From the NCBI GenBank assembly GCA_964435695.1, contig CAYTAQ010000001.1, positions 4,580-68,579 of the forward strand: a stretch of DNA of 64,000 bases, in the 5' to 3' direction. The translations under genes and the position numbers were made by a program. Under the pieces are notes generated by a model that saw nothing but the letters and a program-made list of their open reading frames with translations, was not told where the DNA came from and searched no databases. Below are positions 1 through 64,000 of the stretch, piece by piece; positions within the stretch are counted from its first letter, which is position 1, and the number at the start of each line of letters is the position of its first letter. The stretch is from an uncultured Desulfobacterales bacterium. Lineage in GTDB: Bacteria > Desulfobacterota > Desulfobacteria > Desulfobacterales > B30-G6.

Positions 1-320
1 GCATTGTCATAAAAAATGATGTCCAGATCCAGAATTCTGGGACCGAATCGAATTGGATCGGTTTTTCTTCCGGCACTTGCTTGAATCCTTTTTATTTCAT
101 TCAGCAAGGCCTGCGGACCCAACGATGTCGCGATCTTAGCAGCGGCATTGACAAACCAGTCCTGATCCCCATAGTCCACCGGACTTGTCCGGTAGAAACG
201 GGAGTGTTTTATCAATTTTGACTTGCCGGAAACACCAAGACCCTCAATGCCTGCTCGGCAGTTTTGAATTTTATCGCCGATATTCGAACCGACGGATATG
301 TAGGCGATATGTTTTTTCAA
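1..320 (-). CDS. folK: 2-amino-4-hydroxy-6-hydroxymethyldihydropteridine diphosphokinase (HPPK), N-terminal part; gene runs off the left edge
   Basis: Not in the ORF track. My minus-strand translation from TTG (320-318) reads LKKHIAYISVGSNIGDKIQNCRAGIEGL...YRTSPVDYGDQDWFVNAA...RFGPRILDLDIIFYDN. This matches the HPPK hallmarks GSNxGD and RxGPRxLDLDI. Confidence 0.8.
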   Translation of the reverse strand, partial: MKKHIAYISVGSNIGDKIQNCRAGIEGLGVSGKSKLIKHSRFYRTSPVDYGDQDWFVNAAAKIATSLGPQALLNEIKRIQASAGRKTDPIRFGPRILDLDIIFYDN

Positions 321-344
321 AAGTTATTTAGGATAACGCGAAAT

Positions 345-410
345 TAGCTGATAGCTGATAGGTCATAGCTCATAGGTCGTAACTCACAGCCCCTATCAGC
401 TATGATCTAT
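345..410. repeat. word-built palindromic intergenic element ('CTATCAGCTATGAGC' theme), copy 1
   Basis: AGCTGATAGG (353-362) pairs with CCTATCAGCT (392-401). It shares CTCATAGGTCGTAaCTCACAGC with the copy at 1334-1410. Confidence 0.8.
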
Positions 411-459
411 AAGCTTAAATAAACTCAGCCTAAAATCTTTGAACTTTCTGCAAGAATTC

Positions 460-1287
460 CTATGGCTTCCAGGCTTCTTCCCACAGCTCTCCTTCATAGA
501 TAACACGCGCATCTCCCTCCAGGAATACATCTGTAAATGACCTGTCGTTTTGTTTAAATGATATGCAAAGATGTTCTCCGCTGCGTGTCATGACCGTTAC
601 AGGGGGCACAAAACCGTTTTGCCTCGCCGCAATCAAAGCCGCAGCAACGGATCCGGTCCCACACGCCAATGTTTCATTTTCCACCCCGCGCTCATAGGTC
701 CGAATCGCCAGGGTGTTCTCGCCGATAACACGAATAAAATTAACATTTGTTCCCGACGGTGAAAACACCTCATGATACCGAACGGCCCTTCCAATTCTCA
801 CCGCATCCACCGCGTCGATATCTTCAGTCCAGACTACTACGTGCGGCACACCGGTATTCATGAAGTGATAATTCAGAAGATTGTTTTCCAATAAAAGCGT
901 GCAACCTTCCTTTAAATCCGTTGGATCGCTCATCTTTATCTTGACCCGGTTACCAACAATTTGTGCCGTGATAAGACCCACGTCGGTTTCAAAAGACACC
1001 TCCGGTCCTGCGATCCCGTTCAAAAAAGCAAACCGGCTGACACACCTCGCACCATTGCCGCACATTTCCGCACGGCTGCCGTCCGCATTATAGAATCGCC
1101 ACCTGAAATCCGCAATTTCGCTTTCTTCCACCAGAACAAAGCCGTCCGCACCCACCGACATTTTCCGTCTGCAAGCACCGACAATCATCTGATGAAGGAT
1201 TGTTTCCTGAACCACGTGGTCTCTGTTGTCGATAATGATAAAATCATTACCGCTCCCGCTCATTTTGTAGAAAGGAATGAAGTTCAT
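460..1287 (-). CDS. dapF: diaminopimelate epimerase
   Basis: ORF 460..1374 contains MNFIPFYKMSGSGNDFIIIDNR plus the two active-site Cys motifs MCGNGARC and ACGTGS. I moved the start to the ATG at 1287 because codons 1288-1374 read through an intergenic palindromic repeat. Confidence 0.93.
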   Translation of the reverse strand: MNFIPFYKMSGSGNDFIIIDNRDHVVQETILHQMIVGACRRKMSVGADGFVLVEESEIADFRWRFYNADGSRAEMCGNGARCVSRFAFLNGIAGPEVSFETDVGLITAQIVGNRVKIKMSDPTDLKEGCTLLLENNLLNYHFMNTGVPHVVVWTEDIDAVDAVRIGRAVRYHEVFSPSGTNVNFIRVIGENTLAIRTYERGVENETLACGTGSVAAALIAARQNGFVPPVTVMTRSGEHLCISFKQNDRSFTDVFLEGDARVIYEGELWEEAWKP

Positions 1288-1333
1288 TTTAGTTTCCCAA
1301 TCACAACCCAATACTGTGAACTTACAAAAAGAT

Positions 1334-1410
1334 GCAAGCTGATAACTCATAGGTCGTAGCTCACAGCAAACCACCCCACCTCCCTATGACCTATCAGCTA
1401 TGAGCTGAAA
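1334..1410. repeat. same element, copy 2 (direct orientation)
   Basis: AGCTGATAACTCATAGGTCGTAGCTCACAGC ... CCTATGACCTATCAGCTATGAGCTG. Confidence 0.8.
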
Positions 1411-1451
1411 ACGCACTCAGCCCTATCATGTTTCACCTCTCACGCCTATCT

Positions 1452-2711
1452 TTATTCTAAAAACGCCGCTATCGACTCCCCCCTTATTAGGTCTTCATAT
1501 TCCTGCCGCTGGTTGATGACATAATAGCGATCCTCCTTGACCATGACTTCAGGTACTTTGAGCCGCGAGCAGTAATTGGAGGACATGGTATATCCATAAG
1601 CACCTGCGCTCATCACTGCCAGGAGATCACCTTTTTGAACATCCTGCATAACGCGATCGGTTGCCAAAAAATCTCCGGACTCACAAATCGGTCCCACAAC
1701 GTCCGCTTGAATGTTATGTTGCGTATCCATTTGGATAACCGGTTGAATGGCATGAAAAGCGTGATATAGAGACGGGCGCATCAAGTCGTTCATGCCGGCA
1801 TCGGTAATGACGAACTCTTTGCCTGTCCCCCTTTTGCGGTAAAGCACCTTGGCGACCAGAATGCCGGCATTTCCGACGATGACCCTTCCTGGTTCAAGAA
1901 TCAATTTAAGATTTTTGGATTTTACGGTTTCAAGAATGGCTGTTGCATACTCGGTCGGCTCGGGCGGGGATTCTTGATTGTACGTAATACCCAGACCGCC
2001 GCCCATATCAATATATTGAATCTCAACATTGATGCGGCCCAGACGTTCGATCAAGGCCATGATATTTTTCAAGGCGTCTTCAAAAGGCCTGGCTTCTGAA
2101 ATTTGTGATCCGATATGACAATCGATCCCCTTAATGTCGACATTCTTCAGCGTATTCGCCATCTGGTAGGCTTTAAAAGCGGTTTCCGTATCAATGCCGA
2201 ATTTGTTCTTTTTCAATCCGGTTGAAATATAGGGATGCGTCTTCGGATCCACGTCCGGATTGACCCGGATGGCGATGGGCGCCTTTTTGTTTAAATGCGC
2301 CGCACGTTCATCGATCAAGGCAAGTTCTTCGAGAGACTCCACATTGAACATGAGAATTCCCTCACGCAACGCATAATCTATTTCATCCACACGTTTCCCA
2401 ACACCTGAGTAGACAATTTTTTCCGCAGAAAAACCGGCTTTCAATCCTCTGAAAAGCTCGCCGCCGGAAACAATATCCAACCCGCTGCCCATGCCGGCCA
2501 GCAGTTTTAAAATGGATAAATTTGAATTGGCTTTGGCAGAAAAACATACCAACCTGTCAAGCCCTTCAAATGCTTCGTTGAATATGAGAAAGTGGCGTTT
2601 TAGGGTCGCATGACTGTAAAGGTAAAACGGCGTGCCAATGTCTCCAGCAATCTCACGGATCGAAACACCTTCACAATACAACATGTCTTTTTCGTAATGG
2701 AAATGGTGCAT
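1452..2711 (-). CDS. lysA: diaminopimelate decarboxylase
   Basis: 419 aa with Orn/DAP/Arg decarboxylase family features: FSAKANSN (PLP-Lys region), GGGLGI and GPICESGD. Confidence 0.93.
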   Translation of the reverse strand: MHHFHYEKDMLYCEGVSIREIAGDIGTPFYLYSHATLKRHFLIFNEAFEGLDRLVCFSAKANSNLSILKLLAGMGSGLDIVSGGELFRGLKAGFSAEKIVYSGVGKRVDEIDYALREGILMFNVESLEELALIDERAAHLNKKAPIAIRVNPDVDPKTHPYISTGLKKNKFGIDTETAFKAYQMANTLKNVDIKGIDCHIGSQISEARPFEDALKNIMALIERLGRINVEIQYIDMGGGLGITYNQESPPEPTEYATAILETVKSKNLKLILEPGRVIVGNAGILVAKVLYRKRGTGKEFVITDAGMNDLMRPSLYHAFHAIQPVIQMDTQHNIQADVVGPICESGDFLATDRVMQDVQKGDLLAVMSAGAYGYTMSSNYCSRLKVPEVMVKEDRYYVINQRQEYEDLIRGESIAAFLE

Positions 2712-2725
2712 GACAATCTCCGCAA

Positions 2726-3163
2726 TTACTCATACATAAAGTCAACCATATTTGATTTTTCGCCCTCTTGATCGGTTTGATCATACAGTACCACTTGATA
2801 GGCGTACTGATATCCTTTTTCCAAAGCCTCCCGGTAATTCATATGCCTTGATTCGAACGGAATATTTGTAACAAAAACCAAACCCAACGGGCAATCCTTG
2901 CATGCTGCATCCCTTACGGACGTCTTGAAACGATATACCCTGGCCCCTGTGATATCATAAACCCTTCTTTTTGTGGATTCCGGAATGGTCCATTCAAGCG
3001 TCAGGTTGTCTCCCATGATCCGATAGTGAAGATCATTGACAACCGGTAGCCCGGGATAGCCGGGTGGAAGGGGCGGTCCTTTTTTGCCGCAGGCCGTAAA
3101 ACACCACATCAACATGAACAGCATACCGACAATCATGGAATGTCGGGTGATATTTTTCAGCAT
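2726..3163 (-). CDS. lipoprotein with LptM/LppL-type N-terminus and an extra C-terminal domain
   Basis: Signal peptide with lipobox FTAC followed by GKKGPPLPP. It lies immediately upstream of lysA-dapF, as small lipoprotein genes do in other proteobacteria. Confidence 0.6.
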   Translation of the reverse strand: MLKNITRHSMIVGMLFMLMWCFTACGKKGPPLPPGYPGLPVVNDLHYRIMGDNLTLEWTIPESTKRRVYDITGARVYRFKTSVRDAACKDCPLGLVFVTNIPFESRHMNYREALEKGYQYAYQVVLYDQTDQEGEKSNMVDFMYE

Positions 3164-3213
3164 GAGGTACCTTTAATACCGGTTTTCATCGGAATGTTAT
3201 TCTGACAAACGCT

Positions 3214-4614
3214 CTATTCGTTGCTGCTTTGGGTCAATGCATTCATATCTTTTTCTGCATTCGCGATGGCCTTTAAAACATTTTCTGTTGCCGTACCACC
3301 AAACGATTTTCGTCGATTGATCATCTGTTCGATGGATAGATGCTCAAAGACATCTTTCTCTATCAGAGACGAAAGAGACTTTAACTCCTTTAAAGAAAGT
3401 TCATGAAGTTCTTTTCCGGTGTTAGCGGCATACCCCACCGCCTTCCCAGCACAATTGTGGGCCTCTCGAAATGCCATGCCCCTATTAACGAGATAATCCG
3501 CCAAATCGGTGGCATTCAGAAAACCGGTTGTAGCACCACGTCTCATATTTTCGTTTTTTATATTGAGATGCGGAAGCATTTTTACATAAATGCCCAAACA
3601 GCTCGTCAAGGTATCCACCGTTCTGAACAACGGCAATTTATCTTCCTGCATGTCGCGGTTATATGCCAAGGGCAATGCCTTCATCAATGTTAATACACTG
3701 AACAAATCTCCAAAAACACTGCCTGCTTTACCACGGACCAATTCAGGGACATCCGGATTTTTTTTCTGCGGCATGATACTGCTCCCGGTGGCAAAAGCAT
3801 CCGGAATTTCGATGAAACCGAATTCAGATGTGGACCAGAGGATCAATTCTTCAGATAATCGACTCAAGTGAATCATACAAATACTGGCGGCTGAAAGGAA
3901 CTCCATGATAAAATCCCTGTCCGACACTGCATCGATACTGTTGGGTGATACCGCAGGAAACTTTAAAATTTCAGCGGTATAATGCCTGTCGATGGGATAG
4001 GTGGTACCGGCGAGTGCTGCGCACCCCAACGGCATTACGTTGATTCGCGCCAGCGCATCGCTAAAACGCTCCCCATCTCTTTTGAACATCTCATAGTATG
4101 CCATGAGATGGTGAGAAAAAAGGACCGGCTGTGCGTGCTGCAAATGGGTGTATCCGGGCATTATGACATCGATGTTTTTTGCAGACAGCTCGATGATAAC
4201 CCATTTTAATTCAGTCAACCCACGAGCCACGTTCGACACCGCGTCCCGTAGAAACATTCGCGCATCCAAAACCACCTGATCATTTCTGCTCCGTGCCGTA
4301 TGCAGTTTTTGGGCAACTTTTCCAACTTCCTGCAGCAGACGCGCTTCGATATGCATGTGGATATCCTCCAGGCTGTTGTCGAACTGAAATCCTCCGTGTT
4401 CTATCTCACGCTTGACGACACCCAGCCCCTGGATTAAGGTGGCAGCTTCATCTTCTGTAATGACACCCGCCCTGGCGAGTGTTTTACAATGCGCAATACT
4501 CCCTTCGATGTCATAAGGATAAAGCCTGCTGTCTATGTCGATGGAGGCGGTAAAAGCTTCTACGCCTCTATCCGTTCTTTCAGAAAATCTCCCGTCCCAC
4601 AATTTCTCCTGCAT
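3214..4614 (-). CDS. argH: argininosuccinate lyase
   Basis: 466 aa. N-terminus is MQEKLWDGRFSE, and the fumarate-lyase signature GSSIMPQKKNPD is present. Confidence 0.95.
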   Translation of the reverse strand: MQEKLWDGRFSERTDRGVEAFTASIDIDSRLYPYDIEGSIAHCKTLARAGVITEDEAATLIQGLGVVKREIEHGGFQFDNSLEDIHMHIEARLLQEVGKVAQKLHTARSRNDQVVLDARMFLRDAVSNVARGLTELKWVIIELSAKNIDVIMPGYTHLQHAQPVLFSHHLMAYYEMFKRDGERFSDALARINVMPLGCAALAGTTYPIDRHYTAEILKFPAVSPNSIDAVSDRDFIMEFLSAASICMIHLSRLSEELILWSTSEFGFIEIPDAFATGSSIMPQKKNPDVPELVRGKAGSVFGDLFSVLTLMKALPLAYNRDMQEDKLPLFRTVDTLTSCLGIYVKMLPHLNIKNENMRRGATTGFLNATDLADYLVNRGMAFREAHNCAGKAVGYAANTGKELHELSLKELKSLSSLIEKDVFEHLSIEQMINRRKSFGGTATENVLKAIANAEKDMNALTQSSNE

Positions 4615-4623
4615 CGCGAATCC

Positions 4624-5832
4624 TCACGCTCCTTTATGAGCCAGCTTTCTGATCCTCAGCCGCAGTGCATTTAGGCGGATAAACCCTTCAGCGTCTTTTT
4701 GGCTGTAGACAGTGTCATCTTCAAATGTTGCAAAATCCTCACGATAAAGCGAATCATCCGATTTTCTCCCGAGAACGATACAATTGCCCTTGTAAAGGGC
4801 TATCCGGACAGTGCCGTTCACACGCTTCTGGCTTTCATCGATCATGGTTTGCAGCAGCTCTCTTTCCGGAGAAAACCAAAAACCATTGTAGATAAGTTCC
4901 GCGTACTTCGGTATCAGCGAATCCCGCAAATGCATGACTTCTCGATCCATTGTAAGGGATTCCATCGTCATGTGGGCTATCCTCAGGATGGTACCGCCGG
5001 GCGTTTCGTAAACCCCTCTCGATTTCATTCCGACAAAGCGATTTTCGACGATATCAATCCGACCGATCCCATTTCTGCCGCCAAAACGGTTGAGCGTTTT
5101 GAGCATCGTTGCAGGGGACAACCGCTTCCCATTAATCGCAACCGGATCACCGTTTTCAAAAGAGATTTCAATCGTCTCTATCTGGTCCGGCGCTTCCATC
5201 GGTGATACAGTCATCGAAAAGATGTCTCCAGGAGCCTCGGCCCAAGGGTCTTCAAGAATACCGCCCTCATAACTCTTATGCAGCAAGTTGCCGTCGGTAC
5301 TGTAAGGTTTTTTATGGGTTGTTGGAACTTTAATGCTGTGCTTTTTAGCAAAATCCATCAAGGCTGTGCGCGAGTTGAGGCGCCATTCACGCCATGGTGC
5401 AATGATCTTTAGGTGGGGATTGAGCGCCAGATAACCGAGTTCGAACCTGACCTGATCGTTTCCTTTTCCCGTGGCGCCGTGACTGATGCCATCGGCTTCC
5501 TCTATCTCCGCAATCTCTACTTGACGCTTTGCAATCAGCGGACGCGCAAGGGATGTGCCCAATAAGTATTGCCCTTCATAAATGGCATTGGCCCTGAACG
5601 CGGGGAAAACATAATCTTTTACGAATTCCTCTGTCAAATCTTCGATATATACCTTTGATGCACCGGTTTTGAGTGCATTTTCTCTCACTTGTCCCAAATC
5701 GTCATCCTGCCCGACATCTGCTGAAAACGTAATCACATCGCACGCATAGGTTTCGATCAGCCACTTTAATATTACCGACGTATCGAGCCCGCCTGAATAC
5801 GCCAGGACTACTTTTTTAATGTTTATCGACAC
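4624..5832 (-). CDS. argG: argininosuccinate synthase
   Basis: 402 aa with the [12 protein letters not shown]-binding motif and [13 protein letters not shown]. Confidence 0.95.
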
Positions 5833-5882
5833 AGTTTTCTCCTTGTTGTGGTCTTTGGCGACGTGTATGGCAAAAAGAGCTC

Positions 5883-5973
5883 GAACCGCGAAGACGCCAA
5901 GATCGCCAAGATATTTTTATTATCGAATCAGAACGATTCGGAAAAAACTTCGCGTCCTTCGCGCCTTAGCGGT
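5883..5973. repeat. word-built palindrome (CGCGAAGACGCCAAG / CTTCGCGTCCTTCGCG theme) between argD and argG
   Basis: The arms are imperfect inverted repeats. An inner hairpin CGAATC-agaac-GATTCG lies at 5924-5940. Confidence 0.75.
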
Positions 5974-6013
5974 TAATTTTTTTTTAGGCCACAAAATCGC
6001 TAAAAACCTCCTG

Positions 6014-7213
6014 CTAATGCGCTTGGATTTCATCAAGCACTTCATCCAGGCAGCTTATCAGAGAATCAATTTGCTTTTCTGTAACGATCAGCGGCGGAAC
6101 AAACCGCAGGATGGTTTCCTGGATACAATTGATGAGAAAACCATGTTCCATGCACTTACGGACGATGATATCCCCTTTTTGATTCAATTTGATCCCCACC
6201 AGCAAACCGAGGCCCCGCACCTCTTCAATACACGCGTGGCGCTCTTTTAATTGAGTGAGTTGCTCTCTGAAATATTTCCCGACCCGCTCGCAATGGGCAA
6301 CCACTCCCTCCTGTTCAATGGTCCTGACAACTTCAAGCGCTGCAGCCGTTACAATCGGTGTCCCCCCGAATGTCGTAGCATGGGAGCCAGGACCGAATGC
6401 CTTGGCAATTTTTTCAACAGCCAGCATAGCGCCGATCGGCAAACCGTTTCCCAAAGCTTTTGCCAAGGTCATGATATCGGGCTGGATTTCGAAATGCTCA
6501 TATGCAAACAGCCTACCCGTTCGCCCCAGACCGGTCTGTATTTCGTCCAAAATAAACAGTGCCCCTGTTTCATTGCATAATTTTCGAACCGCTTTCATAT
6601 ACCCGGAAGACGGGCATCGAACACCGCCTTCGCCCTGAACAGGTTCTATCATTACCGCTGCTGTGGAAGGTCCGATCTTCTTTTCTAACGACGCCGCATC
6701 ATCAAAGGGTACAAATTCAAAACCAGCCAAAACCGGATCAAACCCCTTGCGAATCTTTTCCTGGCCTGTTGCGGAGAGAGCTGCCATGGTCCTGCCATGA
6801 AAGGACTGTTCCATCGCGATTATCTCATACCGATCCGCCTTTCCCTGATCCTTAAAATATTTCCTGGTCAGTTTTATCGCTGCTTCATTCGCTTCTGCAC
6901 CGCTGTTACAGAAAAAAACCCTGTCCGCAAAACTGTTCTCAACCAGCCATGATGCGAGCTCGGTTTGAGGTATCGTATAGTATAGGTTCGACACATGCCA
7001 AAGCGTTTCTGCCTGCTGAGACAGCGCCTTTGCAATTCTTGGATGTGCGTGGCCGAGATTGCACACCGCAATACCCGCCACAAAATCCAGATACGACCGG
7101 CCTTCTGAATCCCACACATTACATCCATTTCCTTTTACAATGACCAGCGGAAATCTTTGATATGTTGAGGCAATAACCGTATCCGCTGTTTTCATTGCGT
7201 CCGAACGCTTCAT
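6014..7213 (-). CDS. argD: acetylornithine aminotransferase (class III PLP aminotransferase)
   Basis: 399 aa with [26 protein letters not shown] and TFGG. The start overlaps the argB stop by 4 nt, and the gene sits in arg context. Confidence 0.88.
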
Positions 7214-8091
7214 CCGACAACCTCCGTTCCAATACCACTGTTGGTAAACAACTCAAGCAGCAAGGCATGCCGCCGCCTGCCATTAATAATCTGAACTTTT
7301 TCAACGCCGTTTTTCAGCGACTCGAGGGCACACTCGATTTTCGGTATCATGCCGCCTGAGATACGCTGGTCGCTCATCATTTCACCTGCCAGTCCTGAAT
7401 CGACGGAAGAAATCAAATTCCCTGATGCATCCAGCAAGCCGTCAACATCCGTAATCAGGATCAATCGGGCTGCCGAAAGCGCCATGGCCATTCTGCTGGC
7501 AACCAGATCGGCATTGATATTAAAGGTTTCACCGGAATCTCCCGCACCGACGGGTGCGATGATCGGGATAAATCCTTGTCGTGTGAGGGTGTGGATAATT
7601 TCAGGGTTGATGTGCGTCACTTCGCCCACCAGACCGGGATCGATGATTTCCGGCGGCTTATTTTCCTCCTGGTACACGATTTTCATCTTCCGTGCCCGGA
7701 TGAGCCCGCCGTCTTTGCCGGTCAGCCCCACCGCCTTACCGCCTTCACGATTAATCTGTGCTACAATTCCCTTGTTGACCTTGCCGCCCAGAACCATCTC
7801 CACCACATCCATGGTAGGCTCGTCTGTAAGACGCATTCCCTTCACAAAGGTGGAACATATCCCCATTTTTTCGAGCACCAGGTTTATCTGGGGACCCCCG
7901 CCGTGCACCACCACCGGATTCAAGCCGATAAATTTAAGCAAGGTAATATCCCTGGCGAAATCCTCTTTAAGCTGTTCATCGACCATGGCGTGACCGCCAT
8001 ATTTAACAACAATGGTCATACCGTAAAACCGTCGGATATAGGGCAGTGCTTCAATCAGAATATCAGCTACATTTGGAGTCCCCATATACAA
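7210..8091 (-). CDS. argB: acetylglutamate kinase
   Basis: 293 aa with [18 protein letters not shown] and NINAD motifs. Confidence 0.93.
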
Positions 8092-8110
8092 AACCTCAAC
8101 TTCTTTATGC

Positions 8111-8193
8111 TTTTAGGTGTTAGGTTTTAAGTTTTAAGTGTTTATAATTACATGCGATACCGTTTCCTAAAACCTAACACTTAAAACCTAAAG
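8111..8193. repeat. word-built palindrome (TTAGGTTTTAAG theme) between hslU and argB
   Basis: TTTTAGGTGTTAGGTTTTAAGTTTTAAGTG faces CCTAAAACCTAACACTTAAAACCTAAAG. Confidence 0.8.
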
Positions 8194-8194
8194 C

Positions 8195-9565
8195 TTATAG
8201 TATATATCGACTCAAATCCTCATCATCCTTGATGCCTTTGAGTTTTTCTTTTACAAAATCGGCGTTGACAACAATCCGCTTTTCTTTTTGATCCGGTGCA
8301 TCGAACAAAATATCTTCCAGCAGGCATTCCATGATCGTATGCAGCCGCCTTGCGCCGATGTTTTCAGTTCTGTTGTTAACTTCCTCTGCCGTTTTCGCGA
8401 TATCCCAAACCGCCTCATCTTCGAATTCTATTTCCACGCCCTCGGTTTTCAGTAACTCGATATACTGCAGCAACAGTGCGTTCTTGGGTTCGGTCAAGAT
8501 GCGGAAGAATTCATCAGAACCCAGCGAGCTGAGTTCCACCCGAATCGGAAATCGACCCTGAAGCTCCGGTATCAGATCAGAAGGCTTGACCGTATGGAAC
8601 GCACCTGAGCCAATAAACAGAATATGGTCTGTTTTGACGGGTCCGTACTTTGTCGTGACGGTAGAGCCTTCAACAATGGGAAGCAAGTCCCGCTGAACAC
8701 CCTCTCGAGAAACATCCGGACCACTCCCTCCGTTCTTTCCCGCAATCTTATCGATTTCATCAAGAAAAATAATACCGGACTGTTCAACTTTTTCGATGGC
8801 AAGATTAACGACCCTGTCCATATCCACCAGGTTTTGGGCTTCCTCGTCGATGAGTATTCCCAAGGCTTCTTTCACTTTCATCTTCCGGCGCTTTTTGTTC
8901 TTGGGCAGAATATTGCCGATCATGTCGCGGATGTTGATACCCATCTCCTCCATGCCGGCATTTGAAAAAATTTCTACCATGGGCATGGAGCGATCCGAGA
9001 TATCCAAGTCAATAAATCTGTCATCCAGCTTTCCACGACGGAGCAGATCCCTCAGCTTCTCACGTGTTGTGGATGACCCACCCTGAACCACATCGCCGCT
9101 CATATCCTCTTGTTCTGTTTGAGCGGGACTTCTGATGTCGGATTTCGGCAGGAGCAGATCAAGCATCCGCTCCTCGGCAATCCGCTCTGCTTTTTTTCTC
9201 ACGGCCGACTGTTCTATCAGCTTGACGCCGTTGACCGTCAACTCCACAAGATCACGAACCATTGATTCGACATCGCGACCGACATAACCCACTTCCGTAT
9301 ACTTGGATGCCTCTACTTTGTTGAAGGGAGAATCGGTCAATTTTGAGAGGCGCCTCGCAATTTCCGTCTTTCCGACACCGGTCGGACCGATCAGAATGAT
9401 GTTTTTCGGTTCAATCTCGTCACGAAATTCCTGCGGCACCTGCTGCCGACGCCACCGGTTCCGTAAGGCAATGGCAACGGATCGTTTGGCCTTGTCCTGA
9501 CCGATGATGTATTTGTCCAGAGCTGCTACAATCTCTGATGGTTTAAGGTCACTCATATCAAACAC
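8195..9565 (-). CDS. hslU: ATP-dependent protease ATPase subunit HslU
   Basis: 456 aa with Walker [15 protein letters not shown] and Walker [11 protein letters not shown]. The C-terminus ends in L, as is typical of HslU. Confidence 0.95.
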
Positions 9566-9640
9566 CTATATCGTGCTGAAGATCATCTCAAAATGAGTTG
9601 ATCCGTGTGTAATTTTCAATTTGCTGCGTGAAACTCTGAT

Positions 9641-9816
9641 AGGGTTCCAGGAGTCGAGGGTCCCAGGGTTCGAGTGAAAAAACAAAAAAACAATCATCAA
9701 AACACAAAATTATTCAATTTCTTTTTCGCCCTTTCGTGATAAATGGGTTCTTCACATCCCATCTATCACATGGTTATTCCTCACTTGAACCCTCGAATCC
9801 TTGAACCCTTGGATCC
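9641..9816. repeat. nested-hairpin element, family A, full copy (between hslV and hslU)
   Basis: Outer arms are AGGGTTCCAGGAGTCGAGGGTCCCAGGGTTCGAGTGAAAA and CTCACTTGAACCCTCGAATCCTTGAACCCTTGGATCC. The interior holds A-rich and ATCATCAAAACACAAA sequence, then TTTCTTTTTCG..CCTTTCGTGATAAATGGGTTCTTCACA..ATCTATCACA. Confidence 0.85.
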
Positions 9817-9850
9817 TTTTTTCAACTGATGTTTAAAAGAACCAACAAAA

Positions 9851-10384
9851 TCAAAATTCCTCTATTGTAATAGAATCATTGGTATAAACACACAGAGAAG
9901 CGGCAATGCGCATGGCTGCTTCCACAATTTGTCTGGCGGTCAAATCCGTGTGCCGCATCAGTGCCGTTGCAGCGGCCTGGGCCCCAACACCGCCGGATCC
10001 GATGCCGATGACGCCTTCATCGGGTTCGATGACATCGCCATTTCCCGATATGAGAAAAATGTTCTCGGCATCTATGGCGATCATGATCGCTTCCAATCGC
10101 CGTAAGTATTTATCGGTTCGCCAATCCCTTGCCAATTCCACTGCGGATCGGGTCAAATTCCCGTTATAGCGTTCCAGTTTGGATTCAAGCTTTTCCGATA
10201 GATGCAGCGCGTCGGCAGTAGCGCCTGCAAACCCGACCATAATTTTATCATGATATATCTTTCTGACTTTTTTTGCCGTGTGTTTGATGACATTATCATT
10301 GAGACTGACCTGTCCATCCCCGGCCAGTGCAACACGGCCTTTGTGTCGCACAGCCAAAATCGTGGTGCCGTGTATGTTGTTCAT
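9851..10384 (-). CDS. hslV: ATP-dependent protease subunit HslV
   Basis: 177 aa. The N-terminus HGTTILAVR carries the catalytic Thr, and GSGG is present. It is paired with hslU. Confidence 0.93.
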
Positions 10385-10397
10385 TGCTTATACCTTT

Positions 10398-10562
10398 GAG
10401 TAACGAGTTGCGAGTTACGGGTTACAGGTTGAATTTATCAAAACCGTCCTATCACAATCATCCTCTTTGTTTCTCATCATAAGGTTCATGTTCCCTCGTT
10501 GCATGCAAATAACAAGGTCTAACCCGGAACACGCAACCCGCAACCCGAAACTCGCAACCGGC
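10398..10562. repeat. word-built palindrome (CGCAACCCG theme) between xerC and hslV
   Basis: The left arm GAGTAACGAGTTGCGAGTTACGGGTTACAGGTT faces the right arm AACCCGGAACACGCAACCCGCAACCCGAAACTCGCAACCGG, with a ~90-nt centre. Confidence 0.8.
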
Positions 10563-11507
10563 CTATTTCCTCGGATGTGCTTTATCGTAAGCTTCCATCA
10601 ATCGATCGATGCTGACATGGGTATATTTCTGCGTAGTGGAAAGGCTTTTGTGACCAAGCAACTCCTGTACGATCCTTAAATCAGCGCCTGCGTCAAGCAA
10701 GTGTGTTGCAAATGAATGGCGGAATGCATGTGGTGAAACCGGAACGGAAATGCCGCATGCCTTTGCGATTTTATCAAGAATACGGGCAATGGAACGCGCT
10801 GTCAATCGCGTCCAATTTTTATTCAAGAACAGCGGCCGGTCCAAAGAAAAATCACCTGCTTTCGAATTTTGCTGAACGGCTTCTTTAAGTTTCCGACGAT
10901 AATTCAATAAAGATTGCATCGCTTTTTTGCCGATGGGAACGATCCTTTCCTTCTTCCCTTTTCCCATCACCCGAATGACGCTGGAATCAAAATCCACATC
11001 CTGCACATTCAAACCCGCCAGCTCAGACACGCGGATCCCGCATGAATAAAGCGTCTCAAAAATCGCACGGTTTCTGGCGCTCAACAAGGTTTCTGTTTGA
11101 ACAGAATCCAGCAATCTGAACATATCATCGATGGGAAGATACGTTGGTATGCTTCTTTCTTGCTTCGGTGTTAAAACGGCATCCGCAGGATTTCCATCAA
11201 TATAACCATGTTTCACAAGATATCTGAAAAATGAGCGGATGGTGGAGAGTTTTCGTGCGATGGTCGATTTCTTGTTTTTTTTATACAGATAACCGAGATA
11301 TCCCCTGATGGCCAACCCGGAAACATCATCGAGGCAGAACGTTTTTGATTTGTCACCCTCATTGGTTTTAACAAACCCGCTTGTTTTAAGATAGCTGGCG
11401 AATTCTAAAAGATCTTTTCGATACGCCCGGCAGGTATGCTTTGAATATCCTTTCTCCACTGAAAGGGCATCAAGAAAAGATTTTATTAATTCGTCCATTT
11501 TATGCAA
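10563..11507 (-). CDS. xerC: tyrosine recombinase XerC/XerD family
   Basis: 314 aa with catalytic-region motifs ARNRAIFETLYSCGIRVSE, HAFRHSFATHLL and LGHKSLSTTQKYTHV. Confidence 0.88.
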   Translation of the reverse strand: MHKMDELIKSFLDALSVEKGYSKHTCRAYRKDLLEFASYLKTSGFVKTNEGDKSKTFCLDDVSGLAIRGYLGYLYKKNKKSTIARKLSTIRSFFRYLVKHGYIDGNPADAVLTPKQERSIPTYLPIDDMFRLLDSVQTETLLSARNRAIFETLYSCGIRVSELAGLNVQDVDFDSSVIRVMGKGKKERIVPIGKKAMQSLLNYRRKLKEAVQQNSKAGDFSLDRPLFLNKNWTRLTARSIARILDKIAKACGISVPVSPHAFRHSFATHLLDAGADLRIVQELLGHKSLSTTQKYTHVSIDRLMEAYDKAHPRK

Positions 11508-11826
11508 CTTTTCGAGATTTTTTCTTTAATCTTGAAATCTTCCTGCGATAAATGGTTGCCATTTTTGAATTTTTCTCTCCGGTTGCCTTATTCCGTTTGA
11601 TCTTCAACGCCTTGATTTGGCGTTTAACCTCTCTTACCGTACCGGATCCCTTCTTTTTGACCTCTTCCTTAATATTCTTGGCCACCTTAATGGCGCTCAA
11701 AAGATCCGATTTGTTCATGCCATGAACGCCCGTGATCTCAGGGATCGCCAGCGCGACTTCTTTGAGTTCTTTGACCGTCATCTTATCGAGGGGTTTTTTA
11801 AACTCGCCTGTTTTATCTTCAGCCAT
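11500..11826 (-). CDS. small Lys-rich protein with a Rho-N/SAP-like helix-hairpin (MTVKELKEVA...)
   Basis: An AAAGGAGAT RBS lies 8 nt before the ATG at 11826. The stop overlaps the xerC start by 8 nt. The C-terminal half is K/R-rich. Function is unknown. Confidence 0.55.
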   Translation of the reverse strand: MAEDKTGEFKKPLDKMTVKELKEVALAIPEITGVHGMNKSDLLSAIKVAKNIKEEVKKKGSGTVREVKRQIKALKIKRNKATGEKNSKMATIYRRKISRLKKKSRKVA

Positions 11827-12029
11827 AACCGTAATATCTCCTTTCCCAATCTGTTGAAAAACGATAGCGGAAGCTCCAAGCCCCCGCATTTTTATCTGAT
11901 ATCAAGTGTTTAATATTTTTTGCAGACAGCAAACCAAATGCTGCGGCAAAATTTTTTTATTAAACAACTTTTTTAAATTGTGTCAACAGTTACTTTCGTT
12001 TATGGGTCATGTTTCCGTGAACCTGCGCT

Positions 12030-12239
12030 TTATTCCTTCTCCATGGCCACCAATCGAAGACTGACTTTCACCATTTTATCGACCACCGGCATAAGGATAA
12101 TTAAACCGGGACCTTTTGCCTTTATCACCCGTCCCAGTCTGAAAATGACGCCCCGTTCATATTCATTCAAAATCTTTAATGCCGCTGTTAGAAAAAAAAT
12201 AATCAGTATAATAATGGCAATGGGTGTTATGGCGTTCAC
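12030..12239 (-). pseudogene. stomatin/SPFH (slipin) gene remnant, first ~69 codons only
   Basis: The sequence has a TM helix followed by [41 protein letters not shown], which is the start of an SPFH domain, then EKE-stop. Downstream sequence in all frames has no SPFH continuation. The GTG start overlaps the nfeD stop (GTGA). Confidence 0.7.
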
Positions 12240-13528
12240 AGTTCTTCTCCTTTTTCAATGGCTTCCACTTCAAGAACCAGGTTTTCCATTTTGACCACCC
12301 GAACTTTTGTACCTTCCTCTAAAGAAGAGCGGGCTTTTGCAAACCACAGTTCACCGTGGACAAAAACTTTTCCCTCCGGTGCGATCTTCTTTTTAACCAC
12401 ACCGATTTCACCCACCAGTCCGCGATCGCCTGTTTTCGGTTTTGACATTTGAGCCTTGAATGCCAAGCCGGCGACCCCGACAAAAAAAGCTGAGACCGCT
12501 GTGATCGTCGGAATCAACACCTGCCATGCGATCCGAAACTGGTCCTCTTCCCCTTCAAACAGCATCAAGGACCCCAGAAGAAGCGAAATCACACCTGCAG
12601 TGCTTAACAATCCAAAACTGGTAATCTTCATTTCCATGATAAAGAATACAATGGAAAGGATAATCAGCAGGATCCCGGCATAGTTCACCGGTAAAGTCTG
12701 GAAAGAAAAGAAGGCCAAAATGAGGGCGATCCCCCCAACGACGCCAGGGAAAATGGCGCCCGGATGCGAGAGCTCAAAATATAAGCCGGCCAACCCGATC
12801 ATCATGAGTATATAAGCAATATTCGGATCGCTAATGGTTTTCAGTATTTTGGTTCGAAGGCTCTCTTGCAAAACTTTTCGTCCGGCTTCCTTGAGATTCA
12901 GTTTTCCTTTGCCTTCAATCTCCCTGCCATCGATCTGCCGGATGAGATCGTCAATATCCGTAGCAATGATATTAATGATATTCTGTTCAAGCGCTTCCTT
13001 TTCCGTCACAGATACGCTTTCCCGAACCGCTTTTTCCGCCCATTCCGCATTACGTCCGCGTTTATCCGCAATGCTTTTCACATAGGCTACCATGTCGTTG
13101 GTAACCTTTTCCGACATGGTTTCTCCGATCTCTTTCCCACCGGATGCCACCGGGTGGGCAGCGCCGATATTGGTGCCCGGCGCCATTGCCGCAACGTCCG
13201 CCGCCATGGTAATCATGACCCCTGCGGAGGCAGCTCGCGCGCCGCTGGGAGAAACGAAGACAACAATCGGGATGTCCGCTGCGTACATCGCCATGACAAT
13301 CTTGCGCATGGATTCGGCAAGTCCTCCCGGTGTATCTAATTCTATGATGAGGCAGGCGGCTTTTTCCGTATCTGCTTTCTTGATTCCCCTGGTAATAAAA
13401 TCAGCAATTCCCGGACTGATGGCATCGGAAACGCGAAGGATGTAAACGTCATTTTTTTCAGCAAATACAGATCCGATGCAAACGAAAAAAACGAACATAA
13501 ATACAAAGAATCCACATAAGGGTTTCAT
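12236..13528 (-). CDS. nfeD: NfeD-family membrane-bound ClpP-class serine protease
   Basis: It has a signal peptide, a ClpP-like N-domain ([17 protein letters not shown]), multiple TM helices and a C-terminal OB-like NfeD domain. I set the start at the ATG at 13528, which has an AGGAAA RBS. Confidence 0.85.
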
Positions 13529-13632
13529 CTGATTTCCTATATTAAGTTTCCAAAACATCAATAATTTGCTGGGAGGCTAGAATGCCGGAAAGCTTGAAGG
13601 CAAATACCATAGATTCCCAGCCTCCCAGCTTC

Positions 13633-14406
13633 CTATCCACCCAGACCCATTGCGCTCATAAGCTTTTTCATATCCTCCCAAACAGCACGCTTTTTCTCCG
13701 GATTCCGAAGCAAGTAAGCCGGATGGTATGTCGGCAATACCTTGATCCCCATAAAATCATGAAATTCTCCTCTTAATTTAGAAATGGGTATTTCACTCCG
13801 GAGGAGCGTTTGGGCGGCAAATGTTCCCAGTGCACAAATAAAATCAGGTTTGATGACCTTGAGTTGTCGTTCCAGAAAAGGCTTGCAGACCTCTATTTCG
13901 CTGGGTTTCGGGTTCCGGTTTCCGGGTGGACGACATTTAATGATGTTGCAGATATAAATCCTTTCGCGCGTGAGGTGCATGGCTTCAATGATTTTGCTCA
14001 GAAGCTGTCCGGCTGCACCTACAAAAGGAACGCCCCTTTTGTCTTCCTCGTATCCCGGTCCCTCTCCCACAAAAACAAGCCGGGCATTCACATCGCCTTC
14101 CCCGAAAACGATCTGTGTCCGCGTCTCGCAAAGACCGCATCGCCTGCAACGCTGCAGATCCGAACGAATATCCGCCATGGTTTCAGTTGGGAGCTTTTCC
14201 GGGATCTCCCCCCAATGGCGAACCATCCAAAGACTCTTTGAGTTGCAATTAAATCCGCTGCAACCCATATCCGCCATATAACTCAGGGTATTGGAAACAT
14301 CCGCCAGCCATTCAGCAATCTCATTCGGACAATTTGCATTTTTTTCTAATAAACGTTCATCCATCTTCATAACGTCTCGATTGGGGTTAATTTGAAGTTT
14401 CCCCAT
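13633..14406 (-). CDS. uracil-DNA glycosylase, family 4, with N-terminal extension
   Basis: Motifs CRRCGLC, VGEGPGYEEDKRGVPFVGAAGQLL and HPAYLLRNP are present. The exact start is uncertain; Met 1, 13 and 15 are all possible. Confidence 0.85.
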   Translation of the reverse strand: MGKLQINPNRDVMKMDERLLEKNANCPNEIAEWLADVSNTLSYMADMGCSGFNCNSKSLWMVRHWGEIPEKLPTETMADIRSDLQRCRRCGLCETRTQIVFGEGDVNARLVFVGEGPGYEEDKRGVPFVGAAGQLLSKIIEAMHLTRERIYICNIIKCRPPGNRNPKPSEIEVCKPFLERQLKVIKPDFICALGTFAAQTLLRSEIPISKLRGEFHDFMGIKVLPTYHPAYLLRNPEKKRAVWEDMKKLMSAMGLGG

Positions 14407-14429
14407 AACAGGATTGGCAACATGCTCCG

Positions 14430-15632
14430 TTATTTTTTGCGTTGAGCTGCAATGCGATCAAGCAGGCGGTGCGCGATCTCATTTTTTCCCATCAGCGGCA
14501 GTACCTCATTTTGCCCATCTTTATAGTAAAACGTCACGCTGTTGGTATCTGCCTCAAACCCAGATCCTATCTGCCCAACAATATTCCCTACGATCATATC
14601 AAGTTTTTTCGCAGCCAGTTTGCTGGTGGCATTTTGTTCAAGATCTTCTGTCTCGGCTGCAAATCCCACAAGAAACACCTCTTTTTTATTTTTGCCGAGC
14701 TCGGATAGAATATCCGGATTTCGAACAAGCTGCAATGTCATTTCTGCCTGGTCTTTTTTAATTTTCTGCGTCGACGTCAGCTTCGGTCGGTAATCAGACA
14801 CCGCAGCAGCTTTTATAACGATATCGGACTGATCCATATGAGCGAATACGGCATCTGCCATTTCCTTGGCCGTCCGGACACCGACTTTGCGCACATTTAA
14901 TGGATCCGGCAAATGCGTAGGACCGGCTACCAGAATGACTTCTGCTCCCCGATGTTCGGCTGCCCTGGCGATCTCATACCCCATTTTCCCTGAAGACGGG
15001 TTGCTGATGAAACGGACCGGATCGATGGATTCATGGGTCGGTCCGGCCGTAACGAGTATTGTTATGCCCCTCAGATCCTGGGTTCTTAAACATTTCACCA
15101 ATCTATCCAGAATCGCATCCGGGTCGGGAAGGCGGCCCGGGCCCGTGGTACCGCAGGCCAGATCACCGGAGCCGGGAGAGAGGACAGTCATGCCATCCTG
15201 TTCCAAGATTTCGATATTTCGCTGAACCGCCTTGCTTGTGTACATGTGGGTATTCATGGAAGGGCAAATCAACTTCGGCACTGTTACAGCCATCATGAAG
15301 GTCGTTATGGCATCATCTGCAATTCCACAGGCGATTTTCCCGATAATATCTGCTGTTGCCGGGGCAATGACGACGGCATCCGCTTCTTCCGCCCATGCGA
15401 TATGGCCGATGGAAGCATTATTGCCCCCTTCGAACAGACTCGAGCAGACCCTCTGACCGGACAACGCTTCAAATGTTAAAGGGCCTACAAAACGCCGCGC
15501 ATTCTCCGTCATCAAAACCCTTACAAGGGCGCCCTGCTTTTTCAACAACCTCAGAAGCTCAACACTTTTATATGCAGCGATTCCGCCGCTTATGCCCAAT
15601 ATGATGTTTTTATTTTCTAATATATTTTTCAT
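14430..15632 (-). CDS. coaBC: bifunctional phosphopantothenoylcysteine decarboxylase / phosphopantothenate-cysteine ligase
   Basis: It has an N-terminal flavoprotein domain (GISGGIAAYK, PATADIIGK) and a C-terminal CoaB domain (AGPTHESIDPVRFISNPSSGKMG, AAVSDY). I set the start at Met25 to avoid overlapping the upstream gene. Confidence 0.9.
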   Translation of the reverse strand: MKNILENKNIILGISGGIAAYKSVELLRLLKKQGALVRVLMTENARRFVGPLTFEALSGQRVCSSLFEGGNNASIGHIAWAEEADAVVIAPATADIIGKIACGIADDAITTFMMAVTVPKLICPSMNTHMYTSKAVQRNIEILEQDGMTVLSPGSGDLACGTTGPGRLPDPDAILDRLVKCLRTQDLRGITILVTAGPTHESIDPVRFISNPSSGKMGYEIARAAEHRGAEVILVAGPTHLPDPLNVRKVGVRTAKEMADAVFAHMDQSDIVIKAAAVSDYRPKLTSTQKIKKDQAEMTLQLVRNPDILSELGKNKKEVFLVGFAAETEDLEQNATSKLAAKKLDMIVGNIVGQIGSGFEADTNSVTFYYKDGQNEVLPLMGKNEIAHRLLDRIAAQRKK

Positions 15633-15654
15633 TAAGGTATCCAATTGATAATTA

Positions 15655-16107
15655 TTAATTGTTTTTGGGGGCGACCCATATGTCCACCTGGGTACCATAT
15701 CCATTTTCCGCCAGGGTGATCACACACCACCGGTTTCCCTTTTCAAACAAAAGCAGGGAGCGGGGGCCTTGAAAACCGCTTACCGATCGCCAATTGTCTT
15801 TGGTCATGTTGCTTTTAAAAAATTGAATTAACGTCTCGCTGTCTATTTTTCCGGCAAGCGATAAAACGCCTGCAGAAATATTTACTGTCTTGAAAACAGA
15901 TGATATCCGCCGGTTCAGTTTCAGCTCGCCGGGAATGAGAATATCATCAAAATCATGATAGACAGGTGAAGCCCGGCGTTGCTGCAGCGAGCCCTTTCTG
16001 TCGGAAGATGCGTTCTCGATGGGCTTTAGAACACTGCATCCCGTTATCATGAGTATCACCAAAATGACGATGCCTGCATAGAATTTAATGCTGCTCGTTG
16101 TTTTCAT
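15655..16107 (-). CDS. putative lipoprotein, function unknown
   Basis: Signal peptide with lipobox ITGC. No recognisable family. Confidence 0.6.
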   Translation of the reverse strand: MKTTSSIKFYAGIVILVILMITGCSVLKPIENASSDRKGSLQQRRASPVYHDFDDILIPGELKLNRRISSVFKTVNISAGVLSLAGKIDSETLIQFFKSNMTKDNWRSVSGFQGPRSLLLFEKGNRWCVITLAENGYGTQVDIWVAPKNN

Positions 16108-16270
16108 GGTGCTGTCGCATGGTCGGATTGGTCATTTAAGGTTTAGGGCTCACTTTAGCCCTTCCAATTTACGGTTATTTATATTATCCTATTGTTAAGC
16201 GGCTGTCAAAAAATGAATCTTCCCGTGCTCACGCATGGGACATCGCCCCAACCGTAAAAGGATTCTTTCG

Positions 16271-16627
16271 ATGAACACCAAATCAGCAATTATTGCATTT
16301 TCTCAAAGCGAAAAAATAAAAGCCGGTCTCATCTGGGCTTCTCAGACGATTGAGGCCAACATGGGCATCTCCGAACCCGAAAAGAGAGGTTCGGAAAGGA
16401 TTATTTCAGCATTGCTGAATATGATTGCCAATGAAATTCATTTGGTTATGAAAATGGCTCCCCATGAAAGGTGGGATGCGGTGATGAAGCATATCGATAC
16501 CGCTGTGGTCATGGTGAATTCAAATGTCGCGCACGATGCCACCTTTCATCTGTCAAAAGCCCTCAGCCAGGTCACCAGCATCGGGCATGAGAGCATGACG
16601 CTTTTAGCTGAAAAAAACCTGCTATAA
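16271..16627 (+). CDS. hypothetical helical protein (~118 aa)
   Basis: An AAAGGA RBS lies 9 nt before the ATG at 16271. No family recognised. Confidence 0.45.
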   Translation: MNTKSAIIAFSQSEKIKAGLIWASQTIEANMGISEPEKRGSERIISALLNMIANEIHLVMKMAPHERWDAVMKHIDTAVVMVNSNVAHDATFHLSKALSQVTSIGHESMTLLAEKNLL

Positions 16628-17773
16628 CCGCTTTACCCCAATAGCCAGAGACACAAAAGCCAGCAGGGTTACTCCGGCCGATACCAGGCAGGTTGCCATG
16701 ATCCCGCCTGCCTGCCATATGCCCCCCCCGATCAGAGCACCCAACATCCTTCCGACACCTGCCGTCGCAAAGAATGCCGACATCATGGTTGCGCGATATG
16801 CAGGCAACAATTCCGTACACAGAGATATGCTCGTTACAATCATAAACTCAAAGGATAGAAAAATTAAAAAAATACCCGCCAACGCCGATGCCAGATTTTT
16901 GCCGACAAAAGGAAGAAGCAGGTAGCAGAGAACCGTGAGAATTAATCCAGTTTTAACCGATCTCTTTAACCCCAAGCGGTCCGAGAAAGACGCGGTCATG
17001 CTTTCTCCGCAGAGCTCAGCCAGTCCGATGATGCTTGTGCCCAACCCGAGCGCCACAATGCTGATGTCGAACGAATCCTCCAACCATGCGCCATAGACCA
17101 CAAACAGGTTGTCGTTGGCAACGCTGATAAAAAAAGCATAACCCAAAGCCCCGACAGCGGATCGGTCTTGCATGAGTTGCCGCCAGGCAAGCCCGAATAC
17201 GTCTTGCGTACGGATCGCTTTCCTTGAATGTAAATCCACCGGAATCAAGAACCACAACAAAACCAGCCCCATAAGACCCATGCCGCCCATTGCAAGAAAA
17301 GGCGCTTGCCATCCCATCCAGTTGATCAGCAAAGCAATAGCCGGGATACCCAGAAGCGTACTGCCCGCCCAGCTCATTTCAAGAAATCCGATGGCCAACC
17401 CCCGTCGCCGATACGATATTTCCCTTCCCACATACGCCTGAATCGCTGGATCGAATATGGTCTTGCCCAAACCTGCCATCAACAACGCAGCCATCACTAC
17501 GGCATATGATGGTAAAAAGCCCGCCCATAACATACCCAAAACCAGCAGGCACACGCCGCACATCATCATGAAGCGGTATCCCAAACGATCCGCTATCGGG
17601 CCAAAAAACATCCCCATAACGGCGGTGGCTTGATTCACGGCGATAATTGAGGTGACGGCTGTAAGGGAAACCCCCAAGCCACGGCTGAGAATCGGTGCAA
17701 ACGGGTAGGCAAATCGTCTGGATGTGTTTAAAAGAAGCCGGCAAAAAATGGCTGCACTGATTCGCACCACCAT
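16622..17773 (-). CDS. MFS transporter
   Basis: About 12 predicted TM helices with an MFS-type loop motif (GPIADRLGYR). I set the start at Met23 (17773) to remove the overlap with the upstream gene. Confidence 0.8.
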   Translation of the reverse strand: MVVRISAAIFCRLLLNTSRRFAYPFAPILSRGLGVSLTAVTSIIAVNQATAVMGMFFGPIADRLGYRFMMMCGVCLLVLGMLWAGFLPSYAVVMAALLMAGLGKTIFDPAIQAYVGREISYRRRGLAIGFLEMSWAGSTLLGIPAIALLINWMGWQAPFLAMGGMGLMGLVLLWFLIPVDLHSRKAIRTQDVFGLAWRQLMQDRSAVGALGYAFFISVANDNLFVVYGAWLEDSFDISIVALGLGTSIIGLAELCGESMTASFSDRLGLKRSVKTGLILTVLCYLLLPFVGKNLASALAGIFLIFLSFEFMIVTSISLCTELLPAYRATMMSAFFATAGVGRMLGALIGGGIWQAGGIMATCLVSAGVTLLAFVSLAIGVKRL

Positions 17774-17796
17774 CTGTACGCTTGTCCTGCCATCGA

Positions 17797-19251
17797 TTAT
17801 ACGGCTTTTCTTAATAGTTTTGCCTGGTTGTCGATCCATTTTTCCATTTCTATTGCGTCATCATGGTTGATGGCCGACAACTGATTAAGCGCTTCTCGAA
17901 TATCTTTGGCGCCTTTATTGAATACCATCTTTACGGAATCATACTCCCGGGTGAGATCGCGCAAGGAAAGTCGATGAACCGGCTGTTTTATTTGCATCTT
18001 TATCAGTTCCCGAATTGATTCCCAACTGTCCCGTCTGGTCTGGCTGTCGAGTGACGTTAATTCATCAACATGCTTGATCTGTTTTTTCCGAAATCGTGAA
18101 AAAAAATACTTTTGAAGATAGGTGGTCCATGCCAATATAATGATCACCGACAATAAACCGCCGACAGCGGCCATCATAACCGGGTCTTCAACCGGTAAAA
18201 CACCGGATTTCATGAAGGCCATTTCCGCCAGCCCACCACCTAAAATGCCGACGATCAAACCGGCAAATAAATACTTGATTCTATATTTCCGAACACGCCT
18301 GCGATAACTTATCAGCGATTCGACCAGGTGCGAGAGACGTTCTCCATGCGTCTCAACAAATGTCGCCAAATGATCAAGACGATGACGAGGAGCCTGCAAA
18401 ATTGCTCGCTTCAGCTCCTCGCGCTGATTTTCAAGAAGTTTTAAAAAACTCATATCATTCGCAACATTGCTTGGTTTTTGAGTCAATGCATTGGGCGAAT
18501 AGGTTAAATGAATCGTCGGTATGTCTTTCCGGCCCGTAATTTGTGAAAGATTCCAGCATAATGTTCCGTATACCTGGAGCAAATCAACCAAGGAGGCACA
18601 CTCATCGATCCTGTTCAGCACAAACAAGACACGATCTTCAAATGTGCGGGTCGGCAATGTTTCCCGAAGACTCGTATGGGCCTCCCTGACGGTTCCTGCT
18701 TTATGCGGGTCGAACAAGACAAGAACCAGATCTGCAATCTGTGCAAAATCACCGATAACATTCTGATAATTATACCCCCGATCTCTTTCGGTAATGCTGT
18801 CGAGCATACCGGGTGTATCAATGATCGCGAGGTTCCTTAAAAAAGGAGAATTGACTTTCTTTAAACGAAAATGCGCGGAAAACCGTTGCCCGTGTTTTTT
18901 AAGTGAGTCAAACGGGTATTCAGGATCGTTCAAGAGGAACTTGCCGTCGCGCTCCTCGTTCACACGAATGGGTTCCTCTGCGGATGCTGATCCATCATAG
19001 GTTAATACGGTAAAAGAATCATCCGTCGGCGCTTGGCCTGTATCCTGTATCCGTGCTCCAAGAAAATCGTTTATCAGTGTGGATTTTCCGGAAGAGTAAT
19101 TGCCGAGCAGCAGAACAAGGGGCTTCCACTTGATGTTGGTCTCCAACGGTGCTTCGCTGTATCCATATTTTATTGCCACCGGGGTTAAATAATTTTCAAC
19201 CATGGCCAGCAAATCTGTCCTCAGCGAATTAATAAAATTTTCGCGATTCAT
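17797..19251 (-). CDS. dynamin-family (EHD-like) membrane NTPase
   Basis: P-loop LLLGNYSSGKSTLIN, then PTDDSFTVLTYDG, DTPGMLD and NRID. A C-terminal hydrophobic hairpin is present (AGLIVGILGGGLAEMAF...VGGLLSVIIILAW). Start set at MNRENF. Confidence 0.7.
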   Translation of the reverse strand: MNRENFINSLRTDLLAMVENYLTPVAIKYGYSEAPLETNIKWKPLVLLLGNYSSGKSTLINDFLGARIQDTGQAPTDDSFTVLTYDGSASAEEPIRVNEERDGKFLLNDPEYPFDSLKKHGQRFSAHFRLKKVNSPFLRNLAIIDTPGMLDSITERDRGYNYQNVIGDFAQIADLVLVLFDPHKAGTVREAHTSLRETLPTRTFEDRVLFVLNRIDECASLVDLLQVYGTLCWNLSQITGRKDIPTIHLTYSPNALTQKPSNVANDMSFLKLLENQREELKRAILQAPRHRLDHLATFVETHGERLSHLVESLISYRRRVRKYRIKYLFAGLIVGILGGGLAEMAFMKSGVLPVEDPVMMAAVGGLLSVIIILAWTTYLQKYFFSRFRKKQIKHVDELTSLDSQTRRDSWESIRELIKMQIKQPVHRLSLRDLTREYDSVKMVFNKGAKDIREALNQLSAINHDDAIEMEKWIDNQAKLLRKAV

Positions 19252-19386
19252 GCATTCCCTTTGTTTGGGTGATAATTCCGTTATTATCCAACGCGAGCGG
19301 TCTAAAGTTATCAAAGCCGTTAATTTGTGTCAACATGAGGCTTATTATTTGTTTTCTTACCTTAACTGATTTAGAAATTCAAAACC

Positions 19387-19415
19387 TTGACCTCAGTAAA
19401 TGATAGTGATAAAAT
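19387..19415 (+). promoter_or_regulatory. sigma70-like promoter for the 19467 gene
   Basis: TTGACC (19387-19392), a 17-nt spacer, then TAAAAT (19410-19415). This lies about 50 nt upstream of the AAGGAGGG RBS and ATG. Confidence 0.45.
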
Positions 19416-19466
19416 AGCTTTGATACGGTTTTCAATACTGCAATTTGTATAACAAGGAGGGAACGA

Positions 19467-20732
19467 ATGGGGGATAACACAATCGAGTGCCCAAAATGCG
19501 GACATAAAAACGAGGCATCGGCGGTTGAATGCGATAAATGCGGCGTTACCTTCTCCTTATTCTTTGGAAACACCAAAAAGGACAAGGAAAAAACGCCGGC
19601 GCCTCAGCTTAAAGAACGCAAAGGCGCTGGAATAAAAAATTTAACCCAATGCCCAAAATGCGGTCATACGGTCATTGCGTCCGCTGAAGAATGTATTAAA
19701 TGCGGCATTATTTTTCAAAAATATTTCGAAGTCCAGGAGCGCAAACAGAAAGAGGAACAGGAAAAAGCCGAAGCTGAAAAAAAGGAAAGAAGAGAAAAAG
19801 AAAAAGCCGAAGCTGAAAAAAAGAAGCAGATGCAGAGGGAAAAGGCTGAAAGGGAAAAGGCTGAGGCTGAAAAAAAGAAACAGGAAGAAAAAAATAAGGC
19901 AGAAGCTGAAAAAAAGGAAAGAGAAGAAAAACAAAAAGCCGAGGCTGAAAAAAAGAAACAGGAAGAAAGAGAAAAAGCTGAAACATTGCCCCCCCCCCAG
20001 GAAAAAGAAAAAAAAGAAATCGAAAATGCGGCCCAAAAAGAAATAGAATCCACTGAAAATTTAAAAAAAGAACTGGAAGCATTGAGGACCGAAGCTGAGA
20101 CGCTTAAAAATGAAAAAATCGAAAAAGAAAAGGAAGAAGCCTTAAAAAAAGAAACGGAAGAAAAAGAAAAGGAAGAAGCGCTCCATAAAGAAGCGGCAGA
20201 CCAAAAAAGGATTCAGACGCTGTCTTCAGAGACGGACGCCTTGCGATCCGAAGCTGAGGCTTTAAGAAAGGAAAAGGAAGCACTTGAGAAAGCCGCTGCC
20301 TTAAGAAGAGAGCAGGATGAAAAAGAAAAAGCCGAAGCCTTAAGGAAAGAGAAGCAGGAGCAAGAAAAGGCCGAAGCAATCAGAAAAGAAAGAGAAGACC
20401 AGCTAAAAAGGATGGAAACCATTTTGAAAACACTGGTACCCAAGCCTAATTATGCAGCATTACTCAAAAAGTACGAAGGCAAAGAAATCGGAGTCAACTT
20501 TGATGACCCTGCAGAAATTAGAAGCGCAAGATTAGCCAAAGTGAATGAAGATCATTTCAGCATATTGAATATGGAGAACGAGTTGTTGTACAGCTATTCT
20601 TTCAACAACATCGTCTCGATCGTTGAAGCAATGGATGGCGTGCCGGTTGAAGCATCCGGCCAAAAAGCCACCTATCCGATCGTTGTAAGGGTTCTCCACT
20701 TGATGGTTAAGAAAAAATGGAGCTTCATCTAG
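19467..20732 (+). CDS. double zinc-ribbon protein with a long E/K-repeat helix and a small C-terminal domain
   Basis: There are two CPKCGH-x9-11-C-x2-CG ribbons, then about 220 aa of EKAEAEKKKQEE-type repeats, then a roughly 100-aa non-repetitive C-terminus. The RBS is strong. Confidence 0.7.
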   Translation: MGDNTIECPKCGHKNEASAVECDKCGVTFSLFFGNTKKDKEKTPAPQLKERKGAGIKNLTQCPKCGHTVIASAEECIKCGIIFQKYFEVQERKQKEEQEKAEAEKKERREKEKAEAEKKKQMQREKAEREKAEAEKKKQEEKNKAEAEKKEREEKQKAEAEKKKQEEREKAETLPPPQEKEKKEIENAAQKEIESTENLKKELEALRTEAETLKNEKIEKEKEEALKKETEEKEKEEALHKEAADQKRIQTLSSETDALRSEAEALRKEKEALEKAAALRREQDEKEKAEALRKEKQEQEKAEAIRKEREDQLKRMETILKTLVPKPNYAALLKKYEGKEIGVNFDDPAEIRSARLAKVNEDHFSILNMENELLYSYSFNNIVSIVEAMDGVPVEASGQKATYPIVVRVLHLMVKKKWSFI

Positions 20733-22056
20733 ATGACGATACCTGCTGAAGCACATCCCTGAAAATTGACAGGCAGGTATCGATTTCTTCGGAAGTCACC
20801 GTAAGCGCAGGCGAAAACCTTATACTGTTTTCACTGCAACCCAGCAGCAGCAATCCCTTTTGAAACGCCTCCCGGATGATGACGTTTCTCAAGTCGCTGT
20901 GGGGTTCTTTTTTCTCGCGATCTTTCACCAACTCCGCACCGATCATTAGCCCCTTCCCTCGAACATCACCTAAAAATTCATAATCCGACATGAGATCGGA
21001 TAATCCCCGCATCAATTTATCCCCTTGAATTGCCGCGTTTTCCATAAGGCTGTCTTCAATGAGTTCAATGGTAGCCATAGCCGCTTGGCATGAAACCGGA
21101 TTTCCTCCGAAAGTGGAGGCATGCGATCCAGCCTCCCAATCCATGATATCCGATTTTGCAACAAGTGCACCAAGCGGCATGCCGGATGCAATTCCCTTTG
21201 CCAGTGTCATCATATCCGGAATTACGCCGAAATGCTCCATGGCAAACATTTTTCCCGTACGCCCCATGCCGGATTGCACTTCATCCGCCACATAAAGGAT
21301 ATTATACTTCTTTGCTATTTTATAAAGCTCCCGGTGAAAATCCGGCGGCGGAACGATATATCCCCCTTCACCTTGAATCGGTTCCACAAAGATACTGGCT
21401 ACTTCTTCAGGAGGTATCGTGGTTCGAAACAGCGTTTCCTCTACCCATTTCACACAGTCCAGCTCACAGCTCGGGTAGGTTAAATTGTAAGGACACCGGT
21501 AGCAGTAGGGATAGGGGATGTGCGTTATACCCGGGACAAACGGATTATAATGCTTTTTTTGAACCGTTTTGCTGGCCGTCAGGGAGAGCGCCCCCATGGT
21601 GCGACCGTGAAATGCACCGAAAAATGCAAGGTTCAATTCTCGTTTGGTATGCCATCTGGCAAGTTTGAAAGCGGCTTCGACAGCCTCGGCGCCGGAATTT
21701 CCAAAATAGACTTTCCAGTCTTTTTTATCGGAAACGAGGGATGCAAGCTTCTCTGCTAAAGCGATTTGAGGTCGATAATAAAAATCCGTGCCCGACATAT
21801 GCAGGAGCAGGTCAGCCTGTCTCTTGATGGCCGCCACCACTTTCGGGTGACAGTGGCCGGTTGAACATACGGCGATGCCCGCTGTAAAATCTAAAAATAC
21901 ATTGCCATCGACATCGTGTATCCATACCCCCCTCCCCTTTTCGGCAACCAGAGGGTATCCCCTGGTATATGACGGTGAGACAAAGTGTTGATCGAGGCTG
22001 ATCAACGCGCTGGCCTTTGGACCGGGAAGATCTGTTTTGATGATAGGCTGTTTCAT
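20725..22056 (-). CDS. class III PLP aminotransferase (GabT-like)
   Basis: Motifs LPGPKA, GNSGAEAVEAAFKLAR, DEVQSGMGRTG and TFGGNP. Start set at MKQPII, which has an AAGAGGTGA RBS. The 3' end overlaps the convergent gene by 8 nt. Confidence 0.85.
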   Translation of the reverse strand: MKQPIIKTDLPGPKASALISLDQHFVSPSYTRGYPLVAEKGRGVWIHDVDGNVFLDFTAGIAVCSTGHCHPKVVAAIKRQADLLLHMSGTDFYYRPQIALAEKLASLVSDKKDWKVYFGNSGAEAVEAAFKLARWHTKRELNLAFFGAFHGRTMGALSLTASKTVQKKHYNPFVPGITHIPYPYCYRCPYNLTYPSCELDCVKWVEETLFRTTIPPEEVASIFVEPIQGEGGYIVPPPDFHRELYKIAKKYNILYVADEVQSGMGRTGKMFAMEHFGVIPDMMTLAKGIASGMPLGALVAKSDIMDWEAGSHASTFGGNPVSCQAAMATIELIEDSLMENAAIQGDKLMRGLSDLMSDYEFLGDVRGKGLMIGAELVKDREKKEPHSDLRNVIIREAFQKGLLLLGCSENSIRFSPALTVTSEEIDTCLSIFRDVLQQVSSSR

Positions 22057-22470
22057 AATCACCTCTTTTAATTGCTTGTATGCCGCTTTAATATGGTTTT
22101 TTGCAAAATCAGTCAAATTAGCCATATGATTACCGGATATACTTACGATCATTTGAGGTGTTCGTCAATAATAGCAAAAAAAAAGATTTTTTGATCCGAC
22201 AGATCACCGGCGTCCTGTTTGTCCCTCTCACCGGGCATGCCATGAAAACCCGGTATTAAGCTTCACGGTTGTCTTGGGCGGCGTGCTCATTTTCTCAAGC
22301 AGCGGAGGAATCTTATCACAGTATCTGAAACCAAAGGTCTTGAAGACCGTGCTTTGGCTATTATGCGGCCTGCTGCTTCTTATGATTATTACGGTGGACA
22401 GTCAACGGTTGCGCCTCTGTCCTGGCGTCTATCGCCGCGGCTCAAATGGCCATCAGTTCAGGTCTGAAAA

Positions 22471-22508
22471 TCCTGTTTCTGTATTCTGCCTCCTGTATTC
22501 TGTATTCT
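22471..22508. repeat. TATTCTGT-word block, near-identical to 43451-43482
   Basis: TCCTGTTTCTGTATTCTGCCTCCTGTATTCTGTATTC compares with CAGTATTCTGTCTCCTGTATTCTGTATTCTTG. Confidence 0.75.
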
Positions 22509-22582
22509 TTTTGTTTTTTTTATAGTATGTCCAAATATCTCTGACTGGTCCAAAAGGACCCGGTTTTATTCAATGGAATAAT

Positions 22583-24346
22583 ATGAAAATACTTCTGATC
22601 TACCCCTATTTTCTGGATGAGCGGATTCATACATATGACATCAGCGTGCCCCCCATCGGCCTGTATTATGTAGGGGCCGTCCTCAAGGAAAACGGTTATG
22701 ACGTGGACATACTTAACTGGCATGCGATCCATTCATCACCCAAAATAATCAAAGAAACCCTGATCCGAATAAACCCGGATGTAATCGGATTCTCCATTTT
22801 ACATGCCAACCGATTTGGGGGAATCGAAATCGCCGGCATTGCCAAAGCACTGAACCCTGAGGTGAAAATCGTTTTCGGCGGCGTTGGCGCGACGTTTTTA
22901 TGGCGTCATTTTTTAACCCATTTTAACGCCATCGATTACATTGTGCTGGGGGAAGGAGAATACACTTTTTTAGCGCTTGTCAGATGCTTTGAGAAAAAAG
23001 ACGATACCGCCATAAAAAACATCAACGGGATTGCGTTCCGACAGCAAACCGGCCCGTATCAGACAAAACCGGCTGATGTCGTTCAGAATCTGGACCAACT
23101 TCCCATACCGGCAACGTATTTTCAGTATCAGCATGTTTCCTTTACCAGGGGATGCCCCGGGAACTGTACGTTTTGTGGTTCACCCCAGTTCTGGGGGCAT
23201 CGGGTCAGGACGCATTCACCGATCTATTTCGTCGATCAACTGGAATGCCTTTATCACAAAGGTATTCAGTCCTTTTATTTCTCAGACGATACGTTTACAT
23301 TCAAAAAAAAACATGTCCTGGCCATCTGCAAAGAAATCATTGCAAGAGGGCTGAATATCACCTGGGTTGCCATTTCCCGGGTGAACACGGTTGATGATGA
23401 GATCCTTGGATGGATGCGAAAAGCCGGATGTACACAAATCAGCTACGGTATTGAGAGCGGCTCGGAAAAGATCCGGCGCAAATTCAACAAGCGCATTCAA
23501 ACCGAACAGATAAAAAAAGCATTCGACAGCACCCGATCCTACGGCATTTTACCTCGGGCTTATTTCATATACGGAGCCCCCGGCGAATCCCGGGAAACGA
23601 TACAAGAAACCATCCGGCTGATCCATAATATCAAGCCATTGGGTGCGATTTTTTATATACTTGATATTTTTCCAGGAACGAAACTGTATGAGGACTTTAA
23701 GAAAAAGGAAAAGCTTTCAGATGACATATGGTTGAATCGGGTGGAAGATATTATGTATTTTGAGTCGGATCCCGCGCTCTCCAAAGAAGCAATCCTGGAA
23801 TTCGGAAGCCTATTAAGAAGCGATTTTCATAAAAGATTACCTGGATTCATTGAGGATATCGAACTGATTAGCGATAAAACATTTGATCGGTTTCATGCGG
23901 ATTTTTATTCGCGAATGGGGATGACCTTCACCCATGGAGATTATGCAAAAATAGATGCAATTGCGGAAAAAGAGATGATTGCGGAAAAACTTTTTCTAAA
24001 ATCCCTTTCCTATTTTCCCGATATTCGTGCATATCTGGGGCTTGGTATTCTTTATCAAAAACAAAGATCTTTTCAAAAATCCATGGAAATCATTGCCCAG
24101 GGGCTCTCACATTTCTCCGAAGGAATGGATTTGCGTATTTGTCAGGCTATTAATCATATGAATTTGAAAAATTTTGACGCCGCTCTGTCGATTTTTCTCG
24201 AGTATCAAACACTGCCGCATGTGATTTCCTATATCATTGAATGCTACAGGCAAATTGGGGATTTTGAGAACGCGAAAACATTTAGCGATAAAAAAGGATT
24301 CCAGGAGCCAAGAATCCAAGGAGTCGAGTTAAAAACCAAAAAATAA
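22583..24346 (+). CDS. B12-binding-domain radical SAM protein with C-terminal TPR-like region
   Basis: The N-terminal cobalamin-binding-type domain is followed by FTRGCPGNCTFC (CxxxCxxC). The last ~17 codons are derived from a repeat element. Confidence 0.85.
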   Translation: MKILLIYPYFLDERIHTYDISVPPIGLYYVGAVLKENGYDVDILNWHAIHSSPKIIKETLIRINPDVIGFSILHANRFGGIEIAGIAKALNPEVKIVFGGVGATFLWRHFLTHFNAIDYIVLGEGEYTFLALVRCFEKKDDTAIKNINGIAFRQQTGPYQTKPADVVQNLDQLPIPATYFQYQHVSFTRGCPGNCTFCGSPQFWGHRVRTHSPIYFVDQLECLYHKGIQSFYFSDDTFTFKKKHVLAICKEIIARGLNITWVAISRVNTVDDEILGWMRKAGCTQISYGIESGSEKIRRKFNKRIQTEQIKKAFDSTRSYGILPRAYFIYGAPGESRETIQETIRLIHNIKPLGAIFYILDIFPGTKLYEDFKKKEKLSDDIWLNRVEDIMYFESDPALSKEAILEFGSLLRSDFHKRLPGFIEDIELISDKTFDRFHADFYSRMGMTFTHGDYAKIDAIAEKEMIAEKLFLKSLSYFPDIRAYLGLGILYQKQRSFQKSMEIIAQGLSHFSEGMDLRICQAINHMNLKNFDAALSIFLEYQTLPHVISYIIECYRQIGDFENAKTFSDKKGFQEPRIQGVELKTKK

Positions 24347-24415
24347 AACCAATCACGAAAACACGAAATTTTTCTATTTCTTTTTCGTGATTTCGTGATA
24401 AAGGGTTCTTCACAA
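24296..24415. repeat. family A element, copy lacking the right outer arm; its left arm forms the 3' end of the radical SAM ORF
   Basis: GGATTCCAGGAGCCAAGAATCCAAGGAGTCGAGTTAAAAACCAAAAAATAAAACCAATCACGAAAACACGAAA...TTTCGTGATTTCGTGATAAAGGGTTCTTCACA aligns base-for-base with 9645-9770. Confidence 0.85.
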
Positions 24416-24449
24416 TTCTGAAAACGCCAAAGGCATACACAGTTACGCT

Positions 24450-25412
24450 ATGAAATTTCAACCATTCCATCCGCCCTTTTACCTCTCAAACACCTATACG
24501 CAGACCTTTCTGGCCAGCCTGAAGCTTCGCACCTTGGGAAACAACCCCATGATTCGTTTTGAAAAACATGTCATTCTTGACACCAGGGACGGAAACAGGC
24601 TTTCAGGCTATTACTCACCCCAAAACGCAGGCAATCCCAAAGGGCTAGGCATTCTCCTCCACGGTTGGGAGGGCAGTTCCCAATCAACGTATATTTTACA
24701 GTGCGGCAAGCATCTATATCAAAATGGCTATGCTGTTTTCCGCCTGAATTTCAGGGATCACGGCGCCAGCCATCATCTGAATAAAGGCTTATTCTATGCA
24801 ACGCTGCTGGACGAAGTTTTTGAGGGGGTTCGGCTGGCATCCCGGTTCTGTGAAAACGTACCGGTGCTTCTGGCGGGATTTTCATTGGGCGGCAACTTTG
24901 CGATCCGGATAGCAGCAAAATATTCGAACGGCGACCACCATCATTTGTCCCGTGTTATAAGCATCAGCCCGGTTCTCGATCCGGAGAAATCCACCGATCG
25001 AATTGACGGCAATCCCTTGATACGAAGCTATTTTTTAAGAAAATGGCGCAACTCCCTGAAGTTGAAACAACGCCTTTTCCCGGAAGCTTACAACTTTAAG
25101 GAAGTTTTAAAGCTGGATACCCTCCGAAAAATGACCGACGAATTGATCCATCACTACTCGGACTACTCGAGCTCACATGAATATTTCAAGAGCTACAGTA
25201 TTCCACCGGAAGCCATCAACCATCTGACGCTGCCGCTAAGCATCATTGCTGCGGCGGACGATCCGATCATTCCGGTAGACGACTTTTATGCCATAAAAAC
25301 CGCCGTCGGAACCGACCTGATCATCCATGCCCAGGGAGGGCACAATGGCTTCCTTGAAGGTATTTTCAAGCCCGCCTGGTATGACAGGTATCTGGTGGAT
25401 ATTTTTAAGTAA
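24450..25412 (+). CDS. alpha/beta hydrolase (YheT-like)
   Basis: 320 aa with HGWEGS, the nucleophile elbow GFSLGGN, and C-terminal D and H residues (AADDPIIP, GGHNGF). Confidence 0.8.
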   Translation: MKFQPFHPPFYLSNTYTQTFLASLKLRTLGNNPMIRFEKHVILDTRDGNRLSGYYSPQNAGNPKGLGILLHGWEGSSQSTYILQCGKHLYQNGYAVFRLNFRDHGASHHLNKGLFYATLLDEVFEGVRLASRFCENVPVLLAGFSLGGNFAIRIAAKYSNGDHHHLSRVISISPVLDPEKSTDRIDGNPLIRSYFLRKWRNSLKLKQRLFPEAYNFKEVLKLDTLRKMTDELIHHYSDYSSSHEYFKSYSIPPEAINHLTLPLSIIAAADDPIIPVDDFYAIKTAVGTDLIIHAQGGHNGFLEGIFKPAWYDRYLVDIFK

Positions 25413-25490
25413 AGAATCCGGGTCCAAAGGGCCTAGCTTTGGAATAACCCCCAACCCGGCTATACCGGAAAATACAAATGCATTCTTGTA

Positions 25491-25531
25491 AACATCGAAC
25501 GTCGAACATCCAACGTTCGATGTTCGATGTT
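25491..25531. repeat. palindrome (ATCGAACGTCGAACA theme) between convergent genes
   Basis: AACATCGAACGTCGAACAT-cc-AACGTTCGATGTTCGATGTT. It probably acts as a bidirectional terminator hairpin. Confidence 0.75.
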
Positions 25532-25603
25532 CATGGGTTTCACACAACTTTAGCGAAGTCCGTTTAATCCGTATCCTAAATCCCGCGCAACCATGATGCG
25601 TTT

Positions 25604-27292
25604 TCATTGCTTTTGTTTTTTCCCGCTCCGCACGACTTCCTTGATCCGCTGAATATGTCCCCGCCCCAATCCTTTAACTTCGCAGCCGAGCTCAAAATAT
25701 CTATGAATAGCCGTATCGTCCAAGATGCCGAAACAGTCGATAATAGCCATGGCGTTTCCTGCCATCTCCACCACGTTCTCAGGAGAAAGGTTTAAATATG
25801 CATGATGCCTGACTGCCAATACGACGGCATCCACCCCTTTCAGAGCGTGTGCGATATCGGGTTGCATACGGGTCTCGGACAGACCTTCCTGGTTACGGAA
25901 AAACCGCGCCCACGAATGCCCCGGCGCAGGGTATGTATCCTGTTTTTCAATTTCCCACCAGTGTTTGACATAGGGGTCGTGGGCTACGACATCTCCTCCC
26001 ATTTCGGTCAATTTTCGAACAATAAGCTCTGAGCCGCTGTACCGGGTATCACCCACATCCTCTCTGTAAGATACTCCCAACAAGGCAATTTTTGACGCCG
26101 CAACAATTTTTCCCATATTCCGCAAAGCATCCCGGACAAGTTCCGCAACATGTATGGCCCGGGTATCGTTGATATCGATGGCCATGGGGGTAATCTTGAA
26201 AATATCATCATCAAATCCCATGAGTGTATTATACGCCCATACGCCCAAGCCGCCGTCCTTGGGCAGGCAGTATCCGCCGATACCCGGCCCGGGAAATATG
26301 AGGTTGGAATGGGTCGGTCGAACCTTGATGGCCTGAATCACCTTGGTAAGATCAACTCTGTTTCTTTCAGCAAAACGACTCCATTCATCAAGAAAAGCCA
26401 GGATGGTGGCCCGGTAAGAATTCTCCACTATTTTACATGTTTCGCTTTCAATGGGTTGATCCAGCACAGTTAACGGATATTTCTCGACATTGATAACGTT
26501 CGTAAGAAATTTTACGACCCGTTCGCGGGATGGTTCATTGATGCCGCTGCAAACACGCCAGAAATCGCGGATAGACGCCACGTATTTCCGCCCAGGCATG
26601 ACGCGCTCGAATGAATGAGCTATCAAGGGCTCTGAATCATGGAGACCTCTTTTGGCAAAAGCCTTTTTGATGGTCGGGTACGCCACATATTCAGTGGTTC
26701 CGGGCGGCACGGTGGTTTCTATCAGCACCAGACAGTCGGGATTGATTTTTTGTCCGATGGTTTCAAGGCTGCTTTCCAAAGCAGCGATGTCCGCATGTCC
26801 GTTTCTGACATCGCCCAGACTCTCTTTATGGTAGTCGCACTGCACATCCACCACGACAATATCAGCCAAGGAGAGGGCATCATATGAGAATGAAGCAATA
26901 AAATTTTTTCGCTTTTTGACACACCGTTCAATCAGCGGCGCCACTTCCGGGTCTTCAGCTTCCACCGGCGACACACCCCGATTGATATAGGGTATTTTCC
27001 AGTAGGATCTAGGAGAGGGCCGCTGCATCCCGATGACAAAGTAATAGGGCTCACCGGATTCCGGATCGACTGAATCCGCTACCACGCCTGCCATCACCGC
27101 ACCTACAAACCCCACACCCATAACCACGACGATTTCACGATTCAACGCTCGCTGAGCATCCACAAGCTTTTTAAGCCGTTTTTTTTCCTTCTGAAAATCC
27201 TTTGCGGTCGGTAAGGTAAACACCTCACCATTCGGGCAGACCGACACCTGATCCGTTTCTTTTCCGATCTTTTCTGTAACCCTTTTTGTCAT
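25604..27292 (-). CDS. nucleotide-sugar dehydrogenase (UDP-glucose/GDP-mannose dehydrogenase family), long form
   Basis: Rossmann motif GVGFVGAVMAG and catalytic GIGGYCLPKD. At 562 aa it carries N- and C-terminal extensions. Confidence 0.8.
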   Translation of the reverse strand: MTKRVTEKIGKETDQVSVCPNGEVFTLPTAKDFQKEKKRLKKLVDAQRALNREIVVVMGVGFVGAVMAGVVADSVDPESGEPYYFVIGMQRPSPRSYWKIPYINRGVSPVEAEDPEVAPLIERCVKKRKNFIASFSYDALSLADIVVVDVQCDYHKESLGDVRNGHADIAALESSLETIGQKINPDCLVLIETTVPPGTTEYVAYPTIKKAFAKRGLHDSEPLIAHSFERVMPGRKYVASIRDFWRVCSGINEPSRERVVKFLTNVINVEKYPLTVLDQPIESETCKIVENSYRATILAFLDEWSRFAERNRVDLTKVIQAIKVRPTHSNLIFPGPGIGGYCLPKDGGLGVWAYNTLMGFDDDIFKITPMAIDINDTRAIHVAELVRDALRNMGKIVAASKIALLGVSYREDVGDTRYSGSELIVRKLTEMGGDVVAHDPYVKHWWEIEKQDTYPAPGHSWARFFRNQEGLSETRMQPDIAHALKGVDAVVLAVRHHAYLNLSPENVVEMAGNAMAIIDCFGILDDTAIHRYFELGCEVKGLGRGHIQRIKEVVRSGKKQKQ

Positions 27293-27402
27293 AGCAATTT
27301 CTCCTTAAACGTAACGATGTTTTTATAAACTCGGCAATCATGAAAGATCGTTCTTCTTCCAATTAATTGAGAGATCGGATCAACTCTTTTGGAGACGATC
27401 CA

Positions 27403-28284
27403 TCAAGACGCATACAACCGCTCTAACATGCGGGCCAAGCTTTCCTCCCACGGCCGCAGCGCAACCCCGAGTGTATTTTCAATTTTTGAGCAATCCAACA
27501 CGGAATTGGCCGGTCTTATAGCCGGCGTTGGATATTCCCGGGTGGAAACGGCCTGAATCCTCCTGAGTATAAATGAATCATACTTAGCTGAAATTTCAAA
27601 TATTTTTTTTGCAAACTCATACCAGCTTGTCCGACCTTTTCCACAATAATGATATGTTCCCCAAGGTACCTGCCTGTTTTCCTGAATCTGCCGAGCGATC
27701 AGCAAAATAGCCTCTGCAAGATCCGCCGCATCTGTCGGACATCCATGCTGATCATCCACAACACGGAGGGTCTCCTTCTCATGCCCCAGCTTAAGCATGG
27801 TCTTGACGAAATTAAGCCCGTAAATACTGTACAGCCACGCTGTCCGAAGAATGATATATTTCTTTGACCGGACAGCGACTTCCCTGTCGCCCTCAGCCTT
27901 GCTTTTTGCATAAACCCCGGCAGGCGCAACCGGGTCATCTTCGAAATAAGCACCTTCTTTTGTACCGGAATACACATAATCGGTGGAAATATGTATCAAG
28001 GGGATCCCCTTTTCAGCACAAGCTTCCGCCAAGTTGCGGGGGCCGTCCCTATTCACGGCGTATGCTGTATCCGCATCGGTTTCCGCTTGATCTACAGCCG
28101 TATAGCCAGCAGCATTAACCAGCATTGCAGGATTCATATCCCGGATCTTCTCCAAAACCGCTGCGGAATCCGATATGTCCAGGTCTTCAATATCGACCCC
28201 ATCCAGCGTCATGCCGTATCGGAGTCCCCTGTCCATGAGTTCCCGACCGACTTGACCATTCGAACCCGTCACCAGTACATGCAT
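27403..28284 (-). CDS. rfbD: dTDP-4-dehydrorhamnose reductase
   Basis: MHVLVTGSNGQVGREL, STDYVYSG and YAKSK (YxxxK). I moved the start to Met24 because the upstream codons lie in a palindromic repeat. Confidence 0.88.
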   Translation of the reverse strand: MHVLVTGSNGQVGRELMDRGLRYGMTLDGVDIEDLDISDSAAVLEKIRDMNPAMLVNAAGYTAVDQAETDADTAYAVNRDGPRNLAEACAEKGIPLIHISTDYVYSGTKEGAYFEDDPVAPAGVYAKSKAEGDREVAVRSKKYIILRTAWLYSIYGLNFVKTMLKLGHEKETLRVVDDQHGCPTDAADLAEAILLIARQIQENRQVPWGTYHYCGKGRTSWYEFAKKIFEISAKYDSFILRRIQAVSTREYPTPAIRPANSVLDCSKIENTLGVALRPWEESLARMLERLYAS

Positions 28285-28328
28285 TGCCGAATCAAACCTT
28301 TCACTTCGCAAACACCCTAATAAAACAT

Positions 28329-28392
28329 AACCACAAAGGCACAAAGCACACAAAGTTTTTTCTTTCTTTTAACCTTTGTGTCTTTGTGGTTG
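28329..28392. repeat. word-built palindrome (CACAAAGG theme) upstream of rfbD
   Basis: AACCACAAAGGCACAAAGCACACAAAG faces CCTTTGTGTCTTTGTGGTT. Confidence 0.8.
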
Positions 28393-28431
28393 CTTTTGCC
28401 ATAAAAAATATTAAAAATTACCATCTTGAAT

Positions 28432-28743
28432 CTATTGCGAAGTTTTTTTCCCTTTATCCACTTTGTTTTTGGGTTTTAATATCACTTCATCCTTTTTAAT
28501 CATCCCGAATTCTTTTCTTGCAATACTTTCAATATACTCCGGATCATTTTTCAAACGATCGATGGTCCGGTAGAGGGACAGGTTTTCCTGTTTAAGCCTC
28601 TCGTTTTCCTGTAGCAATCGATCTCTGTCGCTTTTGAGCTTAAAAAGATCGGCAAGTCCGCTGTCGCTGAACATGATAAACAACAGCAGGCAAAAGAGAA
28701 GAAGAATCGATATGCCGACGAATATTCTTTGTTTGGTGTTCAT
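28432..28743 (-). CDS. ftsB: septum formation initiator (FtsB/DivIC family)
   Basis: 103 aa with one TM helix followed by a coiled coil (LKSDRDRLLQENERLKQENLSL...DPEYIE..AR). Confidence 0.75.
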   Translation of the reverse strand: MNTKQRIFVGISILLLFCLLLFIMFSDSGLADLFKLKSDRDRLLQENERLKQENLSLYRTIDRLKNDPEYIESIARKEFGMIKKDEVILKPKNKVDKGKKTSQ

Positions 28744-28755
28744 TGGATACGCTAT

Positions 28756-30357
28756 TCAATGTGATACGTCTGATTTTGGTTTTATATCGACGATATTCCG
28801 TATAACTTGAGCGATACTCACCATTTCAGGACTTCGCAATGCGAGTGAACAACCTGCATAGGAAAGCATTCCGGCCAGAATGGTGACGATCAATCCGGTG
28901 CATACCCTCCAAAAGTCCCTGATGTGCGGCTGCAGCATAAGCGTCATTGAAGCATACACCGCAAGGCCCATCACACCGGAACATAAAAGGGTTCTAATTG
29001 TAGAAAGCAGAAAATTCCGCCATCCCAAAAAGCCGATTTTTTTCTTTAATGCCCAGACCAATAAAAAAAGGTTGACCATGGACGCCACAGAGGTCGCCAA
29101 AGCGAGGCCGCCATGTTGAAGCGGCCCCATAAGGACAATGCCCAATCCGATGTTGACCATAACCGATACCACCGCCATTCGAACCGGTGTGCGGGTGTCC
29201 TGCAGGGCATAATACAACGAAACAACGATGCGAACGCCTGAAAACGCCCAGAGCCCGATGGCATAATACAGCAAGGCAATGGCCGTCATTCGCGTCGTGT
29301 TCATATCAAAAGCGCCTCGTTTAAACAAGAGTTCGATAATGGGCACGCGCAGCATAATGAGTCCCACCATGGAAGGCACGGTAATGAAAAGAACCAGTCG
29401 CATGGCATGTCCGAAGGTATCTCTGAGGGCGTCGTAATCCTTGGCGGCAGCCTGTCTCGACAAGCTGGGCAAGACGGCCGTGGCCGTGGCAATGGCAAAT
29501 ATCCCCAGTGGAAACTGTACCATACGGTCCGCATAATACAGGTACGAAACACTCCCTTCTGATAAAAAAGATGCCAGAAGCGTACTGATAAAAATATTGA
29601 TCTGGTAAACTGCCGCCCCAAAAACAGCAGGGACCATCAGTTTGCCGATTTTTATAAGTCCCGGATGGAACAAGCCGGTCTTTTTCCAGAAACATACCCC
29701 CTCATGGACCAGAAAAGGAAGCTGCAGCAGTAACTGAAGCCCCCCTCCGATCAAAACGCCGACGGCCAACCCAAACACCGGTTCCGACAAATGCGGCGAT
29801 AAAAAAAGAACCGAGGCAATCATGGCAAGATTTAAAAAAACAGGCGCCAGAGCCGGAGCGGCAAAATGATCCAATACATTGAGAATTCCCATAAAGAGCG
29901 CTACCAGGCCGATAAAAAAGATATAGGGGAACATGATACGTGTCAGCGCCACGGTAAGCCTGTATTTTTCAGGCGATTCAGTAAATCCCGGCGCAATGAC
30001 ATGGATAATGAGGGGCGTTATCAGCATACCGATGACGGTGGTCGCAACCAGCACAACCGAGAGCATCCGGATGGCTGCGCCCGCAAGCTGAAAAGCCTCT
30101 TCCCTGCCTTTATTCGTCAGATATTCCGTAAAGACAGGAATAAAGGCAATGGTCAGCGACCCTTCAGCAAAGAGCCTCCGCAAGAGGTTGGGTATTCTGA
30201 ATGCGACAAAAAAAGCATCTGAAGCGAGACCGGCGCCGAAATATCCGGCGATGACCACATCTCTTAAAAACCCGAAAATACGGCTCAATAGCGTTGCCGA
30301 GCCTACGATGCCGGCGACTTTTGTTACACGAGAATTCTCTTTCTTGGTTCCAACCAT
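28756..30357 (-). CDS. murJ: lipid II flippase MurJ (MviN)
   Basis: 533 aa and polytopic. The N-terminus SRIFGFLRDVVIAGYFGAG..DAFFVAFRIPNLLRRLFAEG is typical of MurJ. Confidence 0.9.
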   Translation of the reverse strand: MVGTKKENSRVTKVAGIVGSATLLSRIFGFLRDVVIAGYFGAGLASDAFFVAFRIPNLLRRLFAEGSLTIAFIPVFTEYLTNKGREEAFQLAGAAIRMLSVVLVATTVIGMLITPLIIHVIAPGFTESPEKYRLTVALTRIMFPYIFFIGLVALFMGILNVLDHFAAPALAPVFLNLAMIASVLFLSPHLSEPVFGLAVGVLIGGGLQLLLQLPFLVHEGVCFWKKTGLFHPGLIKIGKLMVPAVFGAAVYQINIFISTLLASFLSEGSVSYLYYADRMVQFPLGIFAIATATAVLPSLSRQAAAKDYDALRDTFGHAMRLVLFITVPSMVGLIMLRVPIIELLFKRGAFDMNTTRMTAIALLYYAIGLWAFSGVRIVVSLYYALQDTRTPVRMAVVSVMVNIGLGIVLMGPLQHGGLALATSVASMVNLFLLVWALKKKIGFLGWRNFLLSTIRTLLCSGVMGLAVYASMTLMLQPHIRDFWRVCTGLIVTILAGMLSYAGCSLALRSPEMVSIAQVIRNIVDIKPKSDVSH

Positions 30358-30500
30358 CTACAGGTCGATCTCCAATCAAATTTCAATATTCTTAAAATTT
30401 GAAACGCTCAATTTAGGTAAAAAATGATTGACAAATACATCAATCATATATATTTAGAAAAATTTATGTGTGATTAACAACTGAAAAGGAGCTATCAACA

Positions 30501-30764
30501 TTGGCAAATCATAAATCGGCATTGAAACGTGCCCGACAGTCTGAAATCAAACGTATACGAAATAAAACAGTTAAAACCAGAATCAGAAATGTTATCAAAG
30601 AAGTGCGCCAAGCTGCCGGCGAAAAATCGCGCGAACACTCTCTCAACACGCTGAATACGGCTAAATCATCCATTGACACAGCCGTTAAAAAGGGTGTGGT
30701 TCACAAAAGAACGGCTGCAAGGAAAATATCCCGCCTTTCAAAACTGATAAACAAAACTGCATAG
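30501..30764 (+). CDS. rpsT: 30S ribosomal protein S20
   Basis: MANHKSALKRARQSEIKRIRNK... with a TTG start and an AAAGGAG RBS. Confidence 0.93.
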   Translation: MANHKSALKRARQSEIKRIRNKTVKTRIRNVIKEVRQAAGEKSREHSLNTLNTAKSSIDTAVKKGVVHKRTAARKISRLSKLINKTA

Positions 30765-30801
30765 GCTCAATTCACAGAATCGTTTTTTTATAAATCGACT
30801 G

Positions 30802-30838
30802 ACTCTCCCGTACGATATGTTTCCAGGGAGAGTTTTTG
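30802..30838 (+). terminator. intrinsic terminator after rpsT
   Basis: Stem ACTCTCCC (30802-30809) pairs with GGGAGAGT (30826-30833) and is followed by TTTTTG. Confidence 0.6.
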
Positions 30839-30853
30839 TATGGTTCCTACCGG

Positions 30854-31375
30854 CTAAAAATCCTCGGTCAGACGGTAGAATACCGCCTCCGCTATCTGTT
30901 TTGAAAGCAATAAAATGGCGTTCTGTTTATTTTTGTCAGTCGCCTGTTTGTCTCCCGACACCACCGCATATGTTTCATCAGCTGATACGCCTGTTGCCGA
31001 TCGCAGGGTTTTCCCCGCTGCATCTTTCAGTTTTACATCCACCGTAATTGAAATACGCCGCTCCTGTGACGTCAACGCCCCTGTCCGGGATACGGTCCAG
31101 GTTCTGATGCCGGTGATGCTGCCGGACAATATGGCTGCAGCATGCTCCTTTTCCGACAACGTCCCGCCGTACTTATGAATAAATTCATTTTTAAGGTCGT
31201 CGGTCAGTAATATATCGATACCGGTTTCAGTGCTTCGATTTTCAAACAGGCTGATGAAGAGTCTATTGATATCCGGCAGCACCTCCCCGCTTCCTGCAAA
31301 TTGGTAGCCGCAGGAGCTCATTGCCAAAATAATATAACAGGATATCAGCAAACAAGTGGTCCGGGTGCTGGACAT
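30854..31375 (-). CDS. lptE: LptE-like LPS-assembly lipoprotein
   Basis: Signal peptide with lipobox MSSCGY. It lies directly downstream of leuS, the conserved leuS-lptE arrangement. Start set at Met35. Confidence 0.65.
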   Translation of the reverse strand: MSSTRTTCLLISCYIILAMSSCGYQFAGSGEVLPDINRLFISLFENRSTETGIDILLTDDLKNEFIHKYGGTLSEKEHAAAILSGSITGIRTWTVSRTGALTSQERRISITVDVKLKDAAGKTLRSATGVSADETYAVVSGDKQATDKNKQNAILLLSKQIAEAVFYRLTEDF

Positions 31376-31391
31376 GCGTTTCGGCTTAAGC

Positions 31392-33995
31392 TTAAATAAC
31401 AATATTAACAAGTTTTTGTTTAACAACAATAACCTTTTTGATGGGTTTACCGCTGACGAAGTGCAGTGCGCGTTCATCAGAGAGCGCTATGTGTTTGATC
31501 TGATCTTCGGTTGCATCCGCCGATACATTGAACCGGCTTCTGACCTTTCCATTCACCTGCACCACGATCAGCAATTCATCTTTAACGAGGGCATCCTCTC
31601 GATAGGTCGGCCACGTCATGGATATGACCGGCTGCTTATTCCCCATTGCCTCCCACAACTCCTCGGCAAAATGTGGAACGATGGGCGACAGCAACAGGGC
31701 TACCGTTTCCATGGCAAAGCGGATCACCTGATTTCTTTCCGGCATGTCTGCCAGGGTTTCAATCCCGTACAGAACGTTCACCAGCTCCATAATTGCACTG
31801 ATGGCGGTATTAAAATGAAAGCGGTCCTCAATATCCCTGGTGACCCGTTTAATGGTTTCATGGGTTTTTATAAAAAGCGCTTTTATTTCATTTTCCAGTC
31901 CTTCAGCCGATCCGGTATAGGGCCGTACCTCCTTGATATTCGGCATGCAGGCGCCGGCCAGACGCCAAACGCGGTTTAAAAATCGAAACCCTCCCTCAAC
32001 ACCTTGCTCACTCCATTCCAAATCCCTTTCGGGCGGCGCTGCAAAAAGGCAGAACAGCCGGGTTGTGTCGGCACCGTATTTTTCAAGCAATATATTGGGA
32101 TCAATGACATTCTTTTTTGATTTTGACATTTTTTCGACACGCCCGATGCTGACCTCTTTACCGCATTTTGAGCAGTATCGCCTTTCATTTTCTTCGCGAA
32201 CCTCTTCAGGAAAAAGAAAACCGTGGTCCGGGCAGGATGCGGTTTCCTTACAGACCATCCCCTGTGTCAGCAGGCATGTAAAGGGTTCCTTATACTTCAC
32301 AAGCCCCATAGAATTCAACACCCGCGTATAAAACCTGGAATAAAGCAGATGAAGGATGGCGTGCTCAACCCCGCCGATATATTGATCAACAGGCATCCAG
32401 TAATCCACTGCTTTCGGATCAAACATCCCATCCTGAAAATCCGGGCTGCAATACCGTTCAAAATACCAGGAAGATTCCACAAAGGTATCCATGGTATCAG
32501 TCTCCCTGTGCGCATCCGGACGTCCGCATTTTGGGCATGATGTTTTTACAAAAGATTCGAGAACCGGCAGTGGTGATCCCCCTCCCGCCAGCAAATCGGT
32601 GCTCTCGGGTAACACAATCGGCAGGTCTTTCTCAGAAACTGAAACATCACCACAGGCTTTACAATGGACCATGGGGATAGGAGCCCCCCAGTATCGCTGA
32701 CGGGAAATTCCCCAGTCGCGCAATCGAAAGCTGACCGTTTTTTGACCGATTTCGTTTTCTTCAAAGTATAAAGCCATCGCTTCCTGAGCAGCCGTATGCT
32801 TCATGCCGTCAAACTGACCGGAATTGATCATGATGCCCTCGCCGGTGAAAGCCTCGGTCATCCCCTCCGCCGCCAGGTCTTCATTTTCAGGCCTAACAAC
32901 GACGATGATTTCAAGTCCGTACTTTTTTGCAAAGTCGAAATCCCTTTGGTCGTGTGCGGGGACGCTCATAACCGCACCCGTTCCGTATTCCATTAAGGCA
33001 AAGTTGGCTGTATATATCGGCATTTTTCTTCCGCTCATGGGATTAATGCACCATGCACCGATAAAAACACCTTCTTTTTCGTAATTCTCAACCGCCTTTG
33101 CTGATCGATCCTGGAGTGACATGCGTTCGATAAACGCCGCTACATCTGATTCTTCCGCCGTTCCTTGTGACAGCTTAAGAACCAGCGGGTGCTCAGGCGC
33201 CAGGCACATAAATGTCGCTCCGAAAATCGTATCCGGCCGGGTTGTGAAAACGGCGATTTTCTCCTCCGCCGTTCCGTTCTCAATCCAAATAGGAAAACGT
33301 ATTTCAGCGCCCACGCTTTTGCCGATCCAATTCTTTTGCATGGTGATGACCTTCTCGGGCCACCCCGGAAGCCTGTCACAGTAAACCAACAGGTCTTCCG
33401 CATAATCCGTTATACGGAAAAACCATTGCCAGAGTTTTTTCTGCCGCACCGGTTTCCCGCACCGCCAGCACATACCGTCTTCAACCTGCTCATTGGCCAA
33501 TACCGTTTGACAGGGCTCGCACCAGTTAACATATGATTCTTTACGATAAGCCAGCCCCGCTTCAAACATCTTCAGGAACAACCATTGCTCCCATCGATAA
33601 TATTCGGGTTTGCAGGTCGCCAGTTCCCGTTCCCAGTCATATGAAAATCCGATCCGCTTCAATTGAGACCGCATGTTATCGATATTCTGATAGGTCCACG
33701 TTGCCGGATGGCTCTTATTGGCAATGGCCGCATTTTCAGCAGGCATGCCGAATGCGTCCCACCCCATGGGGTGCAGCACATTAAAACCGCACATTCTTTT
33801 GTAACGGGCGACCACATCCCCGATGGTATAATTTCTTACATGTCCCATATGGATATTTCCAGAGGGATAGGGAAACATCTCAAGCAGATAATATTTTTCT
33901 TTCTTTTCATCCACATGAACTGCAAACAGCTTTGATCTCTCCCAAATGTCCTGCCATTTTTTTTCTATGGCCATTGGGTCATATCTCTCTTCCAT
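31392..33995 (-). CDS. leuS: leucine--tRNA ligase
   Basis: [18 protein letters not shown], the HIGH motif ([11 protein letters not shown]) and KMSKS are present. I moved the start to Met59 (33995) because the upstream codons lie in a repeat and the promoter region. Confidence 0.95.
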
Positions 33996-34098
33996 TGAAC
34001 GGGCATACCTCCAAAATTCGGTAGTGTGATGGAACCGCCTCTTTTTCAGGCGGTTTATTTTCATGCCATAATATACTATAAATAGCAAGTTGCTTCTA

Positions 34099-34180
34099 CT
34101 GGATAATAGATGCTGGATGCTGGATACTGAATGCCGGTGTAAACAGAGTATCGAGTATCCAGCATCCAATATCCAGCATC
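34099..34180. repeat. word-built palindrome (CTGGATGCTGG theme) in the leuS/rng divergent region
   Basis: CTGGATAATAGATGCTGGATGCTGGATACTGAATGC faces GAGTATCGAGTATCCAGCATCCAATATCCAGCATC. Confidence 0.8.
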
Positions 34181-34257
34181 GCTTCCCTAGAATTCATTTG
34201 ACTTGCACCTATCAATTTCATATCTTCGGGAAAAATACTATTAAGGATACCACCTGA

Positions 34258-35724
34258 ATGAGCAGCAAAATCTTAATTAATGCCGTCGACCCCGAAGAGG
34301 TCAGAATTGCGAAAGTAAAAGACAGCAAGCTAGAGGAGTTTCGCATCGACAGCGCGGCAAAAGAAATCACTCACGGCAATATATACAAAGGTATTATCAC
34401 ACGTGTGGAACCAAGCCTTCAAGCAGTGTTCGTTGATTATGGGGCGGAACGCAACGGCTTTCTTCAAAAAAATGAAATTCACAGCGACTATTTTCAAGAA
34501 ACGCCATCAGGAGACACTTCTATCGCGCATGTTGTCAAGAGGGGGCAGGAGGTTCTGGTTCAGATCATCAAAGACCCGATCCTTAAAAAAGGCGCCATGC
34601 TCTCGACATTCATTTCGCTGCCGGGAAGGCATACCGTCCTGTTGCCGGGCTCTAAAACCCGAGGGATCTCACGTAAAATAGAAGATGAAGACGAAAGAGC
34701 TCGTTTAAAAGAGATCATCGGCAAGCTGAGTATCCCCGAAGGGTTCGGCATTATCATTCGGACTGCCGGCCAAAATTGCACCAAAACCTCAGTTTCCAAG
34801 GATTTGAGTTATTTGTTGAGAATCTGGAAAAATATTAAAACAAAAGGGATAAAAGCAACCACGCCGGCAATGCTCCATAAAGAACGGAACCTTGCGCTAA
34901 GATCCATAAGGGATCACTTTACGCCCGACGTCACGGAAATTCTGATTGATGATGAAGAAGTATTTCATGAAATAAAAAACTTTGTTCAAATTATATCCAC
35001 CAAACATGTCAAAATCGTCAAGTATCATAAAAGCGATAAACCGATTTTTTCAAAGTTTCAACTGGAGGACCAGATAGCTTCCATCTTTGAAAGCCGCGTG
35101 ATTTTAAAATCCGGAGGCTCCATCGTCATCCAGCAGACCGAAGCACTTGTGGCGATCGATGTAAATTCCGGGAAATCAACCCATCAGAAAAGCATTGAAC
35201 AGACCGCCCTGACCACCAACATCGAAGCGGCTGAAGAAGTCGCAAGACAACTTCGGTTGCGCGATATGGGGGGCCTTATCGTCGTTGATTTTATCGACAT
35301 GAAAAATGTGAAGCATCGGCTGGAAATTGAACGGGCATTGAAGAAACATGTTAAATCCGATAAAGCCAAAATAAATGTGGGCAAAATTTCCAGGTTCGGT
35401 TTAATGGAAATGTCCCGCCAGAGACTCAGACCTTCGATCGAATTCGGTAGTTTTATAACCTGCAACCATTGCCAGGGAAAAGGGCTCATTGCCTCAACAG
35501 AAACCCTGGGTGTCAGATTTTTAAGAAAACTGCGTTTGGAAACCTTGAAAAGCGATGTGAAAAAGGTTAACGGCATCCTCCCCGTCGAAGTTGCTGACTA
35601 CCTGTTAAACAACAAAAGAAAAGAAATATTGGATCTGGAAGCCAGGCGCCAGCTTTCCATCCGGATTATCGGAGATGGTTCCATGCTTCCCGGCGACAGC
35701 AAAATTACCTATGAATCCGAATAG
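34258..35724 (+). CDS. rng: ribonuclease G/E family (Rng/CafA-like)
   Basis: An S1 domain (GNIYKGIITRVEPSLQAVFVDYG) is followed by an RNase E/G catalytic core (AIDVNSGK, GGLIVVDFIDM). Confidence 0.88.
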   Translation: MSSKILINAVDPEEVRIAKVKDSKLEEFRIDSAAKEITHGNIYKGIITRVEPSLQAVFVDYGAERNGFLQKNEIHSDYFQETPSGDTSIAHVVKRGQEVLVQIIKDPILKKGAMLSTFISLPGRHTVLLPGSKTRGISRKIEDEDERARLKEIIGKLSIPEGFGIIIRTAGQNCTKTSVSKDLSYLLRIWKNIKTKGIKATTPAMLHKERNLALRSIRDHFTPDVTEILIDDEEVFHEIKNFVQIISTKHVKIVKYHKSDKPIFSKFQLEDQIASIFESRVILKSGGSIVIQQTEALVAIDVNSGKSTHQKSIEQTALTTNIEAAEEVARQLRLRDMGGLIVVDFIDMKNVKHRLEIERALKKHVKSDKAKINVGKISRFGLMEMSRQRLRPSIEFGSFITCNHCQGKGLIASTETLGVRFLRKLRLETLKSDVKKVNGILPVEVADYLLNNKRKEILDLEARRQLSIRIIGDGSMLPGDSKITYESE

Positions 35725-35877
35725 CCCGCATGACACATGCAGAATAAAAATTTTCAATCCAAGCCGGATTCGGAAAAAATAAAAGAAACATTTGACGTAA
35801 GCCGTCAATTAAAGTATATCAGCGCCATTTTCTGAAGAACATTTGAAATAGATCAGCATAAAAGCAGGTAATAATCG

Positions 35878-36516
35878 GTGAAAGGCCGCACAATAATCGT
35901 TCTTTTATGTTTTACAGCTGTCATGGTCCACGGCTGCAACGTGTTTAAGCCTTCTGCAAACGTCAGGCAGTCCGGGGTTTCTGAACCGGAAAGCACATAT
36001 CAGGCGGCTTTCAGGTCCTGGACTCGGGAGGGGCGTATTTATGATGGCTTGGATGTCAAGCTGATCTCAGCGGCAACCTATTTGTCACCGAAGTTCAGAA
36101 AAGCATTTGCTGTTGAATATGCAAAAATTTATAAACTGACAGAATTGGAAAAAAATAAATTTATAACCGATCAGGAAAATGCCGGTTCGGGATACGAGGA
36201 TTTTATTTTTGCGGCATACGTGCCTGAAAAAGAATGGGATGATTTTTATAAAAAGAATTCTATTTGGAAAATTTTTATCACACGGGATAACATCAAACAG
36301 ATCAAACCGATTGAAATTCGGAAATTGGATAAACGGGATGCAAAAACGGGCTATTTTTATCCGTATGTCACACCTTGGAAATCCATCTATCGACTAAGGT
36401 TTCCGAAACTGTTAGCGGAAGACGAAAAAAAAACACCACGGGATGAGACGGATTCTCTCAAACTTGTGCTGACCAGTGTACTGGGATCCACTGAAATAAT
36501 ATGGAATCTAAATTAA
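35878..36516 (+). CDS. putative lipoprotein, function unknown
   Basis: GTG start, signal peptide with lipobox VHGC. No family recognised. Confidence 0.55.
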   Translation: MKGRTIIVLLCFTAVMVHGCNVFKPSANVRQSGVSEPESTYQAAFRSWTREGRIYDGLDVKLISAATYLSPKFRKAFAVEYAKIYKLTELEKNKFITDQENAGSGYEDFIFAAYVPEKEWDDFYKKNSIWKIFITRDNIKQIKPIEIRKLDKRDAKTGYFYPYVTPWKSIYRLRFPKLLAEDEKKTPRDETDSLKLVLTSVLGSTEIIWNLN

Positions 36517-36537
36517 TAATATAAAAAGGGGGTTGTT

Positions 36538-36912
36538 TTGTTCACAATGAATATGGCATATGCAATGGGCCAGGGTGGTGAAGCAGGAGCTGGAGGGTTC
36601 TCGGCTTTTATTCCGATCATCCTGATGTTCGTCATCTTTTATTTTCTCTTGATTCGTCCGCAGCAGAAAAAAACCAAAGAACACCGTGAAATGATATCTA
36701 GCCTGAAAAAAGGAGACCGGATCATTACCAGCGGAGGAATGCACGGACGCATCACCGGTATAAAAGAATCAGAGGGTGTGCTCATCGTCGAAATTGCGGA
36801 TAAAGTCCGTGTCAAGGTAGCTCGCGGCAATGTTAGCGCGCTAACGCAGTCATCGGCACCACCACCGCAGGCACCTCAAAAAAGCAAACCAGAGGAAGGC
36901 ACATCAAAATAA
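36538..36912 (+). CDS. yajC: preprotein translocase subunit YajC
   Basis: FIPIILMFVIFYFLLIRPQQKKTKEHREMISSLKKGDRIITSGGMHGRI. The start could be TTG 36538 or ATG 36547. Confidence 0.88.
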   Translation: MFTMNMAYAMGQGGEAGAGGFSAFIPIILMFVIFYFLLIRPQQKKTKEHREMISSLKKGDRIITSGGMHGRITGIKESEGVLIVEIADKVRVKVARGNVSALTQSSAPPPQAPQKSKPEEGTSK

Positions 36913-37090
36913 ACGCGTTGGCTGAATTCCGATATTCGGCATGCGGCTCATTTTGAATCAGGCACACGAACAGAACGTCGACAAAATATAAAAGTTAAGC
37001 ATTTTATCGGACGGGATTCCCTGCTGTTGCCAGCCGGGAATCTTCGGTTTTTTCGCATGCATCAATCCCGATGAGGAAAGGAATAGATTA

Positions 37091-38668
37091 TTGAAGGCGC
37101 TGTCATGGAGGCTCGTATCCGTTATCATCATTATCTTGGCTGCAATTGTTTATGTCCTGCCAACATTTTGGGCAGGGATGTGGCCGCACAAGAAAATCAA
37201 TCTCGGCCTCGATCTTCAGGGCGGAATGCATCTAGTCCTGGAAGTCGATACAGACAAAGCGGTGGAAGACACAATCGAAAGGATTACTCAGGAACTTCGG
37301 TCGCAAGTCAGAAAGGAGCATATCAGGGTTCTCGAACTGGAGCGTGTGAAAAACAATCAGATTTCTCTCCGCGTAAAAGGCGCAGAAAATATTGAAAAAT
37401 GCCAAAAGCTTCTTGATAGCGAATTCAAGGACCTCCGTCTGGTATCCAAATCGGAATCCGATGATATTTTATCACTCAAACTTGATCTTCCGGATAAAGA
37501 GGCGGAGCACATCAGGAAACTCGCGGCTGATCAGGCACTTGAAACCATTCGTAACCGGATTGATCAGTTCGGCGTCAGTGAACCGGATATCAGAAACCAG
37601 GGTGAAAACAGAATATTGATCCAGCTGCCCGGTATCAAGGATACCAAAAGAGCCAAGATGCTTATCGGCCGGACAGCGCTGCTGGAATTTAAACTCTTAG
37701 ACGAAGCCAATGATGTCGCAGCGGCCTTGGATGGGAATGTGCCGCCGGGCAGTGAAATTTTATATGAAGTTGCAGAAAACGCTTCGACCCATCGCACCGT
37801 CAAAACCCCTTATCTCGTCCAAAAGCGTACGCTTCTTACGGGCGCCTCCCTGACCGATGCAAGAGTCGAAATCGACTCACAATACAATGAGCCGTATGTA
37901 TCCATCCAATTCGACAAAAAGGGCGGTCGGATTTTTTCACAAATTACCGAGCAAAACGTAAAAAAACGCCTGGCGATTGTATTGGACAATAAGGTCTATT
38001 CAGCACCGGTTATCCAGGAAAAAATTTCAGGCGGCGCCGCTCGAATCACGGGAAGCTTCACCGTGGAACAGGCCCGGGACCTTGCTATAGCACTCAGAGC
38101 GGGCGCGCTTCCCGCACCCGTAAAGGTCATTGAAGAAAGAACGGTGGGGCCTTCCCTCGGTGCCGATTCCATACGCAAGGGTTTGATATCCATGTGTATC
38201 GGCGGCCTGCTCGTTATTCTCTTTATGGTGATTTATTATAAAGCTTCGGGCGTCATCGCCGATTTTGCACTGATACTCAATATTGTCATTATTGCAGGGG
38301 GACTGGCCGGATTTCAAGCAACGCTCACCCTTCCGGGTATTGCCGGCATCATCCTCACCATCGGCATGGCAGTGGATGCCAATGTCCTGATCTATGAGCG
38401 CATCCGGGAGGAAATGAATCTGGGGAAAACGCCCCGGGCGGCCGTGGAAGCGGGATACAGTCGGGCAACATTAACCATTCTCGATGCAAATGTGACAACG
38501 CTCATTGCAGCGCTTGTCCTGTTTCAGTTCGGGACGGGACCTGTCAAGGGATTCGCCGTTACGCTCAGTCTGGGGGTATTGGCAAGCTTATTTACAGCGC
38601 TCATCTTGTCGCGTCTCATTTTTGACTACCTGCTCATCAATCGAAAGATGCGCACCATCAGCATATAA
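37091..38668 (+). CDS. secD: protein translocase subunit SecD
   Basis: 525 aa with LGLDLQGG, a periplasmic domain and C-terminal TM bundle motifs (GIAGIILTIGMAVDANVLIYERIREE). Confidence 0.93.
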   Translation: MKALSWRLVSVIIIILAAIVYVLPTFWAGMWPHKKINLGLDLQGGMHLVLEVDTDKAVEDTIERITQELRSQVRKEHIRVLELERVKNNQISLRVKGAENIEKCQKLLDSEFKDLRLVSKSESDDILSLKLDLPDKEAEHIRKLAADQALETIRNRIDQFGVSEPDIRNQGENRILIQLPGIKDTKRAKMLIGRTALLEFKLLDEANDVAAALDGNVPPGSEILYEVAENASTHRTVKTPYLVQKRTLLTGASLTDARVEIDSQYNEPYVSIQFDKKGGRIFSQITEQNVKKRLAIVLDNKVYSAPVIQEKISGGAARITGSFTVEQARDLAIALRAGALPAPVKVIEERTVGPSLGADSIRKGLISMCIGGLLVILFMVIYYKASGVIADFALILNIVIIAGGLAGFQATLTLPGIAGIILTIGMAVDANVLIYERIREEMNLGKTPRAAVEAGYSRATLTILDANVTTLIAALVLFQFGTGPVKGFAVTLSLGVLASLFTALILSRLIFDYLLINRKMRTISI

Positions 38669-38744
38669 TTTAACTTAGGCCTAAATTGTCTGTTTTCAAA
38701 TTTTGAAACGCTCAACTCAGGTGGAAGCAAAGAAGGATTGATCA

Positions 38745-39773
38745 ATGCAGTTTATAAAACCAGGTATCAATATCAACTTCATAGGCAGAAAAAAGATCGC
38801 ATTCGTATTATCTTCCGCCATGGTGCTGATTTCAATTATCTCCCTTGTTTTTCACGGGGGTCCAAAATACGGCATCGATTTTGCCGGGGGAACGTTGATC
38901 CAGCTAAAATTCAGTTCGCCCATCAAAATTGGTGATATCAAAGCCAGCCTCAGTAAAATGGATATCCATATTTCATCTGTTCAGGAATTTGGGGACAGAA
39001 AGGATTTTGAATTTCTTGTTCGCGCGGACAGTTCTGCAGAAATTACGGAAGACCTGTCCCTCGAGATTGAAAAAGCCTTGGCTGCTGCAACAGGCAGCAG
39101 TGCTGAAATTCGACGTGTCGAAATGGTCGGTCCGCAAGTTGGCAAGGACCTCCGGGAAAAAGCACTTTTGGCCATGTTTTTTGCGCTTCTTTTTATTACC
39201 ATCTATATTTCAGGAAGGTTCGAATTGAAATGGATGTTAAGCGGCGTTATGGCCGGTGCTCTCATGCTTTCGGTTTATGTCCTGAACTTCTTTCATGTCA
39301 GCATTCCCTTTCTGATGGCGGCAGCCCTGGTCGTCACCCTGATCCTTTTCTGGGTGCTTGAATTGAAATATGCCATGGGCGCGATTGTTGCACTCATTCA
39401 TGATGTTATCATTACCATTGGAATCTTTTCCATTGTCGATAAAGATTTTACGCTTCCGATTATCGCGGCCTTGTTGACCATCATCGGATATTCTTTAAAC
39501 GACACCATCATCATATTTGACAGAATCAGGGAAAATTTAAGAAAATATCACAAAGAACGGCTCGATGTCATTCTGAATAAAAGCGTCAACGAAACGCTCA
39601 GCAGAACCATACTGACGTCCCTGACAACGCTCATTGTTCTGGTTGCCCTTTTCCTGCTCGGCGGTGCTATTATACATGATTTTGCATTTGCCATGATCAT
39701 CGGCGTGCTGGTCGGTACATACTCCTCTGTTTTTGTGGCAAGTCCTATTCTGCTTGCGTGGAAAAAGGCGTAA
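38745..39773 (+). CDS. secF: protein translocase subunit SecF
   Basis: 342 aa with GIDFAGGT and YSLNDTIIIFDRIREN. Confidence 0.93.
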   Translation: MQFIKPGININFIGRKKIAFVLSSAMVLISIISLVFHGGPKYGIDFAGGTLIQLKFSSPIKIGDIKASLSKMDIHISSVQEFGDRKDFEFLVRADSSAEITEDLSLEIEKALAAATGSSAEIRRVEMVGPQVGKDLREKALLAMFFALLFITIYISGRFELKWMLSGVMAGALMLSVYVLNFFHVSIPFLMAAALVVTLILFWVLELKYAMGAIVALIHDVIITIGIFSIVDKDFTLPIIAALLTIIGYSLNDTIIIFDRIRENLRKYHKERLDVILNKSVNETLSRTILTSLTTLIVLVALFLLGGAIIHDFAFAMIIGVLVGTYSSVFVASPILLAWKKA

Positions 39774-39808
39774 AATAATGACATCCACGAGCTAGTGTTA
39801 AGCTGTTT

Positions 39809-40942
39809 ATGGAACATCTGCTACCATGGTTTGTTTTGAAAAGTATTCCGGGGATCGGCAATCTGCTTTACAAACGTCTTATCGACCGATTTCATTCCCC
39901 GAGCAATGCGTTTGAAGCTTCGTACAACGAGCTCGTAAAAACCGACGGCTTGACAGGTCGCCTGGCTGAAGCGATAAAGACCCACCGTACCCCGGATACG
40001 GTTCAGAATGAGCTGGATCTGGTAGTGAAAAAAAAAGTCAGGATCGTAACGCTGAACGATCCGGATTATCCATCCCTCCTTCGAGAAATAGCGGATCCCC
40101 CTCCCTACTTGTATGTTTATGGCACCCTGGAAGGCAAATCCAACAGGATTGCAATGGTCGGGTCACGAAACGCAACCGATTACGGGTTGACCACAACCAA
40201 ACGTCTGAGTCGGGATTTAGCCGCCATGGGCATTACCATTGTCAGCGGTATGGCCAAAGGCATCGACGCGGCTGCTCACGAAGGAGCACTTATGGCTAAA
40301 GGGAATACCATCGCTGTTCTGGGATCCGGGCTTGGAAGGATTTATCCGGCAGAAAATGAAAAGCTTTACCATCGAATTGTTAAGATCGGTGCGGTCATTT
40401 CTGAATTACCGTTTTATGCTGAACCGGAAGCACACCACTTCCCCATGAGAAACCGTATCATCAGCGGGGTATCGCTGGGAACCGTCATTGTCGAGGCGAC
40501 CTTGCGGAGTGGCTCCCTTATCACGGCCCGTCTCGCGGCGGAACAAAACAGAGAGGTGTTCGCTGTTCCGGGAAGCATCCATTCATTCAAGAGTACCGGA
40601 ACGCATACATTGATCAAGCAGGGCGCAAAACTTGTAGAACACCCCCAAGATATTTTAGAAGAATTGCACTTGCACACAGATAGCTTAGCCAATAAAAATG
40701 AACCGGTCGTGGAAAAAATGAAAAGGCCTCCAGCAATGTCATCCGCTGAACGGCATGTGCTGGATTCGCTTGATCACTACCCTGTTCACATCGATGATAT
40801 CGCCCGCAAACTCGGCCTGGAAACCGGCGCGGTACTAGGCATACTGCTTCAACTCGAATTGCAGGGAAGCATAAAGCAATCGTCCGGCAAATTTTTTTCA
40901 TTAAATCCAAACTGGACTAGTAAGAGAGGAAACATTGAGTAA
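39809..40942 (+). CDS. dprA: DNA-processing protein DprA (Smf)
   Basis: DPDYPSLL, VGSRNATDYG, SGMAKGIDAAAH and GSLITARLAAEQNREVFAVPG are present, together with a C-terminal wHTH. Confidence 0.9.
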   Translation: MEHLLPWFVLKSIPGIGNLLYKRLIDRFHSPSNAFEASYNELVKTDGLTGRLAEAIKTHRTPDTVQNELDLVVKKKVRIVTLNDPDYPSLLREIADPPPYLYVYGTLEGKSNRIAMVGSRNATDYGLTTTKRLSRDLAAMGITIVSGMAKGIDAAAHEGALMAKGNTIAVLGSGLGRIYPAENEKLYHRIVKIGAVISELPFYAEPEAHHFPMRNRIISGVSLGTVIVEATLRSGSLITARLAAEQNREVFAVPGSIHSFKSTGTHTLIKQGAKLVEHPQDILEELHLHTDSLANKNEPVVEKMKRPPAMSSAERHVLDSLDHYPVHIDDIARKLGLETGAVLGILLQLELQGSIKQSSGKFFSLNPNWTSKRGNIE

Positions 40943-43214
40943 AAAACCCCTTGTGGTCGTAGAGTCGCCAACAAAAGTTAAAACCATAAAAAAATATCTG
41001 GGCAATGCCTACAACGTTGCGGCCACCGTCGGGCACATAAAAGATCTTCCGGCAAAAGAAATTGGAATCGATATCAAAAATGGTTTTAAACCCAATTATC
41101 GCATTATTCCAGGCAAGAAAAAAGTAATCGCCTCGCTGAAAAAAGCCGCCGGCGATGCTGAAGTAATATTTCTGGCACCGGACCCTGACCGCGAAGGAGA
41201 AGCCATTGCATGGCATGCAGCCGAAGTTTTAAAGATGAAAGATCGACAATTCTACAGGGTTTTATTCCACGAATTAACGAAAAATGGCATTAACGAGGCC
41301 ATAAAAAATCCCGAAGAACTGAACAAGCATAAATATGAAGCCCAGAAAGCAAGACGCATGCTCGACCGGTTGGTGGGATACCAGGTCTCTCCCATTTTAT
41401 GGCGCAAAGTAAAAGGCGGGTTAAGCGCCGGAAGAGTACAATCGGTGGCGGTCCGCATTATTTGCGAAAGAGAAAGGCAAATTCAGGCATTTGAATCCCA
41501 GGAGTATTGGTCTATCACGGCGCATCTTGAAGGGCGTATGCCGCCGCCCTTTAGTGCAAAACTTGCCAAAAAGCATCAGAAAAAAATTAACATTGCAAAT
41601 GAGCAAGCAGCGTTGACGATTTTAGAAGAATTACAGCATGCTGAATTTATCGTCGACAACATTACAAAAAAAACCACAAAAAGAAACCCGCTGCCCCCCT
41701 TTATCACCAGCAAACTCCAACAGGAATCGATTCAAAAACTCAGATTCTCGGCCAAAAAGACCATGATATTGGCACAGCAGCTATATGAAGGTATTGAACT
41801 TGAAGCCGGAGAACCCGTCGGGCTCATCACCTATATGCGAACCGATTCCACCCGCATATCAAAAGAGGCGGCTGAAGAAGCCGGTCTGTTGATACAAGAG
41901 CGCTTCGGACCCGCATATGGTTTAAAAAAACCCCGGTTTTTCAAAAACACAAAAAAGGTCCAAGATGCGCATGAAGCAATCCGCCCCACTTCCGTATTCA
42001 ATACCCCCGAGAAAGTAAAGCCCTTTTTGTCCAATGAGCAGTTATCACTCTACCGCCTCATCTGGAACCGGTTTGTCGCAAGCCAGATGAAAGAAGCTCT
42101 CATCGATACAGATTCCATCACCATAAAAGCCGGAGCCTACACATTTGCCACTGCGGGATCTACCATCAAATTTCCAGGGTTCATGGCGCTCTATATGTCC
42201 GTTGATGATGAACTCGCCAGTGAAAGTGAAAAGAAAAAGGGTGATCTGCCGGAGCTCACTGAGGGAATGATTTTACAACTGAATAAGCTGGATCCCAAAC
42301 AGCATTTTACCCTTCCGCCGCCAAGATTTTCAGAGGCCTCCCTTGTGAAGGAACTCGAAGAAAACGGTATCGGCCGTCCCAGCACCTATGCCTCTATCCT
42401 GTCAACCATTCGCGATAAAAAATATGTTGATCTGGTTAAAAAATATTTCAGGCCGAGTGAACTTGGATTTATTGTGAATGATTTGCTGGTGGAAAGCTTT
42501 AAGCATGTATTCAATGTCGATTTCACCGCGCGCATGGAAGATCTTCTGGATCGTATTGAAATGGATGAAATGCAGTCTGAAGACATTCTGAGCCGGTTTT
42601 ACGACCAATTCAAAAAAGAACTCGATATTGCATCGGAGAAAATGCCGAGCATAAAAGGCGTGGGATTTCCATCCGGTCGCACCTGCCCGGAATGTCATAA
42701 AGAACTTCGTATTAAAATGGGCAAGAACGGGCATTTTCTGGCCTGCAGCGGGTATCCGCAATGCACCTATTCCAGTGACTACACCCGCGATGAAAAAGGC
42801 AACATTCAAGCTGTCGAATTGGCCAAAGAAGTCATATCCGACAAGTTATGTGATAAATGCGGCAAACCCATGGTGGTTAAACAGGGACGTTACGGAAAAT
42901 TTCTTGCCTGCAGCGGATATCCCGCATGTAAAAATACCTACTCCGTCAATTCTGTAGAGCCGGGAATGGACACAGGCGTCGCTTGCCCGGAAAAAAATTG
43001 TCATGGCAAGCTGATCCAGAAGCAATCTAAACGCGGGAAAATATTCTATGGCTGCAATCGTTTTCCGGAATGTACCTATGCTATCTGGGATAAGCCGGTA
43101 AATAAAGAATGTCCTGTCTGCAACGCTCGTTTTCTGGTTGAAAAGTCCACAAAAAAGAAAGGGATCTTTTTCGCTTGTCTCACACAGGGGTGTGGGTATA
43201 CGACGACTGAATGA
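40935..43214 (+). CDS. topA: DNA topoisomerase I
   Basis: The Toprim N-terminus is VVVESPTKVKTIKKYLG, with YMRTDS at the active-site Tyr region and four C-terminal C4 zinc ribbons. The TTG start overlaps the dprA end by 8 nt. Confidence 0.95.
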   Translation: MSKKPLVVVESPTKVKTIKKYLGNAYNVAATVGHIKDLPAKEIGIDIKNGFKPNYRIIPGKKKVIASLKKAAGDAEVIFLAPDPDREGEAIAWHAAEVLKMKDRQFYRVLFHELTKNGINEAIKNPEELNKHKYEAQKARRMLDRLVGYQVSPILWRKVKGGLSAGRVQSVAVRIICERERQIQAFESQEYWSITAHLEGRMPPPFSAKLAKKHQKKINIANEQAALTILEELQHAEFIVDNITKKTTKRNPLPPFITSKLQQESIQKLRFSAKKTMILAQQLYEGIELEAGEPVGLITYMRTDSTRISKEAAEEAGLLIQERFGPAYGLKKPRFFKNTKKVQDAHEAIRPTSVFNTPEKVKPFLSNEQLSLYRLIWNRFVASQMKEALIDTDSITIKAGAYTFATAGSTIKFPGFMALYMSVDDELASESEKKKGDLPELTEGMILQLNKLDPKQHFTLPPPRFSEASLVKELEENGIGRPSTYASILSTIRDKKYVDLVKKYFRPSELGFIVNDLLVESFKHVFNVDFTARMEDLLDRIEMDEMQSEDILSRFYDQFKKELDIASEKMPSIKGVGFPSGRTCPECHKELRIKMGKNGHFLACSGYPQCTYSSDYTRDEKGNIQAVELAKEVISDKLCDKCGKPMVVKQGRYGKFLACSGYPACKNTYSVNSVEPGMDTGVACPEKNCHGKLIQKQSKRGKIFYGCNRFPECTYAIWDKPVNKECPVCNARFLVEKSTKKKGIFFACLTQGCGYTTTE

Positions 43215-43219
43215 TAAAC

Positions 43220-43482
43220 CAGAGAAGTCAGAAGACGGAACTCATAAATCAGAAGCCAGGAAACAGAAGACAGAACATCCAACATCCAACGCTTAACTCT
43301 CAACGTCCAAGAATGAAGTCGCTTCGCTCCACCATTTTATATCTTTGTATGCCACATGGAAGATCATAAATATAAAATCGATGGCATCCAATCTTGAAAG
43401 TCGAACGTTCGATGTTGGACATTGGACGTTTATCGATTCAGCGCCATATTCAGTATTCTGTCTCCTGTATTCTGTATTCTTG
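43220..43482. repeat. ~260-bp compound palindrome right after topA (CAGAAGAC, ATCCAAC and TATTCTGT words)
   Basis: The left side CAGAAGACGGAA..CAGAAGCCAGGAAACAGAAGACAGAACATCCAACATCCAACG faces the right side GAACGTTCGATGTTGGACATTGGACG...CAGTATTCTGTCTCCTGTATTCTGTATTCTTG. An inner hairpin is CCACCATTTTATAT / ATATAAAATCGATGG. Confidence 0.8.
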
Positions 43483-43563
43483 CCGGCCCTTTTCACTGCA
43501 TAGTCAACTGCATCTGATATAGCCCAAAGAATCAGGTTTTATTTGTTGAACAAATATTTGTGC

Positions 43564-43593
43564 TTGACATTCATGAAATCCCCTGTCATTAAT
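43564..43593 (+). promoter_or_regulatory. candidate sigma70 promoter of the ilv leader
   Basis: TTGACA (43564-43569) is followed by a 17-18-nt spacer and then CATTAA/ATTAAT (43587-43593). Confidence 0.4.
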
Positions 43594-43618
43594 GCTAAAA
43601 TTATTAAAAAAAGCAACT

Positions 43619-43711
43619 ATGGAAATGATTAAAACCAATAACACCCTAATTCTCGGCATTATTATCCTCGTCGTCGGCATACTTAGCCGCGTCGAGGTTC
43701 AGGGTTGTTAA
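43619..43711 (+). CDS. branched-chain amino acid leader peptide (30 codons)
   Basis: My translation is MEMIKTNNTLILGIIILVVGILSRVEVQGC-stop. Of the 30 codons, 14 are Ile, Leu or Val. A terminator follows and ilvB lies downstream. Confidence 0.7.
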   Translation: MEMIKTNNTLILGIIILVVGILSRVEVQGC

Positions 43712-43742
43712 TGGCTTAAATCTAACTTAATCAAACAAAAAA

Positions 43743-43778
43743 CCGTTACCAGCCCTGAGCCGGTAACGGTTTTTTTTT
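43743..43778 (+). terminator. intrinsic terminator (attenuator) between the leader ORF and ilvB
   Basis: CCGTTACC (43743-50) pairs with GGTAACGG (43762-69), with 2 further inner base pairs and a 5-nt loop. Nine T residues follow (43770-78). Confidence 0.8.
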
Positions 43779-43822
43779 GGGGGTAATTATCGTAACGGCT
43801 ATTTGGCTAAAGTCGATATTAT

Positions 43823-43903
43823 GAGGGACCAAGGGTTCACGGGAGAAAATAATACAGATCATTGTATACACTCGAATCCTTGACCCCTCGAACCCTAGAA
43901 TCC
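43823..43903. repeat. family A outer-arm-only element upstream of ilvB
   Basis: GAGGGACCAAGGGTTCACGGGAGAAAA ... CACTCGAATCCTTGACCCCTCGAACCCTAGAATCC. Confidence 0.75.
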
Positions 43904-43995
43904 TTCTGGATAAAAACTCAAGCTGCAGTTTTCATTTAGAGGCGGGTGAGTTTTCCCCATTCAACAAATACGGACATTATGAGAGAGGTTTTTAC

Positions 43996-45681
43996 ATGAA
44001 ACTGACAGGTGCTCAAATTTTAATGAAAGTGCTGCAGGAAGAAGGCGTGGATACCGTTTTTGGGTTTCCCGGCGGTGTCGTCATCGACATCTTTGACGAA
44101 ATGGCACGTACCGATATTAAACATATTCTTGTCCGTCATGAGCAAGGTGCGGTCCATGCAGCAGACGGCTATGCCCGTGCCGGCAAAAAAGTCGGTGTTT
44201 GCATCGTCACCTCAGGCCCCGGCGCCACCAATACCGTCACCGGTATCGCGTCCGCGTATATGGACTCGATCCCGCTTGTCGTCATCACCGGTCAGGTATC
44301 CACACACCTCATCGGAAACGATGCCTTTCAAGAAGTCGATATCGTAGGGATAACACGCTCCTGCACCAAGCACAACTTCCTGGTCACACGTACGGAAGAT
44401 CTCCAACGAGTCCTTAAGGAAGCCTTTTATCTGGCCCGGTCAGGCAGACCGGGCCCGGTATTGGTGGATATTCCAAAAGATGTGAGCATCACCCGTATTA
44501 ACTACAAACCGCTGAACTCTGTTCGGATTCAATCATACAACCCCACTTACAAGCCGAATATGAAACAACTTAAAAAAGTTGCCGGTCTGATAAAAACATC
44601 TAAAAAGCCGGTCATTTTTGCAGGCGGCGGCATCATCCTTTCTCAAGCCGCCGAAGCCCTGGCTGAATTTGCACGCAAAGCAAATATCCCGGTGACTGCA
44701 TCGCTCATGGGACTTGGAGGATTCCCGGGTTCAGATCCTCTTTGGCTGGGCATGATCGGCATGCACGGCACGTACCGGGCCAATATGGCCGTCAGCAATT
44801 GCGATCTTCTCATCGGCATCGGCGTCCGGTTCGATGATCGCGTTACCGGAAAAACGGATGTCTTTGCCAAACAGGCAAAAATCGTACATATCGACATCGA
44901 TCCCGCATCCATCCGGAAAAACGTCCCGGTAAGCATCCCTGTTGTCAGTGATTGTCAACAAGCACTCAAAGAATTGAACAAGCTCCTGGATGCGGCGGAT
45001 CTAACTGACATCCTCAGAGAACGCTTGCCATGGATTGAACAAATAGAAGAATGGAAAAGCACAAAGCCGCTGGAATACCGGCAAACCGACATCATTAAGC
45101 CACAGTTTGTCATAGAAAGGCTGTTTGAACTCACAAAAGGAGATGCCATCATCACCACGGAAGTCGGTCAAAATCAGATGTGGTCGGCCCAGTATTACCA
45201 CTTTGAAAAACCCAATCATTTTATCACCTCGGGCGGGTTGGGTTGTATGGGTTTTGGACTGCCGGCAGCCATTGGCGCGCAGGTTGCCAGGCCGGACAAA
45301 CTTGTCGTGGATATTGCCGGAGACGGAAGCATCCAGATGAATATTCAAGAAATGGCTACAGCCGTTCAATACCGTCTACCGATCAAAATCGTTATTCTGA
45401 ACAACGGCTATCTCGGCATGGTAAGGCAATGGCAACAGCTTTTTTATGACGGGCGCTATGCCGCCACGTGTATGGATTGTGCGCCTGATTTCGTCAAATT
45501 GGCGGAAGCCTTTGGTGCGGTGGGCCTCAGGGCCCAAAAACCGGAAGACGTTGAACCGGTTCTCACCGAAGGATTGGCTTTGCCTGAACCGGTCATTATG
45601 GATTTTGCCGTCGAAAAAGAAGAGTGCGTGTATCCCATGGTACCGGCCGGTGCGCCCATTACGGAAATGCTCTTGGCATAA
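43996..45681 (+). CDS. ilvB: acetolactate synthase, large subunit
   Basis: 561 aa ThDP enzyme with MKLTGAQILMKVLQEEGVDTVFGFPGG and GGLGCMGFGLPAAIGA...GDGS..MNIQE. Confidence 0.95.
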   Translation: MKLTGAQILMKVLQEEGVDTVFGFPGGVVIDIFDEMARTDIKHILVRHEQGAVHAADGYARAGKKVGVCIVTSGPGATNTVTGIASAYMDSIPLVVITGQVSTHLIGNDAFQEVDIVGITRSCTKHNFLVTRTEDLQRVLKEAFYLARSGRPGPVLVDIPKDVSITRINYKPLNSVRIQSYNPTYKPNMKQLKKVAGLIKTSKKPVIFAGGGIILSQAAEALAEFARKANIPVTASLMGLGGFPGSDPLWLGMIGMHGTYRANMAVSNCDLLIGIGVRFDDRVTGKTDVFAKQAKIVHIDIDPASIRKNVPVSIPVVSDCQQALKELNKLLDAADLTDILRERLPWIEQIEEWKSTKPLEYRQTDIIKPQFVIERLFELTKGDAIITTEVGQNQMWSAQYYHFEKPNHFITSGGLGCMGFGLPAAIGAQVARPDKLVVDIAGDGSIQMNIQEMATAVQYRLPIKIVILNNGYLGMVRQWQQLFYDGRYAATCMDCAPDFVKLAEAFGAVGLRAQKPEDVEPVLTEGLALPEPVIMDFAVEKEECVYPMVPAGAPITEMLLA

Positions 45682-45693
45682 AAGGATGAACAT

Positions 45694-46182
45694 ATGGATG
45701 AAGAAAAGCATATTCTCACAATGATTGTTGACAATGAGCCCGGTGTGCTGTCGCGTGTCGTCGGCTTGTTCAGCGCCAGAGGGTATAACATTGAAAGCCT
45801 CTGTGTTGCGCCCACCATTGATCCCCAGGTATCCAGAATTACGCTCGTTACCAAGGCAAATCTGCCTGAACTCGAGCAAATTGAGAAGCAGTTGAGAAAA
45901 CTGATTAATGTCATTAAATTGAGGGATCTTTCAGGGAAAAATGCTGTCAGGCGTGAGATGGCTCTGGTTTGTGTAAAAGCAAAACCGGGACAGCGCGCAG
46001 AAATTTTAAGGATTGTCGATATTTTTCGCTGTAAGGTGGTTGATACAGGACTGGAACACTACATCATCGAAGTATCCGGCAATGAGGACAAGCTCAATGC
46101 ATTCATTAATCTTTTAAAACCCATGGGGATCAAGAAAATTGCACGGACAGGCGCCGTAGCACTTTTCAGAGAACCGAATTGA
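45694..46182 (+). CDS. ilvN: acetolactate synthase, small (regulatory) subunit
   Basis: 162 aa with an ACT domain N-terminus, HILTMIVDNEPGVLSRVVGLFSARGYNIESL. Confidence 0.93.
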   Translation: MDEEKHILTMIVDNEPGVLSRVVGLFSARGYNIESLCVAPTIDPQVSRITLVTKANLPELEQIEKQLRKLINVIKLRDLSGKNAVRREMALVCVKAKPGQRAEILRIVDIFRCKVVDTGLEHYIIEVSGNEDKLNAFINLLKPMGIKKIARTGAVALFREPN

Positions 46183-46202
46183 TAAAACAAAAGGAGAATT
46201 TC

Positions 46203-47249
46203 ATGGCGATCATTAATTTTGGTGGTGTCGAGGAAGAAGTCATTACATCGGAAGAATTCACATTGGAGAAAGCGAGAGAAGTGCTGGCAAAAGAAACCAT
46301 CGCCGTTCTTGGCTACGGTGTTCAGGGCCCCGGACAGGCGCTCAATATGCGCGATAACGGTCTTCAGGTCATTGTCGGTCAAAGACAAGGCGGTCAATCG
46401 TGGGATCGGGCAGTCGCCGACGGCTTTGTACCCGGCGAATCTCTTTTTCCCATTGAGGAAGCAGCGCAGAAGGCGACGCTGATTCAATTTCTCTTATCAG
46501 ATGCCGGTCAGGTTTCAACCTGGCCCATGGTAAAGAAAAGTCTCAATGAAGGCGACGCCCTGTATTTTTCACACGGCTTTTCAATTGCCTATAAAGATCA
46601 AACCAACATTGTCCCGCCACAAAATGTTGATGTGATTCTGGTTGCACCCAAAGGATCCGGCCGTAGCGTCCGCTCGAACTTCCTTGAAGGCAGCGGCATC
46701 AATTCGAGTTTTGCCGTTCATCAGGATTTTACCGGACGGGCAAAGGAAAGAGCCCTTGCGGCCGGTATTGCCATCGGGTCCGGTTATCTGTTTCCCACTA
46801 CATTTGAAAACGAAGTTTACAGCGATCTCACCGGTGAAAGGGGCGTTCTTATGGGCTGCCTTGCCGGTGTGATGGAAGCGCAATATCAGACCCTACGTAA
46901 AAACGGGCACAGCCCTAGCGAAGCCTTTAATGAAACCGTCGAAGAACTGACCCAGAGCCTCATTCGACTCGTTGCTGAAAACGGCATGGACTGGATGTTT
47001 TCCAACTGCAGCACCACCGCTCAAAGAGGTGCGCTCGATTGGGCACCCAAATTCCGGGATGCAGTACTGCCTGTTTTTGATAAATTATACGACAGCGTAA
47101 TTTCCGGCAAAGAGGTCAAACGTGTTTTGGATAAAAACAGCCAGCCCGACTACCGGGAAAAATTGCAGGAAGAGCTGAATGCCATCAAGAATTCAGAAAT
47201 GTGGCGAGCCGGTAAAGCGGTGAGGTCTCTGCGACCTGAAAATCGATAG
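46203..47249 (+). CDS. ilvC: ketol-acid reductoisomerase
   Basis: GYGVQGPGQALNMRDNG and SHGF are present. Start set at the ATG at 46203, which has an AAAGGAGA RBS. Confidence 0.93.
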   Translation: MAIINFGGVEEEVITSEEFTLEKAREVLAKETIAVLGYGVQGPGQALNMRDNGLQVIVGQRQGGQSWDRAVADGFVPGESLFPIEEAAQKATLIQFLLSDAGQVSTWPMVKKSLNEGDALYFSHGFSIAYKDQTNIVPPQNVDVILVAPKGSGRSVRSNFLEGSGINSSFAVHQDFTGRAKERALAAGIAIGSGYLFPTTFENEVYSDLTGERGVLMGCLAGVMEAQYQTLRKNGHSPSEAFNETVEELTQSLIRLVAENGMDWMFSNCSTTAQRGALDWAPKFRDAVLPVFDKLYDSVISGKEVKRVLDKNSQPDYREKLQEELNAIKNSEMWRAGKAVRSLRPENR

Positions 47250-47261
47250 CATAAATCAGGT

Positions 47262-47445
47262 AAGGATTCAAGGGGCCGAGGATTCAAGGATTCAAGTGAA
47301 AAAAACAGTCACCAAAACAAATAATATTGCCATTTCTTTTTCTTGTTTTTTGACCTTTCGTGTTTTGATGGCAAAGGAATTCATTAAATTCCGGCTATCA
47401 CAAACGCTTCACGTGGACCCTAGCCCCCTGGAATCCTTGAATCCT
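47262..47445. repeat. family A element, full copy (between ilvC and cimA)
   Basis: AAGGATTCAAGGGGCCGAGGATTCAAGGATTCAAGTGAAAAAAA ... ATTTCTTTTTC..CCTTTCGTGTTTTGATGG ... CTATCACA ... CTTCACGTGGACCCTAGCCCCCTGGAATCCTTGAATCC. Confidence 0.85.
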
Positions 47446-47468
47446 ATTATTAACAATGAGGTTATATC

Positions 47469-49088
47469 ATGAATGAACCGATCCTGCTGTATGACACAAC
47501 GTTACGCGATGGTACGCAAGGCGAAAACATCAATTTTTCTGCCGATGAAAAGATAAAGATTGCGGAACGTCTCGACGATATCGGTGTTCATTACATTGAA
47601 GGCGGATGGCCGGGCTCAAATCCTAAAGACATTCAATTTTTTGATCTGGCCAGGCGAATTAAATTCAAACAAACAAAAATAACCTCCTTTGGTGCAACCC
47701 GAAGACCGGGCATCGCGCCTGAGGATGATCCCAATTTGCATGCGCTGCTGGATAGCCATACCTCCGTTGTTACCATTTTCGGAAAAAGCTGGGATCTTCA
47801 TGTTGAGCGCATCATGAGCAATACCCTTGAAGAGAATATTAAAATGATCCGGGATTCCGTCGAATATCTCAAGGATCAAAAACGAGAAGTCATCTATGAT
47901 GCCGAGCATTTCTTTGACGGTTACAGGGATAACAAGGACTACGCGTGCCGGACATTGATACCTGCCGTCAAAGGCGGCGCTGAATTCATTGTTCTCTGCG
48001 ACACCAATGGCGGCACCCTTCCCCATGAAATTGAACAGATTATTCAGGAAGTTTCCAGGTGGCTGGAAAAGGAATTGGTTCATGCACCCGCTGATCTGAA
48101 AATCAAGCTGGGTATTCATGCCCACAACGATTGTGGGATGGCTGTGGCCAACTCCATAACCGCTGTGCGTTCAGGTATTTCAATGGTACAGGGAACCATC
48201 AACGGCTATGGTGAACGCTGCGGCAATGCCGATCTTACGACTATTATTCCGGTCATCAACACCAAGTTAAAGGGTATGTGCATCCCTCATGAGAACTTGG
48301 CCCAATTAAGATCATAGTCCAGGTTTGTCAGCGAAACAGCCAATCTTGTTCCCTTAAACTCCCGTCCATTCGTCGGCAAAAGCGCCTTCACCCACAAAGG
48401 AGGTGTTCATGTCAATGCCGTCATGAAACTCCCCGGTGCCTACGAACATATGAATCCGGAAATTGTGGGAAACACCCGTCGGGTCCTGGTATCGGATCTT
48501 TCCGGCAAAAGCAATATCGAGTACAAGGCAGAGGAATTCGGTGTAAAGCTGGACGGAAACGGCCATGACAGTCAGCAAATCGTTACCAAAATCAAAGAAT
48601 TGGAACAGGATGGATATCAATTCGATGTGGCGGACGGATCCTTTAAGATTCTGGCGGAAAAATTGACGGATCAGTTTAAACCTTTATTTGAGCTTGAATC
48701 CTTTAGGGTCACTATCGAAAAGGACAAGGATCAACCCTGCACAGCCCATGCAACCGTTAAAATCCGTGTAGATAATCGAAACGAAATAACGGCGGCAGAA
48801 GGATATGGCCCGGTCAGCGCGCTGGACAATGCCCTTCGCAAGGCGCTCGATAAATTTTATCCGGATCTTGATACCATGCGACTAGTGGATTTTAAAGTTC
48901 GTGTCATTGACGGCCGTGCAGGAACAGCGGCAAAGGTCAGGGTTCTCATCGAATCCCGCGATCAGGATCAGATCTGGAGCACCATCGGTGTGTCCGAAGA
49001 CATCATTGAAGCCAGTTGGCAGGCCCTGGCCGACAGTTTTCAATATAAGCTTGCCCACGAAAAAAAGATCAGGAGTACGGAAGAATGA
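47469..49088 (+). pseudogene. cimA: (R)-citramalate synthase-type (LeuA-family) gene interrupted by one in-frame TAG at 48315-48317
   Basis: ORFs 47469..48317 and 48423..49088 are in the same frame. Reading through the TAG gives ...[53 protein letters not shown]..., a continuous ~539-codon LeuA/CimA-family sequence (LYDTTLRDGTQ, HAHND, HKGG). Confidence 0.8.
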
Positions 49089-49239
49089 TTCAAACAGCTC
49101 GCTCAAAGGAAGGAACCAACGCCGCAGGACCCTCCCGGGGTATCCTGCGGCCTATGCTCGGTATTGTTTTATCCAGTAAGCATAGAATTCTTTAGTTGCT
49201 ATTAATTATGGATCATTACCAAATTAGTTGGTCCGAATT

Positions 49240-49393
49240 AAGGATTCGAGGGTTCGAGGGTTCGAGTGAAAAGCTTAAAAGTTACAAAGAATAAAAAGGG
49301 GAGATCGGAGTTGTCGAGAGAATGCTATAAGCGATGATCAAACCCCTGGAAAACAAACACTTGAATCCTGGGGTCCTGGACCCCTCGGACCCT
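49240..49393. repeat. family A outer arms with a different centre (between cimA and leuA)
   Basis: AAGGATTCGAGGGTTCGAGGGTTCGAGTGAAAAG ... CACTTGAATCCTGGGGTCCTGGACCCCTCGGACCC. Confidence 0.8.
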
Positions 49394-49454
49394 TTATCCC
49401 AATATGAATTGGGAGAAGAATGCTAATTATCAACAATTACATTGGAGAATAACA

Positions 49455-50993
49455 ATGCCTGACTATATAAAAATTTTTGATACCACCCTTAGAGACGGAG
49501 AGCAATCGCCGGGTGCAAGCATGAATGCCGGTGAAAAACTTCGTCTGGCAACACAATTGGAAAACCTGGGCGTCGATGTTCTGGAAGCCGGCTTTCCGGC
49601 GGCTTCTGATGGCGACTTTGAAGCTGTTTCCGCCATCGCTCAAAAACTCAAGCGAACGGAAGTCGCCGGCCTTGCAAGAACGTCAAAAGAAGATATCGAC
49701 CGCGCCTGGGGCGCTGTCCGGCATGCAGTCAAGCCTAAAATACACACGTTTATTGCAACATCCGACATTCACCTGGAATACAAGCTGAAAATGACCCGGG
49801 AGCAGGTCGTCCAGGCTGCTGTCGATGCTGTAAAATACGCCAAGTCTCTCACCGATAACGTAGAGTTTTCAGCTGAAGACGGTTCCCGCAGCGATCGTGA
49901 TTATCTCTGTAAGGTATTTGAAGCAGCCATTACGGCAGGCGCTGAAACGGTTAATCTGCCGGATACTGTCGGATATGCGGTTCCCCGGGAATTTGCCGAA
50001 CTGATACGATACGTCAAAGAGCATACACCCAACATCCACAAGGCAACGTTGAGCGTCCATTGCCACAATGATCTGGGATTGGCCACAGCCAACACCCTGT
50101 CCGCCATCGAAGCCGGTGCAAGACAAGTCGAGCTGACCATCAACGGTATCGGCGAAAGGGCCGGCAACACATCCATGGAAGAAGTGGTAATGGCCATCAA
50201 TACGCGGCCGGCCTATTACAATCTGAGCACCGGTATCAAAACCGATCTGATTTTCCCCACCAGCAGACTGGTAAGCATGATCACCGGTATTATCGTCCAG
50301 CCCAACAAAGCCATTGTCGGTGCCAATGCATTTGCTCATGAGGCCGGCATCCATCAGGATGGTGTGCTGAAAAACCGGATGACCTATGAAATCATGAGAC
50401 CGGAAACCATCGGCCTCAGTAGAAATAAACTCATACTCGGCAAGCATTCCGGCCGGCACGCACTTCGCGAACACTTGAAGGACCTGGGGTATGATCTCTC
50501 TGCCGATGAACTCAATACGATCTTCCAGCTGTTTAAAGAATTGGCGGATAAAAAGAAACATGTAGTCGATGAAGACCTGGAAGCGCTGGTTACCCAGGAA
50601 ATATTAAGAACCCAGGAGGTGTTCAAATTGGAATATCTCCATGTCACCAGCGGGACCACCGTCATGCCCATGGCAAGCGTCAAGCTCTCCATACATGGAA
50701 GATCTTTAAAGGGTGCCGGTTACGGCAACGGTCCCATTGATTCGGCATTCAATACCATCGCCAAACTTACCGGTACCGAATCCGAGTTGCTGAGATTTTC
50801 AGTGAGTGCCTTGACAGGCGGCACCGATGCACAAGGTGAAGTGACGGTCCGACTGGGTGAAAAGGGCCTGGTTGCACTGGGAAAGGGCTCTGACGCCGAC
50901 ATCATCATTGCCAGCGCCAAGGCCTATATCAACGGGTTGAACCGGCTGGAATATTTAAAAGAACATCCGGTGCAGGCGGCGCAGTCTTTCTAG
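49455..50993 (+). CDS. leuA: 2-isopropylmalate synthase
   Basis: MPDYIKIFDTTLRDGEQSPG, HCHNDLG and HEAGIHQDG are present, with a C-terminal LeuA dimer/regulatory domain. Start set at the ATG at 49455, which has a GGAGA RBS. Confidence 0.93.
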   Translation: MPDYIKIFDTTLRDGEQSPGASMNAGEKLRLATQLENLGVDVLEAGFPAASDGDFEAVSAIAQKLKRTEVAGLARTSKEDIDRAWGAVRHAVKPKIHTFIATSDIHLEYKLKMTREQVVQAAVDAVKYAKSLTDNVEFSAEDGSRSDRDYLCKVFEAAITAGAETVNLPDTVGYAVPREFAELIRYVKEHTPNIHKATLSVHCHNDLGLATANTLSAIEAGARQVELTINGIGERAGNTSMEEVVMAINTRPAYYNLSTGIKTDLIFPTSRLVSMITGIIVQPNKAIVGANAFAHEAGIHQDGVLKNRMTYEIMRPETIGLSRNKLILGKHSGRHALREHLKDLGYDLSADELNTIFQLFKELADKKKHVVDEDLEALVTQEILRTQEVFKLEYLHVTSGTTVMPMASVKLSIHGRSLKGAGYGNGPIDSAFNTIAKLTGTESELLRFSVSALTGGTDAQGEVTVRLGEKGLVALGKGSDADIIIASAKAYINGLNRLEYLKEHPVQAAQSF

Positions 50994-51090
50994 TCTGGCT
51001 ACTGGATGCTTGATGCCGGATTCTGGTCTCTGGATGATGGTAAAAAGAACGGTTTAGCGGTTGCTGGATCGATGAGTATTCTGGATTAGC
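50994..51090. repeat. CTGGATG-word block after leuA
   Basis: TAGTCTGGCTACTGGATGCTTGATGCCGGATTCTGGTCTCTGGATGATGG ... GCTGGATCGATGAGTATTCTGGATTAGC. The word theme is the same as at 34099-34180. Confidence 0.65.
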
Positions 51091-51295
51091 TTCTTGTGTT
51101 TTTCTTGCTCTCACGCGTGGGAGCGTATACAGGATGCATCATAACCCGTCATCCCGGCCGAGTCCTGCGATTTGTCATGGGCTTAGACAAATCGTGGGAC
51201 GCGAGCCGTGGTTCGACGGGCTCACCACCCTGAGCAACGTCGAAGGAGGATCCAGAAAAAAGCCTCCGGCGTACAGTAAATAATTTAAACACATC

Positions 51296-51595
51296 ATGAG
51301 CCTGAATTACGAATTCAGAAAAGCTGAAACCACCATTACACGTCTGACCCTTGAAGATCGAAAGGCTTTGTCATTGATCTGCAAAGATATCCAGCAAGCG
51401 GAAAATAACTTGAACAAAAAGGCCTCGGTGTTGTTAAGCAGATGCATCACGTCCTGTACCGGCATCTGCTGCCGCAATATTCGCCTGTTTGAAATTCCCA
51501 TCTTAATGCCCTTTAGAGAAATGCGGAGCAAAGCGACTTCCATCTTCAATGTTGGAAGTTGGACGTTGAATGTTGAACGTTCATTCTTTCCATGA
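51296..51595 (+). other. doubtful ORF / possible gene fragment (Cys-cluster CITSCTGICC)
   Basis: It has no RBS, and its last third is the translation of a palindromic repeat (51544-51586). It may be a remnant. Confidence 0.25.
51544..51586. repeat. GTTGGACGTTGAA-word palindrome
   Basis: CTTCAATGTTGGAAGTTGGACGTTGAATGTTGAACGTTCATTC. The same words occur at 43400-43430 and 25491-25531. Confidence 0.7.
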
Positions 51596-51641
51596 TCTCT
51601 AACCGGCCCCAAAGACCAGGTTCTTTTATTTTAGAAATAGC

Positions 51642-52220
51642 CTACAACCCCAGAAGCCCATCACGGACCCGTTTTTGCGCTTTTTCACCAACGCTCATAC
51701 GGTAATACATTTTCATGAATTCAGAGCCTGCAATCGTACCCTTCTTCACTCCCTGATAGGTATACATCAACCCCTTTCCCGGAACATACGTAGATTCCGC
51801 TGTCAAACCGGGAGCCATATCCTTGTCCATCCAGGACACATAGCGGTCGACGTCGGCCTGATGGGCAGCCACCAGCTCCGGAGGGTTGCACTCTGCCATG
51901 GCCTCCAGGACACCTTCCTGGAGTTTTTCGGCGGTTGCCTTGCTGGTGAGATAGTGGGTGAGCAAATACTTCACCTGCTCGGAGTTGATCACTTCATCGG
52001 CGTCCTGGGTCGGATTTTCCAGATAGAGACCTGTTACATAAACCTTGACCACCAAGAGCGCCTTACGGTAGGCAACCCCGTTCAATTTCAGTGTTTTGCC
52101 TTCGATGACCTTTTCTGCCGGAAAGGTAACGCCCAGAATTTCCGTGTCCGCAAAAGCAATGGGTACAACCGTGCTTAACACAAAGAAAAGCGCTGCCGTC
52201 AGAATTAAAAATCGTTTCAT
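51642..52220 (-). CDS. secreted chalcone-isomerase-like family protein
   Basis: A signal peptide is followed by ...LKLNGVAYRKALLVVKVYVTGLYLE..., which is typical of bacterial CHI-like proteins. Confidence 0.65.
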   Translation of the reverse strand: MKRFLILTAALFFVLSTVVPIAFADTEILGVTFPAEKVIEGKTLKLNGVAYRKALLVVKVYVTGLYLENPTQDADEVINSEQVKYLLTHYLTSKATAEKLQEGVLEAMAECNPPELVAAHQADVDRYVSWMDKDMAPGLTAESTYVPGKGLMYTYQGVKKGTIAGSEFMKMYYRMSVGEKAQKRVRDGLLGL

Positions 52221-52274
52221 TGTTGGTTCTCCTTTTTGGTTGTTTTCATTTGTATTGTTAACTCTGAGTTTGCA

Positions 52275-52712
52275 TTATTTTCGCTGCCACACCTGGCTTC
52301 TGCCGATCAATGAAATGCCGATAAATCCACGTACTTTGAGTGCATCGCCATCCAGGGTCATTTTGCAGGAATAGGTCTTGCCGTTGTCCGGGTCATAGAT
52401 CGTACCGTCGACCCATTTTTGATTTCCCTTGTAGGTGAAGTCTTTCACGAGATTCAAGCCGATGATCTTATCCTGCTGTTTGGATTCATCCGGATTGTTT
52501 TTATCCCTTTTTTCCGTTCCGTCTTCGTAGGTGGGCTCTTTCAACCAGATAATCTTGCCGTTGTACACCTCCCCCGATTTATAAATCTGAACCAAGGCTT
52601 TTGAATTTTCCGTGTACCATTCCCCCAGAATCGCATCGGCTTCTTCCGCAGACGCATAGCCGACTACGATAAAAACCAGACAGATCACGCAGGCTAACGC
52701 GTTTTTCATCAC
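52275..52712 (-). CDS. secreted DUF2147-like protein
   Basis: A signal peptide is followed by GEWYTE...YNGKIIWLKEP...DKNNPD...DGTIYDPDNGKTYSCKMTL.GD.LKVRGF. Confidence 0.65.
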   Translation of the reverse strand: MMKNALACVICLVFIVVGYASAEEADAILGEWYTENSKALVQIYKSGEVYNGKIIWLKEPTYEDGTEKRDKNNPDESKQQDKIIGLNLVKDFTYKGNQKWVDGTIYDPDNGKTYSCKMTLDGDALKVRGFIGISLIGRSQVWQRK

Positions 52713-52726
52713 ATCATCTCCTTTCC

Positions 52727-53641
52727 TTATGTCTCCAGCGAACCGATAATGTCACTCACATGTTTCAACTGCCGTTCCTCTAAAAATTGTTCGATCCCTT
52801 CTATGATCTCCAGGGTTGCCCGGGGATTAATAAAATTGGCCGTCCCCACTTGAACTGCAGTGGCGCCGGCAATAAAAAACTCAATGGCATCCAGCGCGCT
52901 CATTATTCCGCCGACACCCACCACCGGTATCTTTAGCTTCTGCGCAACCTGCCAGACCATCCGCAATGCAACGGGTTTGATGGCAGGGCCGGAAAGTCCC
53001 CCGGTAATATTGGCCAGTTTGGGTCGACGGGTTTCCGCATCGATGGCCATGCCGGTGATGGTGTTGATGACCGATACGGAATCCGCACCGGCTTCCGCCA
53101 CCCGCACGGCTATTTCCACAATATCAGTGACATTGGGAGAAAGTTTCACCATTACATGCCGGGTTGTTTTTTTTCGAACCGCGTTGACAACTTCATACGC
53201 CGATGCAGCATCAGCCCCGAATGCGATTCCGCCCACTTTGACGTTGGGGCATGAAATATTGACTTCCACGCCGGCGACATCCGGTGTGTCATCAAGACGC
53301 GCCGCCAGATCAGCATATTCCTGGATGGTTTTACCATAGATATTGGCTATCACAGGGGTTGAATATTTTCTTAAAAACGGAAGCTTCTCCCGGATAAATG
53401 CCTCCACTCCCACATTTTCGAGACCGATGGCGTTCAGCATCCCGCAGGGCGTCTCGACGATTCTGGGCGGCGGGTTTCCTTTTGCGGGCTCTAACGACAA
53501 CCCTTTGACGATAATGGCGCCCAGGCGGTTCAGATCGATAAAATCTTCAAACTCTTGCGCGTATCCAAATGTTCCCGACGCCGTCATCACCGGATTTTTC
53601 AGCGCTATCTTTCCTAAATTGACATTCACGCCCGGTTTCAT
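52727..53641 (-). CDS. pyrD: dihydroorotate dehydrogenase, class 1 (1B-type catalytic subunit)
   Basis: [28 protein letters not shown], the Cys-type active site EVNISCPNV and [10 protein letters not shown] are present. Confidence 0.9.
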
Positions 53642-53827
53642 TCTTTGCTTTGTTCGACCCCTTTAGGATATTTTTTGATTTTTTTCCACCACGCCGGATT
53701 TTTGGATATTTAAGATACAGTATACTGATAATACCTGGATTCCCTATAACCTTATTTGAATAAATTTGCAAAACCCATCAAGCCTGAATCAGCAATATTT
53801 CTTTTTTATTGGGTTGCTTTATGCTAT

Positions 53828-53953
53828 GAAAAAATAAAAAAACCAATAACGAAAATACGAAATTTGGAAAACACATTATGAACTAGATCTTTTTCGTGTT
53901 TTCGTCCTTTCGTGATTTCGTGATAAAGGGCTTCTTCACATATGATCTATCAC
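53828..53953. repeat. family A inner arms + core copy (upstream of the restriction gene)
   Basis: AAAAAATAAAAAAACCAATAACGAAAATACGAAA ... TTTCGTGTTTTCGTCCTTTCGTGATTTCGTGATAAAGGGCTTCTTCACATATGATCTATCACA. Confidence 0.85.
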
Positions 53954-54119
53954 AAAAACAGAATTAAAGACTCCCAGGCGTATTTTGCCATATTTGAGCT
54001 CCCTGCTCTGCTATTCACCGCCATCATCGGTTTTATCATAGAATTTTTAATTGAATTGCCTTTTATGCTGATTTGTATTCTCGACCATCATTTAGGAAGA
54101 AAAAAGAGGCCCATGAATC

Positions 54120-55316
54120 GTGACGATTATACCGTTCCCACAGTTGGAAGGCGCGGACCTTGTCGTTGATGCCGTATATGAAGGAAACGACTCAGGCAAC
54201 CTTGCAGACGATCCGATTGCGCGATTGCTGAAAGGTGGAAATGCCGGTAATTTCAGATATTGCGGCTCCATTGCCGACCTCAGATATCTCATCGTGTGCA
54301 GCTTAAAAGAAGATACCGACTGGCAGGACATCGTGGATGTGGAATCCGGAACCTTTATCTGTTATGGCGACAATCGGAAACCGGGCCATGACCTGCACGA
54401 CACCCCGAAGAACGAAAACGTAATCCTACGAAATATTTTTAATTGTCTCCACCGGCACCCAAACCCCCGCGTCGGCACCCCGCCCGTGTTTCTTTTCAGC
54501 AAGCACCCCACACCAAACAGTCCGCGCTCGGTCCAATTCAGAGGTGTTTGCGCGCCTGGCGCCCTTCATCTTAATCGGGAAGAGGCGCTTATTTCCGTCT
54601 GGAGAATCACGGATGCACAAAGATTCCAGAACTATCAGGCCACATTCACCATTCTTGATATCCCGGTGGTTTCCAGAAAATGGATTGCGGCGCTTGAATC
54701 GGGTCAAACCGACTCAAATCCTGCTCCCGTTGTTTGGAACATGTGGCTGAAAAGCGGGTTATACCGTCCGCTGCAGGCAAAACATACAGCCCATGTTAGA
54801 TCTATTGCGGAACAATTGCCTCATGAAGATCCCAAAAAAGCGTTGCTTTTCAAATTATACCGATATTTCAACGCAGCACCGGGCCGGTTTGAATATTTTG
54901 CAGCCGACATTTACCGCATGTCTGATTCCCGTGTCATTGTTGAAGGGGTTACCCGAAATACGGTTGACGGTGGCTACGAGGTCTCCGGGCGATACAGATT
55001 GGGGCTGGCTGCGGATCCTATTCATCTGAAATTTACCCTTGAGGGGAAATGTTATAACCCGGGTTTTGGCCAAAGAAAGCGAAAATCCGTTGGTATAAAG
55101 GAAACATCCCGATTAATTTCCCGCTTAAAAAGCCGGCGGATCGGCGTACTGGTCACCACATCGGTGGTGGCGGAGCAAGCCTATCAGGAAACCAGGGCCG
55201 AAAAACACCCGATGATATTTTTATGCGGTTCGGATATCGTGGACATCCTCTATGGCAGGGGCATCAACACCGTAAAAGCGCTGGAGGCATGGCTTTCTGA
55301 AAATTATCCTGCTTGA
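54120..55316 (+). CDS. modification-dependent (type IV-like) restriction endonuclease: SRA/PUA-like N-domain + Mrr-type nuclease C-domain
   Basis: The C-terminus has an Mrr_cat-like layout: FEYFAADIY...VDGGYEVSG...LEGKCY...IGVLVTTSVVAEQAYQE...IFLCGSDIVDIL (D...ExK). The N-terminus has an SRA-like pattern, IVCSLKEDTDWQD..D.ESGTFICYGDNRKPG. The start is GTG with an AAGAGG RBS. Confidence 0.65.
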   Translation: MTIIPFPQLEGADLVVDAVYEGNDSGNLADDPIARLLKGGNAGNFRYCGSIADLRYLIVCSLKEDTDWQDIVDVESGTFICYGDNRKPGHDLHDTPKNENVILRNIFNCLHRHPNPRVGTPPVFLFSKHPTPNSPRSVQFRGVCAPGALHLNREEALISVWRITDAQRFQNYQATFTILDIPVVSRKWIAALESGQTDSNPAPVVWNMWLKSGLYRPLQAKHTAHVRSIAEQLPHEDPKKALLFKLYRYFNAAPGRFEYFAADIYRMSDSRVIVEGVTRNTVDGGYEVSGRYRLGLAADPIHLKFTLEGKCYNPGFGQRKRKSVGIKETSRLISRLKSRRIGVLVTTSVVAEQAYQETRAEKHPMIFLCGSDIVDILYGRGINTVKALEAWLSENYPA

Positions 55317-55318
55317 GT

Positions 55319-56221
55319 TTAGTGTTTTCCATGCCGCTTGATTCTGCCGTTGATGTGATTTCTGACGCGATCTTTCAGTGATTTCGACTTGAGGTTGATA
55401 ACTTTTCGACTGTAGGTAAAATTCTTTTCAACCATATCGGGATAATTCTTTAAATTTGTTCTCAGCTTGATGCCGTTGGATTGGAACTTTCTGAGGATAT
55501 CGATCTCCTTCCCGACAACCTTGTTCTGCTTGGTTTTCAACGCGTCGAGAAACGCTTTCCGGGTGGGCTTGCATTCGGCATAACTCACCACTTTGCCCAG
55601 CTGATACAGGGAATGGCCATCGCTCCCGCCGCTGATGACTTTGCCTAAATTAAATCCCAGCAGGGCACTTTTCAAATTCCATTTATTCAAATTTTCCGAG
55701 TTGATAACCTCAACGCCGTCGATCAGGTCGTAGAGCCGTTTCAAATGGTACCTTTCCAATCGATGACTGGCAATGCCTGTGTAAACGCCGCAAAAAGGAT
55801 GCGGGAAAATGCATAACCCGTGATGCTTTTTTGACCTCTGGATGATCTCTTCCAGATACAAATCGGTGGAGCTCATGACATCTTTTCCCATATGGGGCGC
55901 CACCTCTTGGTCATAGAATGCTTTTAAATCATCTATCTCATAGAAATAATTTAGAATATGTGTTCCTTCCCGTGAGGTTACCTCAATCCCGGGAATCGAC
56001 AATATGTGTGGATATGAATCGATTTCAACAGCGCCGGTGATAGTGTTGTGGTCGGTGACGGCGACACCGATACCCAATGTTTCGGCATAATCTGCTATTT
56101 CTTTGATGGAGTTGCTCCCATCGGAATATTGCGAGTGAAAATGCAGATCAACAACCGTGTAAGATTTTGTTAATGTTTCAATATCCGGTTTTTCAAATAA
56201 AATTCTATTTTCCTGGTTCAT
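55319..56221 (-). CDS. PHP-domain metal-dependent phosphoesterase
   Basis: VDLHFHSQYSDGS, AVTDHNT and GGSDGHS are His/Asp motifs of the PHP fold. A basic C-terminal tail is present. Confidence 0.75.
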   Translation of the reverse strand: MNQENRILFEKPDIETLTKSYTVVDLHFHSQYSDGSNSIKEIADYAETLGIGVAVTDHNTITGAVEIDSYPHILSIPGIEVTSREGTHILNYFYEIDDLKAFYDQEVAPHMGKDVMSSTDLYLEEIIQRSKKHHGLCIFPHPFCGVYTGIASHRLERYHLKRLYDLIDGVEVINSENLNKWNLKSALLGFNLGKVISGGSDGHSLYQLGKVVSYAECKPTRKAFLDALKTKQNKVVGKEIDILRKFQSNGIKLRTNLKNYPDMVEKNFTYSRKVINLKSKSLKDRVRNHINGRIKRHGKH

Positions 56222-56432
56222 TCTAGTCCAATTCTGCGGCGCACCGTGGTAATTAAACCCTTGACAAAATATTCATTAAAAAAATATTGTGAGCCAATAT
56301 AATAATCATTTATTCGGAAACTGTCATCTTCTTCTGTAGTACCGATTTATGACGAATAACCATCGGTCATCAGACAGAAATAAATAGTTTACAGTACGAA
56401 ACAATATTCTGCAACCAAAACTATTATCCGCC

Positions 56433-56855
56433 ATGGACCCAAAAGTTAAACATGCCATTGAAAAAGCCGTCAAAAGAGAAGCCCTGGCCAAGGCATTTAA
56501 AATAAAGCTTGTTGAACTCGATTCAGGTTTTTCTGCTGTTGAAATGATCTATGAGCCTGCGGTCATGAGCAATATCTACGACAGGGCCCACGGCGGATCC
56601 ATTTTTGCATTGATTGATGAGGCCTTTGAGACCGCCAGCCAGACCCACGGCACCATTGCCGTGGCATTGAATGTCAACGTGACCTATATTGCCAGTCCGG
56701 ATGCACCTGTAAGGCTTCGGGCCGAAGCCCGGGAGGTGAGCCGCACCAAAAAAACCGCCAGTTATGACATCAAGGTCGTTGACGAACACATGAAACTCAT
56801 CGCCACCTGCCAGGCATTGGCGTTTCGGACCGGAAAACCGATACCGTTTGTTTGA
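56433..56855 (+). CDS. PaaI/hotdog-fold thioesterase
   Basis: 140 aa with RAHGGSIFALIDEAF, typical of the PaaI/4HBT-III family. Confidence 0.75.
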   Translation: MDPKVKHAIEKAVKREALAKAFKIKLVELDSGFSAVEMIYEPAVMSNIYDRAHGGSIFALIDEAFETASQTHGTIAVALNVNVTYIASPDAPVRLRAEAREVSRTKKTASYDIKVVDEHMKLIATCQALAFRTGKPIPFV

Positions 56856-56868
56856 AAAACAGACTTTA

Positions 56869-56937
56869 ATCACGAAAACACGAAACACCAAACACCAAAC
56901 ACTCGACTAAAAATTAAATATTTCGTGTTTTCGTGAT
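56869..56937. repeat. family A inner-arm hairpin (perfect 17-bp inverted repeat), probable terminator of the thioesterase gene
   Basis: ATCACGAAAACACGAAA (56869-85) is the exact reverse complement of TTTCGTGTTTTCGTGAT (56921-37). A T-rich tract follows. Confidence 0.85.
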
Positions 56938-56944
56938 GTTTTTT

Positions 56945-57080
56945 ATTTTTTTCTCGTTCCCACGCTTACATGTTTATAAAAGGTGGCAGAGGCTTCCAGC
57001 CTCTGGAAACCAGCGGCAAGATGCCGCTGCCACCTTGCTTTTTTCTCGTTCCCACGCTCCTGCGTGGGAACGTTTTGCCC
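56945..57080. repeat. composite repeat: duplicated TTTTTTCTCGTTCCCACGCT and a GTTCCCACGC/GCGTGGGAAC hairpin flanking a GGTGGCAG...CTGCCACC hairpin
   Basis: A direct repeat lies at ~56948 and ~57041. Hairpins are GTTCCCACGCtcctGCGTGGGAAC and AGGTGGCAGAGGCTTCCAGCCTCTGG...GCTGCCACCT. A related hairpin, GCTCTCACGCGTGGGAGC, is at 51105-51122. Confidence 0.7.
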
Positions 57081-57155
57081 TGTCAATCTATTCCACGAAC
57101 TTCATCATTGGACATTCCTTGTTCATTATTCGATATTCGCATTTTGATCTTATGC

Positions 57156-58598
57156 CTATTTCTTGATTTCCACCACCACAAACCCCATCCGGGGTCGTTT
57201 GATCAGAAAATTGATACTCTCCCCTGAATCAACCTTTTTGACAGTCATGGTATAGTCTTTAACCGATGTAATTTTTTCGTGGTTGATCTCTTTGATAAGG
57301 TCCCCTCGTTTAATGCCGGCTGTTTCAGCCTTGCCCCCGGACGCAATGTTTACTACCAGAGCACCTGTTTCTCCCTCTTCATATCCGAACTGAGAGGCAT
57401 TTTCAGACGTCAGATCCATCAGCTTCATACCGATGTCATTGTTCGTCTCAGTTTCCTTTTGGGCCTGCAATTTATCATCCTGTCGTTTTGCCAGTTCAAC
57501 ATATACGGTCTTTTTCTTGCCTTCCCGTAAAAATGTTATGGCAGTCCGCTTTCCCACACGGGTGTTGGCGATAATGCCGGACAGTTCCCGTACAGAGGAA
57601 ACGGTCTTTCCGTCAATCGCGATAATGATGTCATTCAGTTGAATCCCGCTTTTTTCGGCTGGGTCACCTTCAAAAATCTGCGTGACGAGAACACCCCCTT
57701 CGTTATCAAGACCATAATATTTTTTCAATTCCTGGGTCAGATCCTGTATGCCCACACCCAGCCAGCCTCTGGTAACCGCGCCGCTTGATTTGAGCTGATC
57801 GATGATCCCTTTCGCCAGATTCACGGGTATGGCAAAACCAATACCCTGCCCGCTGGCAACAATGGCCGTATTGATGCCCACGACCTCGCCCGCCAGATTG
57901 ATCAAGGGACCACCGCTGTTCCCCGGATTAATCGAGGCATCCGTCTGGATAAAATCCTCATAAGGTCCGAACCCGATGATCCTTCCTTTGGCGCTGACGA
58001 TGCCCGCGGTTACGGTCTGCTCGAGGCCAAACGGGCTGCCGATGGCCACCACCCAGGCGCCCACATCGAGCTTGTCTGAATCGCCCATCTGAATCGGTGT
58101 CAGATCTGAAGTCGCCGATATTTTGATCAGTGCCAAGTCGGTCTTGGGGTCTCTCCCCACCACGGTGGCATCGTATTCTTCTTCATTGACCAGTTTGACC
58201 TTGATCTGATCGGCATTCTCAACCACATGGTTGTTGGTGACGATATATCCTTCTTTGTCGATAATAAACCCCGAACCCAGACTCCGTTGCTTGTAGTCCC
58301 GCGGCGCTTCCTCCATAAAGGGTCCGAAGAAGTCTTCAAACGGGTTTTTTTTATCGTTAAAAGGACCGCCGAAGAAATGCTTGTAAATGCGACCGGCGTC
58401 TTTGACGGTGGTGACGGTGCTGATGTTCACCACGCTCGGTTTGGCAGCTTTGGCAAGTTGGCTGAAATTGTTGGGAACCATGACGACATCGGTGCTTTTT
58501 GCTGCACCGACGACGGCAGGACTGAATCCGAGCAAAAAGCCGATTATAACCATGATAATGACATAACGTGATTTATTGACTGATTGAATCATTTGCAC
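57156..58598 (-). CDS. htrA: periplasmic serine endoprotease DegP/DegQ/HtrA family (two PDZ domains)
   Basis: A signal anchor is followed by the catalytic triad context (TNNHVV, DLALIK, NPGNSGGPL) and two PDZ repeats. Confidence 0.92.
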   Translation of the reverse strand: MQMIQSVNKSRYVIIMVIIGFLLGFSPAVVGAAKSTDVVMVPNNFSQLAKAAKPSVVNISTVTTVKDAGRIYKHFFGGPFNDKKNPFEDFFGPFMEEAPRDYKQRSLGSGFIIDKEGYIVTNNHVVENADQIKVKLVNEEEYDATVVGRDPKTDLALIKISATSDLTPIQMGDSDKLDVGAWVVAIGSPFGLEQTVTAGIVSAKGRIIGFGPYEDFIQTDASINPGNSGGPLINLAGEVVGINTAIVASGQGIGFAIPVNLAKGIIDQLKSSGAVTRGWLGVGIQDLTQELKKYYGLDNEGGVLVTQIFEGDPAEKSGIQLNDIIIAIDGKTVSSVRELSGIIANTRVGKRTAITFLREGKKKTVYVELAKRQDDKLQAQKETETNNDIGMKLMDLTSENASQFGYEEGETGALVVNIASGGKAETAGIKRGDLIKEINHEKITSVKDYTMTVKKVDSGESINFLIKRPRMGFVVVEIKK

Positions 58599-58824
58599 AC
58601 CTCCTTGAATGTCTCCGATAATTTAATAATTCTTAATCTGAAATCCTATTAACTCGTAAAAAGGTGTTTTTCCTTTTTACGAGCTGAACATAACACCCAA
58701 AGTTAACCAAAACATGACCGCAAAATTACCATTTGGTAATATTTTAACCCTTCGGGGTTAAAATATGCTGTCTTTTTAGGTGTTTTAAGGAGAAGGGTTG
58801 TTTTGACGTTGCCTACCAATCCGG

Positions 58825-60231
58825 TCAAGCTTTCCTAAAAACCACCCGGAAGGTACTCCCCCTGCCCGCTTCGCTCTCCACTTCAATGGTTCCATCGTGT
58901 GCTTCTGCAATGGCTTTGGCCAGGCTGAGTCCGAGTCCGGCACCGGCCGTTGACCGGCTGGGATCGCACCTGAAGAAACGATCGTAGATATGGGGAAGAT
59001 CTTTTTCTGAAATACCGATACCGGTATCAATGACTGTCAGAACGGCCCGGTGTTTCGCATTCCATTGAACCGATATGCTGACCGTACCGTTTGGGGGGGT
59101 ATATTTCAAAGCATTATCCAACAAGTTGGCACTCATGCGCTGCAGCATGGAAACATCGCCCATTATCTGGACATCCTCCTTGACGTCGCATGACATGGCA
59201 ATCTCTTTGTCGTTTGCAATGGCTTGGAACAGTTCGCATGCATCCCGAACGATCCGGGCAAGATCTACTTTTTGTGAACGGAATTCTCCGATGCCGGTTT
59301 CTGTCTTTGAAATCATCAGCATGGTATTGATCATATCCAGCAGGCGATCGCTCTCTTCAATATTGCTGGCAGCCATCTGTTCAAATTCCTGCAGGGTCAT
59401 CCCGGTAGTCAATGCAACTTCCGCTGATCCCCTGATTCGGGTGATAGGACTTTTTAAATCATGTGCGATATTATCGCTGATTTCTTTCATGCCGGATACC
59501 AGTTTCTGAATCCGGTCCAGCATATGGTTGAATGTCGTCGCCAATTGATCGATTTCATCGTTGTTTGTTTTCACCGGCACCCGTTTTTCAAGGGAGCCCG
59601 CTGAAATGTTTCTGGCAGTTCGGGTAACCGCTTCCACACCGGACACCGCCCTACGCGCCATAAACCAGCCCACGCCGGCCGATAACATGATGAGCAGCAA
59701 GATAGTAATGATGAATATTTTTTTGAAGGCTTCAATAAAGCGGGTCTCATTTTCCATGGACTGGCCCAGTTGAAGGATAATGCCGGATCCAATACTGCTG
59801 TACAAAACACGAACGCTCTGATTCCTTTCGGGTATAATCATGGTTTCAAAGGATTGGTTTTCACCCTCCAGAATCTTTTCAATTCGGGACCGGTTTACAC
59901 CGATATCACGCCAGTACGTCATGTTTGAAGATGAAAACGAAATTCCCGTTGGATACATGAGACGATAAAAAATCTTTTTCTCACCGGCTGCCTGGGATTC
60001 TATTGCTGCAAACCGTTTGACAGCCTCGATACCGTCTGTTGCCATGATCCGCGAAAAGACACCAAGCTGTTTCTGCAGATCCCTGTCGGTTTGATCTCTG
60101 AATGCGGATGTAATGAAAAAATAAAAAAAGAGAAAAGCAATACAGGCCGAAAAAGAGAATATGCCTGCGTACCAAAGGGTTAAACGGAACGCCAGCGTAT
60201 GACGGAGTCTAATCGCTTTCTTTAAGTACAT
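58825..60231 (-). CDS. sensor histidine kinase (HAMP + HisKA + HATPase)
   Basis: Two TM helices, H-box NIAHDLKSPIT, N-box DNALKYT, and G-boxes DTGIGI and GAGLGLSLA. Confidence 0.9.
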   Translation of the reverse strand: MYLKKAIRLRHTLAFRLTLWYAGIFSFSACIAFLFFYFFITSAFRDQTDRDLQKQLGVFSRIMATDGIEAVKRFAAIESQAAGEKKIFYRLMYPTGISFSSSNMTYWRDIGVNRSRIEKILEGENQSFETMIIPERNQSVRVLYSSIGSGIILQLGQSMENETRFIEAFKKIFIITILLLIMLSAGVGWFMARRAVSGVEAVTRTARNISAGSLEKRVPVKTNNDEIDQLATTFNHMLDRIQKLVSGMKEISDNIAHDLKSPITRIRGSAEVALTTGMTLQEFEQMAASNIEESDRLLDMINTMLMISKTETGIGEFRSQKVDLARIVRDACELFQAIANDKEIAMSCDVKEDVQIMGDVSMLQRMSANLLDNALKYTPPNGTVSISVQWNAKHRAVLTVIDTGIGISEKDLPHIYDRFFRCDPSRSTAGAGLGLSLAKAIAEAHDGTIEVESEAGRGSTFRVVFRKA

Positions 60232-60886
60232 AACCTACACCGCGAACCGTGTGAATCAGTTTGGCGTCAAAATCATTATCAATCTTGTCACGCAGCTTGC
60301 AAATTCTTGCTTCAACCACGTTGGTCTGGGGGTCGAAATTATAATGCCAGACATGTTCCATGATCATTGTTTTCGAAACAACCCGCCCGGTGTTTCGCAG
60401 GAGGTATTCCAGGAGCGCATATTCCAGCGGTTGAAGATCAATTTTCCGTCCTTGCCTGGTAATCTCACGGCTGATGAGGTTCATCACAAGCCCCCCCACC
60501 TGAATCCGGTTGGGTTCTTTTGCACCGCTCGATCTTCTGATCAAAGCCTGGATGCGTGCCAGCAGCTCTGAAAAGGCAAAAGGTTTGGTAAGATAATCGT
60601 CGCCGCCGATCTGCAATCCCTTTATGCGATCATCCAATGCATCCCTGGCACTTAAAATAATGATGGGGGTGTCGATGCCCTCTTGTCGGATTTCCTCTAT
60701 CAATTTCAGGCCGTCCAGCTTCGGCAACATAATATCCACAATGGCCGCATCATACGGTTCAGTCAGGGCCAGGTGCAGACCATCTTCTCCATTGCATGCA
60801 TGATCAACCGTAAAACCGGCTGCTGATAACCCTTTTTGAATGAAGGAAGCAATCTTGAGGTCGTCTTCAACGAGTAATATGCGCAT
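60209..60886 (-). CDS. OmpR-family response regulator
   Basis: A receiver domain (MRILLVEDD, DIMLPKLDG, KPF) is followed by a winged-helix domain (TVRGVGY). The gene overlaps the kinase start by 23 nt. Confidence 0.92.
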   Translation of the reverse strand: MRILLVEDDLKIASFIQKGLSAAGFTVDHACNGEDGLHLALTEPYDAAIVDIMLPKLDGLKLIEEIRQEGIDTPIIILSARDALDDRIKGLQIGGDDYLTKPFAFSELLARIQALIRRSSGAKEPNRIQVGGLVMNLISREITRQGRKIDLQPLEYALLEYLLRNTGRVVSKTMIMEHVWHYNFDPQTNVVEARICKLRDKIDNDFDAKLIHTVRGVGYVLKESD

Positions 60887-61089
60887 AGCTCTAAAAAGTC
60901 ACTTTCCGCTTCAATGTATTCAAACCCCTGAATAGAAACAGAGGGATTGAATAAATCTGAATCAATGTCGCTTTATTACAATCTAACATAAATTTTTCAA
61001 AAAATCTATTTGGCTAAAACCATCTTGACATCCTAATAAATTCCTTTTAGATAAAATCGTGTATTGATTTTAGCTAAAAGGAATTTCAC

Positions 61090-61488
61090 ATGACCCTCCA
61101 GCAACAAATTAAAAAAGATCTCACATCCGCCATGAAGGCCAGGGATGAAGAAACAAAAAGCACCCTTCGCGTGGTTATAGGCGAATTCGCACGTGCCGAC
61201 AAGAAAGAGTTGTCCGATGAAGAGGTTATCAAGGTGTTGAAAAAATTAATCAAGTCTGAAAAAGAAACCCTGGAGAAACAGGGCGTTAATGAATCATCCC
61301 CTTTTATTCGAACGATTGAAGCGTACCTGCCGCAGATGGCGACGGATGGAGAGATCGGCGCATGGATTAATGAGCATATTGATTTTTCAGAGTTTAAGAG
61401 CAAAATGCAGGCCATGGGACCCATTATGAAGCATTTCGGTTCCCGGGCAGACGGGAATACGGTCAAATCCATACTTCAAAAACTTTAG
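61090..61488 (+). CDS. yqeY: GatB/YqeY domain protein
   Basis: 132 aa: MTLQQQIKKDLTSAMKARDE..TLRVVIGEF. Confidence 0.75.
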   Translation: MTLQQQIKKDLTSAMKARDEETKSTLRVVIGEFARADKKELSDEEVIKVLKKLIKSEKETLEKQGVNESSPFIRTIEAYLPQMATDGEIGAWINEHIDFSEFKSKMQAMGPIMKHFGSRADGNTVKSILQKL

Positions 61489-61513
61489 GCCGAGTATTTA
61501 ATGAATAATTTAC

Positions 61514-61541
61514 TTGCATTCGGCAAAAAGGGTGTTATTAT
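61514..61541 (+). promoter_or_regulatory. candidate sigma70 promoter of cspA, giving a ~120-nt 5' UTR
   Basis: TTGCAT (61514-19), a 16-nt spacer, then TATTAT (61536-41). Confidence 0.45.
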
Positions 61542-61669
61542 ATCTTTATTCAACAAGGCTTCATTCCAAATGGGTGGGGCGATTTTTCTCTGAAGGAACA
61601 AATCATTTTTTTTTATGGAACATCCTCCAGGCTAAGATTTTGAAAATTTTTTGAAAGGAGGTTGTTACC

Positions 61670-61870
61670 ATGATCAACGGAACTGTTAAGTGGTTTAATG
61701 AGCGCAAAGGCTTCGGATTTATCGAACGCGAAGATGGGCCGGATGTATTTGTTCATCATTCAGCAATCAATTCATCAGGATTTCGGTCTCTCAATGAAGG
61801 CGACAGAGTCTCTTTTGATATTGAGCAAGGGCAAAAAGGTCCTGCTGCAGTAAATGTCACTGTAAGCTAA
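61670..61870 (+). CDS. cspA: cold-shock protein (CspA family)
   Basis: [33 protein letters not shown] carries the RNP1 and RNP2 motifs. Confidence 0.95.
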
Positions 61871-61884
61871 AATTTAATATCTGT

Positions 61885-61926
61885 TAAAAAAAGGCACCCA
61901 CATGCATTTTGTGGGTGCCTTTTGTA
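61885..61926. terminator. bidirectional intrinsic terminator between convergent cspA and the 61938 gene
   Basis: AAGGCACCCAC (61891-61901) pairs with GTGGGTGCCTT (61911-61921). An A-run lies on the left and a T-run on the right. Confidence 0.8.
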
Positions 61927-61937
61927 TTTGTGCGCCA

Positions 61938-62216
61938 TTACCGATTCTCATTCAACAGTGCTTTCGCCACAGCAACATCGTATACCTGATCGGGATTAAA
62001 TGCTTTTTTTTCGAATTGTTTGGCTGCCTGTACAATGGCGTCATGGGAAATCCATCCGTGCTCTTCCCATAAATTTGGATCGTCCTGATTCCACAATCTG
62101 AACTCAATGGCGTTCCCTAACCGCCGCACATACATTTTAACCCGTTTTTTTTGCGGATACGGGTAATAATATAATCCTCGGTCATCTTTCATTAACGGAT
62201 TCCTCATTTTATGCAT
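61938..62216 (-). CDS. hypothetical protein (92 aa)
   Basis: The ORF is followed by the shared terminator. No family recognised. Confidence 0.45.
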   Translation of the reverse strand: MHKMRNPLMKDDRGLYYYPYPQKKRVKMYVRRLGNAIEFRLWNQDDPNLWEEHGWISHDAIVQAAKQFEKKAFNPDQVYDVAVAKALLNENR

Positions 62217-62355
62217 TTTTTATATAGCGTTTGGATCAGACATCATTATACCCTATCAATAACTCTATGATAACTCAAAAATATTCCTGTATCGGAACGT
62301 TCTTCTGACAAACGCTATACCAAATGATTTGACATATCAACGATGAATTATTACT

Positions 62356-63213
62356 TTGCACTCCATTATGACAGACACCTCCAAAAACGCCTTGCTTTGT
62401 CCAAACTGCCGTAAACTGATCAGTTCGGATGAGCCTCGCTGCCCGTATTGCGGAACGCTCAGGCCCGGATCAAAGCTAAAAAATAATGCGCTCATTCGGT
62501 TGTTTCAAAGTCCTGCTCAATTCATTAAAACCATTATCTACGTGAACGCCGGCATGTTTATCATCTCGATTCTCTTGAGCACCAAAATGATAAACGTCTC
62601 TTTCAATCCACTGACATTTCTGTCTCCCGATTCCAGAAGTCTCCTGGTGCTCGGCGCCACGGGCGTAATTCCCATCGATCACATGCATCGCTGGTGGTCA
62701 TTACTCTCCGCCAACTACCTTCACGGGGGCATCCTGCATATTTTTTTCAATATGATCGCTTTCCGACAAATCGCAGGGCTCATCATTCAAGTGTATGGTA
62801 TCCATCGGATGTTCATCCTATACACGCTTGGCGGCATAGCCGGTTTTTTTGTCTCTTATTTGGCGCATACTAATTTTACAATCGGTTCTTCCGCCGCCGT
62901 TTGCGGTCTTATCGGCGCTGCATTGTATTACGGAAAGCGGCGCGGCGGTCTTTATGGAAACATGATCTACCGCCAGATCGGCGGATGGACACTTGCCATT
63001 TTTATTTTCGGTTTTCTGGTTCCGGGTATCGACAACTGGGGACATGCCGGCGGCATCGCCGCAGGTATTGCCGGCGGATTGGTTCTAGGATATCAGGAGA
63101 GAAAAAAAGAAAACCGATTCCATAAAACCCTGGCCTACGTAGCGGCGGCGTCAACGGTCGTTACCTTGTTATTTGCTGTGACATCAGGGATTTATTATCT
63201 GTATTTCGCATAA
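62356..63213 (+). CDS. rhomboid-family intramembrane serine protease with N-terminal zinc ribbon
   Basis: CPNCRKL..x..CPYCG is followed by rhomboid motifs (YLHGGILHIFFNM, GSSAAVCGLIGA, WGHAGG). The start may be the ATG at 62368. Confidence 0.85.
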   Translation: MHSIMTDTSKNALLCPNCRKLISSDEPRCPYCGTLRPGSKLKNNALIRLFQSPAQFIKTIIYVNAGMFIISILLSTKMINVSFNPLTFLSPDSRSLLVLGATGVIPIDHMHRWWSLLSANYLHGGILHIFFNMIAFRQIAGLIIQVYGIHRMFILYTLGGIAGFFVSYLAHTNFTIGSSAAVCGLIGAALYYGKRRGGLYGNMIYRQIGGWTLAIFIFGFLVPGIDNWGHAGGIAAGIAGGLVLGYQERKKENRFHKTLAYVAAASTVVTLLFAVTSGIYYLYFA

Positions 63214-63357
63214 ATTTTCATGCTCGTGCCCAAACAACAAAGCATGGAACAATCCATATATTTAAACGTCATGGCTATCCTCTAAATAATAAGCATGAAA
63301 ATTTATATCAAAAAAAGGTTGATTGTTTCTAATGAATATGAGGGGGAAATTATATAT

Positions 63358-63654
63358 ATGCCCGAAGAGATTGAAAATTACAAAGCTCTCAGGCGCTGCA
63401 TCCTGGAAAATCTCTACAGCTTCTTCCAAGAATACCCCTTTGGATTGACGGAACTGATATCGCTTGAAGACGACTGCCATACAGACAGCCGGACACTGAA
63501 CTGGAACCTGGTCTATCTTGACCAATGCGGATATATTGAGCTGGATAAATCACAAGAGTGCCCGCCGTATATTTCGTGCACCGTTGCCATTACAGCCAAA
63601 GGCATCGATCTCGTAGAAAATAAATCGCGATTTAACAAGCTCTTTCCCGCTTAG
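63358..63654 (+). CDS. hypothetical small protein, possibly winged-helix
   Basis: ORF 63295..63654. An internal Met (MPEEIENYK) is the more likely start. No confident family. Confidence 0.4.
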   Translation: MPEEIENYKALRRCILENLYSFFQEYPFGLTELISLEDDCHTDSRTLNWNLVYLDQCGYIELDKSQECPPYISCTVAITAKGIDLVENKSRFNKLFPA

Positions 63655-63840
63655 AACCTTTGTCAGAATAACGTCCCGATAATGGCAAGCTGCACGTTTA
63701 TGTTCACGGAAGCCACAAGCCGGCGGGTATGTCGGTTGTTTTGATGCGTTTTTTCTTGACACCCAAGCCGGTTTTTTATATAGCCTTGGCCCATACTGGA
63801 GAAAGAAAATATCGTTTAAATACCATCTGATTGAGCGCTT

Positions 63841-64000
63841 ATGAATTTAAACACAACTGAAAGTGAACGCAGAAAAGAAAAACGGTATAAAGTCGCCGGT
63901 GGCGCCTACGCTGTTGTGGGAACCAAATCAAACAAACTCGGCCAAATTAACAATATCAGCAGCAGCGGGCTTGCATTCAAATATCTTGCCAATGAAACAA
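63841..64000 (+). CDS. PilZ-domain protein, N-terminal part; gene runs off the right edge
   Basis: My translation is MNLNTTESERRKEKRYKVAGGAYAVV...GQINNISSSGLAF. It carries the RxxxR and (D/N)xSxxG c-di-GMP-binding motifs. Confidence 0.6.
   Translation, partial: MNLNTTESERRKEKRYKVAGGAYAVVGTKSNKLGQINNISSSGLAFKYLANET

Follow-up and report, generated by a model that had tools for sequence, protein, structure and literature searches.

Word-built palindromes in Desulfobacterales spacers: probable copies of several foldback-type miniature inverted-repeat families

The folK–xerC cluster and its palindromes

The window, that is, the whole 64-kb stretch of Desulfobacterales DNA that was analysed, carries on its minus strand the genes folK, dapF, lysA, an unassigned open reading frame of 145 aa, argH, argG, argD, argB, hslU, hslV and xerC. 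A first-pass annotation, made from the sequence alone, described one palindrome in each spacer of about 100 nt or more in this cluster, and all six were found again at the same positions (Table 1). The arms were said to be degenerate tandem copies of a short word, and they are indeed arrays of 7- or 8-mers in the six gaps. The word was also said to differ from gap to gap. Many different sequences are built on one design, but the words are not confined to single gaps: E1 and E2 share a word, and words recur within the window. The common word of E1 and E2 is already visible in the annotation's own table. The hslU/hslV element, placed at 9641–9816, is present there, but the full element is larger. 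The same design was also reported at five further sites; it is seen at 25491, 28329, 34099 and 43220, but 50994–51090 consists of direct words.

Table 1. Coordinates and properties of the repeat elements of the window (I numbers, inverted repeats; L numbers, loci; lower-case letters in brackets, word families)
Element	Position	Strand	Properties
E1 hairpin	345–415	.	folK/dapF gap; period 7; heptamers of AGCTGAT/AGGTCAT type; inverted repeat I8, 24-nt arms, 88% complementary; DNA fold z = -4.1
E2 hairpin	1334–1410	.	dapF/lysA gap; period 7; word family of E1; DNA fold z = -2.35
E3 hairpin	5880–5975	.	argD/argG gap; period 8–9; arms AACCGCGA AGACGCCA AGATCGCCA; word type related to that of E11; small inner hairpin at apex; DNA fold z = -2.5
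E4 hairpin	8111–8193	.	hslU/argB gap; period 7; heptamers TTAGGTG/TTAAGTT (I12, I20); begins 1 nt from hslU stop codon; words also in D. magnum L001 and L054
E5, full (a)-family miniature element	9582–9843	+	occupies hslV/hslU gap (I6); octamer arms (period 8) 9641–9676 and 9781–9816; left terminus GATCATCTCAAAATGAGTTGAT; right terminus ends ...AAAAGAACC
(b) unit copy in E5 loop	9676–9785	+	~95 nt; CACGAAA arms (decayed) and core TTTCGTGATAAAGGGTTCTTCACA..ATCTATCACA; 86% over 71 nt to 24345–24414
E6 hairpin	10398–10562	.	xerC/hslV gap; period 7; heptamers GAGTTAC/GGGTTAC; I7, 25-nt arms, 88%; loop ~100 nt; adjoins xerC stop codon, ends 13 nt before hslV start; word forms a direct array in L021
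E7 palindrome	13568–13629	.	GCTGGGAGGCTAGAA.../...TTCCCAGCCTCCCAGC; weak word structure; DNA fold z = -3.75
Solo arm, word family (d)	22470–22510	+	CTGTATT/CTCCTGTATTCTGTATTCT; no inverted partner; 97% to 43453–43481
E9, (b) unit copy	24335–24435	+	DNA fold z = -4.8
E10 short-loop hairpin	25491–25532	.	convergent gap; (c) words AACATCG AACGTCG AACATCC, also in L042, L051, L054, L091; z = -6.2
E11 hairpin	28329–28392	.	octamers AACCACAA AGGCACAA AG (I24); family in 5 further loci; z = -6.0
E12 hairpin	34099–34180	.	GCTGGAT words; I2, 30-nt arms, 87%; z = -5.4
E13 nested element	43220–43482	.	I10, I15; outer (d) arms 43250–43275/43456–43480; inner (c) arms 43274–43310/43387–43426; conserved apex core 43309–43376 (nhmmer E = 2e-8)
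E14 short (a)-like hairpin	43830–43905	-	GGGTTCA.../...CTCGAATCCTTGACCCCTCGAACCC; 95% to 49240–49260
E15, (a)-family element	47262–47445	+	I1; left terminus missing; diverged (b) unit nested at 47296–47415
E16, (a)-family element	49211–49398	+	left terminus GATCATTACCAAATTAGTTGGT; interior differs; ends 5 nt before leuA start
E17 direct array	50994–51090	+	(e)-type words, CTGGATG and similar; no palindrome; fold z = -1.1, DNA fold z = -0.29
E18 half element	51487–51581	-	single (c)-word arm and apex core (E = 6e-5); no right arm
E19, (b) unit copy, extended arms	53830–53965	+	divergent gap (I3)
E20, (b)-arm hairpin	56855–56960	+	perfect 17-nt arms ATCACGAAAACACGAAA (I21); different loop; z = -5.5

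In the basic architecture two arrays of a word, 7 or 8 nt long and occasionally 9–10 nt, face each other in inverted orientation; many elements also have terminal inverted repeats on the outside and an interior specific to the family. Elements measure 40–265 nt, contain no open reading frame and make up ~3.6% of the window (sum of the listed part lengths). Because the elements are read through, gene callers over-extend the starts of dapF, rfbD and leuS, as had been suggested and as the profile starts confirm: a start at 1287 agrees with the DapF profile, with E2 inside the spurious 5' extension; the RmlD profile begins at residue 24 of the rfbD frame, whose spurious start E11 overlaps; and the LeuS profile begins at residue 71, with E12 inside the extension.

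Abundance, position and recurrence

The window holds 13 degenerate tandem runs, 10 of them with period 7, against 0.16 expected from dinucleotide shuffles; a frequency like that of shuffled sequence, which the first-pass annotation had named as evidence against its own proposal, was thus not seen. Single-strand DNA folding gives z of about -2.4 to -6.2 in 11 of 12 elements. In 1.21 Mb of related loci together with the window, where run counts are not independent because the loci all surround the same conserved cluster of genes and some come from related genomes, 140 of 173 runs (81%) are intergenic, as against 18% of the sequence; 121 of the 173 have period 7 (~2 expected). An inverted partner lies at most 350 nt away for 76 of 145 runs, as against 9 in the control. 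A run is present in 20% of the gaps between co-directional genes, in 10% of convergent and in 3% of divergent gaps, with an odds ratio of 7 for co-directional over divergent gaps (p = 3e-5). In these loci, the intergenic and same-strand enrichment that had been proposed as a check is present.

Desulfobacterales sequences contain at least 73 distinct heptamers, none of them dominant. Six word families have 2–5 copies each in the 64 kb, and families recur across Desulfobacterales genomes: the (a) junction is found in 25 of 161 loci, families (b), (c), (g) and (j) each in several, and one family occupies six gaps within 19.5 kb of L046. Also conserved are parts that are not words. The (b) unit of ~95 nt, with a conserved non-palindromic part, has five copies in the window, all on one strand, and at least five words with no relation to one another occur beside an apex core of ~55 nt. 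Termini, interiors, this 55-nt core and the 95-nt unit, all of them complex and non-repetitive, are found in identical form at unrelated loci, in either orientation and in more than one genome.

Insertion in relatives and the origin of the palindromes

How did these palindromes come to lie in the spacers? Judged by HslU, the closest sequenced relative is Desulfonema magnum, no available relative exceeding 83% HslU identity. Among relatives the hslU–argB gap varies from 2 to >470 nt and holds different elements. In genomes 88–96% identical to one another, six operon gaps are either 7–30 nt and empty, or 150–480 nt with different elements inside. There are 232 clean insertion polymorphisms, and at least 10 filled/empty pairs in relatives display a target duplication of 7–10 bp: AAATTTTAT, AAAAAAGAA and ATTTTAAA for the (a) family, GGTGACCA in L133, AGTTTACT in L071, AATTAAT in L051, GTTAGGAC in L096, and CTCGTGT in L046, where an older hairpin received the insertion in its loop. 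The (a) family has terminal inverted repeats ATCATCTCCCAAAGAATTGG.../...CCAANTAATTTGGAGAAGAACC in relatives and also in E5 and E16 of the window; the E5 termini align with copies in L015, L104, L130 and L134, which have duplications of 8–10 bp. Other families end in GGGTGTnAATCA and GTAACCATTCAGCCACAGAT.

The palindromes are thus probably copies of several foldback-type miniature inverted-repeat families that have gathered in untranslated spacers of a Desulfobacterales genome; we put this at roughly two chances in three. The earlier view that the spread of one mobile sequence could not produce them stands in so far as there are several families, but its exclusion of mobility does not, given the recurrence, the empty gaps, the termini and the 7–10-bp duplications. 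Several observations count against mobile families. E1–E4, E6 and E10–E12 are bare word hairpins with no recognisable termini (E1–E4 and E6 have word arms only as terminal repeats), the copies in the window are not flanked by any recognisable target duplication, and some direct arrays have no partner (E17, L001, L021). No transposase or RAYT gene was found among the window's open reading frames, nor a longer element or parent insertion sequence with matching ends in the window or in 2 Mb of loci.

In relatives, and in the family to which 9582–9843 belongs, elements enter by insertion with a 7–10-bp target duplication. They often land in the stretch that separates a stop codon from the following ribosome-binding site, or in the loop of a hairpin that was there before, and insertion into such a loop gives rise to nested palindromes. 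The inserted arrays gain and lose whole words, probably by replication slippage, and slippage together with divergence between families could put many different words into a single architecture. These arrays may be multimeric binding sites for a putative transposase-like enzyme. The roughly sevenfold richness of co-directional over divergent, promoter-bearing gaps may reflect purifying selection against promoter insertions.

Do the words themselves evolve in place? Of 17 small differences in length between close relatives, 8 amount to a whole number of periods (p = 0.0013), and in one pair of relatives an array differs by six octamers. Local evolution of the words, raised earlier as a point to check, is borne out by these whole-word steps; the comparison of syntenic spacers, proposed to reveal them, does so, but the empty or differently filled gaps point to insertion as well. 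Could the palindromes then have arisen without any mobility, a spacer heptamer expanding by slippage and a template switch or fold-back copying the array in inverted form? The whole-word differences would fit, as would the partnerless direct arrays, the nearly equal pairing of arms slid by one word, and the proposal that heptamers are slippage-prone (PMC4692102). Three 'empty' sites already hold one word (ATGAACGTC and AAATTGAA in L055, AAGAATTCAAG in L147), which is also compatible with in-place growth or with an excision footprint. Such an origin is nevertheless unlikely, as growth in place does not account for identical complex parts at unrelated loci, or for direct target duplications that bracket whole elements.

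A role at the RNA level was also weighed, in which the hairpins are under selection within polycistronic transcripts, where they would stabilise 3' ends, serve as processing sites or act as attenuators (compare REP/BIME and the cyanobacterial STRR). Their position between a stop codon and the following ribosome-binding site in co-directional gaps, the presence of some hairpin in the syntenic hslU–argB gap of many genomes, and roles of this kind suggested in the literature (PMC2670836) are all consistent with it. Many close relatives, however, have tight junctions of 7–30 nt at the same places, folding energy gives the sense strand no advantage (sense versus antisense, 22 versus 15, p = 0.23), core-bearing elements occur in both orientations relative to the flanking genes, and the arms of nested copies have decayed. 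No G+C-rich stem followed by a T/U tract, the mark of a terminator, coincides with any element in positions 1–12000. Nor is there a covariation-supported family: Rfam 15 gave no match at gathering score, and at E-value ≤1 the sole overlap is a chance match of a microRNA-precursor hairpin to E3. RNA-level selection is therefore distinctly improbable as the explanation, and the proposal of selection on the hairpin itself finds no support in equal strand folding, decayed nested arms and missing terminators. Several mobile families with slippage in their arms account for the data better than selection on structure. Effects on mRNA stability or processing, if any, would be a by-product.

Might the elements be of REP/REPIN type, spread as single-stranded hairpins by RAYT, an IS200/IS605-like tyrosine transposase? 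They are abundant extragenic palindromes, rare in divergent gaps as REPs are, all five (b) units share one strand, and 10 of 12 (a) copies run in the direction of the flanking genes. RAYT/IS200-type movement leaves neither target duplications nor terminal inverted repeats, however, and the insertions in relatives have both. The conserved REP head motif is absent, and no RAYT gene or Y1 transposase is present among the window's open reading frames, so that this mode of spread is very improbable. That they are ordinary copies of a few known REP or BIME families, which the first-pass annotation had named as evidence against its own proposal, is not borne out: no Rfam family matches, and the tandem-word arms share no head.

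Within the mobile-family explanation a wider grouping is conceivable, if doubtful. The apex core TTATGGAGTCGCTYCGCTCC...TATAATTGGCAGAATTCC is common to families with unrelated words, and the elements might form one bacterial 'foldback' superfamily in which the 7–10-nt word arrays are lineage-specific, iteron-like recognition arrays for a putative enzyme. If true, this could explain the heptamer excess in cyanobacteria, Xanthomonas, Beggiatoaceae and these Desulfobacterales, and the similar scale of word length and 7–10-bp target duplication would be a mechanistic clue. Junctions within the operons of this clade change very rapidly: one and the same junction measures 7 nt in one genome and >400 nt in a close relative. 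The elements tie heptameric tandem repeats to miniature mobile elements and offer a testable system for the long-standing question of heptamer over-representation in some bacteria.

Relation to known repeat systems

The closest known counterparts are the cyanobacterial STRR hairpins and the Xanthomonas GGGAATC inverted repeats, of which the present elements would be a variant. Elhai and colleagues are said to have described, in 2008, STRR nested with other tiny repeats. Foldback elements, which have long inverted arms of short tandem repeats in variable number, are eukaryotic and have no sequence relationship to the elements here.

STRR likewise consist of tandem 7-nt units, lie in intergenic and intra-operon spacers, hupS–hupL included, and can form hairpins, for which a role in transcript stability or translational coupling was proposed (PMC2670836). 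Their words and phylum are cyanobacterial, whereas many word families are found here together in one Desulfobacterales genome. Miniature transposable elements are indicated here by the terminal repeats on the outside, the target duplications and the conserved interiors, which the description of STRR does not include. The Xanthomonas heptamer arrays are ~90% intergenic, mostly in co-directional and rarely in divergent gaps, differ in length among related strains, and face each other as inverted repeats at 70–75 loci (PMC4692102). They are built, however, on one G-rich word discussed as quadruplex-forming and were reported as not associated with mobile elements (PMC4692102), whereas the words here number dozens, are mostly not G-rich, and come with evidence of insertion. 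The TAACTGA repeats known from marine Beggiatoaceae and from some Cyanobacteria and Bacteroidetes are likewise heptamer arrays, abundant between genes of a large or filamentous bacterium and with suspected horizontal spread, but they consist of a single word, in 169 direct sets versus one inverted, directly upstream of start codons, with a proposed translational role (PMC4679880).

REP, BIME and REPIN sequences share abundance as extragenic palindromes in transcribed spacers, mosaic or nested arrangement and use as targets of further insertion; a REP is, however, a single imperfect palindrome of 20–40 nt with a conserved head, moved by RAYT without target duplication, whereas the arms here are tandem words and insertions duplicate 7–10 bp (PMC3116915). 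Bacterial MITEs such as Correia come near in being small and non-coding, with terminal inverted repeats, target duplications and long hairpins (PMC4853749); the target duplications of the present elements are those seen in relatives. The present elements also fall within the usual MITE size limit of under about 600 bp, non-coding and intergenic. They differ in their tandem-word arms, which are unusual among described bacterial MITEs, and in having no parent insertion sequence among the sequences searched here.

Word-built hairpins in the window

Within its first 11.9 kb the window carries, all on the minus strand, folK, dapF, lysA, a 145-aa open reading frame without a family match, argH, argG, argD, argB, hslU, hslV and xerC. 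A palindrome in every gap of about 100 nt or more, with arms made of degenerate tandem copies of a short word, had been claimed for this cluster, and both observations hold: all six gaps (345-410, 1334-1410, 5883-5973, 8111-8193, 9641-9816 and 10398-10562; elements E1 to E6) have one inverted repeat, and its arms are word arrays. The word period is 7 in E1, E2, E4 and E6; E3 has a period of 8-9 and E5 one of 8. Such words are seen, for instance, in the arms of E1 (AGCTGAT AGCTGAT AGGTCAT AGCTCAT), E6 (GAGTAAC GAGTTGC GAGTTAC GGGTTAC) and E5 (AGGGTTCC AGGAGTCG AGGGTCCC AGGGTTCG). Five further sites were thought to share this design; 25491-25532, 28329-28392, 34099-34180 and 43220-43482 (nested) do so, but 50994-51090 is a direct array only, whose folding is no better than that of shuffles (z = -0.29). 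Additional elements are listed in the table.

Word-built elements of the window additional to those in the first-pass annotation
Element	Coordinates	Remark
E7	13568-13629	weak word structure
Solo arm	22470-22510	
E9	24335-24435	
E14	43830-43905	
E15	47262-47445	
E16	49211-49398	
E18	51487-51581	half element
E19	53830-53965	
E20	56855-56960	

An element frequently adjoins the upstream stop codon and stops just short of the next ribosome-binding site. The first base of E6 directly follows the xerC stop and its end is 13 nt before the hslV start, and E4 begins 1 nt from the hslU stop; other elements lie 20-47 nt away from both neighbours. Spurious N-terminal extensions suspected in the dapF, RmlD (rfbD) and leuS reading frames are real by profile fits: the DapF profile agrees with a start at 1287, and the first residue matched is 24 for RmlD and 71 for LeuS.

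Are such arrays expected by chance? Stringent gapped self-alignment of the gaps under-detects degenerate arms, and periodicity and folding tests were therefore used instead. A scan of periods 5-12 found 13 degenerate tandem runs in the window, ten with period 7, vs 0.16 in dinucleotide shuffles, so that their frequency does not match that of shuffled sequence. In 1.21 Mb, comprising the window and 80 hslU loci from Desulfobacterales genomes, there are 173 runs (121 of period 7, with about 2 expected per period), and 140 of these fall within the 18% of sequence that is intergenic, an enrichment that the first-pass annotation had proposed to look for. An inverted partner is present within 350 nt for 76 of 145 period-7/8 runs, compared with 9 in random regions of the same locus, and a further direct partner exists for only 15. 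Folded as single-stranded DNA, 11 of 12 window elements score z = -2.4 to -6.2. An exact mirrored word order between arms was rejected, as identity in register (0.75) is barely greater than after a one-word shift (0.71). The arms pair almost equally after a one-word slide and thus behave as arrays, not as exact inverted copies.

Other features of the region deserve mention. The 24-nt motif CGGAAYGTTMTTCTGACAAACGCT occurs twice, at 3190-3213 between argH and the 145-aa reading frame, and at 62293-62316 upstream of a plus-strand gene at 62356; it is in 0 of 160 related loci and could be an operator or small regulatory site. Motif AAATTTGAAACGCTCAAYTYAGGT lies upstream of a small ribosomal-protein-S20-like gene (30395-30418) and of secF (38699-38722), and is present in three related loci (L039, L061 and L126). 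The long gap with E13 and E14 also has, at 43620-43778, a hydrophobic 31-codon small open reading frame followed by a strong hairpin (43734-43778) between A and T runs. A leuA/citramalate-synthase-like gene, immediately upstream of intact leuA (49404-50993), is divided into two reading frames, 47469-48317 and 48423-49088, one with an HMGL-like and one with a LeuA_dimer domain, and may represent a pseudogene or frameshift. A second kind of short palindromic repeat, not word-built (CTCGTTCCCACGC...GCGTGGGAACG), is found at 51105-51125, 56953-56965 and 57045-57072, and about 17 other loci contain matches. Between convergent genes lies an ordinary palindrome not made of words (56980-57036; arms of 27 nt), which may be a bidirectional terminator.

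Dispersed families and their insertion

The word was said to differ from gap to gap. Alignment, and blastn comparison of the window gaps with each other, reveal instead dispersed repeat families. A unit of about 95 nt with CACGAAA arms, termed (b), has the consensus AAAAAAAAAAAnCAATCACGAAAACACGAAATT..TTTCGTGnTTTCGTGATAAAGGGnTTCTTCACA...ATCTATCACAAA and five copies in the window, all on the plus strand, two of which lie nested within the E5 and E15 loops. Octamer arms GGGTTCGAG/GGATTCAAG occur four times in window gaps, and words are shared between E1 and E2, 25491 and 43274, 22481 and 43453, and 34099 and 50994. Among 161 loci (2.05 Mb), the junction GGGTTCGAGTGAAA is present in 25, CACGAAA arms in nine, AACATCGAACGTC words in five and CACAAAGGCACAAAG words in six; E4 words recur in Desulfonema magnum and in one other locus (L054). 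Hairpins with arms of at least five unrelated words have at their apex a core of about 55 nt, TTATGGAGTCGCTYCGCTCCGCTGATTTTATATAATTGGCAGAATTCCTTAAC, for which nhmmer gives 28 matches in 22 loci, window positions 43309-43376 and 51487-51547 among them. Words are highly diverse (at least 73 distinct heptamers); single-linkage clustering chains all words into one and is informative only for this count.

In the D. magnum locus (L001), positions 1019-1291 (273 nt) form a direct array in which the heptamer GCAAATC/ACAAATC is repeated about 39 times, far longer than every array of the window. A gene for an AspBHI-N/Mrr-type restriction endonuclease (54120-55316) is located directly downstream of a (b) unit.

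The source organism belongs to the Desulfobacterales. Its closest HslU among species-representative genomes is that of D. magnum (78%) and the closest metagenomic one (83%) is on a 3.5-kb contig; no identical HslV product was found on record. With no relative nearer than 83% in HslU, groups of related genomes among the loci were compared instead. The hslU-argB gap varies among relatives from 2 to more than 470 nt, with different elements in different genomes, and six operon junctions, compared in a group of genomes that share 88-96% sequence identity, measure either 7-30 nt or 150-480 nt. Systematic comparison of related genomes yielded 232 clean insertion polymorphisms. In relatives, members of a miniature family, termed (a), are bounded by the termini ATCATCTCCCAAAGAATTGG... 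and ...CCAAnTAATTTGGAGAAGAACC. Their octamer arrays are subterminal, the interior measures 110-165 nt, and the target duplications are A+T-rich and 8-10 bp long (AAATTTTAT, AAAAAAGAA, ATTTTAAA). Termini differ in other families, whose duplications measure 7-9 bp (GGTGACCA, AGTTTACT, AATTAAT, GTTAGGAC, AGGAAGGAC). Ten of 12 (a) copies run in the same direction as the flanking genes. Thus the families are dispersed and, in relatives, show insertion with terminal repeats and duplicated targets, and E5 and E16 of the window, which align with the (a) termini, belong to one such family. By this alignment the full E5 is 9582-9843, filling the hslV-hslU gap. No target duplications are recognisable around the window's own copies.

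How do nested palindromes arise? One copy in a related locus (L046) sits in the loop of an older hairpin, flanked by a CTCGTGT duplication; nesting thus results from insertion in loops of older hairpins. Tiny palindromic inserts of about 33-60 nt (TCTCCGAGCTGTAGGCTCTA...GGAGCCGGARGCC), nested within the apex core of CTAAAGTGA-type elements at L016 ~11500-11560, L094 ~300-345 and L119 ~11500-11535, are a further layer of very small insertions.

Word arrays might constitute multimeric recognition sites for a putative enzyme, and the window's bare word hairpins (E1-E4, E6 and E10-E12) would belong to the same kind of element in reduced or simple form. Words and target duplications are of comparable length, and three 'empty' sites in relatives already contain one word. 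The window's reading frames, scanned over 0-58.6 kb, include no transposase or RAYT gene and no transposase domain, and 2 Mb of loci yielded no longer element that shares the ends of the miniature ones. Three candidates for an autonomous element were rejected: long-range arm pairs are separate elements flanking housekeeping genes, apparent (a) pairs of 1.3-1.5 kb are chance matches inside genes, and none of the large insertions between relatives is an insertion sequence.

Gap type, array change and RNA-level roles

Among gaps of at least 60 nt, in loci centred on one gene cluster and with related genomes included, word runs are biased by gap type, being carried by 20% of co-directional, 10% of convergent (p = 0.025) and 3% of divergent gaps (odds ratio 7, p = 3e-5). 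The suggested excess in same-strand over convergent gaps is therefore present. Scarcity in divergent gaps may reflect selection against promoter hits.

Arrays also gain or lose whole words. Local change of words in syntenic spacers had been raised as a question, and orthologous arrays do differ in this manner: of 17 small length differences, eight equal a whole number of periods (binomial p = 0.0013). L117, for example, exceeds L122 by six octamers, the sequence being identical elsewhere, and L046 and L119 differ by three heptamers.

Selection on the hairpin itself was one of the earlier interpretations, but no pointer to RNA-hairpin selection was found. Folding energies of the sense and antisense strands, compared across 44 co-directional gaps, split 22 vs 15, with 7 ties (p = 0.23, not significant). 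Core-bearing elements are in either orientation relative to flanking genes, and the arms of nested copies are decayed. Terminators and promoters, sought across 1-12000, do not coincide with elements, which have no stem-plus-T-tract terminators, and no element was assigned to an Rfam family, either at the gathering score or with E-values up to 1. As elements occupy polycistronic spacers, by-product effects on mRNA stability or coupling are plausible; such effects have been suggested for comparable cyanobacterial hairpins (PMC2670836).

A cold-shock protein gene is found at 61602-61924, with a leader that matches the Rfam cspA thermoregulator below threshold (33 bits vs a gathering score of 78).

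Comparison with known systems

Could these be ordinary REP or BIME copies? The window elements have their distribution in common with REP/REPIN sequences but differ in anatomy and insertion signature (PMC3116915). Heptameric repeats are known to be over-represented in some bacteria. In filamentous cyanobacteria, STRR heptamers make hairpins in the hupS-hupL spacer, among other places (PMC2670836). Of the GGGAATC arrays in Xanthomonas, about 90% are intergenic; they lie mostly in co-directional gaps, with 70-75 inverted pairs, and are reportedly without a link to mobile elements (PMC4692102). TAACTGA direct repeats are present in Beggiatoaceae (PMC4679880). No description of such elements in Desulfobacterales was found in the collection of papers searched. 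The architecture is already known from the heptameric repeats of other bacteria; the present case is set apart by the number of word families in one genome, their embedding in miniature transposable elements, and nesting.

Follow-up and report, generated by a model that had tools for sequence, protein, structure and literature searches.

The window, i.e. the whole stretch of 64,000 nucleotides from an uncultured Desulfobacterales bacterium analyzed here, carries the genes hslV and hslU on its minus strand. The initial annotation had described these usually adjacent genes as lying 285 nt apart with a structured element in between, which is confirmed by the coordinates. The gene pair, its spacer and the parts of the element are arranged as follows:

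8195-9565, minus strand: hslU
9566-9850, minus strand: hslV-hslU intercistronic spacer, 285 nt, conserved over its full length with the ortholog in the relative L002
9641-9676, plus strand: left outer arm, degenerate octamers AGGGTTCC AGGAGTCG AGGGTCCC AGGGTTCG, then closing AGTG
9677-9692, plus strand: A-rich linker, on the mRNA (minus) strand a U-rich tract 3' of the inner hairpin
9693-9740, plus strand: inner hairpin, CACGAAA-word family, loop 9710-9723 between the arms 9693-9709 and 9724-9740
9741-9770, plus strand: asymmetric core AAATGGGTTCTTCACATCCCATCTATCACA, lineage-specific
9781-9816, plus strand: right outer arm TCACTTGAACCCTCGAATCCTTGAACCCTTGGATCC
9851-10384, minus strand: hslV, 285 nt from hslU

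The element at 9641-9816 is a 176-bp double hairpin and the only copy in the window with all parts intact. Its outer palindrome is imperfect, consisting of 3-5 degenerate GGRTYCRA octamers per arm that are closed by GTGA...TCAC; within this family, termed family A, the outer arms are 26-38 nt long and 71-85% complementary. The inner palindrome is built from the octamer words NCACGAAA / TTTCGTGN and is followed by the non-palindromic core of about 30 nt. At 9693-9740 the left arm of the inner hairpin has decayed by changes of CG to CA or TA, hence G.U pairs are formed on the mRNA strand. Neither a sigma-70 promoter consensus nor a terminator consensus was found when positions 9450-9950 were scanned, and the spacer is therefore presumably part of the hslVU mRNA. 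The conserved left flank contains TTAAYT-N17-TATGAA and TGGCA, which were inspected by eye as possible sigma-70 and sigma-54 promoters and discarded because of a poor -10 box and the wrong order of the sigma-54 elements. Likewise, a likeness of the GGTTCGA words to the tRNA T-arm was dropped, the window being devoid of tRNA genes, and the resemblance of CACGAAA to parS (TGTTTCACGTGAAACA) was dismissed by eye, since the half-site differs.

Related elements are scattered over the window, where they occur in different states of completeness:

24296-24415, plus strand: copy 2, consisting of the left outer arm, the inner hairpin (intact) and half of the core; right outer arm missing
28323-28397, no strand assigned: sibling hairpin with CACAAAG words, 41 bits with the CACGAAA model
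43823-43903, no strand assigned: outer-arm-only hairpin
47262-47445, plus strand: copy 3 between ilvC and cimA, both outer arms present, inner hairpin and core decayed
49240-49393, no strand assigned: outer-arm-only hairpin between cimA and leuA, unrelated cargo between the arms
53828-53954, plus strand: copy 4, full core and an inner hairpin with 3-4 words in each arm, without outer arms
56869-56937, no strand assigned: copy 5, inner hairpin alone with perfect 17-nt arms, CACCAAACAC words in the loop

All seven elements reported before were found at their places, far beyond chance expectation. The count of seven copies refers to modules rather than to whole elements: 9641-9816 is the one whole intact copy, and 47262-47445 has all parts, but with inner hairpin and core decayed. 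The left outer arm of copy 2 forms the final 16 codons of the upstream radical-SAM ORF, copy 4 is situated in a divergent spacer upstream of a gene for an AspBHI/Mrr-type restriction endonuclease, and copy 5 in a convergent spacer. Words of the CACAAAG type as in 28323-28397 also fill the hslV|hslU spacer of the relative L001. Outer and inner modules were found alone, nested and in several combinations. The asymmetric core lies on the plus strand in all four window copies that carry it, a number too small for significance.

The recognition of these elements was supported by pattern searches. The core pattern TTTCGTGATAAA(N0-1)GGG(N0-1)TTCTTCAC matched three times in the window and never in 100 shuffles, and the inner-hairpin pattern gave three matches (two sites, one on both strands) compared to none in shuffles. 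A covariance model, the check that had been suggested for the element, was made for the inner hairpin with a training set taken only from other genomes. It recovered five window copies with 17-59 bits, namely 53839-53931 (59 bits), 56862-56944 (54 bits) and 24345-24406 (46 bits) and, weakly, 9686-9747 (20 bits) and 47301-47379 (17 bits). A match to some REP, MITE or Rfam family described earlier had been considered as an outcome that would speak against a new element; Rfam gave no match at the gathering threshold for the window and eight related loci, and permissive thresholds also yielded nothing, the best sub-threshold match being a generic long hairpin with 23 bits against a threshold of 100. 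The literature search on the word sequences matched no papers, and repeats of this kind go unmentioned in the papers on Desulfonema genomes.

Family A is one of many unrelated word families with the same hairpin architecture within one genome. Together, word hairpins make up approximately one fifth of the intergenic DNA of the window. Of the 26 window spacers with a length of 100 nt or more, 12 contain such a hairpin, namely 11 of the 19 that are co-directional or convergent and one of the seven divergent ones, a difference short of significance (p = 0.08). Copies belonging to one family form local clusters. The predicted RNA folds are very stable, reaching -55 to -68 kcal/mol for full copies.

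Comparison with relatives revealed how variable the content of these spacers is. The gap between hslV and hslU amounts to only 1 nt in the more distant relatives L123 and the contig carrying P0005, to about 75 nt in the contig carrying P0004, to 107 nt with a different hairpin in L001, and to 285-307 nt in the window and L002. The xerC|hslV spacer measures 2, 32 or 178 nt depending on the relative, and the ilvC|cimA spacer 25, 179, 219 or 315 nt with contents differing between relatives. The latter is empty (25 nt) in the closest relative, L124, and carries an orthologous outer hairpin with a tiny loop in L125, the outer hairpin together with inner hairpin and core in the window, and in L126 a CACGAAA hairpin whose arms lie outermost and enclose two other hairpins. 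These comparisons show that copies were inserted into once-tight junctions, between the stop codon and the ribosome-binding region of the next gene, and that they turn over rapidly between close relatives.

Those copies that were retained changed little. The hslV|hslU spacers of the window and L002 share 93% identity compared to 64% at the fourfold-degenerate sites of hslU (p = 6.5e-15, rate ratio 0.15), and the value is 91-93% when about 85 nt of unique, non-repeat flank are included. The adjoining coding sequence showed neither raised identity nor a recombination tract in the same comparison. Similarly, the outer arms of copy 3 and its ortholog in L125 are about 85% identical and have idiosyncratic word orders in common, while the ilvC fourfold sites agree at 44%, which is near saturation (p = 2.3e-11, ratio 0.17). 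Retained copies are hence estimated to evolve 6-7 times slower than fourfold-degenerate sites, a figure shown for two or three orthologous pairs to which concerted evolution with other copies may contribute in part. All ten substitutions in the hslV|hslU element leave the pairs of the mRNA-strand fold intact.

The inner-hairpin pattern is found far outside the window. At least 120 loci were detected in dozens of Desulfobacterales MAGs and in a few Planctomycetota and Acidobacteriota, compared to a chance expectation of about one locus according to our own estimate, and one MAG contributes at least seven loci, the maximum among the matches listed. About one third of the listed hairpins reside within a conserved asymmetric unit of approximately 200 nt, and 5 of the 101 listed hairpins with callable flanks are inside a predicted ORF, the others being intergenic. 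Spacers of all types are occupied in either orientation and in proportions matching the background, divergent spacers for example with 10 of 96 hairpins versus 88 of 625 background spacers, and no preference for gene orientation was observed. The orientation of the unit relative to the local GC skew was likewise balanced (15 versus 16), giving no replication-strand bias. The stems are nearly invariant, whereas the bases of the 4x4 internal loop vary and do not pair. RNAalifold places the repeated words out of register, so that the structure was set manually; with this structure no covariation was seen, i.e. it is the sequence that is conserved. The hairpin has 31% GC and persists in genomes of 59-67% GC. 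The outer-plus-inner composite exists also in L080 and L090. One match was obtained in 2.9 million viral contigs and plasmids gave none, hence nothing indicates transport by a phage or plasmid. By these matches, the CACGAAA inner module belongs to a sequence-conserved family that occurs many times per genome in many Desulfobacterales.

In contrast, the asymmetric core is known only from the window and its ortholog in L002. The exact core pattern was absent from the GTDB genomes and the JGI metagenomes, two collections that include neither the source genome nor L002, and these zeros are therefore silent on its rarity. The initial description of a conserved core inside variable arms has thus to be reversed, because the core is lineage-specific and the arms belong to families with conserved sequence across Desulfobacterales, which makes the element a composite of independent modules rather than a member of one core family. 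By its composition, 9641-9816 consists of small, dispersed palindromic repeats nested within one another and is not a single structured-RNA gene.

How such modules might move has been approached by searching for a mobility machinery. The absence of a transposase, noted before, was reproduced for about 40 of the 56 window ORFs that were scanned. No transposase was encountered beside the copies in Planctomycetota and Acidobacteriota either, nor inside the long-range inverted word arrays, which flank the housekeeping genes Dus, MlaD and dapF. A RAYT was found neither among the same approximately 40 of 56 window ORFs nor among ten ORFs adjoining copies in other phyla, and a parent IS with the same ends was missing at the loci examined. 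The comparison of the empty L124 site, CGATAG TATAATCAG|ATAATGAGG, with the filled site of the window revealed at most a doubtful TAA duplication. Hence, the MITE-like character proposed initially is retained in part: terminal inverted repeats surround a short non-coding body, and the elements are multi-copy, dispersed and polymorphic between related genomes, as seen from the empty L124 site and the 1-nt junction in L123, but a target-site duplication, a parent IS and a transposase were not found.

Judging from architecture, the closest published analogues appear to be the paired octa- and heptanucleotide arrays found in Geobacter metallireducens, together with the cyanobacterial STRR and SDR. 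This kind of element is, by analogy, already known from G. metallireducens (PMC2700814), where paired arrays of the classes 1-3 with the consensuses GTTGCTYN, TCTCCGTS(Y) and MTYCTGA have been described as "putative global regulator binding sites" and where ISGme8 and ISGme9 are located at a fixed distance from some array sites (Aklujkar et al. 2009, PMC2700814). Both systems share three to five tandem words of 7-8 nt on opposite strands at variable distance, which corresponds to a hairpin with variable cargo, a multi-copy intergenic occurrence also within operons (proB|proA in Geobacter) and the mixing of two classes at some sites. One window hairpin, 10407-10558, contains GTTGCG-type words near the Geobacter class 1 consensus GTTGCTYN. 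However, the family A words GGRTYCRA and NCACGAAA match none of the Geobacter consensuses, no IS lies by family A copies among the window ORFs scanned, and the Geobacter description comes without the nesting, insertion polymorphism, cross-genus distribution and purifying selection that are all found for family A.

The REP and BIME sequences of Proteobacteria (e.g. PMC2817692) are similar in being small imperfect palindromes that are highly repeated, form mosaics and reside in spacers that are transcribed, or presumably so in the present case; copies here may be weakly depleted between divergent genes, short of significance (p = 0.08). They differ in that each consists of one palindrome of 20-40 nt, while the arms found here are 2-5 tandem octamers over 17-40 nt that start with AGG... 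or ATCAC... and show no GTAG/GTGG head; moreover, unlike RAYT-associated REP/BIME, no RAYT was found in the window or by the copies examined. REP and BIME are known to stabilize mRNA lying upstream of them, and IHF, gyrase and Pol I bind to them. With bacterial MITEs (PMC10969869, PMC3184786) the elements share the length of 100-200 nt, terminal inverted repeats, non-coding nature, multiple copies, polymorphic insertion among relatives and insertion at gene ends, where one copy supplies codons. They depart from MITEs by the missing parent IS and the lack of a clear target-site duplication at the single empty-versus-filled comparison, and by "TIRs" that are degenerate word arrays differing from copy to copy, with modules that recombine and nest. 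In cyanobacteria, Elhai and co-workers (2008) reportedly described STRR heptamer arrays, small dispersed repeats and nested insertions. The present elements resemble these by architecture alone, namely intergenic tandem 7-nt words, tiny embedded repeats and nested insertions, but they belong to another phylum, use other words and are inverted pairs giving long hairpins. The hosts of STRR/SDR and of the Beggiatoaceae TAACTGA repeats are, as here, large bacteria, in many cases filamentous, whose spacers are long. In the TAACTGA sets the repeats are direct and lie immediately upstream of start codons (PMC4679880), whereas the window arrays are inverted pairs.

The reading we favor, with a probability of roughly 0.6, is that palindromes of a REP-, BIME- or MITE-like type have been copied in trans, invaded operon junctions and were then constrained, probably as mRNA hairpins. 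The modules would be copied by an enzyme that is encoded elsewhere and recognizes the conserved words, and new modules would tend to land in or beside existing hairpins, from which the nesting would follow. Inside operons, the element would be co-transcribed as part of the polycistronic mRNA, fold into a hairpin of -60 to -70 kcal/mol and then be kept by selection, most likely because it would serve as a barrier or as a site of processing and thereby adjust how stable and how strongly expressed the flanking cistrons are relative to each other, such as hslV versus hslU. The sense strand folds better than the antisense strand in all three intra-operon window copies; however, this bias is anecdotal, because 73 inner hairpins in co-directional spacers of other genomes showed none (28 versus 44, p = 0.19). 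A count of G.U pairs had been proposed as a guide to the strand under selection, and in the same 73 hairpins no enrichment on the sense strand was found. Hence, the structured-RNA interpretation of the initial annotation agrees with the position between stop codon and ribosome-binding site and with the slow evolution, while covariation and any strand or orientation preference are missing, so that the RNA-level role is argued from location and constraint only. A more far-reaching version is tentative: the elements might constitute a mobile system, so far undescribed, of tiny modular palindromes made of 7-8-nt words in Desulfobacterales and, sporadically, Planctomycetota and Acidobacteriota, in which a trans-acting enzyme would recognize the CACGAAA hairpin and copy preferentially into hairpins and tight junctions, and the host would domesticate the copies as intercistronic RNA structures uncoupling genes with former translational coupling, such as hslV and hslU.

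Several other explanations have to be weighed against the favored one. The quick turnover between close relatives with empty sites, the absence of orientation, spacer-type and strand-stability preferences and of covariation, the truncation of one copy and decay of others, and the local clustering of same-family copies are what would be expected from purely selfish, neutral MITE/REP-type elements without host function, whose conservation would reflect recent acquisition, recombination between lineages or gene conversion toward the consensus of the family. We regard this as rather doubtful, since the hslV|hslU spacer is 91-93% identical including its unique flank, against 64% at fourfold sites and next to coding sequence without a recombination tract, and the idiosyncratic word orders of copy 3 and L125 were kept at about 85% against 44%. 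The conservation of the primary sequence of the words rather than of pairing, and the persistence of AT-rich words in GC-rich genomes, would also suit arrays bound by a nucleoid-associated or global regulatory protein, i.e. operator or architectural sites at the DNA level. Their function would not depend on orientation, and the published Geobacter metallireducens analogue was read in this way with IHF/HU proposed (PMC2700814). Such a role is nevertheless unlikely, because the 8-bp word period does not fit the helical repeat of DNA, tandem binding sites do not need strictly palindromic arms, many unrelated word families with one architecture would demand many proteins or none, and there is no candidate protein.

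The position between hslV and hslU makes one think of an intrinsic attenuator or partial terminator that lowers hslU relative to hslV, the more so as UGUUUUUUUGUUUUUU comes after the inner hairpin of the 9641-9816 copy on the mRNA strand and UCCAGUUUUUCGG after the unrelated L001 hairpin at the same place, and a large hairpin exists also in the hslV|hslU spacer of Desulfonema magnum. The stem is AU-rich, though, the consensus terminator scan of 9450-9950 was empty, the ilvC|cimA copy is inverted relative to transcription so that its A-tract precedes the hairpin, and in the 73 co-directional spacers T-runs beside the hairpins were no commoner on the sense side (32 versus 43), which together leave little room for this explanation. 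Replication slippage and intrastrand template switching at pre-existing short repeats, which would let hairpins grow in situ with no copying to new sites, could account for word-sized indels between orthologs, such as the 16-nt AACACAAAAT duplication in L002 or the three words absent from L013 relative to L085, for the two to three direct heptamer words of L001 where the window has a full 152-nt hairpin, and for the many unrelated word types. Yet the non-palindromic core of about 30 nt is common to unlinked window loci, the equally non-palindromic unit of about 200 nt to unlinked loci in many genomes, and near-identical CACGAAA words recur at 120 or more loci across phyla. These cannot arise independently, hence slippage explains arm length but not dispersal and is very unlikely as the full account. 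Least probable, to a degree that we give it hardly any weight, is a free-standing small RNA gene or a family of cis-regulatory RNAs that has its specific ligand or target; the very stable predicted folds agree with it, and the unit of about 200 nt elsewhere, containing a hairpin with T-runs and conserved flanks, could be a mini-gene, but Rfam is empty, covariation is absent, the hslV|hslU spacer lacks a promoter consensus, no particular genes are associated, and there are tens of copies per genome in both orientations.

With regard to the favored reading of trans-copied palindromes, what appears to be new is a nested word-hairpin family, REP/MITE-like and seemingly undescribed, that fills intergenic DNA of Desulfobacterales and of which retained copies look constrained. 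The fast turnover together with slowly evolving retained copies offers a tractable case for studying the path from selfish repeat to functional RNA or DNA element. The occurrence of the CACGAAA hairpin across phyla and against the genomic GC content points to a candidate recognizing protein, possibly a new enzyme. Word hairpins have repeatedly parted genes that are adjacent in relatives, namely hslV/hslU, xerC/hslV and ilvC/cimA, and are therefore a major unannotated force on operon architecture in ecologically dominant marine sulfate reducers. In practical terms, MAGs are affected in that the elements interrupt assemblies, give rise to spurious ORF ends and mislead the prediction of operons.

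The family-A element combines several palindromic modules in nested form; these modules are independent of each other, dispersed and conserved in sequence. In the hslV-hslU spacer, every part described in the initial annotation is present:

8195-9565, minus strand: hslU
9641-9676: left outer arm of the element
9677-9692: A-rich linker
9693-9709 and 9724-9740: inner arms around a 14-nt loop
9741-9770: asymmetric core
9781-9816: right outer arm
9851-10384, minus strand: hslV (spacer to hslU 285 nt)

The HslU protein matches an NCBI MAG protein at 100%, its nearest named relative being Desulfonema magnum (78% identity), which assigns the window to an uncultivated representative of the Desulfobacterales. 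The six further sites listed as copies also exist, but they do not represent the same whole element, since each carries a different subset of modules. The core pattern was matched three times in the window and the inner-hairpin pattern also three times (two sites, one on both strands), compared to zero in shuffles for both. Full copies have predicted folding energies of -55 to -68 kcal/mol, and an Rfam search of the element returned no family match. In copy 2 (24296-24415), the left outer arm (24296-24346) encodes the final 16 codons (KGFQEPRIQGVELKTKK plus stop) of the B12-binding radical-SAM ORF 22583-24346; the C-terminus of this protein is remodelled by repeat insertion. Copy 5 (56869-56937) is situated 40 nt from a GC-rich near-perfect palindrome (AAGGTGGCAGAGGCTTCCAGCCTCTGG / CCAGCGGCAAGATGCCGCTGCCACCTT, 56980-57036) in the same convergent spacer; this palindrome is possibly the real bidirectional terminator of that spacer.

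The inner module, a CACGAAA hairpin, is widespread. Scanning its pattern against the GTDB species representatives identified at least 120 loci, with about one chance match expected by our own estimate. Among the matches listed, most host MAGs carried the label Desulfobacterales, "delta proteobacterium" or Thermodesulfobacteriota, a single MAG contributing as many as seven loci; about eight matches from Planctomycetota, two from Acidobacteriota and a few singletons joined them. The canonical hairpin is ~76 nt long, each arm consisting of four octamer words, in the order TCACGAAA ACACGAAA nnnnGAAA GCACGAAA – loop – TTTCGTGn TTTCnnnn TTTCGTGC TTTCGTGA. In an alignment of 52 copies, the outer stem (17 bp) and the inner stem (7 bp) hardly vary in sequence, and no covariation was seen. 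The third word opens with four variable bases that mostly stay unpaired, as a 4x4 internal loop. The hairpin GC content of 31% remains unchanged in genomes of 59-67% GC. Its presence in GC-rich genomes of other phyla suggests horizontal spread or a common recognising protein. The same AT-rich words were seen in GC-rich Acidobacteriota and Planctomycetota (59-67% GC where measured) at loci L030, L034, L037, L041, L042, L044, L095, L101, L111 and L120; some of these carriers are megabase long-read contigs, and L037 harbors the hairpin twice in tandem.

About one third of the inner-hairpin copies are enclosed by a conserved asymmetric unit of ~200 nt with the layout TAGAGTCTTAACTGTGAATTCTTTGCATTTTATGrmAAAAA...–hairpin–TTAATTTGTCCTTTTTGGTTCCGGCTTGTCCGGGTTAGG. 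The motif on the right of the unit is also found 3' of hairpins built from other words, for example in the window at 25453-25472 (minus strand), adjoining the hairpin 25493-25527; there, CCGGTATAGCCGGGTTGGGG matches the right-flank motif GGTTCCGGCTTGTCCGGGTTAGG conserved in many other Desulfobacterales genomes. At several loci in those genomes, a Shine-Dalgarno sequence plus start codon follows it immediately. Some unit copies (L009 3230-3350, L057 290-360, left flanks of L045, L076 and L079) contain extra small insertions that look like further nested mini-elements, such as CCCAATAAATCGAGATTTACGCTTCCCAA inside the right flank or ATCCGCC...GGCGGAT in place of the A-run. The outer-arm words (GGGTTCGA GGGTCCGA ...) are common in these carrier genomes around other cargo, and the outer-plus-inner composite recurs in the loci L080 and L090. 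The core had been regarded as the conserved part; however, it was seen only in the window and the orthologous locus L002, and it is the arms that are widespread.

Tandem 7-8-nt words, of many types, form the arms of at least 15 intergenic hairpins in the window, including:

353-415: AGCTGAT-word hairpin
1330-1409: tandem-word hairpin
5878-5980: CGCGAAG-word hairpin
8111-8197: TTTAGGT-word hairpin
10407-10558: GTTGCGA-word hairpin
25493-25527: CGAACAT-word hairpin
28329-28391: CACAAAG-word hairpin
34099-34180: CTGGATG-word hairpin
43251-43480: nested hairpin set (AGAAGAC/TCCAACA words)

They occupy 12 of the 26 window spacers of >=100 nt (co-directional 9/15, convergent 2/4, divergent 1/7) and 1725 of 7768 intergenic nucleotides. 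Word hairpins likewise surround hslVU of Desulfonema magnum. The gene dapF (460-1374) is flanked by two AGCTGAT-type hairpins.

Comparison of orthologous junctions among relatives (L and P handles) showed that modules are inserted into tight gene junctions and that their turnover is fast:

hslV-hslU: 1 nt in L123 and the P0005 contig (HslU 87% identical); ~75 nt in the P0004 contig; 107 nt with a CACAAAG-word hairpin in L001; 285 nt in the window and 307 nt in L002, both with the family-A element
xerC-hslV: 2 nt in three relatives; 32 nt in L001 (4409-4441) with just 2-3 direct heptamer words (CCCGTAA CTCCTAA CTC); 178 nt with a full hairpin in the window
ilvC-cimA: empty (25 nt) in L124, the closest relative; orthologous outer hairpin with tiny loop in L125; outer arms with decayed inner hairpin and core in the window; CACGAAA hairpin as outer arms with two further hairpins inside in L126

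The L001 heptamers match the right arm of the 152-nt window hairpin and are either a post-deletion remnant or a seed of hairpin growth. One hslU-argB hairpin is common to the window and L001, a different one occurs in L002, and the ilvN-ilvC and ilvB-ilvN spacers vary similarly between relatives. Comparing empty and filled ilvC-cimA junctions revealed no clear target-site duplication. In agreement with the initial annotation, no transposase was found among the window ORFs scanned; the same held for the surroundings of copies in other phyla and for the DNA enclosed by long-range inverted arrays, and searches of phage and plasmid collections were essentially negative. In Desulfonema magnum (L128, CP061800, 9740-10000), the 237-nt hslV-hslU spacer contains an unrelated hairpin, which has its 3' arm (GCTAAAATTTCATTTCAGCACTCC) three times in tandem and includes TTAGCACTG-N9-AGAGGTGCTAA resembling the CIRCE heat-shock operator (TTAGCACTC-N9-GAGTGCTAA). 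Instead of a single cimA-like ORF there are two, 47469-48317 (HMGL-like) and 48423-49088 (HCS_D2 plus LeuA_dimer); because the gap (48300-48423) is free of repeat elements, this looks like a frameshift (pseudogene or assembly error).

The closest published description is that of Geobacter metallireducens, in which tandem octa- or heptanucleotide repeats make up 24, 21 and 8 site pairs, the two sites of a pair being on opposite strands and variably spaced; proB and proA enclose one of the pairs, and the authors read the paired arrays as IHF/HU sites (PMC2700814). By analogy, the word arrays here might be double-stranded DNA sites for protein binding. Our literature search found no paper containing the word sequences. 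The behaviour is partly like that of REP/BIME elements, but family A lacks a GTAG head and no RAYT was found; of bacterial MITEs, but no parent IS was found; and of cyanobacterial STRR/SDR repeats, which it resembles in architecture. We infer that a putative word-recognising enzyme copies modules in trans, for which existing hairpins would be preferred landing places. A rival view is that hairpins grew in situ by slippage; orthologs frequently differ by indels of word size.

Intra-operon copies may then have been exapted as mRNA hairpins setting how stable the flanking cistrons are, or how strongly expressed, relative to one another. The rival that family-A elements are neutral selfish DNA has to be weighed against purifying selection, which acts on retained copies (identity versus fourfold sites):

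hslV-hslU spacer, window vs L002 (282 aligned nt): 93% vs 64% (hslU; whole gene 87%), p=6.5e-15, JC rate ratio 0.15
Outer arms plus junction of copy 3 (47262-47445), window vs L125: ~85% vs 44% (ilvC), p=2.3e-11, JC rate ratio 0.17
hslU-argB hairpin, window vs L001: 79% vs 66% (hslU), p=0.03, JC rate ratio 0.55

The unique non-repeat flank of the hslV-hslU spacer matches the element in its degree of conservation. Identity is not raised in the first 150 nt of hslU, therefore a recent recombination tract is unlikely. Two of ten substitutions in the hslV-hslU element fall into stems, both G.U<->A.U, and no pair of the mRNA-strand fold is broken. Alternatively, the hairpin could be an hslV/hslU attenuator or the element a small RNA gene. 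Several results are at odds with a simple RNA signal: the spacer types of 96 hairpins in other genomes equal the background, T-runs are no richer on the sense than on the antisense side, and sense RNA has no stability advantage over antisense RNA (73 hairpins). The ~200-nt unit is oriented either way to genes (11 vs 9), and its orientation does not follow local GC skew either (15 vs 16). This orientation-independence gives an RNA role no support, although it is compatible with one because a near-palindrome folds similarly both ways. The chief interest lies in the presumed enzyme that would spread the CACGAAA hairpin across phyla, and in how insertions within essential operons appear to have been domesticated.

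The divergent spacer immediately 5' of an RNase E/G gene (34258-35724) holds the CTGGATG hairpin. The long minus-strand ORF 31392-34169, called from a TTG start, shares its initial ~70 nt with the left arm of this hairpin; because of this overlap, its start is perhaps called too far upstream. Most of the direct-repeat output stems from ORF 19467-20732, in which N-terminal double zinc ribbons accompany a long K/E-rich region made from degenerate 39-nt tandem repeats (GAAAAAGAAAAAGCCGAAGCTGAAAAAAAG...).

Follow-up and report, generated by a model that had tools for sequence, protein, structure and literature searches.

The stretch of DNA analysed here (64,000 nucleotides of an uncultured Desulfobacterales bacterium, hereafter the window) carries the genes ilvB, ilvN, ilvC, cimA and leuA as one forward-strand operon (43996-50993), after which the next ORFs lie on the opposite strand, and its upstream neighbour is topA (40935-43214). 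The closest relatives of the encoded IlvB (at most 78% identity) are all from Desulfobacterales or from metagenome-assembled genomes labelled 'delta proteobacterium', in agreement with the deltaproteobacterial context suggested by an earlier interpretation of the letters alone (the sequence-only reading). Between topA and ilvB we found a candidate promoter, a short ORF rich in Ile, Leu and Val (ILV) codons, and an intrinsic terminator; their positions, together with those of the downstream genes, are given in Table 1.

Table 1. Features of the leader region and of the downstream operon, in window coordinates
Feature	Position	Strand	Remarks
-35 box TTGACA, leader promoter	43564-43569	+	direct reading
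Extended -10: TG (43584-85), T, CATTAA (43587-92)	43584-43592	+	17 nt after -35 box
Leader ORF MEMIKTNNTLILGIIILVVGILSRVEVQGC	43619-43711	+	30 codons and TAA (43709-11), start ATG 43619; direct reading
Region 1, P1 5' strand, core CCAATAACACCC	43627-43648	+	MFE fold, RNAalifold register
Regulatory codon run LILGIIILVVGIL	43646-43684	+	codons 10-22, 11 of 13 ILV; direct reading
Internal hairpin CCUCGUCGUCGGC...GCCGCGUCGAGG	43666-43697	+	inside ORF
Region 2, switch strand	43696-43722	+	43696-43714 pairs region 3; 43701-43722 pairs region 1 (P1)
A-rich linker	43723-43742	+	ends in A-tract 43737-42, able to extend terminator stem against U-tract
Region 3 (terminator left arm and loop)	43743-43761	+	common to antiterminator and terminator
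Intrinsic terminator	43743-43778	+	stem 43743-50/43762-69, 11-nt loop with 2 further pairs, U9 43770-78
Spacer to ilvB	43779-43995	+	217 nt, unusually long
ilvB	43996-45681	+	NCBIfam match
ilvN	45694-46182	+	NCBIfam match
ilvC (ORF)	46179-47249	+	NCBIfam match
cimA	47469-49088	+	NCBIfam match; interrupted by in-frame TAG 48315-17
leuA	49404-50993	+	NCBIfam match

Promoter, leader ORF and alternative helices

Transcription of the leader would start near 43600, as judged from the position of the predicted promoter. Of the 121 members of the family described below, 116 have a TTGAC[AT] motif at a distance of 167-213 nt before the terminator arm; the family promoter consensus is TTGACA-N15-TG-T-TAnnnn, and in 66 of these 116 the best -10 hexamer has a TG in front of it. 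The promoter, the third long-range helix and the internal hairpin had all been missed in the sequence-only reading.

The leader ORF contains 14 ILV codons among its 30 (Ile 6, Leu 4, Val 4). Its coordinates and composition match those proposed earlier, while our recount placed 11, and not 10, of the 14 ILV codons in codons 10-22. A second in-frame ATG is present at 43625. Another in-frame ATG lies upstream at 43592, also missed earlier, and it is probably untranscribed because it overlaps the -10 box. No clear Shine-Dalgarno sequence was recognisable upstream of the start in the window sequence, and one is present before the leader ORF in several relatives; for the C. glutamicum ilvBNC leader, translation lacking such a site is reported, as relayed by PMC10272879 from its reference 16.

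The terminator stem, GC-rich and 8 bp long, is formed by CCGTTACC (43743-50) and GGTAACGG (43762-69); the hairpin alone, A/U extension included, folds at -20.1 kcal/mol and, flanked by an A-tract and a T-tract, it scores as a terminator on both strands. The antiterminator, 43696-43714 with 43743-43761, has 15 Watson-Crick pairs, 3 G.U pairs and a single U/C mismatch, the last missing from most relatives. Folded as a hairpin it reaches -25.4 kcal/mol, and hence is at least as stable in the window as the terminator. The conserved core of region 2, GGGTTGTTAATGG (43702-14), encloses the stop codon of the leader ORF. The 143 nt upstream were dinucleotide-shuffled 5000 times, and no shuffle attained the 18 of 19 match of this helix (best shuffle 15); this match is also the sole forward-strand site with at least 17 of 19 in the whole window. 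Both helices, with the nine T residues after the terminator and the pair counts of the antiterminator, were reproduced as the sequence-only reading had given them, and the fold of 43600-43790 which it proposed returned a z-score of -4.8.

In addition to these two helices, the MFE fold and RNAalifold revealed an anti-antiterminator, P1 (43627-43647 with 43701-43722), which sequesters the antiterminator strand and encloses the internal hairpin; the core of its 5' strand, CCAATAACACCC, resembles the terminator left arm. With this conserved helix and the covarying internal hairpin, the 'minimal two-helix form' assumed earlier gives way to what the sequences and folding models indicate to be the classic 1:2 / 2:3 / 3:4 architecture. 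The rest of the earlier attenuation logic was upheld: terminator and antiterminator exclude each other, are conserved and covary, and the antiterminator strand contains the stop codon.

The spacer between the terminator and ilvB holds one octamer-periodic palindromic repeat element (43825-43841 and 43871-43903) and the ilvB Shine-Dalgarno sequence GAGAGG (43983-88). A consensus scan found no promoter-like site in these 217 nt, though a scan of such simplicity could miss a bypass promoter. In relatives the terminator ends mostly 17-135 nt before ilvB, and in many of them only 17-31 nt, a gap too short to hold a separate promoter, so that ilvB must there be transcribed through the terminator. 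No further copies of the element were found in the 64-kb window.

Distribution and conservation of the leader family

Of 80 related genomes of Desulfobacterales (GTDB loci), 36 have a homologous element before ilvB or ilvD-ilvB; in 17 of them it immediately precedes ilvB, and in the other 19 a distance of about 1.75-2 kb separates the two. In metagenome loci with the wider spacing the gene between the element and ilvB encodes IlvD, and topA lies upstream in only 12 of the 17 GTDB loci that have the leader directly before ilvB. The metagenome set comprised 120 loci retrieved by a terminator-only pattern; terminator conservation in this set is thus partly by construction, as the loci were selected on the terminator sequence. 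The ILV-rich ORF and the complementary segment were not part of that pattern, and 101 of the 120 loci carried an ILV-rich ORF together with a segment whose complementarity to the terminator arm extends to at least 10 of 13 positions. Throughout the GTDB and metagenome loci examined, the element was upstream of ilvB/ilvD and on the same strand. A few metagenome copies of the element precede an HTH-cupin gene.

More than 150 instances of the family were found. Its members are defined by the TTGACA promoter, an ILV-rich ORF, the box GGGYUGRUAAUGG, an A-rich linker differing in length and sequence from member to member, and the terminator CCGUUAYCAGCC...GRUAACGG-U(7-9), all situated before ilvB/ilvD. 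The window fits this definition, and the members closest to it are L161, L177, L193, L194 and also L046 (box GGGTTGTTAATGG or GGGTGGTTAATGG).

Pairing statistics were computed over 121 sequences, the window and 120 other members, aligned at full length with MAFFT. In the antiterminator 93.4% of cells were paired (columns 196-208 with region 2), as against 21-59% for slid partners, and changes on both sides were seen in 29 cells against 10.3 in shuffles, a value which 0 of 500 shuffles reached. Covariation in this helix is modest, 4 of 13 pairs having changes on both sides, because the boxes are highly conserved. The terminator was 93.6% paired, with both-side changes in 6 pairs. For the region 1:2 helix 14 column pairs were 80% paired and 9 of the 14 showed both-side changes; an initial register for this helix, CTTATCAGCCTT with AAGGGTTGATAA, was only 81% paired with one-sided variation and was replaced by the RNAalifold register one turn upstream. 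The internal hairpin changes on both sides in all 12 of its consensus pairs and, with differing sequences, folds at -17 to -25 kcal/mol in all 18 genome-derived leaders. RNAalifold predicted no structure on the MAFFT columns of this hairpin, owing to misalignment of its arms, and per-sequence folds with a column-pair consensus were used instead. The comparison of relatives suggested by the sequence-only reading thus found the ILV-rich ORF, the terminator and the antiterminator all conserved. The sequence-based grounds on which that reading could have been set aside are absent, since the elements are conserved, in the window the stability of the antiterminator at least equals that of the terminator, and compensatory changes are present.

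It may be argued that the hairpin is simply a (bidirectional) terminator of the topA unit and that the ORF and the complementarity arose by chance, as its A-tract and T-tract flanks, its terminator score on both strands and the presence of topA in the 12 loci mentioned above would suggest. However, 529 nt and a conserved promoter separate the terminator from the stop codon of topA, and the element is retained where topA is lacking and where ilvD, not ilvB, comes next. Chance, moreover, fails both the shuffle test (0 of 5000) and the family pairing statistics. We therefore give this reading practically no probability and regard it as effectively refuted by the comparative data.

The leader peptides of the family are 47% ILV overall (I 21%, L 16%, V 10%), with residues nearly all I, L and V and with F, W, A and Y very scarce, and the ILV codons are concentrated between -12 and +36 nt relative to the 3' end of region 1. 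The region 2 core is read in two frames, being conserved as RNA and not as peptide. Counted from the start of this core, the stop codon is found at +4 (42 leaders), +7 (32) or +15 (43), together 117 of 121, and it is always inside region 2 or no more than 5 nt after it.

The peptide resembles a single transmembrane helix, and with a conserved promoter of its own and a strong terminator the ORF could be a gene in its own right that encodes a small, hydrophobic peptide of the membrane, for example type I toxin-like or accessory, and stands before ilvB incidentally. We consider this very improbable. The C-terminal part is unconserved as peptide, the RNA box being read in two frames with different stops, and a composition of nearly all I, L and V with very little F, W, A and Y speaks against it too. 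The element is, furthermore, always on the same strand upstream of ilvB or ilvD, the gap of 17-31 nt between terminator and ilvB in many relatives means that ilvB needs read-through, and there would be no reason for region 2 to be complementary to the terminator arm.

Ribosome position and the proposed switch

We modelled the competition between the helices as a function of the position of a ribosome on the leader. In the window model P(terminator) was 0.999 with no ribosome. P(antiterminator) was 0.60-0.996 for a ribosome whose A site stood at codons 4-23, and from codon 24 through the stop codon P(terminator) was 0.89-0.999, the value at the stop codon itself being 0.999. The whole ILV run of the leader therefore lies inside the range of stall positions predicted to cause antitermination.

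In the family model, with the RNA ending at region 3, stalls at 87% of ILV codons gave P(antiterminator) above 0.5, whereas 0 of 115 leaders exceeded this value with a ribosome at the stop codon; with no ribosome the median P(antiterminator) was 0.52. At full equilibrium most relatives favour the terminator over the antiterminator, also when region 1 is masked, and P(antiterminator) exceeded 0.5 at only 6% of ILV codons with the U-tail and 39% without it. Equilibrium alone was rejected as the cause of switching in most relatives, as the terminator wins almost everywhere in the full-equilibrium model of the family. Since the terminator is dominant at equilibrium, regulation in these relatives would have to rest on kinetic pre-emption. 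Reliance on kinetic pre-emption is likewise accepted for the E. coli trp attenuator.

Combined together, the comparative evidence and the folding models argue that the element is, with high probability, a ribosome-mediated (leader-peptide) transcription attenuator of the ilvBNC-cimA-leuA operon. We infer the following course of events in vivo. Transcription would begin near 43600 from the TTGACA / extended -10 promoter, and in the nascent RNA region 1 (43627-48) would fold first onto region 2 (43701-22) around the internal hairpin (43666-97), a structure which a ribosome on the 30-codon leader ORF would melt. If charged Ile, Leu or Val tRNAs were scarce, the ribosome would be expected to stall in codons 10-22, keeping regions 1 and 2 apart and leaving region 2 uncovered. 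Region 2 (43696-43714) could then pair with region 3 (43743-61) once the latter emerges, and this pairing would pre-empt the terminator stem and allow RNA polymerase to continue into ilvB. If Ile, Leu and Val were plentiful, the ribosome would arrive at the stop codon within region 2 and cover it, upon which region 3 would pair with region 4 (43762-69) and termination would take place at U9. An untranslated leader would terminate too, region 2 being held by region 1; the third helix (1:2) thus predicts that in the absence of translation the element should terminate (superattenuation) rather than read through.

The same helices could also be operated by a sensor other than, or in addition to, the stalled ribosome, with a trans-acting protein, a small RNA or a ligand binding at GGGUUGAUAAUGG / CCGUUAUCAGCCC and the ORF being secondary. 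Both these boxes (13 nt each) are nearly invariant, their sequence conservation going far beyond pairing needs, the antiterminator is not thermodynamically dominant in most relatives, and ppGpp riboswitches control some ilvB genes of other bacteria (PMC10272879). The conservation of the boxes can, however, be explained by stacked constraints, as region 2 needs complementarity to both region 1 and region 3, region 3 needs it to both region 2 and region 4, and regions 1 and 2 have a coding role as well. The nested hairpin is free in sequence and lacks the conserved loop or bulge that an aptamer would need, no Rfam riboswitch or protein-binding leader family matches, and neither the ILV richness nor the constant position of the stop codon would have an explanation. 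We hold this reading to be unlikely. Slightly less likely still is a dual-sensor switch, in which the near-invariance of the boxes across the order would reflect a second input (a protein, small RNA or small molecule acting at the boxes or at the P1 junction) besides the ribosome. A T-box or metabolite riboswitch was considered and rejected, as there was no Rfam match and the only sizeable upstream structure is a hairpin of freely varying sequence.

Relation to known leaders

The leader and ilvB-linked RNA families described so far include Leu_leader, His_leader, Thr_leader, Trp_leader, the leu/phe leader and ilvB-OMG. When 42500-45000 of the window was searched by cmscan with the complete Rfam 15 set (4227 models), no leader family appeared at E <=10, and in four relatives no Rfam family matched at E <=1, which places the element outside every catalogued family. 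To our knowledge gene regulation is almost unstudied in Desulfobacterales, sulfate reducers that abound in marine and freshwater sediments, and the present model is a concrete one for the regulation of branched-chain amino acid biosynthesis in this order. Our literature searches found no ilv attenuator described for Deltaproteobacteria or Desulfobacterales, a lineage which the broad attenuator survey of Lopatovskaya et al. 2010 might cover; the study of delta-proteobacteria by Rodionov 2004 makes no mention of an ilv leader element. The mechanism proposed is textbook and changes no concept; what is new is an uncatalogued, well-populated family of RNA with an upstream ORF (uORF), widespread in sulfate-reducing Desulfobacterales. 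It could improve annotation, as many of these leaders would otherwise be annotated as hypothetical small membrane proteins or orphan terminators.

The attenuators of E. coli are established knowledge, and those of ilvGMEDA (ilvL), ilvBN (ivbL) and the trp, leu, his and thr operons have in common with this element an ORF of cognate codons, 1:2, 2:3 and 3:4 helices, and a terminator before the first gene. Termination under an ample amino acid supply, as well as in the absence of leader translation, is also shared, here as a prediction, and like ilvGMEDA the element is multivalent for Ile, Leu and Val. On the other hand, there is no detectable sequence or covariance-model similarity to the E. coli leaders, and the host belongs to a different phylum-level lineage. 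The stop codon lies inside or at the end of region 2, whereas in E. coli the ORF ends before region 2; the sequence of region 1 almost repeats the left arm of the terminator, an extra covarying hairpin is nested in helix 1:2, and the operon is ilvBNC-cimA-leuA (in relatives ilvD-ilvB...). For the E. coli leaders see also PMC1183508 and PMC10272879.

The Corynebacterium ilvBNC attenuator (ilvB-II motif) similarly stands before ilvBNC, with a uORF rich in branched-chain amino acid codons across the first hairpin and a terminator last; three alternative hairpins have been proposed for it and translation without a ribosome-binding site reported (PMC10272879, PMC11857589). It belongs to an unrelated sequence family and lineage (Actinobacteria), and it is supported by reporter and mutational evidence, while the present case is one of sequence analysis. 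The ilvB-OMG and Leptospira ilvB motifs of the Breaker laboratory are likewise conserved RNAs before ilvB, with in-frame start and stop codons and a peptide rich in branched-chain amino acids, for which function was deduced by comparison, and they have been reinterpreted as uORF attenuators (PMC10272879). In so far as these motifs are among the 4227 models, the Rfam-wide scan sets our element apart from them. The present family is also much larger and has an explicit antiterminator and anti-antiterminator with covariation, and it adds further evidence that uORF attenuation is the common mode of ilvB regulation across bacteria.

Leader anatomy and alternative helices

The leader between topA and ilvB is, by its predicted function, very probably a ribosome-mediated attenuator of the Ile/Leu/Val (ILV) type. 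Direct reading of the sequence upheld the ORF, terminator and pairing counts of the earlier sequence-only reading, except for one tally, as codons 10-22 hold 11 ILV codons and not 10. The antiterminator, in which 43696-43714 pairs with 43743-43761, has the proposed 15 Watson-Crick pairs, 3 G.U pairs and 1 mismatch; its 18 pairs out of 19 were reached by 0 of 5000 dinucleotide shuffles of the upstream 143 nt (shuffle best, 15), and no second site with at least 17 of 19 pairs was found elsewhere in the 64-kb window. Fold energies were -25.4 kcal/mol for the antiterminator and -20.1 kcal/mol for the terminator hairpin.

Features of the leader and its surroundings in the window
Feature	Position	Strand	Remark
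topA	40935-43214		upstream flank of leader
Inverted repeats	43251-43275 with 43456-43480; 43278-43303 with 43394-43419		25-26 nt, ~80% complementary
TTGACA box	43564-69	+	read from sequence
TG-T-CATTAA	43584-92	+	17 nt after TTGACA
Leader ORF	43619-43711	+	peptide MEMIKTNNTLILGIIILVVGILSRVEVQGC
A-rich linker	between leader ORF and hairpin	+	
Terminator hairpin	43743-50 with 43762-69	+	CCGTTACC pairs with GGTAACGG, then T9 at 43770-78
Regions 1, 2, 3 and 4	43627-43648, 43696-43722, 43743-43761 and 43762-69		
ilvB	43996-45681		downstream flank of leader
Palindromic octamer elements	9642-9816, 24296-24328, 43825-43903, 47264-47444, 49234-49400		

The MFE fold of 43600-43790 (-56 kcal/mol, z = -4.8) contained the terminator and a helix of 43627-43647 with 43701-43722 enclosing an internal hairpin (43666-43697), while the antiterminator was absent from it and could be imposed at a penalty of 7.6 kcal/mol. 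This indicates that the antiterminator strand is by default sequestered by a segment of the ORF, and the sequestering helix is, as modelled, a classic anti-antiterminator. The minimal two-helix form proposed earlier is thus replaced by a full design of anti-antiterminator (1:2), antiterminator (2:3) and terminator (3:4).

Upstream, the predicted promoter box TTGAC[AT] was found 167-213 nt before the terminator arm in 116 of the 121 aligned leaders, usually followed by TG-N-TAnnnn. Judged from these boxes, transcription in the window would begin close to 43600; the in-frame ATG at 43592 then lies upstream of it, and the first start codon would be 43619 (or 43625). No clear Shine-Dalgarno sequence precedes the ORF in the window; AAGGAG or GGAAG does so in some relatives, and translation lacking this element is documented for the C. 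glutamicum ilvBNC leader by a reference cited in PMC10272879.

Conservation and covariation among relatives

With the window IlvB as query and one genome per GTDB species we obtained 80 loci, all from Desulfobacterales, 'delta proteobacterium' or Thermodesulfobacteriota MAGs (identity 64-78%). A clearly homologous element stood immediately 5' of ilvB in 17 of the 80 and 1.73-1.99 kb upstream of it in 19 further loci, the intervening gene at this spacing being identified in metagenome loci as ilvD (dihydroxy-acid dehydratase); 12 of the remaining loci had their upstream sequence cut off. Since 12 of the 17 direct loci, and few others, have topA upstream, the element tracks the ilv genes and not topA. 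Scanning metagenomes with a terminator-only pattern, CCGTTANCNGC-N(4-16)-GNTAACGGNTTTTTT, yielded at least 120 loci. Among the matches listed, 101 of 120 had an ILV-rich ORF ending close to the terminator, and the same 101 carried a segment complementary to at least 10 of 13 positions in the terminator left arm; the pattern itself asked for neither feature. Also among the matches listed, ilvB lay 17-354 nt downstream of the terminator in 46 loci, the alternative order being ilvD and then ilvB. The gap to the ilvB start was 17-31 nt in 27 of the listed loci, which leaves no space for a further promoter, so that ilvB transcription must cross the terminator.

For the pairing statistics we aligned 121 distinct sequences, with an ILV-rich ORF as the sole selection criterion. 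Standard pairs occupied 93.4% of the antiterminator cells, against 21-59% when the partner was slid by 1-3 columns. Both-side changes were seen at 4 antiterminator pairs, namely A-U to G-C at position 7 (17 sequences), G-C to U-A, G-C to A-U, and U-A to C-G or G-U; they amounted to 29 cells, where shuffles gave 10.3 and none of 500 reached 29. This covariation is modest because both boxes are so conserved. Helix 1:2 was 80% paired with both-side changes at 9 of 14 pairs, and the internal hairpin showed them at all 12 consensus pairs, its energy being -17 to -25 kcal/mol in 18 of 18 genome-derived leaders, which build it from differing sequences. The terminator was 93.6% paired, its invariance in the metagenome set being by construction, as that set was picked by the terminator stem.

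Two reading frames cross the antiterminator 5' strand (consensus GGGUUGAUAAUGG). One ends inside the box, where 42 leaders have TGA at +4 and 32, the window's included, have TAA at +7; the other passes through it as Gly-Leu-Ile-Met-Ala and stops at +15 (43 leaders). Reading in two frames shows that the box is kept as RNA, and by its position the stop codon is always sited so that a terminating ribosome would cover it. Region 1 (consensus CCAUUAUCAACC) encodes ...AINNL... and is a near copy of the terminator left arm, which accounts for its apparent amino-acid conservation. In the leader peptides Ile makes up 21% of residues, Leu 16% and Val 10%; Phe, Trp and Tyr are very scarce.

Ribosome position and known systems

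We set the A site of a model ribosome on every codon in turn and limited the fold to RNA past the leading edge (A site + 12 nt). In the window, P(terminator) was 0.999 with no ribosome; A-site positions at codons 4-23 gave a P(antiterminator) of 0.60-0.996, and those from codon 24 through the stop codon gave a P(terminator) of 0.89-0.999, so the ILV run at codons 10-22 falls entirely within the modelled antitermination range. In the same model the terminator won nearly everywhere at full equilibrium among 115 members, the antiterminator being favoured at 39% of ILV codons once the U-tail was removed. When the RNA ended at region 3, which would correspond to the moment of choice between the two, P(antiterminator) exceeded 0.5 at 87% of ILV codons and, with the ribosome at the stop codon, in 0 of 115 leaders. 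The switch thus appears kinetic in most relatives, with the antiterminator forming first. Kinetic switching is the accepted situation in the E. coli trp attenuator. The window antiterminator is longer (19 positions) and, in the model, also thermodynamically dominant.

Conserved ORF, covarying helices and ribosome model together support the leader-peptide attenuation first proposed. Mechanistically the leader would work as the enterobacterial ilv, leu and trp leaders and the Corynebacterium ilvBNC attenuator do (PMC11857589, PMC10272879). Attenuation by uORFs has been argued to be common for ilvB genes (PMC10272879), and the Desulfobacterales family is another, unusually large, example. Scanned against Rfam 15, neither the window region (E up to 10) nor four relatives (E up to 1) matched a leader family, and in the full-text literature, whose coverage excluded the broad survey of Lopatovskaya et al. 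2010, we found no description in Deltaproteobacteria/Desulfobacterales; as a sequence family the leader is uncatalogued.

Neighbouring elements and divergent loci

Between the topA end and the leader promoter (43229-43480) lie two nested long inverted repeats containing short tandem repeats, CAGAAGACNGAAC and GTATTCTGT; they could represent either the terminator region of topA or a further type of palindromic intergenic element. The octamer elements consist of 2-4 tandem GGRTTCRA octamers facing an inverted set ~50-150 nt away (23 matches vs 2.15 expected) and look REP- or MITE-like. Each of the three intergenic spacers in the ilv-cimA-leuA unit holds one, including that between attenuator and ilvB, where it probably accounts for a 217-nt spacer, against mostly 17-135 nt in relatives. 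In the same spacer GTAACGGCTATTTG (43792-43805) is an 85-86% copy of the terminator right arm and T-tract start (43763-43775), 29 nt downstream; pairing with that left arm would be possible for it too, and it may be a remnant of a duplication or of a spacer-lengthening insertion. The citramalate synthase gene cimA (47469-49088) has a single in-frame TAG at 48315-48317 (...ENLAQLRS*SRFVSETANL...), past which the frame is unchanged, both halves matching TIGR00977; it could be a nonsense mutation/pseudogene, a sequencing error or stop-codon read-through/recoding.

In two metagenome loci, L163 and L176, the gene after the same leader and terminator is neither ilvD nor ilvB and encodes a 184-residue protein (no NCBIfam match for that of L163), and in L170 the next gene is likewise non-ilv; these may reflect a regulon beyond the ilv genes or rearranged loci. 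In L073 (~128-287 nt upstream of ilvB), L058 and L061, ilvB has ahead of it a more diverged leader ORF, rich in ILV or Val, and a different terminator, for example ...GSIVVGVVVVIKGDR... followed by AGCCGCGGGCCCCCTTTGCCCGCGGCT; this points to ilvB attenuation in the lineage outside the sequence family defined here.

Follow-up and report, generated by a model that had tools for sequence, protein, structure and literature searches.

The ilv-leu gene string and its interrupted cimA

The window, by which we mean the whole 64-kb stretch of DNA that was analyzed, is part of a 77,161-bp contig in the source NCBI record and carries on its forward strand a string of genes in the order ilvB-ilvN-ilvC-cimA-leuA. 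The gene for the large subunit of acetolactate synthase, ilvB (43996-45681; TIGR00118, 834.6 bits), is followed by that for the small subunit, ilvN (45694-46182; NF008864, 214.8 bits), by the ketol-acid reductoisomerase gene ilvC (46203-47249), which ends in TAG as its normal stop codon, by cimA (47469-49088) and by the 2-isopropylmalate synthase gene leuA (49455-50993; NF002086, 784 bits), whose likely start is the Met of MPDYIK. Upstream of ilvB, on the same strand, the sequence and the ORF list both reveal a leader peptide ORF (43592-43711) that encodes ...TLILGIIILVVGIL...; read from its internal Met at 43619, the peptide is MEMIKTNNTLILGIIILVVGILSRVEVQGC and has a high content of Ile, Leu and Val. 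It is closely followed by a strong attenuator/terminator hairpin with 20-nt arms (90% complementary) and then a T-run (43734-43778). We found no Rfam match for the region 43592-43778, and we take its combination of leader peptide, hairpin and T-run to be a classical branched-chain amino-acid attenuator. Both the gene order and the leader with its hairpin agree with the initial annotation, which had described an attenuator-controlled ilvBNC-cimA-leuA string.

The spacers of the string have features of their own. A repeated element occurs at 43832-43905 upstream of ilvB, at 47263-47445 between ilvC and cimA and at 49241-49395 between cimA and leuA, as well as at 9641-9817 between hslU and hslV, and consists of two inverted arms of about 38 nt, approximately 100-107 nt apart, that are built from 8-nt periodic GGRTTCRA units (e.g., AGGATTCAAGGGGCCGAGGATTCAAGGATTCAAGTGAA). 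The motif GGATTCRAGG, allowing at most one mismatch, occurs 28 times versus 11.5 expected. The element looks MITE- or REP-like and is absent from the cimA-leuA spacer of L082, the locus of the nearest relative. A hairpin (GCCGCAGGACC...GGTATCCTGCGGC) at 49121-49150, just downstream of the cimA stop codon, has been kept in L082 (at about 1700-1735) though the rest of the spacer has diverged, and may serve there in termination or in regulation between the two genes.

Translation of 47469-49088 (539 codons) gives a frame with a single internal stop in addition to its terminal TGA. The sequence at the site is CAA TTA AGA TCA TAG TCC AGG TTT GTC, in which TAG, at 48315-48317, is codon 283, and the two ORFs of 47469-48317 (282 aa) and 48423-49088 (221 aa) share a common frame with only this TAG intervening. 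In the source record both fragments are annotated as separate proteins. Codons 1-282 (47469-48314) encode the catalytic HMGL-like TIM-barrel part of the enzyme, as PF00682 matches on the 282-aa fragment indicate, and codons 319-539 (48423-49088) encode the remaining accessory domain and the LeuA_dimer regulatory domain (PF22617 and PF08502 on P0126, the 221-aa fragment). Between them, codons 284-318 (48318-48422) are beyond the reach of any restart, there being no in-frame ATG, GTG or TTG between the TAG and the ATG at 48423, and it is in this segment that the FTHKGGVH motif of accessory subdomain I is found, with HKGG itself at codons 309-312 (48393-48404).

We identified the product of the uninterrupted frame as a citramalate synthase of the TIGR00977 type, within the LeuA-dimer superfamily. 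With X in place of the stop, the read-through product scored 732.1 bits against TIGR00977 in a profile search (cut-off 450), the match being one stretch in which residues 5-532 align with profile positions 2-521 of 526, whereas all LeuA and homocitrate synthase models fell below their cut-offs (the best LeuA model reached 289 bits against a cut-off of 517). The three-part architecture of HMGL-like barrel (PF00682), accessory HCS_D2 (PF22617) and LeuA_dimer (PF08502) is present in the same domain order in the read-through product and its homologs, and the closest of these, an uninterrupted metagenome protein of 538 aa (P0001), is 89% identical over 100% of the length. As the match is colinear through the junction, the two ORFs are not paired by chance. 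CimA relatives have been characterized biochemically from Methanocaldococcus jannaschii and Geobacter; citramalate synthase condenses pyruvate and acetyl-CoA and is inhibited by isoleucine. In common with such genes, cimA here sits among ilv and leu genes and adjoins a separate, bona fide leuA, but it departs from the TIGR00977 enzymes in that its frame is cut by TAG at codon 283, with the result that the encoded polypeptide stops after the barrel. The view of the initial annotation that this is a CimA-type LeuA paralog is confirmed by the full-length, equivalog-level match, and its two further statements about the gene, that a single in-frame TAG splits it and that re-initiation would lose the HKGG region, are borne out by the translation and by the order of HKGG and the restart ATG.

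Ancestry of codon 283 and condition of the gene

What did codon 283 encode before it became a stop? The initial annotation had proposed an alignment to CimA orthologs, and in a MAFFT alignment with the best 120 database matches (73-89% identical, 532-559 aa in length, all uninterrupted) the stop falls in a column occupied by Leu in 101 homologs, by Val in 16 and by Ile in three. The same column in 80 more distant genome loci, which among the matches listed have identities of 51-73% and none above 73%, holds Leu in 40, Val in 25, Thr in eight, Ile in six and Phe in one. No stop codon occurs at this column in the best 120 homologs or in the 80 genome loci among the matches listed. Codon 283 is of Leu ancestry, as the column itself records. 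The nearest relative (P0001/L082, 89% identical) has CTG at this position; TTG, a common codon in the window, where it makes up 354 of the 1639 Leu codons, differs from TAG by a single base, and the simplest history is a change from TTG to TAG through one T>A substitution at 48316.

Other than the stop, cimA is undamaged. At the 252 columns in which at least 98% of the 120 homologs agree, the only deviation is at residue 2, in the ragged N-terminus, and all 147 highly conserved columns downstream of the stop are intact. By the Nei-Gojobori method, dN/dS relative to L082 is 0.040 for cimA (0.048 before the stop and 0.029 after it) and 0.038 for the adjacent leuA, for which dS is >1. The dN/dS of cimA equals that of leuA, and the gene was under normal purifying selection until very recently. 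The earlier statement that cimA shows no other decay is thus upheld both by the conserved columns and by the dN/dS of 0.04. All of this is familiar from recent nonsense pseudogenes and segregating null alleles in bacterial populations, which likewise have a stop one substitution from the orthologous sense codon and neither secondary decay nor relaxed constraint; the indirect sign of within-population variation at the site, described below, is a further likeness, and we noticed no unusual difference.

We also considered whether a split cimA recurs in other genomes, as many database proteins begin at the Met of the 221-aa fragment (MK.P.AYEH), but rejected these as gene-calling and assembly artifacts. 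The closest protein that starts at that Met (P0160) does so 34 nt from a contig edge, the assembly of another (P0249) has ilvB, ilvC, cimA and leuA all fragmented, most likely by frameshift errors, and two more (P0212 and P0240) have frameshifted tails. Separately, the sole other internal stop in the 80 cimA loci among the matches listed is in L040, from the MAG Bacillota bacterium AS09scLD_187; it is also a TAG, at about codon 355 (...ETEKI*ETNKR...), a poorly conserved position unrelated to codon 283.

UAG in the window and the site in the wider population

TAG is a normal and frequent stop codon in the window, in which the 43 other genes end in TAG (14, including ilvC and leuA), TAA (16) or TGA (13). 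Pairs of same-frame open segments, each of at least 90 codons, yielded no other gene in the window split by an in-frame TAG: an open segment at 22175-22522, which precedes a B12-radical SAM gene, matched no family, and each of the remaining candidates is the shadow of a gene encoded on the other strand. No tRNA and no Rfam family were found in the 64-kb window, and nor was any pyl-like gene among its approximately 43 ordinary housekeeping genes (dapF, lysA, argHGDB, hslUV, xerC, coaBC, murJ, leuS, rng/rne, secDF, dprA, topA, pyrD, degP and others). The predicted folding of the 120 nt after the UAG is no more stable than that of shuffled sequence (z = -0.77).

Near-identical contigs of the same population are present in three JGI metagenomes (3300063170, 3300062771 and 3300031277). 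Three of these contigs (L083, L084 and L085) are 100% identical to window positions 45301-47022, and a fourth (L081, from sample 3300063170) matches positions 46940-48315 except for one synonymous change, 48041 T>C. This SNP, at position 1101 of L081, exchanges the Ile codons ATT and ATC. Taken together, contigs from the three samples reproduce window positions 45301-48315 with a single synonymous difference, and with such identity over approximately 3 kb in three metagenomes the population is nearly clonal.

The product of the partial gene on L081 is exactly the 282-aa fragment, yet it has no stop codon, since the contig terminates at 48315, the T of T-A-G and the last base before the variant. 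Contigs built from a de Bruijn graph end at the last base common to two paths, as at a SNP branch. Consequently, a contig end on the T of T-A-G is what such a branch would leave, and position 48316 is probably polymorphic in the population. Could the break be a coincidence? It could, as coverage in the JGI samples is low and the contigs of the organism there (approximately 1.2-1.7 kb) have ends that otherwise vary among samples; nevertheless, we estimate the chance of a random break at 48315 to be below about 1%, counting a break within the three positions that yield a 282-aa product and summing over the few samples in which the organism occurs. The end of L081, a single contig rather than a read count, favors a real site with variation in the population and speaks against a one-off consensus error as well as against fixation of the nonsense allele.

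Neither DNA nor protein searches found a same-population contig or protein that crosses the site with either allele. A 25-mer from right after the stop and a 29-mer from the C-terminal half have no exact match in the metagenome DNA collection, which evidently lacks these samples, and the index, which is without the source contig, has none of the exact products sought (the 256-aa and 221-aa downstream products, LeuA in both start variants and IlvC). Protein searches with the 164 residues that follow the stop, and with a 108-aa segment centered on it, likewise gave no same-population fragment and no sense allele.

Status of the cimA allele and its consequences

The explanation we favor, and think probable, is that cimA carries a real and very recent loss-of-function allele, TTG>TAG at Leu-283, which is probably segregating. 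A T>A change at 48316 would have turned Leu-283 into an amber codon in a natural population of an uncultured Desulfobacterales-type bacterium; TAG is the allele in the assembled genome, but it is probably not fixed and probably shares the population with a sense allele at the same base. The initial annotation had listed a very recent nonsense mutation first among three possibilities, and with the absence of decay, a dN/dS of 0.04 and a contig break at what is probably a variable base, it is the best supported of them.

Is the base itself real? A sequencing, assembly or consensus error, with TTG (Leu) as the true majority codon, an intact cimA and the A as a miscall, polishing error or minority variant, was the second of the earlier possibilities, and while it still stands, we consider it less likely, because the 43 other genes in the 64 kb are undisrupted and 3 kb of the locus was reproduced, with one synonymous difference, in three independent assemblies. 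By these signs the assembly looks accurate. It is true that the stop is one base from a sense codon in a gene with no other decay, that the source is a metagenome-type NCBI contig and that internal stops, present in approximately 1 of 80 cimA loci among the matches listed (e.g., L040), are not rare in MAG data. Yet random consensus substitutions that create a stop are expected at far less than one per genome, real nonsense alleles are common, and a random error leaves the exact end of an independent contig at 48315 unexplained. That contig end cuts both ways: if it marks a branch at 48316, then there is also a sense allele, and this could be the more abundant of the two.

The last of the earlier possibilities was that UAG is recoded, and for this we found no support. 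Decoding of the UAG in vivo by pyrrolysine machinery or another amber suppressor, with full-length CimA made perhaps conditionally, only when the suppressor is expressed, seems to us very improbable, the least probable of the explanations considered. The otherwise perfect preservation of cimA would suit it, and Pyl-using bacteria can keep TAG stops, so that avoidance of TAG as a stop, or the presence of other genes with in-frame TAG, would be supportive of pyrrolysine use but does not strictly define it; in the window 14 of the 43 other genes have TAG as their stop and no second gene with an in-frame TAG was found. Decoding of UAG with the help of pylTSBCD does occur in some marine Desulfobacterales, in which the reported pyrrolysine site is the conserved active-site position of trimethylamine methyltransferase (PMC8318568; Kivenson et al., 2021). 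The genes for that enzyme resemble cimA here in having an in-frame UAG within an otherwise conserved gene in members of the same order. There, however, the UAG is conserved among orthologs, lies in the active site and is accompanied by pylTSBCD, whereas in the unrelated enzyme CimA, which is not among the known Pyl families (the methylamine methyltransferases), it replaces a conserved residue in a mostly aliphatic column, is absent from the 120 best homologs and the 80 genome loci among the matches listed, and is confined to one near-clonal population, as a new mutation would be. Nor does the 64-kb window hold decoding machinery, there being no tRNA, Rfam match or pyl-like gene, and the RNA that follows the UAG is unremarkable in structure. 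An in-frame TAG in a lineage with some pyrrolysine users is, by itself, no evidence of recoding. Were UAG nevertheless decoded, the threonine-independent route to isoleucine would depend on expression of the suppressor, and cimA would provide a pyrrolysine or suppressed site outside the methylamine methyltransferases.

Might the allele instead be leaky, some CimA activity being left because the UAG is read through at a low level by near-cognate tRNAs or because the 282-aa and 221-aa fragments associate? Basal read-through of UAG occurs in bacteria, and a Shine-Dalgarno-like AAGGAGG (48397-48403) upstream of the ATG at 48423 might allow the C-terminal fragment to be translated. However, U directly after the stop, as here, is an efficient termination context in E. 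coli, the AAGGAGG is formed by the KGG codons and is 19 nt from the ATG, and even the two fragments combined would be without residues 283-318, including the conserved FTHKGGVH. We regard residual activity of this kind as very improbable, only slightly less so than recoding.

If the TAG allele is real, as we think probable, then what would it do to the enzyme? Translation would end after the TIM barrel, giving a 282-aa product without the accessory and regulatory domains, and a restart at the ATG at 48423 would still leave residues 283-318, FTHKGGVH among them, missing. [quoted passage not shown] LeuA-family enzymes truncated so that some of this domain is missing retain little of their activity (PMC9860122). 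Because these residues are lost even after a restart, we infer that CimA would be inactive in cells with the TAG allele, which would most likely have no citramalate synthase activity and would need 2-oxobutyrate or isoleucine from another source. Whether isoleucine auxotrophy follows in such cells is a matter of genes beyond the window, for example ilvA, a further cimA copy or a different source of 2-oxobutyrate. The initial annotation held that the status of cimA decides whether the organism makes isoleucine by the threonine-independent citramalate route; this is reasonable, with the qualification that the rest of the genome could contain ilvA or another cimA.

A null allele of a core biosynthetic gene at majority frequency calls for an explanation such as cross-feeding or an alternative pathway. 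The case is ordinary biology, and if null and intact alleles do coexist, they would constitute a small natural loss-of-function polymorphism in amino acid biosynthesis in a population of sediment sulfate reducers, one that, if confirmed, would bear on cross-feeding and gene loss without being new in kind. The main bearing is on annotation and metabolic reconstruction, in which this genome should count as cimA-null, or as cimA-polymorphic, rather than as "citramalate pathway present."

Elsewhere in the window, a small DivIC/FtsB-like septum-formation gene (28435-28755, reverse strand) follows murJ in the same frame with only the TGA of murJ between them; the pair is one of ordinary neighboring genes and no case of selenocysteine read-through. 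An AspBHI-like modification-dependent restriction endonuclease (RE_AspBHI_N and Mrr_cat domains) is encoded at 54120-55316, amid housekeeping genes and adjoining the gene for a PHP-domain protein.
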